Origin: Elusimicrobiota bacterium
GTDB taxonomy: Bacteria > Elusimicrobiota > Elusimicrobia > Elusimicrobiales > UBA9959
Direction of reading: 5' to 3'
Length of the DNA stretch: 48,845 nt
NCBI GenBank assembly: GCA_027340875.1
Contig: DAIENX010000055.1
Coordinates: 1-48,845, forward strand
Shown: positions 1-48,845 of the stretch, piece after piece
Numbering within the stretch: the first letter of the stretch is position 1
Layout: each line of letters begins with the position of its first letter
The notes under the pieces: generated by a model
The model's database searches: none
The model's input: the letters and a program-made list of their open reading frames with translations, nothing else
Told to the model about the DNA's origin: nothing
Made by a program: the position numbers and the translations under genes

Positions 1-880
1 ACTCCGGCGAGAACGGCATCATCTTGGACAGGCGCGCCAGCTCCTTCTCCGCGGCGGCCTCGGCCTCCTTGGACATCTTGGCGGCCTTGATGCGCTTCTC
101 TAGCTCGTCTATCTCCTTGGAGAAGTCGTCCTTCTGGTGCAGCTCCTTCTGGATCGCCTTCATCTGCTCGTTGAGATAGTATTCCTTCTGGGACTTCTCT
201 ATCTGCGTCTTCACGCGGGTGTGGATCTTCTGCTCGATGTCGAGTATCTCCACTTCCTTTGCGAGGAACTTTATCAGCTTCTCAAGACGCTCGGAGGGGC
301 TCTCCGTCTCGAGGACATCCTGCTTGTCGGGGAGGCTGAACATCGAGTTGGCGGCGATGGTGTCGGCCAGCTTCGCGGGATCCTCGATCTGCTGCAGCAT
401 CGAGGAGGAGTCCAGCGTTATCTTCGTGCCGAGCCTGACGTAGGCCTCGAAGACCTCGACGGCGTGGCGCATCAGCGCTATCACCTCCGGGGTCCGGGCA
501 TTGTCCTCCTCCGGATACCCGACCTCGGCCTGCAGGTAGGTGCCGGAGGCGTCCTGGGCGACCTTCGAGACGCGGGCCCGCCTGCGGCCTTCGAGGAAGA
601 CGCGCATCGTGCCGTCGGGCATCTTCAGGGACTGCGAGATGACGCTGACCACCCCGTACTGGTAGAGGTCCTCGGAGGCGGGGTCGTTGACGGAAGGCTT
701 CTTCTGCGCCAGGGCCAGGATATACTTGCCCGCGGCGAGCGAAGCCTCGATGGCGGCCACCGACTTGGGGCGGTCCACCGAGAGGGGGAGGGCCATGTAC
801 GGGAACATCACGACGTCCCTGATGGCTATGGCGGGCAGCGCCGCCGGGAAGGTCTGCTCTTTTTTTACGGTTTCTTCCAT
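1..880 (-). CDS. lon: ATP-dependent Lon protease, N-terminal part (runs off the window)
   Basis: Not in ORF track. Manual translation from ATG at 880: MEETVKKEQTFPAALPAIAIRDVVMFPYM...KMPDGTMRVFLEGRRRA...QIEKSQKEYYLNEQMKAIQKEL...ELARLSKMMPFSPE, matching the Lon N-domain and coiled-coil. Lies downstream of tig-clpP. Confidence 0.96.
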   Translation of the reverse strand, partial: MEETVKKEQTFPAALPAIAIRDVVMFPYMALPLSVDRPKSVAAIEASLAAGKYILALAQKKPSVNDPASEDLYQYGVVSVISQSLKMPDGTMRVFLEGRRRARVSKVAQDASGTYLQAEVGYPEEDNARTPEVIALMRHAVEVFEAYVRLGTKITLDSSSMLQQIEDPAKLADTIAANSMFSLPDKQDVLETESPSERLEKLIKFLAKEVEILDIEQKIHTRVKTQIEKSQKEYYLNEQMKAIQKELHQKDDFSKEIDELEKRIKAAKMSKEAEAAAEKELARLSKMMPFSPE

Positions 881-909
881 TGTATCGTACCTGGACCCAA
901 GCCCCCCGC

Positions 910-956
910 AAAAAAACAGCCGCGCCCCCGCCCCGGGAGGGGCGGGCGGGCGCGGA
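910..956 (-). terminator. Rho-independent terminator between clpP and lon
   Basis: Minus strand: GC-rich hairpin CCGCGCCCGCCCGCCCC-TCCC-GGGGCGGGGGCGCGG followed by CTGTTTTTTT. Confidence 0.7.
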
Positions 957-964
957 CGCGTGGC

Positions 965-1573
965 TTACTGCTTGCGGTGCTCTAGCACCGCGTCGATGAT
1001 ACCGTACTTCTGCGCGTCTGCGGCGGATAGGTAGAAGTTGCGCTCCATGTCGGCGCGCACCTTATCGGCCTTCTGACCGGTGTGCTTGGCCATGATCTCG
1101 ATGAGGCGGGTCTTGTTCTCCTGCATTTCCCTGCTCTCGATCTCGATGTCGGTGGCCTGACCCGAGATGCCGCCGCCCCAGATCAGGGGCTGGTGGATCA
1201 TGATGCGGGCGTTCGGCAGCGCGTAGCGCTTGCCCTTCGAGCCCGCGGCCAGCAGCACCGCGCCGAAGCTCATCGCCATGCCCATGCAGATCGTCGAGAT
1301 CGGGGCCTTGATAAACTGCATCGTGTCGTAGACCGCCAGGCCCGCCGTCACCATACCGCCGGGGGAGTTGATGTAGAGATTGATCTCCTTTTCCGGGTCC
1401 TCGGCGTCGAGGTACAGCAGCTGGGCGATCACGGTGTTGGCGGAGGCGGTGGACACCGCGCCCTCCGGGTCCGTTATGAAGATGATGCGGTCGCGCAGCA
1501 GGCGGGAGTATATGTCGTAGCCCACCATCGCGCCGGCGCCTTTCCAGGTCTCTATGATCGTAGGTATTATCAT
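965..1573 (-). CDS. clpP: ATP-dependent Clp protease proteolytic subunit (Ser-His-Asn triad variant)
   Basis: [26 protein letters not shown] (Ser102) and MIHQP (His127). The third triad position reads ERNFY (Asn179). Confidence 0.96.
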
Positions 1574-1598
1574 CAGTCCTCCTAAAAAGCCAGCGTTA

Positions 1599-2864
1599 CT
1601 AGACGTGCTCTTCCTTTATTACTGCCTTTTCCTTCACCAGCGCCATCGTCTTGCTCTCTACCATCGACGCGCGGATGTACTCCTTGCGCTTCTCGAACAG
1701 CTCCCTGCCCTTCGCCTTCTCCTCCTCGGTGTTAAGACGGGTCATGACCTTATCGAGCTCCGCGTTGAGCTCGGCGTCCGTCGCCTCGATCTTCTCCTTC
1801 TTGGCGATATGGTGGAGTATGTAGGTAAGGGAGAGATTGCGCTCCGCCACCGGCTTCAGGCGTTCAAGCATCGCGTCGTCGGGCAGGCGCTGCTCCAGCG
1901 GCGCGCGCTTCTTGAAGAGCTCCAGCAGCTCCTGCGCCTCTTCCTTCACCAGCGTGGGGGGGAGGGAGAGGGGATTGTTCTTGATCAGCGCGTCCTCGAG
2001 CTGGCCGAGCATCTCCTTCTCCGTCTTCTCGGTCGCCCCGTCCTCCAGCAGCTTCCGGACGTTGGATTTCAGCTCGTCCACCGTCTTTACGCCGGCTTCC
2101 TTCAGGAAGTTCTCGTCCAGCTCCGGCACGACCTTCCGCTTGATCTCCCTGACGGTCACCCTGAAATGCATCTTCTTGTCGCCGAACGGGGCGTCGAACT
2201 CACGCGTCTCGTCCTTCTTGGCGCCGGCCACCGCCTCGGCCAGGCCGGCGATGGTCTGCGGGCTGGAGAGGTCCACGATCTCGCCCTTGACCGAGCCGTC
2301 CTGCACGGGCTGGCCGTTCTCGAACGTATCGTAATCCACTATGACGAAGTGCGACTTGCCGGCCGCCTCGCCGTCGTCGGCGGGCTTCAGGTAGGCGTTG
2401 TACTCGCGGACCTGGGAAATGTACTTGTCGATCTCGGCGTCGGTGACCTTATGCAGCTTGCGGGTAGCGGCTATCTTCTCGTAGCCCTTCGGCTCTATGA
2501 GCGGGGAACACTCGAACTGTATCTCGAAGTACAGTTTCTTACCCTGCTCGTAAGAGACGTTCTTGAGCAACGGGGAGACGACGGGGGTCAGCTCCGAGGA
2601 TTTGATTATCTCCGGCAGAGCGGATTTGGCTGCGATGTCCAGGACCTCGTCCTTGACCATAGCAGGGAACTGCTCCTTGATCATGGCCAGGGGAACCTTG
2701 CCGACACGGAAGCCGGGCAGACTGACTACGCTCTGAAGACGCACCACGGCGGCCTGTGAAGCTTCCTCCAGGGCCTTGGGATCCAGCGTGACCCCGAATA
2801 TGTGCACGCAGCCTTCCTGCTTGATCTTCTTGATGCTGTCGCCGAAAACCATCGTGATCTTCAT
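1599..2864 (-). CDS. tig: Trigger factor
   Basis: Ribosome-binding signature [14 protein letters not shown]-like middle and VPELDENF. Start moved to ATG 2864 (GGAGG just upstream) because the longer ORF runs through tRNA-Leu. Confidence 0.93.
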
Positions 2865-2903
2865 GTTGCCTCCACTGTTAGCGCTGCGCGGCCCGCCCGG
2901 TAC

Positions 2904-2990
2904 TGGTGCCGGGACGGGGACTTGAACCCCGACGGGTGTTAACCCACATGGTCCTAAGCCATGCGCGTCTGCCGATTCCGCCATCCCGGC
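2904..2990 (-). tRNA. tRNA-Leu (anticodon TAG)
   Basis: GCCGGGATGGCGGAATCGGCAGACGCGCATGGCTTAGGACCATG...GGGGTTCAAGTCCCCGTCCCGGCACCA; long variable arm, CCA encoded, usual position upstream of tig. Confidence 0.96.
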
Positions 2991-3027
2991 CGAGTTCCGA
3001 GGCCCGGCCTGCGTGTTCAACGAACCG

Positions 3028-3104
3028 AAAAAAAAAGAGCAATGAGTTCTGAGTTTCCGGGGAGGTCGCGCCTTCGCCCTTTACTCGCCGACTACTCATT
3101 ACTC
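3028..3104 (-). terminator. Long hairpin plus U9 tract between tRNA-Lys and tRNA-Leu (terminator-like)
   Basis: Minus strand GAGTAATGAGT (3104-3094) pairs with ACTCATTGCTC (3047-3037), followed by TTTTTTTTT. Confidence 0.5.
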
Positions 3105-3122
3105 CGCTGCTAGAAAATCTTT

Positions 3123-3194
3123 TGGGCCATACGGGATTCGAACCTGTAACCTTACGCTTAAGAGGCGTCTGCTCTACCGTTGAGCTAATGGCCC
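3123..3194 (-). tRNA. tRNA-Lys (anticodon CTT)
   Basis: GGGCCATTAGCTCAACGGTAGAGCAGACGCCTCTTAAGCGTAAGGTTACAGGTTCGAATCCCGTATGGCCCA; CCA not encoded; one A-C mismatch in the T stem. Confidence 0.93.
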
Positions 3195-3202
3195 GTGCAA
3201 AT

Positions 3203-3208
3203 ATTATA
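3203..3208 (-). promoter_or_regulatory. sigma70 -10 box (TATAAT) for tRNA-Lys
   Basis: Perfect TATAAT 8 nt upstream of the tRNA 5' end in an AT-rich patch; -35 weak. Confidence 0.6.
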
Positions 3209-3281
3209 CATAAACCGGAAAAAAAACCAAAATTTTTTTCGATCCCGCCGGACGCGCGGCCTTCCATTGCGGCCGCATAAT

Positions 3282-3290
3282 TGCTAGATT
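3282..3290 (+). promoter_or_regulatory. Extended -10 promoter (TGcTAGATT) 8 nt before ATG 3299
   Basis: TGn plus TAGATT; no Shine-Dalgarno before the ATG. Confidence 0.45.
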
Positions 3291-3298
3291 TATTCCTT

Positions 3299-5332
3299 AT
3301 GACGACGTTCATCGCGGCGCTGTTGCTGGCGGGCTTAGGCACGTCACCGCTGAGCGCGCAGTCGGAGGACCTAGGCAAGACCTACTCCGACGCGGCCGCG
3401 CAATGGCTGGACGGCAGGCCGGAGGACGCCGTGGGAGCGTTGAAGTACGTGGTCTACCGCTCCTCCGACCAGGCGCTGGCCACGGCGGCCCTGAGGGACC
3501 TGGCGGTGCTGCTGGCCGAGGACGGCAAGAACGGCGAGGCTCTGGCGTACCTCGCCAAGGGCGAGATACTCTCACCGGAAGATTTCTATATCCACTTCGA
3601 GAAAGGCTGGAACCTCCTCGGGCTGGAGAAGTACCAGGACGCCAGGGCCTCCTTCGAGAAAGCGCTCACCCTGACGGCCGACCAGGACCTCACCAGCCAG
3701 GCCCGCCTCGGCATGGCCATGGCGGAGGCGGAGCTGGGGGGGCCGGCCGCCTCGATAGACGACCTCCACTCCGTCTACGGACGCTATCCATATCTGCTAT
3801 CCCCCGCGGCACAGCTGATCAGCGAGAACCTCGTGCGTCTCAAAAAGCGGCCTCACGCCCTTAACTTCATCAAGGAAGCCCTCACCTACGACCCGCGCAA
3901 TATCCAGGCGGAGATAGATCTCGCCGGGCTCTACGACGACTCCGACTACCAGACCCAGGCCTGGCAGACGTATTACACCCTCTCGGACCTGGACCCGGAG
4001 GACGGATATTTCGCCGCGAAGGAGAGGAAGTTCCGCAAGTACGTGAAGGGAAAGCTGGACGATCTGCTCTACTGGGCGCGGCTGGCCTGGCCGGCCCATA
4101 AGCACCCTGTGCCGCAGAACGGCGCGAAGATAAAGCTGGGCCTCTACGCCGACAAGAACGGCGTTCCGGCCGTGGTAAAAAGCTTCAGGTTCATATCGGT
4201 CTCCGACTTCAACATAATCGATACCCGGCTGGGGCAGGTGGCTGGCGGCAGGGGCGGAATGCAGTGGACGGTCTCTTACGACGAGACCAACCGCATCTAC
4301 GAGATACGGGACAGCATGAACTCCGTGGCGCACTCCACGCGCAACAGCCTCCGCATAGTGCCGAAAGTTCCCGGCAGCGTCATACTTATCAAGAACCCCG
4401 ACCTCGGCGACGCTCACGGCATCAACAGATCCGACAAGGAAGTCTCCGGCGAGCTGCTCGCCCTGGTGAAGGAGAAGGGGTTCTGGCTGATCGACGAGAC
4501 CGCGCTCGAGACACTGGTGAGCCCCGTCAGCGCCCATCTTGCCGGCACCTCGCGTCTGCCCGAGCAGTTGAAGGCCATCGCCGTGGTGGTCCGCACCCGC
4601 CTGACGCGCCTGGCCCGTCAGCTGTCCCATGACAGCCGCGAGTATAACCTGTGCGACTCCGCCCACTGCCTCCCGTTCCTTGGTCTGCAGACTGAGAACT
4701 CGGTCTCGGCGAAGGCCGCCGCGGACACCGCCGGCGAGACGCTCTCCTCAGGCGGAGCTCTGGCCCCTGCCGCCCTGCACAAGGCCTGCGGCGGCTTCAC
4801 CAGTTCCGGCGCCAACGATGGAGGCCGGCCGCTGCCCAAGCTTACCCCTTTCACCCTGTACGACTACACTTTGCGAGCGCCTCCGGACGGCCTGCTCTGT
4901 CTCGCCGAGGACAAGACCGAAAGCTCCGACGTCTATTGGACCCTGCTGCTGCAGCCGCGCTGGATCGAGGACCGCGTCAACCGCATAAAGAAGGTCGGCT
5001 ACATCAAGGCCATCGTCCCGCTGGCGCGCAACGCCGACGGCAAGATAAGGGCCATAAGGATAGACGGCACGGCGGGCTCGGCCCAGGTGGAAGGCCGGGA
5101 GGAGATCTCCTTCGTGCTCGGCGCCGGCGCCGTGCGTTCGGCCTTCTTCAGCATCCGTCCCGTCTTCAAGGGGAAATACCCCAGGTTCTTCATGCTGCGC
5201 GGCATCGGCACCGGCGACGGGGACGGCCTGTGCCTGCTGGGCTCGCGCGGCATGGCCAAGTCGCTCGGCTCGAAATACCGGGACATCCTGAGCCACTATT
5301 TTCCATTATATAAGGTAGGGAAGACCCGCTAG
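3299..5332 (+). CDS. Secreted TPR-repeat plus SpoIID/LytB-domain protein (degenerate active site)
   Basis: Signal peptide and TPR repeats (e.g. KGWNLLGLEKYQDARASFEKAL). SpoIID-like motifs EQLKAIAVVVRT, LCDSAHC, HKACGGFT, GIGTGDGDGLC...MAK...YRDILSHYFP. Start set at ATG 3299 rather than TTG 3281. Confidence 0.82.
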   Translation: MTTFIAALLLAGLGTSPLSAQSEDLGKTYSDAAAQWLDGRPEDAVGALKYVVYRSSDQALATAALRDLAVLLAEDGKNGEALAYLAKGEILSPEDFYIHFEKGWNLLGLEKYQDARASFEKALTLTADQDLTSQARLGMAMAEAELGGPAASIDDLHSVYGRYPYLLSPAAQLISENLVRLKKRPHALNFIKEALTYDPRNIQAEIDLAGLYDDSDYQTQAWQTYYTLSDLDPEDGYFAAKERKFRKYVKGKLDDLLYWARLAWPAHKHPVPQNGAKIKLGLYADKNGVPAVVKSFRFISVSDFNIIDTRLGQVAGGRGGMQWTVSYDETNRIYEIRDSMNSVAHSTRNSLRIVPKVPGSVILIKNPDLGDAHGINRSDKEVSGELLALVKEKGFWLIDETALETLVSPVSAHLAGTSRLPEQLKAIAVVVRTRLTRLARQLSHDSREYNLCDSAHCLPFLGLQTENSVSAKAAADTAGETLSSGGALAPAALHKACGGFTSSGANDGGRPLPKLTPFTLYDYTLRAPPDGLLCLAEDKTESSDVYWTLLLQPRWIEDRVNRIKKVGYIKAIVPLARNADGKIRAIRIDGTAGSAQVEGREEISFVLGAGAVRSAFFSIRPVFKGKYPRFFMLRGIGTGDGDGLCLLGSRGMAKSLGSKYRDILSHYFPLYKVGKTR

Positions 5333-5339
5333 GGGCCCG

Positions 5340-6482
5340 ATGGAAAAGGCAGTACACATAATCACCCGCCTGGATTTCGGCGGGGCTCAGGGCAACACGC
5401 TCTATACGGCCGCGCACCTGGACAGGGCCCGTTTCGAGCCGCTGATAATAACCGGCCGCGGCGGCATACTGGACGGAGAGGCTCCGCCCGGCCTCCTGCT
5501 AGAATCCCGCTATCTGGCGCGCAGCATAAACCCCTGGAAGGACGCGGCCGCCTTCTTCGAGCTGAGAAGCATGCTGAAGGAGCTGAGGCCGGCGCTGGTC
5601 CATACGCACTCCTCCAAAGCCGGAATACTGGGCCGCCTCGCCGCGGCCTCGGCCGGAGTACCGGTAATAATCCACACCTTCCACGGCTTCGGCTTCCATC
5701 CCCGGCAGAACTTCCTTGTCCGCTCCCTCTATGTCGCCCTGGAGAAGTTCTGCGCCAGATTCTGCGACGCGCTGGTGTTCGTCTCAAGGGCGAACATGGA
5801 GACCGCCAGGCAGGCCGGGATAGGCCGCCAGGCGCAGTATCGCCTGATACGCAGCGGCGTAAAGCTCTCCAACTATCCAGCCACCGGGCGGGCGGCCCGG
5901 AGAGCCGAGTTCGGCTTCGCCGCAGACAACGTGGTGGTGGTAAGTATCGGCAACGCCAAGCCGCAGAAGAACCCGGGCGCCTTCCTGGCCGCCGCTGCCA
6001 GGCTGGCCGCGGCCCACCCTCGCGCGAGGTTCCTCTTCGTCGGCGGCGGGGAGTCGCTGGACAGCCTGAGGGCCGGGGCCAGGGAGTTGGGACTTGAGAA
6101 GACATGCATCTTCACCGGCTGGCGCAAGGATACTCCCGAACTGCTGGCCGCCGGAGACATCTTCGCGCTGACCTCGCTGTGGGAAGGCCTGCCCCGCAGC
6201 CTTGTAGAGGCCATGCGCACAGGGCTGCCGTCCGTCTGCTACCTCACCGACGGGGTCGCGGACATACTGCAGGACGGGCGCAACGGCTTCGCCGTGAAGC
6301 AGGGGGACCTGGACGCCTTCTGCGCCGCGCTTTCCCGCCTCATCTCCGACGAAGACCTCCGGGGCAGGCTCGCGGCCGGAGCCGCGGCGGCCGACCTGGC
6401 GGAATTCGACATAGATTTCATGGTCCGCAGCCAGGAAGAGCTCTATTCGGAGCTGCTGAGGGGAAAAGGGGCGAATCGATGA
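5340..6482 (+). CDS. Glycosyltransferase family 4 (GT-B)
   Basis: HIITRLDFGGAQ, VHTHSSKAGILGR, HTFHG, TSLWEGLPRSLVEAM. Confidence 0.92.
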   Translation: MEKAVHIITRLDFGGAQGNTLYTAAHLDRARFEPLIITGRGGILDGEAPPGLLLESRYLARSINPWKDAAAFFELRSMLKELRPALVHTHSSKAGILGRLAAASAGVPVIIHTFHGFGFHPRQNFLVRSLYVALEKFCARFCDALVFVSRANMETARQAGIGRQAQYRLIRSGVKLSNYPATGRAARRAEFGFAADNVVVVSIGNAKPQKNPGAFLAAAARLAAAHPRARFLFVGGGESLDSLRAGARELGLEKTCIFTGWRKDTPELLAAGDIFALTSLWEGLPRSLVEAMRTGLPSVCYLTDGVADILQDGRNGFAVKQGDLDAFCAALSRLISDEDLRGRLAAGAAAADLAEFDIDFMVRSQEELYSELLRGKGANR

Positions 6483-7429
6483 GCGTACTAGTATCGGCGG
6501 TAGTACCCGTCTTCAACGAGAAGGGGAGCCTTGAGGCTTTCGAGAAGGAGCTCTCGGCCTCGCTGGCCGCCCTGAGGAGACCTTACGAGATAATCTGGGT
6601 GGACGACGGCAGCACCGACGGCTCTTTCCAGCTGCTGCGCGGCTTCTCCGGCAGGCCCAGGCAGCGCGCGCTGCGGCTGGCGAAGAACTACGGCCAGACC
6701 GCGGCCATGGCCGCCGGCATAGCCGAGGCGAGGGGAGAGTGGATAGTGACCCTGGACGCCGACGGACAGAACGATCCGGACGACATACAGCGCCTGCTGG
6801 CCGCCGCGGCCGGCGGCGCCGACGTTGTAAGCGGCTGGCGCCGCAGGAGGAACGACCCTTTCCTCACCAGGGTGCTCCCGTCCCGCGCGGCCAACGCCGT
6901 CATCTCCGCGGTCACGGGCCTTAAGCTGCACGACTTCGGATGCACTCTCAAGGTGTACCGCGCCGCCCTGCTGAAGGAAGCGGACCTGTACGGCGAGATG
7001 CACCGTTTCCTGCCGGCCATACTCGCCTACGCCGGAGCATCCGTCTCCGAGCTGGAGGTCAACCACCGGCCGCGCGGGGCCGGCCGCTCGAAGTACGGAC
7101 TGGCGCGGACGTTCAAGGTGCTGCTGGACCTGCTGACGGTCAAGTTCATGGGGGATTTCATCACCAAGCCGATCTACCTTTTCGGCGGGATCAGCATGGC
7201 GCTGCTGGCGTCCTCGGCGCTGATGGCCGCGTACACCCTGTACAACAAGTTCTGGAACGCCATATACGTCAAGGACCAGCCCCTCTTCCTGCTGTCCATC
7301 TTCTTCGCCCTGGTCGGCGTCCAGTTCGCGGTCCTCGGGCTGATCGCGGAGGTGCTGATCCGCACCTACCATTCCTCCAGCAGGAAGCCTCCTTACGCCG
7401 TGGCGGAAAAGGCCGGGGAAGCCTGTTGA
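6479..7429 (+). CDS. Glycosyltransferase family 2 (polyprenol-phosphate sugar transferase / ArnC-like)
   Basis: VVPVFNE, VDDGSTDGS, NYGQTAA, LDADGQNDP, DFGCTLKVYR, GEMHRFLP and two C-terminal TM helices. ATGA overlap with the GT4 stop. Confidence 0.92.
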   Translation: MSVLVSAVVPVFNEKGSLEAFEKELSASLAALRRPYEIIWVDDGSTDGSFQLLRGFSGRPRQRALRLAKNYGQTAAMAAGIAEARGEWIVTLDADGQNDPDDIQRLLAAAAGGADVVSGWRRRRNDPFLTRVLPSRAANAVISAVTGLKLHDFGCTLKVYRAALLKEADLYGEMHRFLPAILAYAGASVSELEVNHRPRGAGRSKYGLARTFKVLLDLLTVKFMGDFITKPIYLFGGISMALLASSALMAAYTLYNKFWNAIYVKDQPLFLLSIFFALVGVQFAVLGLIAEVLIRTYHSSSRKPPYAVAEKAGEAC

Positions 7430-7454
7430 CCGGCGGCGGCAATATTGGTATCTT
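7426..7454 (+). promoter_or_regulatory. sigma70 promoter of the yceD-rpmF-plsX-fabG-acpP-rnc operon
   Basis: TTGACC (7426-7431), 17 nt, TATCTT (7449-7454) with TGn extension; ATG 8 nt downstream. Confidence 0.65.
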
Positions 7455-7462
7455 TTGCTCCC

Positions 7463-7954
7463 ATGACACAGAACGACCAACTGGTATTCAAGTACGCGGA
7501 CATCAAGGAGGCGGGCGGCCTGAACGTTACGCTGAAGCTGTCCGCCGCCGCGTACGCGGACGCCTTCGAGGCGCCGGCGAAGCCGAAGGAGCTCAGCGCG
7601 GAGCTGGACTTCTCCGTCGGCGGGGATTCGATCCTGCTGGAGGGGAGGATCACGGCGGAACTGGAGCTGGAATGCTCCCGCTGCGGCGACCCGATCCGCA
7701 GGATATTCAGCGACTCTTTTGACGAGGTATACCCGGATTCGCTAGAATATATAGATACGCGCGAAGTAATAAGGGAGACTGCGGGCCTCCTCGTGCCTAT
7801 AAAGGTCCTTTGCTCGGACGACTGCAAGGGGCGCTGCCCGGTCTGCGGAGGGAACCGCAACAGGAAAGCCTGCGGCTGCAGGACCGAGAGGGCCGGGTCG
7901 TTCGATGCCCTGAAGGATTTCAAACCGGGCAAGCCCGGTGGAGACAAGATCTAG
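7463..7954 (+). CDS. yceD: YceD/DUF177 family protein
   Basis: ECSRC...LCSDDCKGRCPVCGGNRN..CGC motif pattern, directly upstream of rpmF. Confidence 0.88.
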   Translation: MTQNDQLVFKYADIKEAGGLNVTLKLSAAAYADAFEAPAKPKELSAELDFSVGGDSILLEGRITAELELECSRCGDPIRRIFSDSFDEVYPDSLEYIDTREVIRETAGLLVPIKVLCSDDCKGRCPVCGGNRNRKACGCRTERAGSFDALKDFKPGKPGGDKI

Positions 7955-7974
7955 CTTAACAGAGAGGAACAACC

Positions 7975-8187
7975 ATGCCTAATCCTAAACGTAAACACAC
8001 ACCCATGCGCAGGGATAAGCGCAGGGCGCAGAACTGGAAGCTCGAGGTGAACTCGCTGGCCGCCTGCGGCCAGTGCGGCGCTCTGCGCCTGCCTCACCGC
8101 GTCTGCCCTTCCTGCGGCTCCTACAACGGCAAGATCGAGGTGGCGCAGAAGGCCCCGAAGGGCGAAGAAGGCAAGGAAACGAAATAA
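7975..8187 (+). CDS. rpmF: 50S ribosomal protein L32
   Basis: MPNPKRKH...RRDKRRA, zinc ribbon CGQCG...PHRVCPSCGSYNG; SD GAGG. Confidence 0.96.
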   Translation: MPNPKRKHTPMRRDKRRAQNWKLEVNSLAACGQCGALRLPHRVCPSCGSYNGKIEVAQKAPKGEEGKETK

Positions 8188-8205
8188 CCGGCCGCGGAAG
8201 CAGCA

Positions 8206-9234
8206 ATGCGCATAGCGCTCGACGCCCACGGCGGTGATTTCGGCCTCAAGCCCAACATAGAAGGGGCTCTGGCGGCCGTTCACAAGCTTTCCCACGAGGT
8301 GATCCTCGTCGGGAAGGATCCCGAGATCAGGGAGGAGCTGCGCCGTCACGGCGCGGAGGCCCCGAAGGGGATCTCCATCGTGCACGCCCCGCAGACCGTG
8401 GACATGGCGGGAGAGCCGGTCGAGGAATGCCGCTCCAAGCCGGATTCCTCGCTGATGGTGGGCGCCGGACTGGTCGCCGAGGGGAAGGCGGACGCCTTCA
8501 TCTCCGCCGGCAATTCCGGGGCCATCATGGTGGCCTCGCTGCTCAGCCTCAAGCGCATACCCGGCGTCATCAGGCCGGCCATAGCCGCCCCGCTGCCGAC
8601 CGCCAAGGGGACCACTCTGCTGCTGGACGCCGGCGCGAACATGGACTGCAAGCCCTGGCATCTGGCCCAGTTCGCGGTCATGGGCTCCATCTACATGAGG
8701 TCCCTGTTTAAGCTGGACAACCCCTCCGTCGGCCTGCTTTCCGTCGGTGAGGAAGAGACCAAGGGCGACTCGCTGGTACAGGAGACCCTGCCGCTGATCA
8801 AAGGCGTGGGGGTCAACTTCTACGGCCCGGTCGAGGGGCGGGACATACCCGAGGGCGTCACCGATGTGGTGGTGGCCGACGGCTTCAACGGCAACGTGGT
8901 CCTTAAGCTCTACGAAGGGACCGGCAAGGTCATCTTCAAGATGCTGAAGGACCAGATCATGCGCAAGTTCACCTACAAGATAGGCGCGATGCTGATGCGC
9001 AAGCTTTTCGCCGAGATGAAAGCCAAGATGAGCGTGGACGCCTACGGCGGCGCGCCGCTGCTCGGGGTCAACGGCGTGGTCCTCGTCTGCCACGGCCGCG
9101 TCAGCCCGACCGCCGTCTTCAACGCCATACGGGTGGCGGGCGAGCTGGCCTCCTCCGGCATGGTCACGGCCATCAAGATACAGATGGACAAGGTCAAGGA
9201 GAAGATCTCCGCCGCCAAGGAGGCCGGGAAATGA
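8206..9234 (+). CDS. plsX: Phosphate acyltransferase PlsX
   Basis: RIALDAHGGD, SAGNSGA, RPAIA, LDAGAN, VGEEETKG, DGFNGNVVLK, YGGAPLLGVNG, HGR. Confidence 0.96.
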   Translation: MRIALDAHGGDFGLKPNIEGALAAVHKLSHEVILVGKDPEIREELRRHGAEAPKGISIVHAPQTVDMAGEPVEECRSKPDSSLMVGAGLVAEGKADAFISAGNSGAIMVASLLSLKRIPGVIRPAIAAPLPTAKGTTLLLDAGANMDCKPWHLAQFAVMGSIYMRSLFKLDNPSVGLLSVGEEETKGDSLVQETLPLIKGVGVNFYGPVEGRDIPEGVTDVVVADGFNGNVVLKLYEGTGKVIFKMLKDQIMRKFTYKIGAMLMRKLFAEMKAKMSVDAYGGAPLLGVNGVVLVCHGRVSPTAVFNAIRVAGELASSGMVTAIKIQMDKVKEKISAAKEAGK

Positions 9235-9977
9235 AGCCTCTCGAGGGAAAGACGGCGCTGGTGACCGGGGCGGCGCGCGGTATAGGCCTGGAGATAGCCT
9301 CAGCTTTCGCCGCGGCCGGCGCCTCCGTGGCCGTAGCCGACCTCTCCGCCGAAGAGAGCACGAAGGCGGCGGCCGACATAGCGGCCAGGTTCGGCGTACG
9401 GGCCGTTGGCATGGCGCTGAACGTTTCCAGCGAGCAGGACTGCGACAGGGCGGTGGAAGAGACCGCCAAGGCCCTGGGCAAGCTGGACATACTCGTCAAC
9501 AACGCTGGCATCACCAAGGACAACCTGGTCCTACGCATGAAGGAAACGGATTTTGACGCGGTTATCGACGTTAACCTCAAGGGCTCGTTCCTGATGTCGA
9601 AGGCCGCCGCGAAGCTGATGCTGAAGGCCCGCTGCGGCCGCATTATAAACATCTCCTCGGTCGTGGGGCAGAGCGGCCAGGCCGGCCAGGCCAACTACTC
9701 GGCCTCCAAGGCCGGCCTGATCGGCCTCACCAAGTCTCTGGCCAGGGAATTCGCTCCCAGGCAGGTCCTGGTCAACGCCGTCGCCCCTGGCTTCATCCGC
9801 ACGCGCATGACCGAGACGCTGAAGGACGAGGCAAAAGCCAAGATCTCGGAGATGATACCGCTGGGCCGCATGGGCGAGCCCGGAGAGGTCGCGAAAGCAG
9901 TGCTGTTCCTGGCCGGCGGAGATTCCGACTACATCACCGGCCAGGTGCTCGCCGTCAACGGCGGGCTATACATGTGA
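9231..9977 (+). CDS. fabG: 3-oxoacyl-ACP reductase
   Basis: TGAARGIG, NNAGITKD, YSASK, VAPGFI, VNGGLYM; lies between plsX and acpP. Confidence 0.95.
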   Translation: MKPLEGKTALVTGAARGIGLEIASAFAAAGASVAVADLSAEESTKAAADIAARFGVRAVGMALNVSSEQDCDRAVEETAKALGKLDILVNNAGITKDNLVLRMKETDFDAVIDVNLKGSFLMSKAAAKLMLKARCGRIINISSVVGQSGQAGQANYSASKAGLIGLTKSLAREFAPRQVLVNAVAPGFIRTRMTETLKDEAKAKISEMIPLGRMGEPGEVAKAVLFLAGGDSDYITGQVLAVNGGLYM

Positions 9978-10010
9978 GACAGATCCGCAAATAATCAGGA
10001 GGGTACCGCA

Positions 10011-10259
10011 ATGGCAGTTACCGATAACCTTGAAGAGAGAGTGAAGAAGATAATCACCGAGCAGCTGGCCGCCGACGCGGCCGAGGTCACCCCGCAGGCC
10101 CAGTTCGTGCAGGACCTCGGCGCGGACTCCCTCGACACCGTCGAGCTGGTGATGGCCCTCGAGGAAGAGTTCGACATCGAGATACCCGACGAGGACGCCG
10201 AGAAGATCAAGACCGTCGGCGAGGCTATAAACTACATCAAGGAAAAAGCCGGCAAGTAA
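10011..10259 (+). CDS. acpP: Acyl carrier protein
   Basis: [40 protein letters not shown]. Confidence 0.97.
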
Positions 10260-10272
10260 GCCAGCTTTTCCC

Positions 10273-10959
10273 ATGTCCTCCCTGGAAGAGGTGATCGGCT
10301 ACAGGTTCAGGGACGGAGTACTGCTGGAGGAGGCCCTCACGCACAAGTCGCACGCGACTGAGTGCGGGGGGGTCCGCCATAACGAGAGGCTCGAATTCCT
10401 CGGCGACAGCGTACTCGGCCTGGTCGTATCCTATTATCTATTCCTCAAGAACCCCTCGGAAGACGAGGGGTTCCTTTCCAAGACCAAGTCCGCCATCGTC
10501 TCCCGCGCCAACCTGGCCCGCTGGGCCGGCGAGCTCAAGCTGGGCCAGCACATCCGCCTGGGCGCCGGAGAGCATCTCAGCGGCGGCGCCAAGCGCCAGA
10601 GCATACTCGCGAACGCCATCGAGGCCGTTCTCGGCGCCGTCTACCTGGACGGCGGCCTCGGACCGGTGGAGAAGATAGTGATACCCTGGCTCGAGTCCCA
10701 GGGTCCGGAGAGCCTGGACGCCGACTACAAGAGCGCCCTGCAGGAAGAGATACAGAAGCTCCACAAGCGGCCGCCGGACTACGAGCTCGTCAGCGAGGCG
10801 GGCCCCGAGCACGCCAAGCTTTTCACCGTAAGGGTCTATCTGGGGAAGAAGACCCTCGGCCTCGGCTCGGGCAAGAACAAGAAGGAAGCCCAGCAGGCGG
10901 CCGCCAGGAACGCGCTGGACTACCTGGCCACCCACGAGATACGGCGCGGCGATATCTAG
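10273..10959 (+). CDS. rnc: Ribonuclease III
   Basis: ALTHKS, NERLEFLGDSVL, EAVLGAVYLDGG; dsRBD DYKSALQE...GPEH...GKNKKEAQQAAA. Confidence 0.96.
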   Translation: MSSLEEVIGYRFRDGVLLEEALTHKSHATECGGVRHNERLEFLGDSVLGLVVSYYLFLKNPSEDEGFLSKTKSAIVSRANLARWAGELKLGQHIRLGAGEHLSGGAKRQSILANAIEAVLGAVYLDGGLGPVEKIVIPWLESQGPESLDADYKSALQEEIQKLHKRPPDYELVSEAGPEHAKLFTVRVYLGKKTLGLGSGKNKKEAQQAAARNALDYLATHEIRRGDI

Positions 10960-10995
10960 CGCGCCTCTGCGGGGGACCGGCAGGAGGAAGGGACC

Positions 10996-11337
10996 ATGCA
11001 AGCTAAGCGCATAAAGACGCGAAAGGACTTCGACGCGGAGGTGGGGAAAGGCCCCAGACTGGCTCTGTTCTACTCATCCTGGTGCCCGTTCTGTTCCTCC
11101 TTTATCCCTTATTTCGACTCCCTGAGCTGCGGTCCGGAAGGCTGCCTTATCAAGGTCTGCACCGACGACATCCCGGAGCTGGAGGACCTCTTCGCGATAG
11201 AGGTGGTCCCGACCGTCATCTACTTCTCCTCAGGCAAGCCGGCGGCAAGGCTTGACGGCGAGCTGGGAAGGGGGCTCACGGGGGAGAAGCTCAGGGCCTT
11301 CGCGGAGCGCCATCTGCCGGGGAAAGGCGGGAAATGA
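10996..11337 (+). CDS. Thioredoxin-family protein
   Basis: FYSSWCPFC CxxC motif and VVPT cis-Pro motif; 113 aa. Confidence 0.85.
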   Translation: MQAKRIKTRKDFDAEVGKGPRLALFYSSWCPFCSSFIPYFDSLSCGPEGCLIKVCTDDIPELEDLFAIEVVPTVIYFSSGKPAARLDGELGRGLTGEKLRAFAERHLPGKGGK

Positions 11338-12386
11338 CGGCAGCCGTCTGCCTGCTCCTGCTGCTCCCGCTCAGGGCCGGCGCCGCCGCCCCCGACGATG
11401 GCAGAGCGGATGCCGCCGCCGCGGCGGGACTCCGCCTCGAAGGCCCCGCTCTGGTACAGATAGAAGGCTTCACCGGACCGGACGGCGACGTCCCCTGCCG
11501 CCCCCGCTCATTCTCCAACACCTGGCATTACAAGTTCCGCTCCGGAGGCGAATGGCTGACGGTGGACGCCTGCGGCTCCGACGTGATAAACGTCTCGCGC
11601 GACCTGTCGGGGGGAGGGCCTTCGGAAAAGCTCCCCTACCGCCTTGCCGCGCCGTCAAAGGTCCTGAAGAAGCTTGCCGCCGACGGAGTTTTCACCGCCG
11701 AGGCGGACCCCTACGGCCGGAGCGTGCTGATGCGGGCCGCGGTGCAGCCCGCGAAGGACGGCCGCCCCGCGGGCTGCTACTGGCACGTCTCACAGGGCAA
11801 GGCCGAAGCCCTGGCCGACTGCGCCGGGGAAAGGACATGGAAGATAACGGCGGCCCCTCCGAAGGCCCGGGCGGCAGGAGCCGCTTCGGGCGACGCCGTA
11901 AAGGGCAGGGACACGGCCGGCAGGTACTCGGCCAAGGCCGTAGAGGCCATCCGAAAGCAGGTCCCGGACGCCCGGCTTATGTTCGTCGAGGCGCTGGTGG
12001 ACAGGACCGGGAGCGCCAAGTGCATGGCGCCCGAGGACGGCTGGAGCTTCGTTTTCGCCTCCCGCTCCATGGCCTCGCAGCAGGCCTTCGGCGGCTGCGC
12101 CGGGAAGACCGCGTCCCAGTACGTGACCTTCGACGGGAAGGGAACATCGGAAATGGCCCGCCTCGAACCGGTCTCGCTGCCGTTCAAGGACAGCGACTAC
12201 GCCCTCTCCAAACTGCCGAAGGACGTCCTGAAGGGATATTCCACCATCTCGATGAAGCTGAAGAACTTCAAGCCGGCCTACGCTCCGGTGACGGGCCACT
12301 CACAGGTCTGGATGATAGACTGCGGCTCGCTCCGCTACCTGGTCGACGCCCGGACCGGCAGCTACCTGGGGACCGCGGGAAAATAG
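11334..12386 (+). CDS. Secreted Cys-containing hypothetical protein with internal duplication (PepSY-like ends)
   Basis: Signal peptide; two similar halves; C-terminal VWMID...YLVDARTGSYLG resembles the PepSY motif; ATGA overlap with the upstream gene. Confidence 0.65.
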   Translation: MTAAVCLLLLLPLRAGAAAPDDGRADAAAAAGLRLEGPALVQIEGFTGPDGDVPCRPRSFSNTWHYKFRSGGEWLTVDACGSDVINVSRDLSGGGPSEKLPYRLAAPSKVLKKLAADGVFTAEADPYGRSVLMRAAVQPAKDGRPAGCYWHVSQGKAEALADCAGERTWKITAAPPKARAAGAASGDAVKGRDTAGRYSAKAVEAIRKQVPDARLMFVEALVDRTGSAKCMAPEDGWSFVFASRSMASQQAFGGCAGKTASQYVTFDGKGTSEMARLEPVSLPFKDSDYALSKLPKDVLKGYSTISMKLKNFKPAYAPVTGHSQVWMIDCGSLRYLVDARTGSYLGTAGK

Positions 12387-12405
12387 GCGGCGCAGAGGGG
12401 AACAT

Positions 12406-13158
12406 ATGCCAAGAACTAACGATCGGGACTCGCGGGCCAGGCTGGCGGAGGTCGTCTCGCTGGTAGCCAAACGCACCGGCCAGCGCCGCTCCACTATAGC
12501 GATATTCGACCTCGACGGGACCCTCTTCGACAACAGGACCCGCACGATGTTCATCCTGCGCGAGATCTCGGAGAAGTTCGACGCCAAATGCCCGTCGCTT
12601 TCGTCCGCGTTCACGCGCTTCCAGGACCTTTCTGTTATAGACTACAGCCTCGACGTGACGCTGCGCCGCCTGCGCGTCACGTCCCCGGCCGAAGTCCGCC
12701 TCATCAAGCAGGAGTGGGCCCGCCGCTTCTTCTCCGACGAATACCAGAAATACGACATGCCGCTGCCGGGCGCCAAGGCCTACGTCGAAAAGGTCCACCG
12801 AGCCGGGGCCACGGTCATCTATCTTACTGGGCGCGACGTGGGCCGCATGCTGGTCGGCACCACCGAGGTCCTGCGCCTCTACGGCTTCCCGGTGGGAGTA
12901 GCGGGCACGATGACCATAGTGAAGAAGGAGTTCGAGCAGGACGACGAGCTCTTCAAGAAGGAAGTAAGCGGCTATATCGACCGCCTCGGCGAGGTCGTAG
13001 CCGTGTTCGAGAACGAGCCCGCGAACTCCAACATCCTGCAGGCGCGCTTCCCGGGCGCCGCGTCCTTCTTCGTCGAGACGCAGCACCGCCCCGGGGCTCC
13101 ACGACTGAACCCGGGCATACGCCGGATCGGCGACTTCCTCGCCCCTGGCCGCCGATGA
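12406..13158 (+). CDS. HAD-superfamily hydrolase
   Basis: IFDLDGTLFD (motif I), YLTGR (motif II), LFKK, VFENEPAN. Confidence 0.85.
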   Translation: MPRTNDRDSRARLAEVVSLVAKRTGQRRSTIAIFDLDGTLFDNRTRTMFILREISEKFDAKCPSLSSAFTRFQDLSVIDYSLDVTLRRLRVTSPAEVRLIKQEWARRFFSDEYQKYDMPLPGAKAYVEKVHRAGATVIYLTGRDVGRMLVGTTEVLRLYGFPVGVAGTMTIVKKEFEQDDELFKKEVSGYIDRLGEVVAVFENEPANSNILQARFPGAASFFVETQHRPGAPRLNPGIRRIGDFLAPGRR

Positions 13159-13853
13159 ACGTCAGGATCATCCTGGTCAGGCCCAGGAACCCGGACAATA
13201 TAGGCGCGGCCGCCCGCGCGATGGCCAACTTCGGCCTGAAAGAGCTGGCGCTGGTGCAGGCCTTCCCCAACGACTGGGGAGAGGCCGCCAGGACCTGGCG
13301 CCAGGAGGCCTCTGTCTCGGCGATAGGAGCGATGGACGTGGTGGGCGCCGCCCGTCTCTGCTCCTCCATTCCTGAAGCGGCCGAAGGGTGCGACCTCCTG
13401 CTGGGGACCTCGTCGCTGCATTTCATAAACCCCGAACGGGACGTGCTCCTGCTGAAGGACGCGGCCGCCTACGCCGGACGGCGCGGCGCCGCGCGCATCG
13501 GGCTGCTGTTCGGGGGGGAAAAGACCGGCCTGGGCAGGGACGACCTCTCCCACTGCAGCGCCGTGATCGCCATTCCGACCCTTCCGGCCCAGCCGTCGAT
13601 GAACCTCGGGCAGGCGGTGGCCGTGGCCTGCTACGAGCTGGCCGCCCGCGCCGCCGGCAGGCCGCTCCGCGGCCGCAGGGCGCATCCGCCGGCCCCGCCC
13701 GCGGAGATCGCCAGGATGGCGGAACTCATCGCCGGCACGCTGGGGGGGCACTGGAAAGGCAAGGCCCAGCTGCGCGAGATCCGTCAGGCGCTGCTGGACG
13801 CCCGCCTGACCAAGGGCGCGATGACGGCGCTCCGCCGGCTGCTCGCCCGCTGA
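13155..13853 (+). CDS. SPOUT RNA methyltransferase, TrmJ/LasT family
   Basis: IILVRPRNPDNIGAAARAMANFG, LLFGGEKTGL, IPT...SMNLGQAV; start ATG 13155 overlaps the HAD stop. Confidence 0.9.
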   Translation: MNVRIILVRPRNPDNIGAAARAMANFGLKELALVQAFPNDWGEAARTWRQEASVSAIGAMDVVGAARLCSSIPEAAEGCDLLLGTSSLHFINPERDVLLLKDAAAYAGRRGAARIGLLFGGEKTGLGRDDLSHCSAVIAIPTLPAQPSMNLGQAVAVACYELAARAAGRPLRGRRAHPPAPPAEIARMAELIAGTLGGHWKGKAQLREIRQALLDARLTKGAMTALRRLLAR

Positions 13854-13869
13854 CCTCCTACTGTTGTCC

Positions 13870-13928
13870 ATAGTCAATCCGGCCGTTGACTATAGGCAAT
13901 TTACAAATTATCTATATTTGTATAGAAT
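13870..13928 (+). promoter_or_regulatory. nuo operon promoter with two inverted repeats
   Basis: TTTACA (13900-13905), 17 nt, TAGAAT (13923-13928). Inverted repeats ATAGTCAA-N8-TTGACTAT (13870-13893) and TACAAAT-N7-ATTTGTA (13902-13922). Confidence 0.65.
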
Positions 13929-13935
13929 TTTAATA

Positions 13936-14289
13936 ATGCGCGAATATCTGGCGGTTCTAATGGCGGCGGGTTTCGGCCTCGCCGTGGCGGCCGGGATGGT
14001 GGCCGTGTCCATCCTCTTCGGCTCCAAGAAGCGCACCCCCGTCAAGCAGGAGCCGTTCGAATGCGGCATGCCGTCAGCCACCGAGCCGCGCGGCCTGGCC
14101 AGGGTCAACTTCTACCTGGTGGCCGTCCTGTTCGTGATGTTCGACCTCGAGATCGTCTTCCTCTACCCGTGGGCGGTCTCTTTCCGCGGCCTCGGCCACG
14201 GCGCGTTCTTCGCCATGGCCGGCTTCCTGCGCGTGCTCTTCGCCGGGCTGGCCTACGCCTGGAAGAAAGGAGCGCTCGAATGGGATTAG
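13936..14289 (+). CDS. nuoA: NADH-quinone oxidoreductase subunit A
   Basis: PFECG, FYLVAVLFVMFDLEIVFLYPWA, YAWKKGALEW. Confidence 0.95.
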   Translation: MREYLAVLMAAGFGLAVAAGMVAVSILFGSKKRTPVKQEPFECGMPSATEPRGLARVNFYLVAVLFVMFDLEIVFLYPWAVSFRGLGHGAFFAMAGFLRVLFAGLAYAWKKGALEWD

Positions 14290-14765
14290 AGACGCTTTTC
14301 GGCCAGTCCTACCTGACGACTCGCCTCGACGAGGCCGTCAACTGGGCCCGCAAGTATTCCTTCTTCCAGTACCCTTTCGTCACCGCCTGCTGCGGCATGG
14401 AGTTCATGTCCGTCTGGGCCTCCACCTACGACATCGCGCGCTTCGGGGCGGAGTACCCGCGCTTCTCCCCGCGCCAGGCCGACGTGCTGTTCGTGGTCGG
14501 CACCGTGAACGAGAAGCTGGCCCCGGTGCTCAAGCGCGTCTACGACCAGATGTGCGAGCCGAAATGGGTCGTCTCCTTCGGAGTCTGCGCCACCTCCGGC
14601 GGCTTCTACGATAACTACGCCACCGTGCAGGGCATAGACAAGATCATCCCTGTGGACATCTATATCCCCGGCTGCCCTCCGCGCCCCGAGGCCGTGCTCG
14701 ACGGCCTGCTCAAGCTCCAGCAGAAGGTCTCCAAGGAGTCGGTCCTGGACCGCAAATACAGATGA
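14280..14765 (+). CDS. nuoB: NADH-quinone oxidoreductase subunit B
   Basis: TACCGMEF, SPRQAD, GVCATSGG, IPGCPPRPE. Confidence 0.96.
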   Translation: MGLETLFGQSYLTTRLDEAVNWARKYSFFQYPFVTACCGMEFMSVWASTYDIARFGAEYPRFSPRQADVLFVVGTVNEKLAPVLKRVYDQMCEPKWVVSFGVCATSGGFYDNYATVQGIDKIIPVDIYIPGCPPRPEAVLDGLLKLQQKVSKESVLDRKYR

Positions 14766-15235
14766 ACAGCTACCTGCTCGACGAGATAAAGACGAAGTTC
14801 CCGCAGGACGTGCTGGAGACCCATTCCTTCCGCGGCGACGAGACGGCCGTGGTGCGCCGCGAGGCCCTGGCGGAAGTGGCGCAGTTCCTGCGCGACGGAC
14901 TGGGCTTCGACATCCTGATGGACCTGACCGCGGTGGACAATCTGCCCCGCGAGCCGCGCTACGAGCTGGTCTGCCATTTCTACTCCACCGGGCACAACTA
15001 CCGCCTGCGCCTGAAGTGCCCCGTGCCGGCCGACAACCCCTCCGTGAAGTCCCTGACGGGGATCTGGCCCGGGGCGAACTGGCTGGAGCGCGAGGTGTAC
15101 GACATGTTCGGGCTGAATTTCGAGGGCCATCCCGACCTGAGGCGCATACTGATGTACGACGGCTTCGAGGGACATCCCCTCAGGAAGGATTACCCGCTGA
15201 AGAAGAGGCAGCCGCGCATAGCGCACCGGGACTGA
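14762..15235 (+). CDS. nuoC: NADH-quinone oxidoreductase subunit C
   Basis: ANWLEREVYDMFG...GHPDLRRIL...GHPLRKDYP. Confidence 0.96.
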   Translation: MNSYLLDEIKTKFPQDVLETHSFRGDETAVVRREALAEVAQFLRDGLGFDILMDLTAVDNLPREPRYELVCHFYSTGHNYRLRLKCPVPADNPSVKSLTGIWPGANWLEREVYDMFGLNFEGHPDLRRILMYDGFEGHPLRKDYPLKKRQPRIAHRD

Positions 15236-15259
15236 CCCCGGAAGTAAGGCAAGAAAAGG

Positions 15260-16477
15260 ATGCAGACCAAACACCACGACCTCCCCAAGAACTGGGAACT
15301 GGAAAAGCTCGAGGATGGGCGCCTGGCGCTCAACATGGGGCCGTCCCACCCGGCGATGCACGGCATCGTCCGCGTGCTGCTGACCGTCCAGGGCGAGCGC
15401 GTCGCCGGCAGCGACATCGAGATAGGCTACCTTCACCGCGGCTTCGAGAAGACCTGCGAGAACGTCACCTGGAACCAGTGCGTGCCGTACACCGACCGCC
15501 TGAACTACGTCTCGCCCTTCATCAACAACGCCGCCTTCGCGCTGGCCGTGGAAAAGCTGATGGGGATAGAGGCCACGCCGCGCTGCCAGTACATCCGGGT
15601 GATAATGAGCGAGCTCTCCCGCATCACCGACCACCTCACCTGCATCGGCGCCAACGCGATGGAGCTCGGCGCCTTCACCGTCTATTTCTATCTCATCAAC
15701 GCCAGGGAGGCGCTCTACAAGCTGACCGATTCCGTGGCCGGCGGCCGCGTCACGCCCGCCTACGCCCGCGTCGGCGGCCTCACGCGGGACCTCCCGCCGG
15801 ATTTCAGGCAGAGGACCGAGGAGGTCTTCAAGGTCCTGCGCAAGACCCTGGACGACGCCGACAGGCTGCTGACCCGCAACCGCATCTTCTACGACAGGCT
15901 GCACGGCACCGGGATCGTCTCCAAGGAGGACGCGCTGGCCCATTCGTTCACCGGCCCGGTCCTGCGCTCCACCGGCGTCCCGCTGGACGTGCGCAAAGCG
16001 ACGCCCTACCTGGTCTACGACCGCTTCGATTTCGACGTCCCCGTCGGCTCCAACGGCGACAATTACGACCGCTACCTGGTCCGCATGGAGGAGATGCGCC
16101 AGAGCATGCGCATAACGGAACAGGCGCTGGCCCAGTTGCCGGAAGGCCCGATCAACCTGCCGGACTTCGGCGTAACGCTGCCCCCCAAGGAGCAGGTCTA
16201 CGGCAACATAGAGGCGCTGATGGCGCATTTCAAGCTCACGTTCGAGGGCGTAAAGCCCCCGGCGGGCGAGATCTACCAGGCGGTGGAGGGCGGCAACGGC
16301 GAGCTCGGCTTCTACATCGTGAGCGACGGCACCGGCAACCCGTGGCGCGTGCGCGTCCGCCCGCCCTGCTTCACGCTCACGGGCGGCCTCTCGAAGATGA
16401 TCGAGGGCGGCTACATAGCGGACATCATCGCGACCTTCGGGCAGATCAACATGATCGGCGGGGAGCTGGAGCGCTGA
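15260..16477 (+). CDS. nuoD: NADH-quinone oxidoreductase subunit D
   Basis: NMGPSHPAMHG, GYLHRGFEK, DRLNY, GELGFY, RVRPP. Confidence 0.96.
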   Translation: MQTKHHDLPKNWELEKLEDGRLALNMGPSHPAMHGIVRVLLTVQGERVAGSDIEIGYLHRGFEKTCENVTWNQCVPYTDRLNYVSPFINNAAFALAVEKLMGIEATPRCQYIRVIMSELSRITDHLTCIGANAMELGAFTVYFYLINAREALYKLTDSVAGGRVTPAYARVGGLTRDLPPDFRQRTEEVFKVLRKTLDDADRLLTRNRIFYDRLHGTGIVSKEDALAHSFTGPVLRSTGVPLDVRKATPYLVYDRFDFDVPVGSNGDNYDRYLVRMEEMRQSMRITEQALAQLPEGPINLPDFGVTLPPKEQVYGNIEALMAHFKLTFEGVKPPAGEIYQAVEGGNGELGFYIVSDGTGNPWRVRVRPPCFTLTGGLSKMIEGGYIADIIATFGQINMIGGELER

Positions 16478-16479
16478 CG

Positions 16480-16980
16480 ATGGCTTTCAAGCTGACGAAA
16501 GAGTTCAAGGAAAAGGCGGACGCTATCTGCGCCCGCTTCCCGCGGCGCGACGCCGCGCTGATCCCGCTGCTCCACGAGGTGCAGAAGGAGGCCGGCTACG
16601 TGGCCGAGGAGGCGATGGACGAACTGGCGGCCCTGCTCGGGCTGCCCTACTCCCGCGTAAAGGCCGTCGTCACGTTCTACACGATGTTCAACCGCGAGCC
16701 CGTGGGGAAGTACCACCTGCAGCTCTGCCGCAACATCTCCTGCCACATGGCGGGAGCTCCGGACCTGCTGAAGCACCTGAAGGGAACCCTGGGCATCGGG
16801 GAGGGGGAGACCACTCCCGACGGGCTTTTCACGCTGTCCACCGCCGAGTGCCTGGGCGCCTGCGGGACGGCCCCGGTGATGCAGGTGAACGATAAATATT
16901 TCGAGAACCTCGACGTTAAGAAGCTGGACGCGCTGCTCGACGATCTTAAGCACGGCCGCATGAGGGCCTCCGGCCTCTGA
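16480..16980 (+). CDS. nuoE: NADH-quinone oxidoreductase subunit E
   Basis: [23 protein letters not shown] ([2Fe-2S] N1a ligands). Confidence 0.95.
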
Positions 16981-16996
16981 GGCGCGCCGCATTGCA

Positions 16997-18262
16997 ATGG
17001 AAAATATCCTCCTGAAAGACAACGTAGCCGGCATCGAGGCCTATTTCGCCTCCGGGGGCTACAAATCCCTTAAGAAGGCGCTGGGCCTGGGCCAGGCCGC
17101 CGTCATCGACGAGGTAAAGAAGTCCAACCTGCGCGGCCGCGGCGGCGCGGGCTTTCCCACCGGCCTCAAGTGGTCGTTCATCCCGAAGGACGCGCAGGGG
17201 CCGCGCTACCTGGTCTGCAACGCCGACGAAGGCGAACCCGGCACCTTCAAGGACCGGGAGCTGATAAGGAAGAACCCCCACGCGCTGATAGAGGGCATGG
17301 CGATAGCCGCCTACGCGATCGGCGCCGCCTCGGGCTATATCTATATCCGCGGCGAGTTCGCCGAGGAGGCCGGGATACTGGAGCAGGCGATAGCCGCCGC
17401 CAGGCAGAAGGGCTTCATCGGCAGGAACCTGCTGGGTTCCGGCTTCGATTTCGAGCTGTACGTGCACCGCGGCGCGGGCGCCTACATCTGCGGCGAGGAG
17501 ACCGCCCTGCTGGAGTCCCTAGAGGGCTTCAAGGGCCAGCCGAGGCTGAAGCCGCCGTTCCCGGCCGTGAAGGGACTGTTCGCCAGCCCGACAGTCGTGA
17601 ACAACGTCGAGACCCTCGCGGCCGTCCCGGCCATCATCGAGAAAGGCGGGGACTGGTACGCCGCCATCGGCGTGGGCAAGAGCTCGGGCACCAAGCTTTT
17701 CTGCGTCAGCGGCCCGGTGAACAAGCCCGGCGTCTACGAGCTGCCTCTCGGCGTGGCGTTCCGGGACCTGCTCGAGAAGACCTGCGGCGGCCTGAAGCCG
17801 GGCAGGAAACTGAAGGCGGTCATTCCCGGCGGGTCCTCCACGCCGGTGCTCACCGCCGAAGAGGCCATGGGCGTGGCCCTGGACTACGAATCTCTCGCCG
17901 CGGCCGGCACGATGCTCGGCTCCGGCGCCGTGATAGTCATAGACGACACCCAGTGCATGGTGAAGCTGCTGCAGGTGCTGGCGCGCTTCTACCACCACGA
18001 GTCCTGCGGCCAGTGCACCCCGTGCCGCGAGGGCTGCGGCTGGATAGAGAGGATCATGAACCGGCTGGAGGCGGGCAAGGGTTCTCCGGCGGACATCGAC
18101 ACGCTCTACTCCGTGGCCGAGAACATGATGGGGCGCACGATCTGCCCGCTCGCCGACGCGATGGCGATGCCCGTGATGAGCTTTGTAAAGAAATTCCGTC
18201 CGGAGTTCGAGGCCCACGCCGCCGGGAAATGCTGCCCGCCGGAAGAGCCCGCTAAACACTGA
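16997..18262 (+). CDS. nuoF: NADH-quinone oxidoreductase subunit F
   Basis: [45 protein letters not shown]. Confidence 0.97.
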
Positions 18263-19734
18263 TGCCAAAGGTAACGATAGACGGCAGGGAAATAGAGGTG
18301 GAGAAGGGGACCACGGTCCTCGAGGCCGCTCAGCGCCTCGGCGTCCATATACCGCGCTACTGCTACCACCCGAAGCTCTCGATAGCCGGCAACTGCCGCA
18401 TGTGCCTGGTGGAAGTGGAGAAGGCGCCCAAGCTGCTCACGGCCTGCTCCACCGAGGTCTCCGAGGGCATGGTGGTCCGCACCTCCACCGACAAGGTCAA
18501 GGCCGCGCGCCGCGACGTGCTGGAGTTCCTGCTGATAAACCACCCGCTCGACTGCCCCATCTGCGACCAGGCCGGCGAATGCGGCCTGCAGGACTACTAC
18601 ATGGAGCACAGCAGGGCGAAGAGCCGCTTCCCTCTCGAGGCCAAGGTCAGGCGCCAGAAGCGCCGCGCTCTCGGCCCGCACCTGGTCCTGGACAACGAGC
18701 GCTGCGTCCTCTGCACGCGCTGCGTCCGCTTCTGCTCCGAGGTCACGAAGACCGCCGAGCTGGAAGTGATGGAGCGCGGCGACCATTCCTTCATAGACCT
18801 GAAGGAGGGGAAGGCGCTCGACAACGGCTATACGCTGAACATCGCCGATATCTGCCCCGTCGGCGCATGGACCTCGCGCGACTTCCGCTTCAAGTCCCGC
18901 GTCTGGTTCCTGAAGAGGACCCCTACCCTTTGCCTCGGCTGCGCCACCGGCTGCCTCGTCGAGGCGCACCACAACGAGAACGTCCTCTACCGCCTGGTCC
19001 CGCGACCCAACGCCGAGACCAACACCTGGCTCTGCGACAAGGGCCGCATGACCTACAAGGCCGTCTCCGCCGGAGACCGGCTTTCGAAGGGCGTGGTGAA
19101 GAACGGCCTGATGGAGCTGGAGCCCGCGCTGCGCGAGGCGGCCACCCGCATCGACGAGGCCCGCGGAGCGGCCGCCGTGCTGGGCTCGCCGTGGCTCTCG
19201 GTGGAGGACAACGCCGCGCTGGCGCTGCTGGCCAGGGACGCGGTCAAGACCCCCAACTTCACTTTCGATTTCCAGGCCGAGAGCGGCATCAAGGACGGCA
19301 TCCTCTATAACAAGGACCAGGCCCCGAACTCCGCCGGAACGCTGAAGGTCAAGGCGTCGGCCGGCGGCCTGTCCATGGCCGACTTCGCCCGCAAGGCGGC
19401 GGCGGGGGAATTCAAGCTGGTCATAGCCGAGGCCCGCGCGGCGGCACTGCTGAAGGAAGAGCTGAAGGCCGGCGGGGCCCGCCTGATCGTCTTCGCCGCG
19501 AACCGCGGCGACCTGCCGGACGGCACCCACGCGGCGCTGCCCTACGCTTCCTATTTCGAGGCCGAGGGCACGTTCATCAACTTCCAGGGCCTGGAGCGGA
19601 AGTCAGAGCCGGTAGTCTCCGCCCCGGACGGCGTAAAGCCGCTCTGGGAGATGGTGACCCGGCTGGCGGCGTACAGCGGCGCCTCCCTGCGGCTGGAATC
19701 GGCCGGGGATGCCGTCAAAGGACTCAACAGGTGA
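18262..19734 (+). CDS. nuoG: NADH-quinone oxidoreductase subunit G (short, 490 aa)
   Basis: CYHPKL..NCRMC (N1b), HPLDCPICDQAGEC (N5), CVLCTRC..CPVG (N4), CLGCATGC..LCDKG (N7-type). Confidence 0.93.
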   Translation: MPKVTIDGREIEVEKGTTVLEAAQRLGVHIPRYCYHPKLSIAGNCRMCLVEVEKAPKLLTACSTEVSEGMVVRTSTDKVKAARRDVLEFLLINHPLDCPICDQAGECGLQDYYMEHSRAKSRFPLEAKVRRQKRRALGPHLVLDNERCVLCTRCVRFCSEVTKTAELEVMERGDHSFIDLKEGKALDNGYTLNIADICPVGAWTSRDFRFKSRVWFLKRTPTLCLGCATGCLVEAHHNENVLYRLVPRPNAETNTWLCDKGRMTYKAVSAGDRLSKGVVKNGLMELEPALREAATRIDEARGAAAVLGSPWLSVEDNAALALLARDAVKTPNFTFDFQAESGIKDGILYNKDQAPNSAGTLKVKASAGGLSMADFARKAAAGEFKLVIAEARAAALLKEELKAGGARLIVFAANRGDLPDGTHAALPYASYFEAEGTFINFQGLERKSEPVVSAPDGVKPLWEMVTRLAAYSGASLRLESAGDAVKGLNR

Positions 19735-20852
19735 TAGCCGAATTCTACGAAGCCAACAAGGACCTGCTGCTGTTCAGCGGAGCCTCAGCCGTGAAGGTGC
19801 TGGCGCTGCTCAACGCCGTGATGGGCTTCACCGCGCTGCTCACGCTGGCGGAGCGCAAGGTCAGCGCGCTGATGCAGGACCGCGTCGGCCCCAACCGCGC
19901 CTCCATCTTCGGCCTGGCGCTGAACGGCCTCTTCCACCCGGTGGCGGACGGCATAAAGATGCTGATGAAGGAGGACTTCGTCCCGGCGAAGGCCGAGAAG
20001 TTCCTCTTCGCGCTGGCCCCTTTCTTCGCGCTGGTCCCGGTGCTCACGCTGTTCGCCTTCATCCCGTTCGGCGACTACGTGATGGTGGCCGGCTACAAGC
20101 TGGACCTGCTGATCGCCGACGTGCCGCTCGGCCTCTTCTTCATCCTGGCCTTCTCGGGCCTGGCCATCTTCGGCGTGTTCCTCGGCGGCTGGGCGTCGAA
20201 GAACAACTTCGCGCTGCTGGGCGCGATGCGCGGCGTGGCGCAGATGGTCTCCTACGAGGTGGTGCTGGGCCTGACGCTGGTCGGCCTGATGATGATCTAA
20301 GGCTCGGCGAGCCTGCAGGACATGGTCCGCGCGCAGGGCCGGCTGCTGTTCGGCTTCCTGCCGGCCTGGGGCGTAGTGACCCAGCCCCTCGCCTTCATAC
20401 TTTTCCTTACCGCGGCCATCGCCGAGAACAAGCGCACTCCTTTCGACCTGGTGGAGGGGGAATCCGAGATCATCGGCTACTTCCTCGAGTACAGCTCGAT
20501 GCGCTTCGCGGTCTTCATGTTCGCCGAGTTCATAGAGATCATCCTGGTCTCGATGATGGCGGCCACCCTCTTCTTCGGCGGCTGGCAGGTGCCGTGGCTC
20601 TACGAGACGGGCTTCATCCTGCCCGGCGGAGCGCAGCTGGCGCTGCCCCACCCCGCGGTGGCCCTGCTGCAGGTCGGCTCTTTCGCCGCTAAGACCGTTT
20701 TCTTCTCCTGGTTCCTGCTGGTCGTGCGCTGGACGCTGCCCCGCTTCCGCTTCGACCAGCTGATGGCCCTGTGCTGGAAGAAGCTGCTGCCGCTGGCCCT
20801 GCTTAACATCCTGGCCACCGGCGCCGTACTGCTCGCGCTGGGGAAGATCTAA
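19731..20852 (+). pseudogene. nuoH: NADH-quinone oxidoreductase subunit H interrupted by an in-frame TAA at 20298-20300
   Basis: ERKVSALMQDRVGPN, ADGIKMLMKE, VSYE in the first ORF; AENKRTPFDLVEGESE, EYSS, RWTLPRFRFDQL in the second. Both ORFs are in the same frame, separated only by the TAA. Confidence 0.85.
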
Positions 20853-20855
20853 GGC

Positions 20856-21416
20856 ATGATAAGCGTAAAAAAGGTCAATAACCGCCCGCTCAGCTTCCTG
20901 GAGCGCATCTACCTCTGGGAGGTGGCCAAGGGGATAGGCATCACCGCCAGGCATTTCTTCGAGAACCTGCTGCACCCTTCACGCCTGCCCACCATCCGCT
21001 ATCCGGAGCAGGCGAGCCCTCTGCCGGGCAACGCCAACCTCCGCACCCGCCACCGCCTGAAGCTGCGCGCCGACGGCACCCCCAAGTGCGTGGCCTGCTT
21101 CATGTGCCAGACAGCCTGCCCCGCCTACTGCATAACGATAGAGGCCGCCGAATACCCGGACAACCCGGTGGAGAAGTACCCTGCCTCTTTCGACATAGAC
21201 CTTTCCCGCTGCGTGGTATGCGGCATGTGCGTCGAGGCCTGCCCGGAGGACGCGATAGCGATGGACACGAAGGAACTGCCGGGCGGCGTGGAGGCCAGGA
21301 CCTCGCTGCTGATGAACAAGGAAGCCCTGCTGCGCAACCTGCCCGGCGAGCCCTCCCTCCTGGGGGCGGCCAACCGCCTGGCCAGGAACGGCGGACGGCC
21401 CGGAGGCGCGGAATGA
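20856..21416 (+). CDS. nuoI: NADH-quinone oxidoreductase subunit I
   Basis: Two ferredoxin motifs, CVACFMCQTACP and CVVCGMCVEACP. Confidence 0.95.
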   Translation: MISVKKVNNRPLSFLERIYLWEVAKGIGITARHFFENLLHPSRLPTIRYPEQASPLPGNANLRTRHRLKLRADGTPKCVACFMCQTACPAYCITIEAAEYPDNPVEKYPASFDIDLSRCVVCGMCVEACPEDAIAMDTKELPGGVEARTSLLMNKEALLRNLPGEPSLLGAANRLARNGGRPGGAE

Positions 21417-21907
21417 TACAGTTCGCCGTGATCTTCTTCGGCGCGGCCGCCGCGATGGCGACCCTGCTGATGCTCTTCCAGCGCCACCCGGTCAAGGCCG
21501 CGATGCTGATGCTCGCGGCCCTGCTTTCGACGGCCTGCGTCTACCTGGCCCTCAGCGCGCAGATGCTGGCCGTGCTGCAGATGATAATCTACGCCGGAGC
21601 CATCATGGTCCTCTTCACCGTGGCCATGGCGGTGATGCCGGCCGCCTGGCGGGACCACCCGGGACGCAGCCCGTTCCGCAGGGTCCTCGGCCTGGCCGCG
21701 GCCGCCGTTATCCTGACCGAGCTGATGAAGGTCTCCTCCGCGCTCGCGCCTTTCCACGGCGAGTTCGCGTTCACCGAGACCGGCGTGCAGGGCCTGGCGG
21801 AAATGCTTTTCGGGCGCTTCACTTTCCAGTTCGAGCTGCTGTCGCTGGTGATACTGGCGGGCATAGTGGCGGCGGTGGCGCTGGCCCAGAAGAGGAGGGA
21901 GGCATGA
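21413..21907 (+). CDS. nuoJ: NADH-quinone oxidoreductase subunit J
   Basis: LQMIIYAGAIMVLF, FELLSLVILAGIVAAV; ATGA overlap. Confidence 0.92.
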   Translation: MIQFAVIFFGAAAAMATLLMLFQRHPVKAAMLMLAALLSTACVYLALSAQMLAVLQMIIYAGAIMVLFTVAMAVMPAAWRDHPGRSPFRRVLGLAAAAVILTELMKVSSALAPFHGEFAFTETGVQGLAEMLFGRFTFQFELLSLVILAGIVAAVALAQKRREA

Positions 21908-22194
21908 GCGCCTACGTACCCGCCGGCCTGAGCTTCGTCCTCTTCGCGCTGGCCGCGGCCGGCTTCCTGACCTCTGGGAATCTGCTTCGGATGCTGATGT
22001 TCCTGGAGCTCATGCTGAACGCGGCCAACGTCGCGCTGGTGGCCCTCGGCCCCCAGCCTGCGTCGCAGGCCTACACGGTGATGCTTTTCGCGATAGCCGC
22101 GGCCGAAGCCGGCATAGGCCTGGCGCTGATCATAGCCCTCTCCGGAGCCTTCAAAACGCTCGAGACGGAGAACATAAAGGAGCTCAAAGGCTGA
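21904..22194 (+). CDS. nuoK: NADH-quinone oxidoreductase subunit K
   Basis: LELMLNAAN, AAAEAGIGLALI. Confidence 0.93.
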   Translation: MSAYVPAGLSFVLFALAAAGFLTSGNLLRMLMFLELMLNAANVALVALGPQPASQAYTVMLFAIAAAEAGIGLALIIALSGAFKTLETENIKELKG

Positions 22195-22195
22195 C

Positions 22196-24088
<1,893 letters not shown>

Positions 24089-24091
24089 ACG

Positions 24092-25636
24092 ATGGAACTA
24101 CTTACCAACCCGCTCTCGTTCATCATACTGCTGCCGGCCTTCTTCGGCCTGGCGATCTTCCTCGTCCCGCGCGACAACGCCGCGCTGCTCAAGAAGTTCG
24201 CGCTGCTGGGCTCGCTGGCGGTCTTCATCGTCTCGCTGAAGCTCTGGACCGGCTTCGACCCCGCGCAGGCCGCGATGCAGTTCGGCCTGGACAAGCCATG
24301 GCTGCCCTCCTACGGCATCAACTTCAGCATAGGCCTCGACGGGATCAGCCTGCTGATGGTGCTGCTGACCACCTTCCTGATGCCCCTCTCGGTGCTGGCC
24401 TCCTTCAACTACATCAAGGAGGACCAGCGCGCCTACTATTCCAGCCTGCTCTTCCTCGAGGCGGGCATGATAGGCGTCTTCGCCGCGCTGGACCTGTTCG
24501 TCTTCTACCTGTTCTGGGAGGCGATGCTGATACCGATGTACTTCCTGATCGGCATCTGGGGCGGCCCGCGCCGCGTCTACGCCGCGCTTAAGTTCTTCAT
24601 CTATACTATGGCCGGCTCCGTGCTGATGCTGGCCGCCATACTGTGGCTGGCCGCGGAACACCACGCCGCCGCCGGGGCCTGGACCTTCTCGATACCGGCC
24701 CTGTACGGCACGCTGCTGACGCACCACGCGCAGGTCTGGCTCTTCGCCGCGTTCGCGCTGGCTTTCGCGGTAAAGGTGCCGCTGTTCCCGTTCCACACCT
24801 GGCTGCCCGACGCGCACGTAGAGGCCCCCACGGCGGGCTCGGTCATCCTGGCCGGCGTGCTGCTGAAGATGGGCGTCTACGGCTACATGCGCCTCGCGGT
24901 CCCGCTGTTCCCCGAGGCCGCCCGCCTGTTCGCCCCGTGGCTGGCCGGGCTGGGCGTCGTCGGCATCATCTACGGCTCGCTGGTCGCCTGGACCCAGAAG
25001 GACATGAAGAAGATGGTCGCCTACTCCTCGGTCGCCCACCTCGGCACCGTGATGCTGGGCGTGATGGCCTTCGAGCCGGCGGCCGTCTCCGGCGCGGTGC
25101 TGCAGATGGTCAACCACGGCCTCTCCACCGGCGCGCTGTTCCTGCTGGTCGGCGTGCTCTACGAACGCCGCCATACGCGCATGATAGAGGACTACGGCGG
25201 GCTCGCCAAGGTGATCCCCGGCTTCGCCGCCGTCTTCATGATAGTGACGCTCTCCTCCGTAGGCATGCCCGGCCTTAACGGCTTCATCGGAGAGGTGCTG
25301 GTGCTGTTCGGCTCTTTCCGGACCTACCCGTGGCTGGCCGGGGCCGCCGTCGCCGGCGTGATCCTCTCCGCGGTGTACATGCTGGGGATGTACCAGCAGG
25401 TGGTCTTCGGACCCGTCCGCCACGCCGAGAACAAGGCCCTGCACGACCTGGACGCCAGGGAATGGCTGTACCTGCTGCCGCTGCTGGTCTTCATCCTGCT
25501 GATAGGCGTCTATCCCAACCCTTTCCTGCGGCGCATACTGCCCGCAGCCGACAGCTACATCAGCCTTTCCAGGCAGAACACCGCGCCTCCCGCGGCCGAA
25601 GTGAACATGGCCCTGGGGGGGAAGGAAGCAAGATGA
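24092..25636 (+). CDS. nuoM: NADH-quinone oxidoreductase subunit M
   Basis: FWEAMLIPMY, KVPLFPFHTWLPDAHVEAPT, LLKMG, AYSSVAH. Confidence 0.96.
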   Translation: MELLTNPLSFIILLPAFFGLAIFLVPRDNAALLKKFALLGSLAVFIVSLKLWTGFDPAQAAMQFGLDKPWLPSYGINFSIGLDGISLLMVLLTTFLMPLSVLASFNYIKEDQRAYYSSLLFLEAGMIGVFAALDLFVFYLFWEAMLIPMYFLIGIWGGPRRVYAALKFFIYTMAGSVLMLAAILWLAAEHHAAAGAWTFSIPALYGTLLTHHAQVWLFAAFALAFAVKVPLFPFHTWLPDAHVEAPTAGSVILAGVLLKMGVYGYMRLAVPLFPEAARLFAPWLAGLGVVGIIYGSLVAWTQKDMKKMVAYSSVAHLGTVMLGVMAFEPAAVSGAVLQMVNHGLSTGALFLLVGVLYERRHTRMIEDYGGLAKVIPGFAAVFMIVTLSSVGMPGLNGFIGEVLVLFGSFRTYPWLAGAAVAGVILSAVYMLGMYQQVVFGPVRHAENKALHDLDAREWLYLLPLLVFILLIGVYPNPFLRRILPAADSYISLSRQNTAPPAAEVNMALGGKEAR

Positions 25637-27057
25637 GTTTCGATCCCGCCGCCTACGCCGCCTCGGCTCTTTCCGGACCGCTGCTGCTGGTGCTGTCAGC
25701 TTTCGCCTGCCTGCTGCTGCCGCTGTTCTTCAAGGGCCTGCGCGGAGCCCAGGGCATAATGGCCCTTGGCGCGGTGCTCGTTACGCTCACTTTCTTCAGC
25801 GCCGCGCCGCAGGCGCAGATCTCCTTCTTCAGCGGCGCGCTGCTGCTCTCGCCCATGTCCGCCTACCTCTGGGCTTTCGCGATGGCGGTGCTCCTCTTCG
25901 TCATAGCGCTGTCCATAGCCCGCCCCGCCGCGCCGGAAGGCAGCGAGGGGGAATTCTACTTCCTGTCCTTCATGGCTCTCACCGGCCTGCTGGTCATGGT
26001 GGCCGCCGGCGACCTCTTCACCGCCTTCATCGCGCTGGAGCTGCTCAGCCTGCCGGTATACGCGCTGGCGGGCATCAGGCGCACCAAGCCCGGCCTCGAG
26101 GCGGCCTACAAGTACTTCATGCTCGGCGGCTTCGGCTCCGGCATGACGGTCATGGGCATAGCCATACTGAACGCCCTGTACCCGTCGCTCTCCTTCGAAG
26201 CCCTGGGCTCCGCCCCGGCGGCGGCCCAGCCGCTGGCGCTGGCCGGCTTCGTGCTGGTCATATCCGGCTTCGCCTTCAAGACCGCCCTGGTGCCGTTCCA
26301 CATGTGTGTGCCCGACGCCTACGAGGGCGCCCCGACCCAGGTGTCGGCGTTCATGGCCGCGGCGGTAAAGGCCGGCGGCGTGATACTGCTCTGGAGACTT
26401 TTCAACGCCAACGTGCATGCCGGCGGCCCCATCATCAGGATCTTCTGGTGGCTGACCGTGATCACCGCGGTCTTCGCCAACCTGGCAGCGCTGGCCCAGA
26501 CGGGCCTGAAGAGGCTGCTGGCTTATTCCAGCGTCGCGCACGCCGGGTACCTCGCGGTCGCCTTCTTCGGCGGGGAGCGCGGCCTGGAGGCGGTGCTCTT
26601 CTACCTGCCGGTATACGCGATGGCCACGATAGGAGCCTTCTCGGTGGCGCTGATACTGGAGAAGGACGAGAAGGGCCCGAAGATAGACGACCTGGCCGGC
26701 CTGGCGAAAACGCGCCCCTGGCTGGCCGCGGCTATGGCCGCCTTCATGTTCTCGCTGGCCGGCATACCCCCGCTGGCGGGCTTTTTCGCCAAGTTCTACG
26801 CCTTCGCGGCCGCCGTCAACACCAGCTACACCAGCCTGGTGGTAGTGGCGGTCATCATGAGCGCCGTTTCGGTCTACTACTACCTGCGCGTGACCGTGGT
26901 GATGTATATGAAGCCCGCCGCCAACGGCCATGAGGCCGCCGACGCCCCTGGCCTGGCCGAGGCCGTGGTTTTCCTTATGGCCATAGGCGTGCTAGTCACC
27001 GGCGTGCTCTCCAGGCCCCTGCTCGCCCTGGCCGCCGAAGCCTCCCGCTGGTTCTAA
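25633..27057 (+). CDS. nuoN: NADH-quinone oxidoreductase subunit N
   Basis: ALELLSL, EAAYKYF, FKTALVPFHMCVPDAYEGAP, KRLLAYSSVAHAGY, SLAGIPPLAGFFAK, YYYLR. Confidence 0.95.
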   Translation: MSFDPAAYAASALSGPLLLVLSAFACLLLPLFFKGLRGAQGIMALGAVLVTLTFFSAAPQAQISFFSGALLLSPMSAYLWAFAMAVLLFVIALSIARPAAPEGSEGEFYFLSFMALTGLLVMVAAGDLFTAFIALELLSLPVYALAGIRRTKPGLEAAYKYFMLGGFGSGMTVMGIAILNALYPSLSFEALGSAPAAAQPLALAGFVLVISGFAFKTALVPFHMCVPDAYEGAPTQVSAFMAAAVKAGGVILLWRLFNANVHAGGPIIRIFWWLTVITAVFANLAALAQTGLKRLLAYSSVAHAGYLAVAFFGGERGLEAVLFYLPVYAMATIGAFSVALILEKDEKGPKIDDLAGLAKTRPWLAAAMAAFMFSLAGIPPLAGFFAKFYAFAAAVNTSYTSLVVVAVIMSAVSVYYYLRVTVVMYMKPAANGHEAADAPGLAEAVVFLMAIGVLVTGVLSRPLLALAAEASRWF

Positions 27058-27064
27058 GCCGCGC

Positions 27065-27104
27065 AAAAAGAAAGACCGCCGGATTCCCCGGCGGCTTTAT
27101 TTTT
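27065..27104. terminator. Bidirectional intrinsic terminator between convergent nuoN and ribE
   Basis: A-rich run, then a CCGCCGG/CCGGCGG stem, then CTTTATTTTT. Confidence 0.75.
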
Positions 27105-27117
27105 ACATTATTGTATG

Positions 27118-27145
27118 ATTTAATGCAATATATTGTATGTAAACG
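27118..27145 (+). other. Candidate dif (XerCD) chromosome dimer resolution site
   Basis: ATTTAATGCAA-TATATT-GTATGTAAACG with 11-6-11 layout. The right arm resembles the XerD-arm consensus TTATGTAAACT/TTATGTTAAAT. Sits in an AT-rich island between convergent operons. Confidence 0.55.
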
Positions 27146-27169
27146 TACAATTTACACAACATCAACCGG

Positions 27170-27772
27170 CTAGAGGAAGCCGTTCTCTTCGAGGAATTCC
27201 CTGGTGATGCCGGGGGTCTTGGCAGAGGCGTATTTCCCCAGTATATCGTACTCGATATTAAGCAGGGATCCCGGCTTCAGCCCTTTCAGGGCTGTATGCT
27301 CCCAGGTATGGGGTATAACGGCCGCTTTAAAGGAGCCCGGCCGCACATCGTAAACGGTCAGGCTGATACCTTCCAGGGCCACGGAACCTTTCTCGACCAT
27401 CACGGCGTCAGGCGCCTTTTCCACCTCGATAACACGGCTGTTGCCCTCGTCCCGGACGGAAATAAGCCTTGCTGTGCCGTCCACATGGCCGGTGACGAAA
27501 TGGCCGCCCAGCCTGGCGCCCACGGCGAGCGCGCGCTCCAGGTTCACGGCGGAGCCGGCCTTCAGGCGTCCCAGCGTCGTGCGGGAGAAGGACTCGGGGC
27601 TCACGGCGAAAGAGGCCACGCCGGGACGGAAGCCGGCAACCGTCAGGCAGGCGCCGTTCACGGCCACGCTCTCGCCGTCGGAGAGTTCCCAGTCCGCGGG
27701 CACGGACACCCCGATGCGCCCGGACGAGACGGTTTTTATCTTCTCCACTGCCTCGATTATACCGGTGAACAT
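27170..27772 (-). CDS. ribE: Riboflavin synthase (alpha chain; ribC in E. coli nomenclature)
   Basis: MFTGII, SVAVNGACLTV, VNLERAL..G.RLGGHFVTGHVD, KGSVALEGISLT, NIEYDILGKY. Confidence 0.96.
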   Translation of the reverse strand: MFTGIIEAVEKIKTVSSGRIGVSVPADWELSDGESVAVNGACLTVAGFRPGVASFAVSPESFSRTTLGRLKAGSAVNLERALAVGARLGGHFVTGHVDGTARLISVRDEGNSRVIEVEKAPDAVMVEKGSVALEGISLTVYDVRPGSFKAAVIPHTWEHTALKGLKPGSLLNIEYDILGKYASAKTPGITREFLEENGFL

Positions 27773-28878
27773 CAGTCGAACCTCAGGTCGAGCATAAGAT
27801 CGGGGCCGGCTTTGGCTATCGCCGCCAGCCGGGGGCGGATGCCCAGCTCGGCGCGGGCGGCGTTCAGCGCGTCGGACCAGACCAGCGAGCTGCGGGACTT
27901 TGTCCCGCCTATCAGCATCGGGGCGACGAAGCAGATGAAGCGATCAGCCAGGCCCCGGCTTATAAAGGCGCCGGCCACCTTGCCGCCGCCTTCCACAAGT
28001 ACGTGGGATACGCCGAGCTTCCCTAGCTCGGAGAGCAGCGCCGGCAGCGCCACGCGGCCGCCCTCCGACGGCAGGACGAGTATCCTGGCACGGTCGTGGA
28101 ATTTCTTCATCGCGGAGACGGAGGCCTTGCGGGTGGTCGCCACCAGGACCCTTTCGTTCCGGAAGACCTTAGCGGGCTTAGGCACGCGGAAGCGCGAATC
28201 CAGCACCACCACCCAGGGCTGGCGCGGCACCTTCACGCCCCGCACGTTGAGCAGCGGGTCGTCGGCGAGGATGGTGCCTATGCCGGCCAGCACTGCGTCA
28301 GCCTCCGCCCGCAGCCTGTGCGCCTCCAGGCGGGACCGGGGGGAGGAGATCCAGCGGGAGCGGCCGGAAGCGTCCGCAATACGCCCGTCGAGGCTCTGCG
28401 CTATCTTCACGGTCACGTACGGAAGGCCGGTGCGCATGTACTTGTTGAAAGGCGGGTTCAACGCTTCGCATTCTTTCCTGAGGACGCCGGAGCGCACCTT
28501 AAGCCCGGCGCGGCGCAGTATGCCGGCGGACTTCCCGCCGTTGGCGGGGTCCGGGTCCGGCGCGCCTATATATACTTCCTTTATACCGGCACCGATGACG
28601 GCCTCGGTGCACGGGGGGGTCTTTCCCCAGGTGGAGCAGGGCTCCAGCGTGACGTAAAGGGAAGCTCCGGCGGGGCTCACGCGGCAGGAGCGCAACGCGT
28701 TTATCTCGGCGTGGGGTCCGCCCCAGCGGAGATGGGCGCCCTCGCCTATGATCCTGCCTCCTTTGACTATGACCGCGCCCACCATGGGGTTGGGATGGGC
28801 GCCGAAGCGCCCTTTCCGCGCCAGTTCGATGGCGCGGGCCATGTAAAAAGCGTCCCTGTCCACGACGGGTTTTTTCAT
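27772..28878 (-). CDS. ribD: Bifunctional pyrimidine deaminase/reductase RibD
   Basis: PNPMVGAVI, HAE, TLEPC...TPPC, SLDGRIA, VEGGG. Confidence 0.96.
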   Translation of the reverse strand: MKKPVVDRDAFYMARAIELARKGRFGAHPNPMVGAVIVKGGRIIGEGAHLRWGGPHAEINALRSCRVSPAGASLYVTLEPCSTWGKTPPCTEAVIGAGIKEVYIGAPDPDPANGGKSAGILRRAGLKVRSGVLRKECEALNPPFNKYMRTGLPYVTVKIAQSLDGRIADASGRSRWISSPRSRLEAHRLRAEADAVLAGIGTILADDPLLNVRGVKVPRQPWVVVLDSRFRVPKPAKVFRNERVLVATTRKASVSAMKKFHDRARILVLPSEGGRVALPALLSELGKLGVSHVLVEGGGKVAGAFISRGLADRFICFVAPMLIGGTKSRSSLVWSDALNAARAELGIRPRLAAIAKAGPDLMLDLRFD

Positions 28879-28897
28879 TGAAACCGCTCCCGGGAGC

Positions 28898-29356
28898 TTA
28901 GAGTCCCTTGAACAGGTTGGCCATCTCTATGGCGGAGACGGCGGCCTCGGCGCCCTTGTTGCCGTGCTTGACGCCAGCGCGCTCTATGGCCTGCTCGAGG
29001 TTGTCGGCGGTGATGATGCCAAAGGCCACCGGCACCTTGTGCTTCATCGAGACCTGGGCTATGCCCTTGGCCGTCTCCTGCGCGACGAAGTCGAAATGGG
29101 GCGTGTCGCCCTTTATCACCGCTCCGAGGCAGATGATGGCGTCGTAATTTCCGGCGGCCAGCTTCTCGCATACCACCGGTATCTCGTAGGCGCCGGGAGT
29201 CCGGACCACGGTGACGTCCTTTACGTCGGCGCCGTGGCGCTTCAGAGCGTCGACGGCCCCGTCCAGCAGCCGCGACGTGATGAAGTCGTTGAAGCGCGAG
29301 ACGATGATGGCGAACTTCATCTTCCCGGCGTTGAAACCGCCCTCTATTACCTTCAT
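28898..29356 (-). CDS. ribH: 6,7-dimethyl-8-ribityllumazine synthase
   Basis: [38 protein letters not shown]. Confidence 0.97.
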
Positions 29357-29398
29357 GATAGACCTCCGAACATGGATTAGACTGCGCTGAATCTTAAG

Positions 29399-30607
29399 TT
29401 ACTTGGATGTGAACAGGTGCCCCAGCTTGCTGCGCTTGGTGCGCAGGTAGCGGGCATTGTGCCTGTTCGGCGGTATCACGAGCGGCACGCGCCCCACGAT
29501 CTCCAGACCGTAGCCGCCCAGGCCCACTATCTTGCGCGGGTTGTTCGTGATCAGGCGCAGGCGGCGCAGGCCCAGATCGCAGAGTATCTGCGCGCCGATG
29601 CCGTAGTCCCGCAGGTCGGCGGCGAAACCCAGCGCCTCGTTGGCCGTCACGGTGTCGTAACCTTTGTCCTGCAGGCTGTAAGCCTTGATCTTGTTGGCCA
29701 GGCCTATGCCGCGGCCCTCCTGGCGCATATAGATGACGGCGCCGGCGCCCTCCCTGGCTATCATCTTCATGGCGGCGTGCAGCTGGGGGCCGCAGTCGCA
29801 GCGACAAGAGCCGAACACGTCCCCGGTCAGACACTCGGAATGGACGCGCACCAGCGCCGGGTCGCCTATCCTGCCGAAGGTGAGGGCGGCGTGCTCCATG
29901 CCGGTGAGACGCTCGCGGTAGATAGTGATGGCGAAGCGGCCGAACTCCGTCGGCAGATCGGCCGAGGAGGTCTTCTCGACCAGAGATTCCTTGCGGCGGC
30001 GGTACTCTATAAGCGAGGCTATCGTGCCGATCTTCAGCCCGTGCCGGACGGCGAAGCGCAGCAGCTGGGGCATGCGCGCCATGGACCCGTCCGGATTCAT
30101 GATCTCGCAGATGACCCCGGCGCCGGACAGGCCGGCGAGGCGCACCAGGTCGGTACAGGCCTCCGTGTGGCCGGCGCGCGCCAGCACGCCGCCGGGGCGG
30201 GCTTTGAGAGGGAAGATATGGCCGGGGCGGGTGAGGTCTCCGGGGATGGCGGCCGCGTTGGATAGCACCTTGATGGTCCGGGCGCGGTCCGCGGCCGAGA
30301 TGCCGGTGGTCACGCCTTTCGAGGCGTCCACGGAGATCAGCCAGTTGGTGCGGTAGGGATCCTTGTTCTCCCGCTCCATCTGGAAAAGGTCCAGCGCCTC
30401 GGCCCTGTCGCCGGTGAGAGGGGCGCAGATCAGGCCCCGGCCGTACCTGGCCATGAAGTTGATCTTCTCGGCCGTGGCGAAGCGGCCGGCCATCAGCAGG
30501 TCGCCCTCGTTCTCGCGGCCCTCGTCGTCGGTGATGACCACCATGCGGCCGCGCCTGATATCGGAAACTATGTCTTCTACCGGTGAGAACCTGTTCTTTT
30601 TAGCCAT
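29399..30607 (-). CDS. ribBA: Bifunctional DHBP synthase / GTP cyclohydrolase II
   Basis: DDEGRENEGD, TTGISAADR, RPGHIFPL, GHTEA; RVHSECLTGDVFGSCRCDCG, QEGRGIGL, RDYGIGAQIL, TNNPRK. Start set at ATG 30607 because the longer ORF runs into the riboswitch. Confidence 0.96.
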   Translation of the reverse strand: MAKKNRFSPVEDIVSDIRRGRMVVITDDEGRENEGDLLMAGRFATAEKINFMARYGRGLICAPLTGDRAEALDLFQMERENKDPYRTNWLISVDASKGVTTGISAADRARTIKVLSNAAAIPGDLTRPGHIFPLKARPGGVLARAGHTEACTDLVRLAGLSGAGVICEIMNPDGSMARMPQLLRFAVRHGLKIGTIASLIEYRRRKESLVEKTSSADLPTEFGRFAITIYRERLTGMEHAALTFGRIGDPALVRVHSECLTGDVFGSCRCDCGPQLHAAMKMIAREGAGAVIYMRQEGRGIGLANKIKAYSLQDKGYDTVTANEALGFAADLRDYGIGAQILCDLGLRRLRLITNNPRKIVGLGGYGLEIVGRVPLVIPPNRHNARYLRTKRSKLGHLFTSK

Positions 30608-30636
30608 AAAAAAAGCCCTGAAGTTCTCTTCAGGGC
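30608..30636 (-). terminator. Riboswitch expression-platform terminator
   Basis: GCCCTGAAG-AGAA-CTTCAGGGC-TTTTTTT immediately before the ribBA ATG; the 5' arm can alternatively pair with the aptamer's 5' CTTCAGGGC. Confidence 0.85.
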
Positions 30637-30725
30637 CGGAGGGGATTCGTCCGCGGGCCGTACAACGGCGCGCGTCGGAGCGGTCGCTGGCATAAACGCC
30701 ATCACCGGTCGCGATTGCTTCCCGT

Positions 30726-30845
30726 GTCCTTCTTTCATCCGGACTATACCGTCGACTCCGGAGTTTCACCGGATCTGCCTCGGCCGCCAGGCCTTGGCTT
30801 GCGGGTTATACCGCCGGTGGGGAATTTCACCCCGCCCTGAAGGAC
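30726..30845 (-). ncRNA. FMN riboswitch (RFN element)
   Basis: GTCCTTCAGGGCGGGGTGAAATTCCCCACCGGCGGT...GCAGATCCGGTGAAACTCCGGAGTCGACGGTATAGTCCGGATGAAAGAAGGAC upstream of the rib operon. Confidence 0.97.
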
Positions 30846-30854
30846 TGCTGGGAT

Positions 30855-30863
30855 ATTATATCA
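30855..30863 (-). promoter_or_regulatory. Extended -10 promoter (TGaTATAAT) of the rib leader
   Basis: Perfect TGnTATAAT 9 nt upstream of the aptamer P1. Confidence 0.7.
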
Positions 30864-30866
30864 CTT

Positions 30867-33800
30867 TCAGAAGCAGTTGCCGACGCCCTTCGAGCCGGCC
30901 AGCGCCCACTGCCCGGCCGCCGTGCCGGTGGAGACGCAGAGGTCGCTGATGCTGGAGTTGAAGACCACCGCGCCCACGGCGGGCGGCGAAGCCGCCTGCA
31001 GCTGGGCCGTGGTCATGGAGCGGGGCTGCCAGTAGCCCTCAGCGGTGAAAGTGGACTTGGAGGTCCCGGAGCCGAACTGGGCGGAGCCGTTCACGTCCAG
31101 CCTGGCCTGCGGCGAGGAAGCGCCGATGCCGACGTTCCCGTAGTTGGTCACGACCAGCGTGGAGCCGATGACCGAGAAGGCGGTCTGCGTTCCGGACAGG
31201 CCGCCGCCCTCCACGGTAAGCGAGGAACGGAATACGCCAAGCCCGGCCACGTCCAGCTTGGCCTGCGGAGCCCCGGTGCCCACGCCGGTATAGCCGGTGC
31301 CGGTGCTGACATAGAACGAAGCTATCGTGCGGTCGGCCCCTACGAGGAAGCTGCCCGCCGAGTGCAGCCCTTCCACCGGGCTGCCCGTCCCTACGCCGGT
31401 GTAGCCGGTGGCGGTGCTGACGTAGAGGCTGGCCGCTGCGCGGTTGGCGCCGACCAGCATGCTGGAGGCCACGTGCAGGCCTTCGGCCGGCGCGCCCGTG
31501 CTGACGCCCACGTAGGGGTATAAGCCGGAGGCGTTGCCGGTGGACACGTAGAACGCGGGGGACTTGCCTTCGCCGCTGACGGTCATGTTCGTTAGGACAT
31601 GGAAGCGGGAATTCGGCACGAAGCTCGAGAGGGCGGAACCTATAATGAAGGAGCCGTTATCAGCCGCATTACTGCCCTTTATCCGGAATACCTGCAGACC
31701 GTCGTTCAGAGAGGTGGCGTAAGAGCGGTATACCAGGTCGCGCTCGCCTGACTTCATTCCTAGCACGCCTTTCTGCGTCGCTACGCCCTCGTCCCAGCGT
31801 ATGTAGGAGCTGCCGGCGACGTCGGGGAAAAGCTGAAGGACCACGTCGTTTCCGCCCTTATTGTCTATGCGCGCCACGCCCTTGACGTGAAGCTCGGTCG
31901 TGGGATTGAACAGGTCCCCGATGGCCACCCTGGAGTTGACGTAGACGGCCGTGCTGAAGATCACGGCGTCGTACAGGCCCCCGGCTCTGGCGGTAACGGT
32001 GGCGATGTCGAGTATGCCGGGCAGAGCGGCGGTCTGGAGGTTGGTCAGGCCGGAGCCGTCGCCGAAGAAGCCTCCCTGCGCGGTTATGGAGGAGACGGCG
32101 AGGACGTCGCCGTTAACGGTAAGGGTGTGCGACTGGGTGGTGGTGCTGAGCGAGACCCTGCCGGTCTGCGTGCTGACGAAGAGCACCGCGCGCGCCGAGG
32201 AGCTGCTGACAAGCAGGCTGGTCAGCACGTGGAAACGCTCGCGCGGCTGGTTCTGCGGGGAGGAGTCCGTGCCGATGCCGAAGTTCCAGCTGGCGTTGTT
32301 GTCGGACGTTATCCTGAAGACCTCGCTGCCCCCGTTGTACGGGTCTGTTCCCATGGCCCTGTAGATCAGGTTGCGGGAGCCGGGGGCGTAGCCGAAGACG
32401 CCCTGGGCCGAACCGTTGACGAAAAGCGAACCCGGATCGGCCCAGCGTATATAGTTATAGCCGTTGTTGGCCGTCATGAGCAGGTTGGCGTCGCCGCCGG
32501 CCGGCAACGTATTGGTGATGGCCAGCCTCTCCTGCACGTCAAGAGGGGCGGTCGGATCGAGCTGATGCACCCCGACGTAGCCGGTGGTGGTCACCACCAG
32601 GTTGTATTGCGTCTGCGTCCCCACGGTCAACGCGTACTTGCTGGAGTTCCCGTAAGAGGTGACCGTAAGGCTGCTCCCGAGCACGGTGAAGTTGCCGGTG
32701 ACGGTATCCCCGGTCCTCAGCAGCCTGGCGGGGTCGTTCCCGGTCACATTGGTAAGCTGCGAGCCGTTGCCGACGAAATACGGGGCGTCCACCACTCCGG
32801 CGCGGACCTTGATGCCGCTGGCCGTGTCGACGCTGTACGTCGTGGCTACGTCCCAGCCCCAGAAGGTGCCGGAAGTCGCGGTCACGTTGTAGAAAGTCCC
32901 GGTGCCGTTCGTGGCGTTCACCGCCGAAGCGTAGATCGCCCCGGCCGCGGTGACGCTGGAAGCGGAGTAGATGCCGCCGCTGTTCACCGTCAGGGCGTGG
33001 GTATAGGGGGCTCCGCCCACGGCCACCTTTCCTCCGGAAACTGTCAGCGTGGACCCTCCCACGGAGAAGGCGTTGCCCGTGACCGTCAGCGTGGCGCCAG
33101 ATATCGTGAGCTGTCCGGTCATAGTATCGCCTGCTTTCAATACTTTCGAGGTGTCCGAGGAGACGACGTTCAACAGGCCGCGGCCGTCGCCGTAGAAATA
33201 GCCCGCCGTGTAGACGTTGGAGCTGAAAAACACCCCGCCGTAATACGCGGCCGAGGCGGACGAAACGGTCACGTTGGGCCCGAACTTGACCGCCGGCGTA
33301 TAGAGACCGTTAGGGGAGGTCACGCTGAGCGTGGACCCGGCCAGCGTGAGAGGCCCGGTCATCGTATCTCCGGCGCTGCGCAATATGCCGGACAGCGTGG
33401 TGCCGTCTCCGTAATAGGAGCCGCCGGAGACCTGGCCGAGGCCGTTGACCTTGAAGAGCTGGCTGGTCCCGGTGGAGACCAGCAGCAGGTCGCCGGTCGC
33501 GCCGGCCGCGGACGAGACGTGCAGCCTTGCCAGCGGCGCCGAGTTGCTTTCGCCGATCCCCACGTTGCCGGGGTTGATCGTGTAGATGTTGATGCCTGAG
33601 ATGTCCCACATCGTGAACGCCGCGGCGCGCGTCTGGATGGAGCCGTCGGGGAACTTGAAGCCGCCGGTGGAGCTCTCTACGATGCCGGCCACGGCCAGCG
33701 TCTGGCCGGGCGAGATGCTGCCTACGGAGATGCCGCCCTCTACGAACAGGTTGGTGGAGATGGTGATGGCCCCGTTAGCCGTATACGGCAGGGCGCCTAT

Positions 33801-34289
33801 CGTGTCGGCATAGAAGACCGGGGTGGCCACGCTGGCGGTGGTGGCGTACACGGAGCTGAAGGCGTACGGGGACGACTGCAGCTTGACGCGCGGGGACATG
33901 GCCTCGAAAGGTCCTGCGCAATCGCCGTCGGCGTCCACCTGGATCTCCAGCCAGAGGCCGTCGTTCTCGGAGAAGATGGAGGCCGGGACGCCGCCGGCGG
34001 TGCCGGAGCCTATCTCCACGTCGTAGCGGCCTTTGGTCACCTTCACGTCGCAGCGGGTCTCGGAGAAGAGCTGGCCGGTAATGCCGGTGGGGGAATTGTA
34101 GATCCGGAACTTGAAATCCTGCGGGGTCTCTACCGGCAGGTTGGTCACCTTGCTTATCAGGTAGCCCTGGTAATGTATGGTGGGGGTGATGACGCAGGAA
34201 GCGGGGGACGCCCAGAAGGCCAGCAGCGCTCCGAGCAGGGCCGCTCTGGCGGCTCCGGGGGTTTTTGAAGGTGCGTGACCGTGGTTCAT
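30867..34289 (-). CDS. Large secreted Ser/Thr/Gly-rich fibre-like (phage tail-fibre-repeat) surface protein
   Basis: Signal peptide; N-terminal YQGYL...WLEIQV...PRVKLQSSPYA domain; repeats GNVGIG..P..RLHV, (F/Y)xGxG..L and (K/S/T)(A)GDT(M/V)TG; SD GGAGG. Confidence 0.8.
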   Translation of the reverse strand: MNHGHAPSKTPGAARAALLGALLAFWASPASCVITPTIHYQGYLISKVTNLPVETPQDFKFRIYNSPTGITGQLFSETRCDVKVTKGRYDVEIGSGTAGGVPASIFSENDGLWLEIQVDADGDCAGPFEAMSPRVKLQSSPYAFSSVYATTASVATPVFYADTIGALPYTANGAITISTNLFVEGGISVGSISPGQTLAVAGIVESSTGGFKFPDGSIQTRAAAFTMWDISGINIYTINPGNVGIGESNSAPLARLHVSSAAGATGDLLLVSTGTSQLFKVNGLGQVSGGSYYGDGTTLSGILRSAGDTMTGPLTLAGSTLSVTSPNGLYTPAVKFGPNVTVSSASAAYYGGVFFSSNVYTAGYFYGDGRGLLNVVSSDTSKVLKAGDTMTGQLTISGATLTVTGNAFSVGGSTLTVSGGKVAVGGAPYTHALTVNSGGIYSASSVTAAGAIYASAVNATNGTGTFYNVTATSGTFWGWDVATTYSVDTASGIKVRAGVVDAPYFVGNGSQLTNVTGNDPARLLRTGDTVTGNFTVLGSSLTVTSYGNSSKYALTVGTQTQYNLVVTTTGYVGVHQLDPTAPLDVQERLAITNTLPAGGDANLLMTANNGYNYIRWADPGSLFVNGSAQGVFGYAPGSRNLIYRAMGTDPYNGGSEVFRITSDNNASWNFGIGTDSSPQNQPRERFHVLTSLLVSSSSARAVLFVSTQTGRVSLSTTTQSHTLTVNGDVLAVSSITAQGGFFGDGSGLTNLQTAALPGILDIATVTARAGGLYDAVIFSTAVYVNSRVAIGDLFNPTTELHVKGVARIDNKGGNDVVLQLFPDVAGSSYIRWDEGVATQKGVLGMKSGERDLVYRSYATSLNDGLQVFRIKGSNAADNGSFIIGSALSSFVPNSRFHVLTNMTVSGEGKSPAFYVSTGNASGLYPYVGVSTGAPAEGLHVASSMLVGANRAAASLYVSTATGYTGVGTGSPVEGLHSAGSFLVGADRTIASFYVSTGTGYTGVGTGAPQAKLDVAGLGVFRSSLTVEGGGLSGTQTAFSVIGSTLVVTNYGNVGIGASSPQARLDVNGSAQFGSGTSKSTFTAEGYWQPRSMTTAQLQAASPPAVGAVVFNSSISDLCVSTGTAAGQWALAGSKGVGNCF
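31270..31555 (-). repeat. Tandem ~37-aa (111-nt) coding repeats in the fibre protein
   Basis: Units of YVSTxTGYTGVGTGxPxEGLHxAxSxLVGAxRxxAS; CGGTGCTGAC recurs at 31301 and 31412. Confidence 0.75.
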
Positions 34290-34303
34290 AGTTCCTCCGC
34301 TCG

Positions 34304-35920
34304 CTATCTGACCACCACTATGGTGCCGTTGTAGACCTTGGAATCGCCTTCCAGCTGGTAGATATAGACGCCGCCCGGCACCACCTGGCCTCCGGCTTTC
34401 GCGTCCCAGACCAGGGAATTGGCCACCGGGCCGGGCTTCATCGTCGCCACGAGGGCGCCGTGCAGGTCGAAGATCCTGCCCTTGATGTGCTTTTCCTCGG
34501 GGTTGTCGAAGATGAACACCATCGTATCATTTTTCCCGTCGCCGTTAGGAGTTATCAGACGGTTCAGCAGGCCGGCTCTGTCGGCGCTGAACGCGCCGGT
34601 CCGCTCGGTGAGGCGCAGCTGATAGCGGCCGAGCAGGCGGGTGGAGAGCTTTACGCTGTGCTCGGTCTCGTTGACGACGCCGAACATCTGCAGCCAGCGC
34701 GACCCGTTGAAATAGTACATGCTGAGCGCCTTGGCGTCGGTAGCTCCGGAGGGGACTATGGAGCCGCCCGCTTTGGAGTAGTACATCTTCAGCGTGCCCT
34801 CCTTCTCCAGCTGGAAGAGCGGGTCCGGGCGCAGGCCGCCGCGGTAGGCGGAGAACTCGACCGACTTGACCACGCGGCCGGTGAGGTCCGCCTGGTGCGT
34901 GGAGATCTCCAGCGTATAGACGTCCATGGGGTCCACGGAGGAGGAGAAGAAGGAGCCGGTGCCCTCCTGCGGCACCTCGAAGATGCTCTGGTTGTCGGGG
35001 GCCAGGAAGTACAGCCCCCCGCTGTCGCTGGACCTTGCGTACGACGGGAACGAGAGGCCGGCCTGGTTCATGGCCCTGGCATGGTAGTAATAGGGGTCCG
35101 CGGTAGGGACTATGTCCGTCCAGGTGAGCGTGTCGGTGGAGACGTCGGCTATCTGGACCCACTCGGCGTCGGCCGGCGCGGTGGCGCGGTACACCTCGTA
35201 GCGCTTGACCTCGTAGGGATAGGACGGGTGGAAGCGGTCGTCGAAGGCTATACGGTTCTGGTAGCCGGCCGGCGGGATCCAGGTCATCGTCACGGCGTTA
35301 CCGCTGCGCGACAGCTTGAAGTTCATCGGCGCGAGCGGGACCAGCGCGAACGCCGCCGCCGGGTTGGAGAGCTCGGAGCGTATGGAATGCCCGTTCAGCG
35401 TCTCGAGAGCGAAATAATAGGTGGTGCCGGCGTTGAAACCCTCTATGATCCTGGTCTCGCCGGCGCCGGGTGCCTGCGGGTCCCAGGCCTGCACGAACGA
35501 GGAGGCGGAATAGAAACCGTCGTCGCTGGTGATGAACCCGACGGTGCTGTAGCGCAGTATGTAGTACTCCACAGGCTCCGCGGCCCGGCTGGCGTCGGCG
35601 GAGGGGGCGGTCCAGGTGAGGCGTATGGAATAGCTGGACACGATGACCGGCGTCAGGTCGAAGACCGGGGCTGGCACTGGGAAATAGGACAGCCTGCCGG
35701 ACCTGCCTATAAGCGCGGAGGTCCCAGCGCTGGAGACCACCAACTCTTCCACCGAAGCGGCCTGCTCGAAGTTGGGGGAGATCATGTACTGCGACCCTTC
35801 GTCGTAGCGCCCGCTGACGTCGATGAACGTGGACGAGGCGAGCCGGGCCCCGAACGACGGCGCGGCCGGCACGAGCGCCGCCAGCAGCAGCGCGGCGATG
35901 ACCTTTCCTGTATTCCTCAC
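34304..35920 (-). CDS. Secreted fibronectin-type-III protein with a gliding-motility-associated (T9SS type B-like) C-terminal domain
   Basis: FN3-like LTWTAP...YILRYS...GTTYYFAL and MTWIPP...YEVYRA...YYY. C-terminus LITPNGDGKND..IFDLHG..WD..PGGVYIYQL..YNGTIVVVR. Start set at GTG 35920, where the signal peptide begins 7 nt after TATAAT. Confidence 0.8.
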   Translation of the reverse strand: MRNTGKVIAALLLAALVPAAPSFGARLASSTFIDVSGRYDEGSQYMISPNFEQAASVEELVVSSAGTSALIGRSGRLSYFPVPAPVFDLTPVIVSSYSIRLTWTAPSADASRAAEPVEYYILRYSTVGFITSDDGFYSASSFVQAWDPQAPGAGETRIIEGFNAGTTYYFALETLNGHSIRSELSNPAAAFALVPLAPMNFKLSRSGNAVTMTWIPPAGYQNRIAFDDRFHPSYPYEVKRYEVYRATAPADAEWVQIADVSTDTLTWTDIVPTADPYYYHARAMNQAGLSFPSYARSSDSGGLYFLAPDNQSIFEVPQEGTGSFFSSSVDPMDVYTLEISTHQADLTGRVVKSVEFSAYRGGLRPDPLFQLEKEGTLKMYYSKAGGSIVPSGATDAKALSMYYFNGSRWLQMFGVVNETEHSVKLSTRLLGRYQLRLTERTGAFSADRAGLLNRLITPNGDGKNDTMVFIFDNPEEKHIKGRIFDLHGALVATMKPGPVANSLVWDAKAGGQVVPGGVYIYQLEGDSKVYNGTIVVVR

Positions 35921-35927
35921 GAGTAAG

Positions 35928-36030
35928 ATTATACCCGGGGCATGCGACCAAAATATTACGAACAGATTACTTTTCGACGGGCAAAATTCCATAAATCCGC
36001 AACAAAACAGTCACAAGTGAAAAGTAAAAT
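35928..36030. promoter_or_regulatory. Divergent promoter region between the two CTD genes
   Basis: Minus-strand TATAAT (35933-35928) 7 nt before GTG 35920; plus-strand TAAAAT (36025-36030) 8 nt before ATG 36039. Confidence 0.55.
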
Positions 36031-36038
36031 AAACCTGT

Positions 36039-36446
36039 ATGAAGTGCCCGTACCGCGCTCTCTGCCTGCTGGCCGCCGCCGCTCTGGCGCCGGCTTCCGC
36101 TTTTGCGGCCGCCTCGGCGCTGGGCGAGTCGAAGGCCATGAGCCGGCTGGTGACCCCCAACGGCGACGGCAGGAACGACACCTTCATCTTCCGTTGCCAC
36201 AATCCGCGGGACTCCGCCATAGAAGCCAGGATCTACGATCTCCACGGGGGGGAAGTGGGCAAGATGCGGCTCAGACAGCGCTCCAACGGTTCAGACCCCT
36301 TCGCCGGCAGGGACGACGCTTCCGGCATCTATTACGATCTCGAATGGGACCCGAACTCCGGCGCGAAGGTCCCGGGCGGCGTTTACATGTACCAGATCAC
36401 GGTGGAGACCAAGGTCTACAAGGGAACGGTCGTAGTAATAAGGTAA
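36039..36446 (+). CDS. Signal peptide plus stand-alone gliding-motility-associated C-terminal domain
   Basis: LVTPNGDGRNDTFIF..RIYDLHG..WD..PGGVYMYQI..YKGTVVVIR makes up nearly the whole mature protein. Confidence 0.8.
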   Translation: MKCPYRALCLLAAAALAPASAFAAASALGESKAMSRLVTPNGDGRNDTFIFRCHNPRDSAIEARIYDLHGGEVGKMRLRQRSNGSDPFAGRDDASGIYYDLEWDPNSGAKVPGGVYMYQITVETKVYKGTVVVIR

Positions 36447-36455
36447 GACAAGGCT

Positions 36456-38426
36456 ATGACATCACGGAAAGGAAGGCTCCTGGCGGTCCTGGCGGCGGCG
36501 CTGTTCGCCTGCCGTGCCGCGTCCTACGCCGCCTTCGAGGACATGGGCTTCGGGGCCCGCGCTCCCGGCATGGGAGACGCCTTCACCGGCGTGGCCGACG
36601 ATATCTCTTCCGTGCATTACAATCCGGCCGGCCTCTCCAGCATCGAGAGACCTAAGGCGCTGGCCACTCACTCGCTGTTCCATACCGGTCTGAGCGACGG
36701 CTCGAATCTGGGCCTGAGCGCGGGCGCCTTCGCGCTGCCGCTGTCCGACGGGCGCAACGGCACGCTGGCGGCGGCCTGGGAGGAATTCTCGCTTTCCGGG
36801 ATCTACTATGAGAAGACCGGCCTGCTCTCCTGGGGCTACCGGATGCCGAAGAACTCCCGCTACGAAAAGTTCTCGATCGGCGCCTCGCTGAAGTATCTCT
36901 CCCACGGCTTCGCCAGGCTGGACGAGACTTACAACGCCGTTGAGAGCAACCTCTCCCAGAACGGGGCCACGGACCCGGTGCTGGCCGGCAACAACGCCGT
37001 TTCAGCGGTGGACGCCGACCTCGGGGCGCTGTACAGGCTGGACAAGCGCTGGACGCTCGGAGCCGCGGTACTCAACGCGATGCAGGCCAACGTGGCCTTC
37101 GGGGACCAGAAGGACCCGGTGCCGATGAAGATGCGCGCCGGCGCTTCTTTCAAGAGCCTCTGGCTGCTGCTGGCCGCGGACGCCCGCCTGCAGAAGGGTC
37201 CCGACGGCAAGATGGACAAGCAGTTCATTTTCGCGGCCGAGAAGGTGTTCCCCAGCCTGGACAAGGGCGAGTTCGGCATACGCGGCTCGCTCGGCGCCGG
37301 CGACAGGGAATTCAAGCAGGGCACACTGGGCTTCTCCTACAAGATACAGCGCATCCAGTTCGACTACGGCTTCATGATGCCGATAGGGACCCTGAAGGAG
37401 ACCTCCGGCAATCACCGCCTGGCCCTTACCTACCATTTCGGCAGCCCGACGCAGGCGGAGCTGGCCGAGACCGAGCTGCTGGACCAGTACAAGCGCCTCA
37501 GGGAGGCGGAGAACTTCCGCGGCGCCAGGGACACCGCCAGCCTCGACGACCCGCGCCTGACACAGGTGAAGGAGCAGGTCGACGCCGAGAATTTCTACGC
37601 CGCCAACAAGCTGCTGGTGGCAAAGGCGGGCGAGCTGCTGCCCGACTCCTCTGTGGTCAACCTGACCCGCCGGCTGGCCGCGGTCGCCGCGTATTTCCCG
37701 TCGCTGGCAGTCCAGGACCGGGACAAGACCCGCTCGGAGCAACTGCTGTCCGCCGGCGTGCAGAACTTCCTGCGCGGGCGCGACATCCGGGCGATGAAGC
37801 AGCTAGCCTATGCCCAGAGCCTGAACCAGCAGGACTCCTCGCTTTCCAACTTCCTGGACAAGGCGGGCGAGATAACCCGCATCGCCCCGGACCGCGTCCC
37901 GAACGACTTCAGCCGCGGCTGGCCCGAGTACAAGATGTCCCAGTCCGACGACCTCTACGCCAAGAAGAAGCACGCCGAGGCGCTGCGCAAGCTCGAGGAG
38001 CTGCTGGACATCGAGCCCAACAACCTGATGGCCCTGAAGAAGAGCGGCTCCTGCGACTACATGCTCAACTTCTACAGCCGCGCGATGGCCGCCTGGGAAA
38101 AGGCCATGGCGGAGGAGAAGGATCCCGACGAGAAGGCCAAGCTGGCCAAGATGATAGAGCAGGCCAAGAGCAAACGCGGGCAGGAGGCCGCCTGGGAGCC
38201 TCCCGGCGGAGCTTACGAGCCGCCGGAAGGTGAACAGCAGCAGGCGCAGACCGGCAAGTCCAGGAACGCCAGGGAGATAGAGAAACTCTACCAGGCCGGC
38301 GCCGACTACTACGCCAAAGGCGACTACGGCAAGGCGGCCGACGCCTTCCGCAAGATACTGACGCTCGACCCGCAGAACGGCCAGGCCAAGAAGGCCCTGG
38401 AGCGGATAATAAGGCTCTCCCGCTGA
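36456..38426 (+). CDS. PorV/PorP-like outer-membrane beta-barrel fused to C-terminal TPR repeats
   Basis: GARAPGMGDAFTGVADD.S.VHYNPAGL motif; alternating beta strands ending HRLALTYHFG; then helical TPRs (YYAKGDYGKAADAFRKILTLDPQNGQA). Confidence 0.78.
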   Translation: MTSRKGRLLAVLAAALFACRAASYAAFEDMGFGARAPGMGDAFTGVADDISSVHYNPAGLSSIERPKALATHSLFHTGLSDGSNLGLSAGAFALPLSDGRNGTLAAAWEEFSLSGIYYEKTGLLSWGYRMPKNSRYEKFSIGASLKYLSHGFARLDETYNAVESNLSQNGATDPVLAGNNAVSAVDADLGALYRLDKRWTLGAAVLNAMQANVAFGDQKDPVPMKMRAGASFKSLWLLLAADARLQKGPDGKMDKQFIFAAEKVFPSLDKGEFGIRGSLGAGDREFKQGTLGFSYKIQRIQFDYGFMMPIGTLKETSGNHRLALTYHFGSPTQAELAETELLDQYKRLREAENFRGARDTASLDDPRLTQVKEQVDAENFYAANKLLVAKAGELLPDSSVVNLTRRLAAVAAYFPSLAVQDRDKTRSEQLLSAGVQNFLRGRDIRAMKQLAYAQSLNQQDSSLSNFLDKAGEITRIAPDRVPNDFSRGWPEYKMSQSDDLYAKKKHAEALRKLEELLDIEPNNLMALKKSGSCDYMLNFYSRAMAAWEKAMAEEKDPDEKAKLAKMIEQAKSKRGQEAAWEPPGGAYEPPEGEQQQAQTGKSRNAREIEKLYQAGADYYAKGDYGKAADAFRKILTLDPQNGQAKKALERIIRLSR

Positions 38427-38469
38427 CAGGGAACCGTGCGGCTTGCCGCCGCCGGATCAGGATCGTCCC

Positions 38470-39789
38470 ATGAAGCTATTCCATAAGTTCAGCGCCGCGC
38501 TTATGGCCGCCGCGTTCGCGGCGGCCGCGCTGCTGTCGGTCATCTTCTTCAGCTTCCAGAACCGCACGGTGCAGGCCGCGCAGCGCGCGCGCCTGGCCGC
38601 TCTGGAGCAGTCCGTCTCGGCGATGCTCGGCGAGGCCGAGCTGGCCGGCGATCCCCTGATGGCCGTGGACTATCTCTCCGGGCTGTGCTCGTCGCGGCCG
38701 GAGGTGCAGTACTGCCAGCTGGACATCGGCAGGGGCCTGCGCCCTGTCCGCACCACGCGCAAGCCGGCGCCCTCCGGAGAAGGTCCTCCCGTGATAAGGG
38801 ACGTGGCCGGCCGCAGGTACTCCGCCAGGCTGGCTTTCTCTTCCGGAGAGCTGCTGCGCGAGCGCCGGGAGGCGCTGGCCGGCGTATGGCACGACCTGGC
38901 GGCCGCCTTCCTGGCCGCGATGGCCGCCGCCGCCCTCCTCGGGCTGCTGCTGGCCCGCCGGATGACCCGCCGCCTAAAGCGGCTGGCCGCAGAGGCCGCG
39001 GCGGTGGGTGACGGGCGCTTCGGCGCCAAGACGGACGCGTCCGGCTCCGACGAAGTGGCCGAACTGGCCGGCGCCCTCAATGCCATGTCGGACCGCCTGC
39101 TGGAACTCGAGACCATGAAGAAGAATTTCACGGCCTCCGTGACCCACGAGCTGCGCTCGCCGCTGGGGGTCATAGAGACCTACGCAGCCATGCTGCTGGG
39201 CGAGTCCGAACGCTTCCGTCCGGAGGATACAGAGATCTTCAGGCGCGTGAAGGAGAACGCCGGCAGGCTGGCCAACTTCGTCACGGCCATGCTGGACCTG
39301 GCCCGTATAGAGAGGGGCAAGATGGAGCTCCGTCCCTCTAAGGAGGACGCTCTTTCCCTGGCCCGCGACGCGGCCGAGTTCTTCTCGCCCAAGGCCGCTG
39401 AGAAAGGTGTCGCGCTCCGGGTGGAGACCGAGGGCGGGGGACAGGCCCTGCTGGACCGGGAGCTGATGACGCACGCGCTGACCAACCTGCTCTCCAACGC
39501 GATAAAATTCACTCCGGCCGGAGGGGAGGTGGTGCTCAAGGCCTCCCTGGGGGGAGGGCGCTTCCGCGCAGAGGTGCGCGACACAGGACCGGGGCTTAAG
39601 GAAGGCGAGGCGGAGAGGCTCTTCTCGCCGTTCGCCCAGGGTTCGGCGGCGCCAGGCCACGGCGGCACCGGGCTCGGGCTCGCGATGGTGCGCTCCGTAG
39701 CGGAGCTGCACGGCGGCAAGGCCGGCTGCGGCCCGGCCGGCGGCGGCGGTGCGGTATTCTGGGTGGAGGTCCCGTCCGGGCCCGCGTAA
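38470..39789 (+). CDS. Membrane sensor histidine kinase (2 TM, HAMP, HisKA, HATPase)
   Basis: H-box VTHELRSPL, N-box NLLSNAIKFT, DTGPG, GGTGLGL. Confidence 0.93.
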   Translation: MKLFHKFSAALMAAAFAAAALLSVIFFSFQNRTVQAAQRARLAALEQSVSAMLGEAELAGDPLMAVDYLSGLCSSRPEVQYCQLDIGRGLRPVRTTRKPAPSGEGPPVIRDVAGRRYSARLAFSSGELLRERREALAGVWHDLAAAFLAAMAAAALLGLLLARRMTRRLKRLAAEAAAVGDGRFGAKTDASGSDEVAELAGALNAMSDRLLELETMKKNFTASVTHELRSPLGVIETYAAMLLGESERFRPEDTEIFRRVKENAGRLANFVTAMLDLARIERGKMELRPSKEDALSLARDAAEFFSPKAAEKGVALRVETEGGGQALLDRELMTHALTNLLSNAIKFTPAGGEVVLKASLGGGRFRAEVRDTGPGLKEGEAERLFSPFAQGSAAPGHGGTGLGLAMVRSVAELHGGKAGCGPAGGGGAVFWVEVPSGPA

Positions 39790-39828
39790 TATCTTTGTAA
39801 CCTGGGTTATATAGAATTTATCAAGAAT

Positions 39829-41283
39829 ATGAAAGCCCTAGCCCGTTCCATCGTGATCCTGCTGCTGGCCGCCCCGCTGGCGGCCGCGCCCGCTTCGGAG
39901 GACCCGACCCCTTCCCCGGGAGCTCAGGCGGCCGAGATATCCTCGCGGATGCAGCAGGACGTCTCCCGGCTGCTGGAGGAGCTGGTCGGCCGCGGCCGCG
40001 CCCGCTCCTTCGTCACGGCGGAGGGGGAGATGGTCTACCAGAGCAAGAGCGAGTCCGGCCCTCCGCCCGAGGAGGCCCAGACCCTGCCCGGCTATGCGTC
40101 GGTCAACATACTCGAGAAGACCGGCGAATATATAAAGCAGCAGCGCGAGGAGAGCCAGCACACCGCCGAGTTCAAGGTCAAGAAGCTTTCGGTCTCCCTG
40201 GTGTTCGACCGCAGCGTCCCCGACGAGCGCGTCAACGCGATAAAGCTGATGATAGCCGAGGTGCTGCGGGTCAGCGAGGCCCGCGGCGACAGCATCATCA
40301 CCGCCAAGACCGACATGATGCCGTGGTGGAAGAGCGCCCTGCAGTCCCCGGAGATACGCCCGGTCCTGGTGGCGGCCGCCTTCGGCGCGCTGGCGCTGGC
40401 GGTCCTGCTGGCCTTCGGCTACATACTGGCGTCCAAGCTGCTTACGGGATTCGTGGACTACGCCAGGATGAACGCGCCCTCCGCCCTTCCCGGCGGCGCC
40501 GGCGGCCCCGGCGCGCCCGCGGGGCCCGGCGGCGAGGCCGGCGAGCTGGGCCTGGAAGGGGAGCTGGGAGAGATAATCGACGTGGAGGCCAAGGCCGCGG
40601 GCGGGGGCGGGATGCTGACCGCCGGCTCCGCGTTCGAGTTCATGGAGAAGCTGCCGCCTTCCGAAAGCGCCGACCTGCTGGCGGACCTCTCCGACGAGGA
40701 CGCCGCGATAATCATCGCCAACCTGGCCGACCGCAAGCCGCACGTCTCGTCCAAGATCCTGCTGGCGCTGCCGCCCGCCAAGAAACAGTCCGTCTCCGCG
40801 CAGCTGCTGGCCCTGAAGCAGGCCGAGCCCGACCGCGTCTACGAGATCGAGAACGACCTGCGCCTGAAGCTGGAGAAGAGCCTGAAGGGCGCCGAGAAGC
40901 TCGGACATCTGCTGTCGCTGGTGGACGAGGGATCGCGCAGCGAGATAATGGACAACCTGTCCCGCGCCAACCCCGAGGCTTCCGAGGAGCTGCGCCGCAG
41001 GATGGTCACTTTCGACGATCTCTGCCGCCTGGACGACAAGAACCTGCGCCCGCTGGTGGTCTCGCTGCCTTACGCGGACTGGGCCGCCGCGCTGGCCGGC
41101 GCCGGGGAGACCGCGGTCAACAACGTGACCAGGCTGCTGCCGGAGGACGTCCGGCTGGTGGTGAAGGACCTGCTCGCCGGCCGCACCGAGGAGGACAAGA
41201 TAATAACGGCGAGGGCCAAGATCATAACCGCGGCGATGAACCTGAACGCGAAAGGCCGCATTAGCCTGAAGGAGGGCGCATGA
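39829..41283 (+). CDS. FliF(C-terminal ring domain)-FliG(middle and C-terminal) fusion protein
   Basis: Signal peptide; FliF-C-like LLEELVGRGRARSFVTAE...VKKLSVSLVFD...IAEVL....RGDSI; TM helix; Gly-rich linker; FliG-like AFEFM..IIIANL..ILLALP..EIENDL..EELRRRMVTFDDLCRLDD..AALAGA..KIITAAMNL..GRISL. Confidence 0.75.
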   Translation: MKALARSIVILLLAAPLAAAPASEDPTPSPGAQAAEISSRMQQDVSRLLEELVGRGRARSFVTAEGEMVYQSKSESGPPPEEAQTLPGYASVNILEKTGEYIKQQREESQHTAEFKVKKLSVSLVFDRSVPDERVNAIKLMIAEVLRVSEARGDSIITAKTDMMPWWKSALQSPEIRPVLVAAAFGALALAVLLAFGYILASKLLTGFVDYARMNAPSALPGGAGGPGAPAGPGGEAGELGLEGELGEIIDVEAKAAGGGGMLTAGSAFEFMEKLPPSESADLLADLSDEDAAIIIANLADRKPHVSSKILLALPPAKKQSVSAQLLALKQAEPDRVYEIENDLRLKLEKSLKGAEKLGHLLSLVDEGSRSEIMDNLSRANPEASEELRRRMVTFDDLCRLDDKNLRPLVVSLPYADWAAALAGAGETAVNNVTRLLPEDVRLVVKDLLAGRTEEDKIITARAKIITAAMNLNAKGRISLKEGA

Positions 41284-43265
41284 GCGGCGCCCATGAAGCT
41301 TCCGGCTCCGATCTGGACTATCTCTGGCGGGCCGTCGGAGAGGCGCAGGACGCCTCGGCGCGCTCGGAGAAAGAACGCGCCGAGGCCCGGCGCAGCCTGG
41401 ACGAGGCCGTCTCGCGGGCAGCCAGGCTTGAGAGGCAGCTCGAGGAGACCCGCGCGCGGGAAAAAAGACTGAAGGCCGAGACCGAGAAGTTGAAAGCCTC
41501 CCTGCAGAAGGATTCCGAGGCTCTGACCCTGGCCGCTGGACATGCCCGCGAGGCCTCGGAGCTGCAGGCCTCCCTGCTGCGCCAACAAAGCGCCGCCTCG
41601 ATGAAGGCGGCCGAGTTAGAAGAGCTGCGGGCGAGGGCCATCGACCTGGAAGCGACGGTGACCGAAAGGGACGCCGCGATAGATTCTTTCAAGGCCAGGA
41701 TAGAGGGGATGCTATCCCTGCCGCAGATAAAGCGCGCGGTGGAAGAGGATTCCAGGATATCCGGCAAGGAAGCCTCGGCGTACGAGGCGCTCGCAGAGAA
41801 GGCCGAAAGGAGCCGGCTGGCCGCCGAGAAGGCGGCCGCCGCGCTGCAGGAAGCCGCGGTCAGGGAGAAGGCCTCCGCCGAGGCCCTGGCGGCCTCGGAC
41901 GCGGACCTGGCCTCCGCCAGGGCGGCCCTGACGGCCCGCCAGGCGGAGCTGGCGGCCATGCAGGCCGCGCTGGACGAGGCCCTCGAGCGGGGGAAGCTCT
42001 CCGCCGGCGAGAAGGCATCTCTCGACGGCAAGGCCCTGGCGCTGAGGTCCGCCCTTTCGGAAAAGGAAGAGGCCCTCAAGGCCGCCCTTGCGGAGTCCTC
42101 CTCCCTGCGGGCGAGGCTGGACGAAGCCGCCGTGCAGGCGGAAAGGCTCCGGCAGGCGGCGGCGGAAAGCTCCGCGCGCGCCCAGGAACAGCGCGCCAAT
42201 TTCGATTCCGCGGTAGCCGAGGTGTACGAGCTCCAGAAGCGGTCCGCCGCGCTGCGCGCGGAGCTGGCGGACGCCAAGGAGCGGCTGGACGCCGCCGCGG
42301 CGGCGCTCAAGCAGCGCGAGGCCGACCTGGAGAAGGTCAACGGTCTGCTGCGCGACTCCAAGGGCGGCCTGACGCAGGAGAAGGAGGTCTCCAAGCGCGC
42401 CGCGCTGAAGGTAAAATCCCTCGAGGCGGAGATAGATGAACTAAAAAAGAAGCTGGCCGAGACCGCCGACTACGCTGGAAAGGTGCTGAAGGCAGTCCAG
42501 GAGCGCGACCTGCTCATCGGGGCCACGAAAGCCTCGCTGGCGGCCGAACAGAAGAAGGTCACGGACCTGGAGATAGAGAACGAGGACCTCCGGCGCAAGA
42601 ACATCAAGTTCTCCGGCATGCTGAAGCGGGAGCAGACGGATTTCACCACGCGCATGCTGACCTCGCTGGAGCGGTCGGCGAAGGACCTTAAGACCTTCAA
42701 TCTCCGCATACCCGCGGCGCAGCGGAAGGTGCTGGAGCCGGCGCTGAAGAACCTGCTGGCCTCTGTCAACCTGCTCAAGGGCTGGCAGGAGTACCTCGAC
42801 CCCGAAACCCCCGACATGGAAGACACGGACCTCGCGCCGTTCGTCTCCGGAGAGGTGGCCAAGTGGGAGCGCGCCTTCAAGGTCAGGAAGACCTCCATTT
42901 CAGCCGCCATACTCAACCCGCGGCTGCGCGCCAGGCTTGCCCCGGAGCGCATAAAGATGCTTTTCTACAACCTCATTAAGAACGCCTATGAGCGCCTGCA
43001 GCAGGGCGGCAGCCTGCGCGTCACGCTGAAGGCCTCCGAAGACGGCAGGCAGGTCATCCTCCTCTTCGACGACAGCGGCCCCGGCTTCACGCAGGAGGCG
43101 CTGGATAAGCTTTACGCGCCGTTCAACACCACCGACAAGGGAAAGGCCGGCATAGGGCTGGCCGTGGCCGCCAGGATAGCGGAGAAGCACGGCGGCACGC
43201 TGCAGGTCTCGAACAAGCAGCAGCGCGGAGCCATAGTGGAGGTCAGGCTGCCCCTGGGCGCCTGA
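41280..43265 (+). CDS. Long coiled-coil protein with C-terminal HATPase_c domain, no phospho-acceptor His
   Basis: About 430 aa of Ala/Glu/Lys/Arg heptads; NLIKNA, DDSGPG, PFNTT, GIGLAV, HGG boxes; ATGA overlap with the FliF-FliG gene. Confidence 0.82.
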   Translation: MSGAHEASGSDLDYLWRAVGEAQDASARSEKERAEARRSLDEAVSRAARLERQLEETRAREKRLKAETEKLKASLQKDSEALTLAAGHAREASELQASLLRQQSAASMKAAELEELRARAIDLEATVTERDAAIDSFKARIEGMLSLPQIKRAVEEDSRISGKEASAYEALAEKAERSRLAAEKAAAALQEAAVREKASAEALAASDADLASARAALTARQAELAAMQAALDEALERGKLSAGEKASLDGKALALRSALSEKEEALKAALAESSSLRARLDEAAVQAERLRQAAAESSARAQEQRANFDSAVAEVYELQKRSAALRAELADAKERLDAAAAALKQREADLEKVNGLLRDSKGGLTQEKEVSKRAALKVKSLEAEIDELKKKLAETADYAGKVLKAVQERDLLIGATKASLAAEQKKVTDLEIENEDLRRKNIKFSGMLKREQTDFTTRMLTSLERSAKDLKTFNLRIPAAQRKVLEPALKNLLASVNLLKGWQEYLDPETPDMEDTDLAPFVSGEVAKWERAFKVRKTSISAAILNPRLRARLAPERIKMLFYNLIKNAYERLQQGGSLRVTLKASEDGRQVILLFDDSGPGFTQEALDKLYAPFNTTDKGKAGIGLAVAARIAEKHGGTLQVSNKQQRGAIVEVRLPLGA

Positions 43266-43284
43266 CCCGGAGCGCACCGCGGAG

Positions 43285-43310
43285 AAGGCCGGCGGGAGCC
43301 GGCCTTTTTC
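43285..43310 (+). terminator. Intrinsic terminator
   Basis: AAGGCCGGC-GGGA-GCCGGCCTT-TTTC. Confidence 0.8.
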
Positions 43311-43311
43311 A

Positions 43312-43526
43312 TTTGGTTCCCACGGTTCTGCAGTGCCTGGCGGCAGTAAACCTGTCGGGGTGGAGTACCGCCTGGGGTAGCGCCCTGCAGCCGCATAGCG
43401 GATGGGGGGCCCCGGCCCTTACGGGGCGGGGGGAAACCACGGGAGGGTTTCCTGCGCGGCGGAAGGGCGCTTCCCGGGCGGGACGGACCCCCCGGCGCTT
43501 TTCCACAATCGAGGACACGATCCAAA
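43312..43526 (+). ncRNA. Candidate structured non-coding RNA (unidentified)
   Basis: Ends pair (TTTGGTTCCCACGGTT / AATCGAGGACACGATCCAAA) and enclose several hairpins; intergenic between convergent operons; G-U pairs favour the + strand. Confidence 0.35.
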
Positions 43527-43539
43527 CCCGAAATCGCCT

Positions 43540-44217
43540 TTATTTGAAGGTATAGCCGAGGCCGAAAGCCGTCCTCAGCCTGGAGCCGAAAGGACCCAGC
43601 TTCCGGCGCAGGGCCTCGACGCGCTTGTCCACCGCGCGCGGCCCGGAACCCAGCCCCTCCCGCCAGACCTGCTCCAGCAGCACGTACCTGGAGACCACGC
43701 GACCGCGGTTCCTCAGGAAATACAGGAGCATGTCGAACTCGAGCGCCGTCAGCGGGACCTTCCTGCCGGAAACGACGGCCGTCCTGGCTTCCGGAGAGAT
43801 GCGCAGCGGCCCTATCCTGAACTCTTCAGGCTCGGACTTGGCCGCGCCGCGGCCCCTGCCGCGCTCCAGCAGGTTGAGCAGCCGCGCCCTGAAAAGGGCG
43901 GGGTCGGCAGGGAAGCGGAAATATTCGTCGGCCCCGCTGTCCAGCGAACTCGCGGCCGCCGCCGGGGAATAGGGGCCGGGGCCTGTGAGCACCAGCAGCA
44001 GCGAGGAGGTGCGCGGGCTGCCTCTCAGCACGGCCGCCAGGTCAGGCCCCGACATGTCCGGCAGAGACGCGTCTATAACGGCCAGCCCCTTGGACGGCGG
44101 CGATTTCAGGAAGGCGGAGGCGGAGGGGTAGAACCGGAGCGCGAAGCCCTTGAGGGCAGAGCGCAGGAAGGTCCTGGCGGAAAGGTCCGCGGTGAGGCAG
44201 GCCGCCGACGGTCTCAT
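43540..44217 (-). CDS. OmpR/PhoB-family response regulator with atypical receiver
   Basis: Winged-helix LTALEFDML..GRVVSR..LLEQVW..RAVDKRVEALRRKL..GLGY. The receiver lacks the acidic pair and the conserved Lys. Confidence 0.85.
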   Translation of the reverse strand: MRPSAACLTADLSARTFLRSALKGFALRFYPSASAFLKSPPSKGLAVIDASLPDMSGPDLAAVLRGSPRTSSLLLVLTGPGPYSPAAAASSLDSGADEYFRFPADPALFRARLLNLLERGRGRGAAKSEPEEFRIGPLRISPEARTAVVSGRKVPLTALEFDMLLYFLRNRGRVVSRYVLLEQVWREGLGSGPRAVDKRVEALRRKLGPFGSRLRTAFGLGYTFK

Positions 44218-44591
44218 GCGGAGGAGACCGCGGCCTTTATCCTGCGCAGCAGCTCCGCCGGGTCGAACGGCTTCAGAACATAGCCTGCGGCGCCCAGCTT
44301 AAGGCCCTCCGAGACCATGTCCAGCTCCGAGCGGACCGTAAAGAAGATTATGGGGACTTTTGCCAGCGCGGGGACCTTGCGGATGCGGCGCGCCGCCTCG
44401 AAGCCGCTTATGTCCGGCAAGCCCACGTCCAGCAGTATCAGCGCCGGCGGACGCTCGGCGGCCAGCTCGATGCCGGGGAGAGCGGCGGCCGCGGTGGCGA
44501 CCTCGCAGCCGGCCCTGGCCGCGATGGCGGAAGCGATCCGGAGATAGTCCGGCTCGTCGTCCACCACCAGCACCCTGGGACGCTGCGTCAT
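44214..44591 (-). CDS. Single-domain response regulator (receiver)
   Basis: VLVVDDE, LLDVGLP, IIFFT, YVLKPF. Confidence 0.92.
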   Translation of the reverse strand: MTQRPRVLVVDDEPDYLRIASAIAARAGCEVATAAAALPGIELAAERPPALILLDVGLPDISGFEAARRIRKVPALAKVPIIFFTVRSELDMVSEGLKLGAAGYVLKPFDPAELLRRIKAAVSSA

Positions 44592-44974
44592 TTCTGCGGA
44601 AGGAGAGCGAGGACCTTCTTCTCCAGGAAGGAGAGTTCCACGGTCTTGCTCATGAACTCGCGGCAGTTGGTCTCCTGCCTGAACAGGTCGCTCATGTTCT
44701 TATCGAAGAAGCTGCCGGTGATGACCACGACCGGTATCGAGCGGGTCTCGTCCTCGGTCTGCAGGCCGCGTATCACCTCTATGCCGCCCATGTCCGGCAT
44801 CATCACGTCGCAGAGGATGATGTCGGGGCGGATGGCCTTGGCCTTCAGGAGGCCTTCGCGGCCGTCGCCGGCTATCTCCACGGTGAAACCGAGGTCCGTG
44901 AAATAATCGGATACCATGGTGCGGAACTCGACATTGTCATCAATGATCAGCATCAGGCGCTTTTGTGGTTGCAT
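44588..44974 (-). CDS. Single-domain response regulator (receiver)
   Basis: LIIDDN, LCDVMMP, VVVITG, FMSK. Confidence 0.92.
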   Translation of the reverse strand: MQPQKRLMLIIDDNVEFRTMVSDYFTDLGFTVEIAGDGREGLLKAKAIRPDIILCDVMMPDMGGIEVIRGLQTEDETRSIPVVVITGSFFDKNMSDLFRQETNCREFMSKTVELSFLEKKVLALLPQK

Positions 44975-44981
44975 AGCGGTA

Positions 44982-45010
44982 AGTATATTTCAAATAACCG
45001 GCGTTTTCAA
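44982..45010 (-). promoter_or_regulatory. Internal sigma70 promoter for the three response regulators
   Basis: TTGAAA (45010-45005), 17 nt, TATACT (44987-44982), 7 nt, ATG 44974. Confidence 0.7.
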
Positions 45011-47130
45011 GAGGGAGAGGGGATGGGCGGAGGGGGAGCCGCCATCGATTTGGAAACGGTAAAGATGAACTTGCTGCCCTTGCCGACCTCGGACTCCACC
45101 CAGATGTCGCCCTTGTGCAGCTCCACGGTCATCTTGCACATCGCCAGTCCCAGGCCGAAGCCCTGCGTCTTGTGCTCCTCCATCTGAGAGTACTTCTCGA
45201 AGATCTCCTTCCTCTTGTTCTCCGGGATGCCCGGGCCGGTATCCTGCACCGCGAAATAGACCTTCTGGGCATCCTCCCAGGTCGACAGCGTGATCGTGCC
45301 CCCGGACGGCGTGAACTTAAGCGAATTGCCCATCAGGTTGGTGATAACGCGCTCGATCAGTATCGGGTCCGCGGTGAGCTTCAGCGGCGCGGCCGGCACC
45401 GCGGCCTCCAGCTTGATGTTCTTGGGCCCGGCCACCGGCTCGTGGTTGTCGCGCACGCGGGTTATCAGCGCTCCGGCGTCCACGCTGTCGAGCTGCAACG
45501 TCATCGTGCCGCGCTCGAGCTTGGTGGTGTTCAGGATGTCGTCTATCATGCCGCGCAGCCGGCGCGAGGAGTAGAGCATGCTCTGCAGGTACTTGTCGGT
45601 GGCGGGGGACGGGCCGATCTTTTTCATCAGCAGCTCGGTGTAGCCCTGCAGCGTGGAGAGGGGGGCGCGCATGTCGTGCGTGATCATGTGGAAGAAATCT
45701 TCCTTGGCCTTCTCTATCTCCTTCTCGCTCGTGATGTCGCGTATGATGATGACGCGGCCGGGACGCTTGAGCGTCGCGAGCAGGAACTGGTTGGAGATCA
45801 CGCGGAAGCTCTTCGTGACCGTGCTGGTCTCGTTCGAGATCGGCGCGTCCACCTCGGCCTTGAGGTATTTCTCCTTCTGCGCGAGCAGGTCCGTCAGCGC
45901 GGTGAAGAAAGCCTCGTTCTTTACCGAGCGCGGCACCGCCACCTCCGGGGAGATCTTCGGGATGCCCAGCAGTTTCAGGGCGGTGTTGTTGCAATAGATC
46001 AGCGAGCCGCGGTCGTCTATCAGCAGCACGCCGTCGGAGATGGTGTCTATCAGCGCCTGGGCCTTGCCCTTCTCCTCCACGATCTGGTTCAGCTGGAAGG
46101 CGCGGTAGGCCTGCAGCTCCAGCATCAGCCGGTTAAGGATGCCGACCAGGGACTTGATCTCGGGCCACCCCTCCTGCGGTATGACGTTGTCCAGGTGCTG
46201 GGTCTTCAGGAAGCCCTTAACGCCGTGGGCCATGTTATTGACCGGCTTGATGATGCGGTTGGAGACCAGGAAGACCACGAACAGGGCCGTGACGAAGATG
46301 ACCACGGACATCACGCCGAAGACCAGAATGGACTTGCGCTGCTTGCCGTACAGCTCTTCCTCGGACTGCACGGAGACCGCTGCCCAGTCCAGCTTCTCGA
46401 TGGCGGCGTAAGCCCCGGAGTAGTCCTCCCCGGAGAGCTTGAAGCGCGCGAAGGTGCCGGTGCGGCCGCCTGAACGGAAGACCTTCAGCATGTCCTCGGG
46501 CTTGTAGGAGAGGCCGCTCATGTCCTGGCAGGGCAGCGGCACGCCCTGCTTGTCCGCAACGAAGACGCGGCCGGTCCTGCCGCTCTTCTGCGAATTTATC
46601 TTGCCCAGCAGCTTGTCCATCGAGAAATGGAAGACCACCACCCGGCCGTCTATCAGCGGGTAGGCGAGGGGGAAATAGGCCTGGCCCTTCACGCATATGG
46701 GATCGCCGGGGGAGGCTACGCCGCTGTCGGCCGCCTTGGCTATCAGCGGCTTCTCCAGCGCGGCCAGCGAGCTCTTCTCCTTCACCTTCTCGCTCTGCAG
46801 GAAGAAGGTCTCGGTGCCGTCGGGCGCCATCAGGGAGAGGGACATTATCTCGGAATTTATGCGGGCCGCCTGCCGGATGACCTGGTTCTCGTCGAGGCCG
46901 GCCTTCTTGCGCAGCGGGTTCTCCAACTCGTAGAGGAAGGCGAGGTTGCGGTTCGTGTTGCCCAGCCACTCCTCGATATTGGCGGCGGTCAGGCGGGAAA
47001 GGGCCTTGTGCAGGTCGAAGTAGCTGGCGACGGAGGAGTTGTACTGGTAGACGTTCCAGGACACGGCGAGGAGCAGCGGGACCACGGCAAGGCCCAGCAG
47101 GATCAGCAGGAATCGTGTCGTCAGTTTCAT
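45007..47130 (-). CDS. Sensor histidine kinase (Cache-like periplasmic domain, HAMP, PAS, HisKA, HATPase)
   Basis: Two TMs; PAS-like IDTISDGVLLIDDRG..CNNTA..IIRDIT; ITHDMRAPL, NLMGNSLKFT, DTGPGI, GFGLGL. Confidence 0.93.
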   Translation of the reverse strand: MKLTTRFLLILLGLAVVPLLLAVSWNVYQYNSSVASYFDLHKALSRLTAANIEEWLGNTNRNLAFLYELENPLRKKAGLDENQVIRQAARINSEIMSLSLMAPDGTETFFLQSEKVKEKSSLAALEKPLIAKAADSGVASPGDPICVKGQAYFPLAYPLIDGRVVVFHFSMDKLLGKINSQKSGRTGRVFVADKQGVPLPCQDMSGLSYKPEDMLKVFRSGGRTGTFARFKLSGEDYSGAYAAIEKLDWAAVSVQSEEELYGKQRKSILVFGVMSVVIFVTALFVVFLVSNRIIKPVNNMAHGVKGFLKTQHLDNVIPQEGWPEIKSLVGILNRLMLELQAYRAFQLNQIVEEKGKAQALIDTISDGVLLIDDRGSLIYCNNTALKLLGIPKISPEVAVPRSVKNEAFFTALTDLLAQKEKYLKAEVDAPISNETSTVTKSFRVISNQFLLATLKRPGRVIIIRDITSEKEIEKAKEDFFHMITHDMRAPLSTLQGYTELLMKKIGPSPATDKYLQSMLYSSRRLRGMIDDILNTTKLERGTMTLQLDSVDAGALITRVRDNHEPVAGPKNIKLEAAVPAAPLKLTADPILIERVITNLMGNSLKFTPSGGTITLSTWEDAQKVYFAVQDTGPGIPENKRKEIFEKYSQMEEHKTQGFGLGLAMCKMTVELHKGDIWVESEVGKGSKFIFTVSKSMAAPPPPIPSPS

Positions 47131-47134
47131 CTGG

Positions 47135-47761
47135 TCAGATCTCGTGCCTGATTATGTTGATCTCTATGCGCCTGTTCTTGGCCCTGCCCTCGGGGGTGTC
47201 GTTGGTCTGTATCGGCTTGAACTCCCCGTAGCCCACGGCGGAGAGCTTCTCCGGCGCCACTCCCTCGTTAAGGAAGAAACGCAGCACGGAGAAAGCGCGG
47301 GCGGAGGAGAGCTCCCAGTTTGACTTGAACTTGGACGACTTGCCCAGCGGCCTGTTGTCGGTGTGCCCCTCTATCTGTATCGGGTTCGGCAGGTCCTTGA
47401 AGACCGCCGTAAGGCGGCGCAGGTGCGGATAGGAGGACTGCTTCAGCACATCGCTGCCCGGGGCGAAGAGTATCGGGTCGGCGAAATTGATGCTGATCTT
47501 GTTCGCGGAGATCTCGACCTGCGCTATCTGCTGTATGCCGTGCTTGGAGAAGAGGGTGTTGGCGATGTCGGTATCCTGGCCGAAGGTCTCCTCGACGCCC
47601 TTCATCGCCATCTGACTCCTGATGTCCTTCGAGCTGTAGAGCGCGAACATGATCAGGAAGAAGATCATCAGGTAGCTCATCATGTCGCCGTACGTGACGG
47701 CCCAGAGGGCTCCCCGGTTCAGCTCGTTCTCGAGCTCGTCCTCGCGTTCGTAGAAGCGCAT
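47135..47761 (-). CDS. motB: MotB-family stator subunit with OmpA-like peptidoglycan-binding domain
   Basis: WAVTYGDMMSYLMIFF (ion-binding Asp), IEGHTD, NWELSSARA, GYGEFKP, NRRIEI. Confidence 0.9.
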   Translation of the reverse strand: MRFYEREDELENELNRGALWAVTYGDMMSYLMIFFLIMFALYSSKDIRSQMAMKGVEETFGQDTDIANTLFSKHGIQQIAQVEISANKISINFADPILFAPGSDVLKQSSYPHLRRLTAVFKDLPNPIQIEGHTDNRPLGKSSKFKSNWELSSARAFSVLRFFLNEGVAPEKLSAVGYGEFKPIQTNDTPEGRAKNRRIEINIIRHEI

Positions 47762-47762
47762 A

Positions 47763-48536
47763 TCAGGCCTTCTGGGCCGCCTTGCCGGCGTCCCTGAGCT
47801 GGTAGCCGCGCAGGTGCATGTCTATCAGGTGGGGGGTCTTGCCCGCCATGATGTCTATCACGCCCTCGAGTATCAGCTGCAGCACCAGCGTCTCCTCCAT
47901 CGCGCGCAGGCGGATCTTGTTGGCCACGGGCACGAACAGGAGGTTGGACAGGCCGATGCCGAAGAAGGCGGAGCTGATGGCCACGGCCATCGAGCGGCCG
48001 ATGGTGGTGGGATCGGAGATATTGCTGAGCGTCTGGATGATGCCGAACAGCGTACCGATCAGGCCGAACATCGGCGAGAGCACGCCCGCGGTGCGGAAGA
48101 AGTTGGAGTCCTCCTGTATGTCGAGGCGGCGCAGGCGGATCTCCTCCTCCAGTATGGCCCGGGTCTCGCGCGACTCGGCGCTTATCATAGCCACGCCCAC
48201 GGCCCTCTTCAGGAAGCCGCCGGCGAAGGCCGGGTCCGGGTTGGAAATGGCCATTATGCCGCCCTGGCGCTGCGCGGTCTCGGCCATCCCCACCAGCATG
48301 CGTACCGCCTCGTCCACGGAGGGGGTCTTCGGGCTGGAAAAGATGTCCGCCAGCGCCTTGAGCCCGCCCATGAACCTCTTGGCTGAGGTATTGATTATCG
48401 TGGCGGCCAGGGTGCCGCCCAGCACGATGACGATGCCGTGGGTGTCCAACAGCTTGTCGCCGATGCCGGAAGAGAAGACGCCCCAGGCGACCACCGCCCC
48501 GCCTAGTATGAAACCGACCAAGGTCATTATGTCCAT
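47763..48536 (-). CDS. motA: MotA-family stator subunit
   Basis: MDIMTLVG.., IVLGGTLAA, SPMFGLIGTLFGII, IGRSMAVA..AFFG..SNLLFVPVANK, LEGV..I..G..P; directly upstream of motB. Confidence 0.88.
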   Translation of the reverse strand: MDIMTLVGFILGGAVVAWGVFSSGIGDKLLDTHGIVIVLGGTLAATIINTSAKRFMGGLKALADIFSSPKTPSVDEAVRMLVGMAETAQRQGGIMAISNPDPAFAGGFLKRAVGVAMISAESRETRAILEEEIRLRRLDIQEDSNFFRTAGVLSPMFGLIGTLFGIIQTLSNISDPTTIGRSMAVAISSAFFGIGLSNLLFVPVANKIRLRAMEETLVLQLILEGVIDIMAGKTPHLIDMHLRGYQLRDAGKAAQKA

Positions 48537-48623
48537 AGTTTCTCCAAAAACGCGCGCCTTTCCCGCGCCATATTATTCTACCGGGGCGATGTTACCGAAT
48601 TTTTACATATATATAATATAAAA

Positions 48624-48653
48624 TTGCACGGACTTTTTAGTTTTTGATACCAT
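48624..48653 (+). promoter_or_regulatory. sigma70 promoter upstream of the acyl-CoA dehydrogenase gene
   Basis: TTGCAC, 18 nt, TACCAT with TGn extension. Confidence 0.5.
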
Positions 48654-48711
48654 ATTAATGTGGAAAGTCCGGCGAAGACCCTTCCGGGCTTAAAAGGAGC
48701 GTTTAGGAAAA

Positions 48712-48845
48712 ATGGACTATTTACTCAACGAGTCTCAGGTGATGATACGGGACCTGGCGCGCAAGATAGCGCAGGAGAAGATCAAGCCCGTGGCGGCCCA
48801 GTATGACGAGAGCGAGGAATTCGCCTGGCCGATAATGAAGGTGCT
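48712..48845 (+). CDS. Acyl-CoA dehydrogenase, N-terminal fragment (runs off the window)
   Basis: MDYLLNESQVMIRDLARKIAQEKIKPVAAQYDESEEFAWPIMK, a typical Acyl-CoA_dh_N start. Confidence 0.85.
   Translation, partial: MDYLLNESQVMIRDLARKIAQEKIKPVAAQYDESEEFAWPIMKV

Follow-up and report, generated by a model that had tools for sequence, protein, structure and literature searches.

To our knowledge, FliG rings driven by MotAB are found in flagella only, GldLM is the sole mover described for T9SS carriers, and no FliG ring belongs to the ZorAB, ExbBD or TolQR systems. The locus analysed here, which lies in a window of 48,845 nucleotides (the whole stretch of DNA studied, contig DAIENX010000055.1 of the Elusimicrobiota assembly GCA_027340875.1), resembles several described machines in part. 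With the flagellar motor core it shares an RBM3/β-collar, the FliG middle and C-terminal domains, a flagellar-type MotA, a MotB with plug, transmembrane Asp and OmpA domain and, in one paralog type, flbD; unlike that core, it has a natural single-chain rotor devoid of FliF TM1, RBM1 and RBM2, of FliG-N and of the FliM-binding motif, comes without FliM/N, export gate, rod or filament, and has an outer-membrane carrier as partner. Its resemblance to the Bacteroidota T9SS/gliding machine lies in numerous PorV-family barrels, a candidate SprA-like translocon, genes for CTD cargo next to that for the carrier and a carrier with a periplasmic C-terminal extension, whereas the differences are that MotAB would act on a FliF–FliG ring, that GldL/M were not found (in a search without positive control), that the extension is a TPR tail of about 230 residues instead of a twin-cysteine tail, and that the host lies outside the FCB group. 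As in FlgSR, FlrBC and FleSR, where kinases are tied to FliF/FliG ring assembly, kinases accompany the rotor, but here they are membrane kinases with an OmpR-type output and a coiled-coil pseudokinase, with no flagellar genes to switch on. Finally, Zorya ZorAB, ExbBD and TolQR belong to the same family of ion-driven 5:2 stators, and MotB matches ZorB models through shared domains; unlike in Zorya, however, the window MotA matches no PADLOC model, MotB being the only one of five window proteins to match PADLOC, and ZorA and ZorC/D/E are absent beside MotB, whose neighbours are kinases and receivers.

A preprint (bioRxiv 10.1101/2022.07.08.499144) reports, in sections of its main text, that free-living non-flagellated Elusimicrobiota carry extra motAB, flbD and fliG copies by KEGG orthology, the role of which it calls enigmatic. 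These copies are almost surely the genes of the motor loci described below; those sections mention neither a FliF–FliG fusion nor operons, barrel, TPR tail or kinases. In a search of mostly open-access literature, neither the fusion nor the machine was found described. Altogether, the gene cluster suggests that surface fibres are moved or ejected by an ion-driven machine not described before.

Rotor and stator genes

The genes and other features of the locus are as follows.

30867..34289, minus strand: fibre-like surface protein of 1140 aa, candidate cargo or output
34304..35992, minus strand: fn3 protein, a candidate for cargo or adaptor, the C-terminal domain of which resembles T9SS type B (fn3 and CHU_C both above the Pfam cut-off)
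36039..36446, plus strand: 135-aa protein consisting of a signal peptide and a CTD only, first gene of the plus-strand unit (Pfam CHU_C 9.9e-9)
36456..38426, plus strand: PorV/PorP-like outer-membrane barrel with a C-terminal periplasmic TPR tail (tail core 37440-38183)
38470..39789, plus strand: membrane histidine kinase with two TM helices, a short periplasmic domain, HAMP and an intact H box
39829..41283, plus strand: rotor fusion, with signal peptide, FliF RBM3/β-collar (24-163), TM (176-215), linker, and FliG middle and C-terminal domains (267-480)
41280..43265, plus strand: cytoplasmic coiled-coil pseudokinase without TM, ATP-binding boxes kept, phospho-His absent
43281..43310, plus strand: terminator-like hairpin between the convergent units, with a 13-pair stem (consensus match only)
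43540..44217, minus strand: OmpR-type regulator, matched in Pfam by Trans_reg_C only
44214..44591 and 44588..44974, minus strand: two receivers of a single domain each, phosphorylation residues intact (Response_reg in Pfam, 1e-26 and 2e-18)
45007..47130, minus strand: dCache-PAS histidine kinase with an intact H box
47135..47761, minus strand: MotB, compact (208 aa), with TM Asp26, plug and peptidoglycan-binding OmpA domain
47763..48536, minus strand: MotA, flagellar-type, with Arg90, Pro155 and Thr162 kept and Ala190 at the PomA Thr186 site

All nine open reading frames listed in an earlier note on this DNA were found again at their coordinates, together with the 4-nt spacing between motB and the kinase gene and the 4-nt overlap (ATGA) of the fusion stop with the start of the coiled-coil gene. 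The unit delimited in that note, which began at 38470, has the motor genes right but stops one gene short of their most constant partner, the TPR-tailed barrel; the conserved unit reaches upstream to 30867. The FliF–FliG fusion that it proposed holds insofar as both parts are recognized by Pfam (YscJ_FliF_C 1.1e-4, FliG_M 7.2e-5, FliG_C 9.4e-16) and in an AF2 model (pLDDT 84.7). However, in the model the FliF part is predicted to consist of RBM3 only, after the signal peptide, a full FliF (TM1, RBM1, RBM2) not being found, and the FliG part lacks the N domain, with no FliG_N match in Pfam for the window fusion. More specifically, modeled residues 24-163 align with the RBM3/collar of FliF (6sd1; Z 14.1, rmsd 2.3, 99 residues) and residues 259-480 with FliG (Z 18.0, rmsd 6.3, 219 residues), and the SpoIIIAG-type ring shares the fold of the RBM3 part (Z 8.5). 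A single TM lies between the FliF and FliG parts in 77 of 79 fusions.

The EHPQ motif, the FliM-binding motif of FliG, which is seen in the T. maritima chain, is intact in the flagellar locus L109 only. The FliG Arg281 equivalent is an Arg in 4 of 87 non-flagellar rows versus both flagellar rows (2/2), so that one of the two stator–rotor ion pairs would be gone, whereas the Asp288 site is acidic in all 12 type D rows, type D being the paralog type of the window locus. On the stator side, MotB matches MotB_plug and OmpA and MotA matches MotA_ExbB in Pfam, and the best NCBIfam and PDB matches of MotA are flagellar MotA/PomA (1e-45 and 2e-35), far above TolQ/ExbB (7e-5 and 4e-3). MotA residue 90 is Arg or Lys in 19 of 21 type D rows. 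At the site of PomA Thr186, all 21 type D MotA rows have an Ala (Ala190 in the window, adjoined by Ser189), as do 8 of 9 rows of type A, which has no kinases; the T186A substitution in Vibrio PomA abolishes ion flow, according to part of the published account (PMC6677748). Across 59 loci, distances between FliG sequences correlate with those between MotA sequences (rho 0.71, against at most 0.19 in 500 shuffles), which suggests that every rotor travels with its own stator.

Distribution of the motor loci

The window genome (92.45% complete) gave no match to FlhA, FliM/N, rod or flagellin, each search matching in 4 of 14 controls, and none to full FliF (PF01514), which has strong matches in 5 of 151 genomes. 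The non-flagellar motor proposed from the window is thereby borne out, as is the conservation of its neighbourhood, since the gene cluster is kept across related genomes. The motor is no orphan, as the earlier note had it, for the same genome holds four paralogous motor loci. None of the che genes said to be missing was noted in the window, but elsewhere in the genome contig C110 has three CheW-domain matches. This contig also carries a separate ExbBD/TolQR-type locus.

Fusion-type FliG occurs in 54 of 151 Elusimicrobiota genomes, all 54 with MotB_plug, and FliG-C matches number up to six per genome. FlhA and FliM/N are each found in 4 of the 151 genomes. Fifty-nine of the 79 fusion genes examined have motA within 7 kb, and flbD adjoins motA in type A loci. 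In FastTree trees the paralog clades (types A, C and D among them) are resolved and their order is not, several deep nodes falling below 0.6 and the flagellar-type outgroup having only 7–8 rows. L108 is a truncated type A fusion.

Candidate coupling to an outer-membrane carrier

Passages of two reports (PMC12635249; PMC12618676) describe type B T9SS cargo as staying on its cognate carrier, the periplasmic C-tail of which attaches to a motor-driven track. The barrel of the window locus matches NF033709 at 5.5e-16 (59 bits, under the cut-off of 90), and its structure match in the Atlas names PorP_SprF. Its tail of about 230 residues is modeled as an all-helical TPR (pLDDT 91.2), and a fold search with it returned generic TPR arrays only, none at E<=0.001. 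A profile of the tail matches at E<=1.4e-20 in exactly the 54 fusion genomes and at best at 4e-14 in 5 of the 97 others, although 87 of these 97 keep SprA-like genes and all five tested keep PorV-family genes. These figures are to be read in the light of the profile having been built from the motor loci themselves; moreover, related genomes are no independent cases, and linkage makes neighbouring genes co-occur. The window genome contains four strong matches, one per motor locus, and the C63 tail, a stand-alone protein outside the training set, scores 1.7e-41. Of the 79 fusion genes, 69 have a tail encoded at a distance of 7 kb or less (10 have none nearby), at 23 loci in the form of stand-alone proteins outside the training set; a signal-like hydrophobic stretch is present in 22 of 25 stand-alone tail proteins. 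A barrel gene lies within 7 kb of 65 of 79 fusion genes and a CTD gene within 9 kb of 40, none being within reach of the other 39. We dropped the idea that any long PorV marks a motor: the tail profile did no better than 1e-6 in any of 13 long PorV regions from four genomes that lack the fusion. Ordinary TPRs occur in two of four such regions scanned. A complex prediction with two RBM3 copies and the TPR tail scored 0.11 and 0.08 against a mark of 0.32 and counts neither way.

Possible cargo is encoded next to the barrel. The fibre-like protein matches NCBIfam Bdello_MAT_N at 2.6e-6, under cut-off, and an orthologue (45-68% identity) adjoins the locus in all 15 of the L001-L024 loci that reach that far. 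The fn3 protein is kept in family f1 and its C-terminal half in f5 and f6 loci, while the CTD-only protein is encoded at the same place in type D loci and in several further types of paralog. The two CHU_C matches over cut-off in the window genome are both at this locus; PorV-family barrels are more numerous (29 NF033709 matches, 16 over cut-off).

Based on this linkage, we propose, at about an even chance, a trans-envelope motor that is coupled by the tail to a carrier-anchored surface protein and regulated or monitored by a dedicated kinase set, its rotation and binding being the inferred parts. The locus would be one of four such flagellum-independent envelope motors in the cell. The fusion would be exported via its signal peptide and held by one TM helix, and RBM3, judging from its fold, may polymerise it into an S-ring-like ring with the FliG domains under the membrane, where cognate wall-anchored MotA5B2 stators, given the residues kept, could pass ions and push FliG-C. 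With neither rod nor export gate, force would leave through the periplasm. Gene linkage suggests that the TPR tail joins the ring, directly or via a further part, to the PorV/PorP-like carrier, and that the carrier retains, after delivery by the SprA-like translocon, a CTD-bearing protein and thereby the surface fibre. By analogy with SprF–SprB of Flavobacterium, the task may be to move a surface adhesin, the flagellar rotor–stator replacing GldLM and the GldK track. At type D loci, the kinase, pseudokinase and receiver set would time expression or report assembly or load. That this amounts to a class of rotary motors without type III export, in which a FliF–FliG ring turns a T9SS-delivered fibre through a periplasmic TPR coupler and one paralog is wired to kinases, is a tentative and rather doubtful extension.

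A conserved machine joining a FliG/MotAB rotor with a T9SS carrier would add to the known kinds of ion-driven envelope motor and might explain how free-living Elusimicrobiota without flagella move or deal with surfaces: flagellum-less members of the phylum, including magnetotactic ones, would gain a means of moving on surfaces or of handling particles, each cell having several paralogous motors, one of them wired to a kinase cascade reporting motor state. The three genes would also form a natural minimal rotor–stator suited to reconstitution, and a rotor–stator module that works separately from type III export bears on flagellar origins. The TPR-tail domain is the first piece to examine in the coupling model.

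Kinases and alternative readings

The gene immediately before the fusion is an orthologue of the kinase at 38470..39789 in 27 of 30 type D loci (17 of the 17 f1 loci that reach it). Of the 44 kinase ORFs in the genome, one is matched by the periplasmic domain of this kinase, a domain that recurs at type D loci in four families; this kinase is thus dedicated to the motor locus. The coiled-coil HATPase of the earlier note does have ATP-binding boxes, but it lacks the phospho-acceptor His and is thus a pseudokinase: among 14 aligned orthologues (13 loci, four families), the H box is absent in all and the N, G1 and G2 boxes are kept. The dCache-PAS kinase is kept at type D loci of f1, f5, f6 and f7, with varying place and strand, and the OmpR receiver is degenerate in the family of the window locus and intact in f5/f7 orthologues. 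A promoter scan of the locus gave 3 sites versus 1.6 expected. The two-component embedding seen in the window stands for type D, where the kinase is dedicated, but is not supported as the main purpose of the family, only 17 of 79 fusion genes having a kinase within 2.5 kb.

This distribution bears on the reading first drawn from the window, namely that, in type D at least, the main output consists of the kinases, which would read a ring and stators that gauge load, surface contact or ion-motive force. The dedicated kinase with its unique periplasmic domain, the conserved pseudokinase translationally coupled to the fusion and the altered ion site and torque ridge all fit such a mechanosensor, as does the finding, in part of PMC7064773, that FlgS binds FliF and FliG solely after their multimerisation. 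Yet for 62 of 79 fusion genes no kinase is encoded within 2.5 kb, such genes are missing from types A and C (9.4% of the window genome lies within 2.5 kb of a kinase), the ion-site Ala recurs in kinase-less type A, and surface sensing would still require the barrel and fibre link; we hold this reading to be distinctly unlikely. A cargo-specific secretion energiser, in which the motor pulls or expels carrier and load from the SprA-like translocon or builds large fibres, with no later surface movement, seems fairly unlikely. Part of PMC12635249 describes the ejection of carrier–substrate complexes as an energy-requiring step in Bacteroidota, and giant CTD proteins (1600-2200 aa) are encoded upstream of many motor loci. 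GldL gave one weak match and none over cut-off in 151 genomes and GldM none in the window genome, in searches that matched no control genome either. The SprA-like protein of the window genome (1784 aa) has TIGR04189 as its only NCBIfam match (1.3e-39, 135 bits against a cut-off of 200), and such matches, none over cut-off, occur in 141 of 151 genomes. SprA-like genes are, however, present in 87 of 97 fusion-less genomes, so that the translocon has no general need of the motor, and we dropped the idea of a general T9SS energiser replacing GldLM; several paralogous motors, each with its own stator, also fit separate outputs.

A static ring on which MotAB tugs on or tethers the outer membrane like TolQR/ExbBD would be consistent with the lost Arg281 equivalent, the lack of a C-ring switch and the SpoIIIAG-type fold, but the FliG-C torque domain, the acidic Asp288 site and MotA Arg/Lys90 are kept, MotA is flagellar-type, unlike TolQ/ExbB, and the genome has its own ExbBD/TolQR-type locus, which makes such a scaffold very unlikely. 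That these are displaced or decaying flagellar genes, as homology, flbD beside motA in type A and Margulisiibacteriota contigs with the fusion and motAB directly before flagellar genes might suggest, is scarcely credible and, for Elusimicrobiota, largely refuted: FlhA and FliM/N are missing from 52 of the 54 genomes with the fusion, the two flagellated ones carry their own full-length FliF, and open frames and gene order are kept across families. The Margulisiibacteriota arrangement indicates that this architecture does not go with the barrel in all lineages and, if the tentative class of rotary motors is real, would show that the rotor–stator core has passed between machines with and without a flagellum. 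When metagenomes were scanned with a divergent alignment, three loci only came back. Fusion look-alikes in Bdellovibrionota, Cloacimonadota, Balneolota, Myxococcota and Bacteroidota are leads only.

The locus and its rotor fusion

The window corresponds to contig C76 within a genome of 2.8 Mb (G000; 92.45% complete, 5.49% contaminated) whose nearest relatives carry the titles Elusimicrobia, Elusimicrobiales or just bacterium. The nine ORFs and their strands, the 4-nt gap between motB and the kinase and the ATGA overlap are as the earlier note described them, and the protein families that it had assigned are borne out by Pfam and NCBIfam. The locus that it read as a non-flagellar motor with flanking kinases is real and conserved; its extent had been drawn too small, the unit being larger.

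An AF2 model of the fusion, built on 121 sequences (pLDDT 84.7, pTM 0.48), displays in order a signal-like helix, an α/β domain bearing a long extension of two strands, a single TM helix (176–215), a disordered linker and the FliG middle and C-terminal domains. Residues 24–163 match the FliF RBM3/collar (Z 14.1, rmsd 2.3, 99 residues), with lower scores for SpoIIIAG (8.5) and EscJ (8.4), and residues 259–480 match FliG (Z 18.0, rmsd 6.3, 219 residues). For comparison we used 79 regions from 40 genomes, chosen by hand for long contigs from 143 FliG_C matches and giving, with the window, 79 fusion genes: 77/79 have a single TM segment between the FliF and FliG parts, and 77/79 a hydrophobic N-terminal stretch. 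The fusion lacks FliF TM1, RBM1 and RBM2 as well as FliG-N, and its FliM-binding motif is substituted. Since these parts serve the export gate and the switch in flagella, their loss fits a rotor without export gate or switch. Note that some fusions (826–827 aa in L078 and L102) carry about 340 additional residues N-terminal to RBM3, a putative further domain fusion, and that a stand-alone 289-aa protein (L028:93-962) combines an N-terminal TM segment with the FliG middle and C domains, without RBM3.

Profile searches of G000 for FlhA, FliM/N, rod, flagellin and the FliF N-terminal family gave zero matches, in line with the non-flagellar reading of the earlier note; each search gave matches in 4 of 14 control genomes. 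The 5 FliG_C and 6 MotA/ExbB matches of G000 make up four motor loci, besides a FliG-like gene standing alone, a stator block that is nearly a duplicate and a locus of ExbBD/TolQR type. Across the phylum, where the sampled genomes are incomplete and related ones do not count as independent, FliG_C matched 57/151 genomes, three with canonical-length FliG only and 54 with fusion-length frames, and MotB_plug is present in all 54. FlhA and FliM/N each matched 4/151 genomes; two of each four belong to the fusion genomes, and these two also have a separate full FliF. The sample's two largest families, with genomes mostly of 1–2 Mb, are without the fusion (f2, 0/45; f12, 1/44, that one canonical).

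Two near-identical coiled coil–flbD–motA–motB–lipoprotein blocks on two G000 contigs (L025:648-4983 and L029:603-5731) may stem from a recent duplication or from mixed strains in the bin. GYF_2-like N-terminal domains occur in a protein near the latter block (L029:8185-10056) and in one beside the ExbBD/TolQR-type locus (G000:C110:43463-44491). Contig C110 also holds a chemotaxis cluster (20888-27007), although the genome gave none of the flagellar matches sought; a CheW domain matches there three times, once within a frame of 726 aa.

Locus types, the TPR tail and the kinases

The motor loci differ in gene content by type.

Type A: barrel-TPR, fusion with TPR, coiled coil, flbD, motA, motB, lipoprotein
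Type B: barrel-TPR, kinase, motA, fusion, coiled coil, motB
Type C: fusion, motA, two motB, stand-alone TPR, another barrel
Type D: the window locus

Their most constant partner is the TPR tail of the PorV-like barrel. A profile trained on the C-terminal tails of 49 PorV-like proteins adjoining fusions gave four strong matches in G000, one at each motor locus; the stand-alone type C tail, outside the training set, scored 1.7e-41, the next best match in G000 being 1.1e-8. For 69/79 fusion genes a tail is encoded no more than 7 kb away, at 23 loci as a stand-alone protein, and the domain can be placed in the periplasm because 22/25 stand-alone tails carry a signal-like stretch. By comparable counts, motA (59/79) and a barrel (65/79) lie within 7 kb, a CTD gene within 9 kb (40/79) and a kinase within 2.5 kb (17/79). 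Run on the 151 genomes, the tail alignment, which includes these loci, picked out precisely the 54 fusion genomes at E≤1.4e-20, with scores of 4e-14 to 6e-13 in 5 fusion-less genomes. Fusion-less genomes retain SprA-like genes (87/97) and PorV-family genes (5/5 tested), and in four of these genomes the 13 long-PorV regions examined are without the tail, so the tail goes with the motor rather than with the secretion system; linkage accounts for part of this co-occurrence, which does not establish binding. The predicted tail fold is a 12-helix TPR array (pLDDT 91.2), for which structure comparison gave no specific match.

At most type C loci the PorV-like barrel is replaced by a 639-aa protein with a barrel-like C-terminus (L030:10955-12874, contig C63 of G000) and no Pfam or NCBIfam match. 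In the second gene of the motB pairs (at type C loci such as L073, L071 and L076), the TM Asp is often Asn, which suggests an asymmetric stator with a single conducting channel.

The type D neighbourhood holds together across relatives. Among 24 close loci (71–98% identity), the full order from the CTD genes through motA is kept in 14; the kinase is present in 17/17 loci extending upstream and motB in 19/19 extending downstream, the remaining loci stopping at contig edges. Type D matched 50/251 class genomes, in five families. In the 30 best type D loci, four of which had also been used for the profiles, the kinase lies directly 5' of the fusion in 27, and the 1.5-kb downstream flank contains the pseudokinase in 16 and the Cache kinase in 4, 10 being uncallable. 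In families f5 and f7 the motA–motB–regulator block is rearranged, yet still adjacent. The periplasmic domain of the small kinase matches 1/44 kinase ORFs in G000. By alignment, the H box is intact in both kinases; the coiled-coil protein keeps its ATP-binding boxes and misses the His in 14/14 rows. The receiver of the OmpR regulator has degenerated in f1; in f5/f7 it is intact.

Candidate cargo and proposed motor function

Upstream of the window motor are a gene for a CTD-only protein, a divergent gene for an fn3-CTD protein and one for a fibre-like protein of 1140 aa, retained in 15/15 close loci extending there; related fibre-like genes lie within ~10 kb at two further G000 motor loci, and many motor loci elsewhere come after 1600–2200-aa CTD proteins. 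In Bacteroidota, type B cargo is described in PMC12618676 as remaining bound to its cognate carrier, often encoded adjacent, and an excerpt of PMC12635249 has a periplasmic C-tail tying the SprF carrier to a motor-driven track. G000 also has a SprA-like gene of 1784 aa (L031:3515-8869, contig C14); similar genes match in 141/151 Elusimicrobiota genomes, versus one weak match for GldL. Judged from sequence, this would be a T9SS-like translocon outside the FCB group.

In favour of a motor that turns, MotB Asp26 and MotA Pro155 and Thr162 are kept. We mapped the E. coli stator–rotor residue pairs listed in part of PMC12505986 onto the fusion via a T. maritima alignment, the mapping being our own reading. 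MotA position 90 holds a basic residue, Arg or Lys, in 19/21 type D rows, and the FliG Asp288 equivalent is acidic in 12/12. Two findings speak against rotation. The Arg281 equivalent is Arg in 4/87 non-flagellar versus 2/2 flagellar rows. At the PomA Thr186 site, MotA has Ala in 21/21 type D, 4/4 type B and 8/9 type A rows, a substitution that abolishes Na+ flow in Vibrio according to a section of PMC6677748. An adjoining Ser, found in 21/21 type D rows, may substitute for Thr186, or the stator may run on protons. FliG and MotA distances covary over 59 loci (rho 0.71; top of 500 shuffles, 0.19), which shows that cognate pairs are inherited together but does not show contact.

What the data show is the anatomy of the fusion, no flagellar partners in the searched genomes and a steady association with stator, tail, barrel and, in type D, kinases. 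On the mechanism that we propose, the fusion would form a ring, ions would flow through the MotAB stator, torque would arise, the tail would contact the ring and cargo would be moved. We also infer the direction of signalling between motor and kinases. We hold it an even call that the motor moves a carrier-bound surface protein under the control of a dedicated kinase set. An energiser of cargo-specific secretion is unlikely, and a device whose main purpose is sensing slightly more so. We consider a static scaffold improbable, and mere flagellar remnants scarcely credible. For the kinase link of the type D motor, the nearest precedent is FlgS, which, in a passage of PMC7064773, binds FliF and FliG only after their multimerisation.

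Relation to known systems

The machine would work as the flagellar rotor–stator does, coupled to a T9SS carrier; by the defining features of either system, it is a member of neither. According to a 2022 preprint (10.1101/2022.07.08.499144), which calls their role enigmatic, non-flagellated Elusimicrobiota have many homologues of motAB, flbD and fliG. The system did not turn up in word searches of PMC13277936, PMC12505986 and 10.1101/765248, and we found no account of the fusion or the machine in the literature searched. The architecture is assembled from known parts.

Atlas look-alikes, as leads only, suggest additional phyla. A result counting against a tidy story comes from two metagenome contigs, with proteins named Margulisiibacteriota or Saganbacteria, that hold this fusion together with motA and a motB of LysM type.

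L131:3096-13411: fusion–motA–motB block running directly into fliK, hook gene, fliM, fliP, fliR and flhB
L132:3923-10007: fusion–motA–motB block interrupted by an IS-like transposase ORF, with fliK visible before the contig end

Because fusion and motAB adjoin flagellar genes there, the rotor–stator module can sit within a flagellar cluster elsewhere. In the FastTree tree the Margulisiibacteriota-type MotA clusters with those of types B and D (support 0.95).
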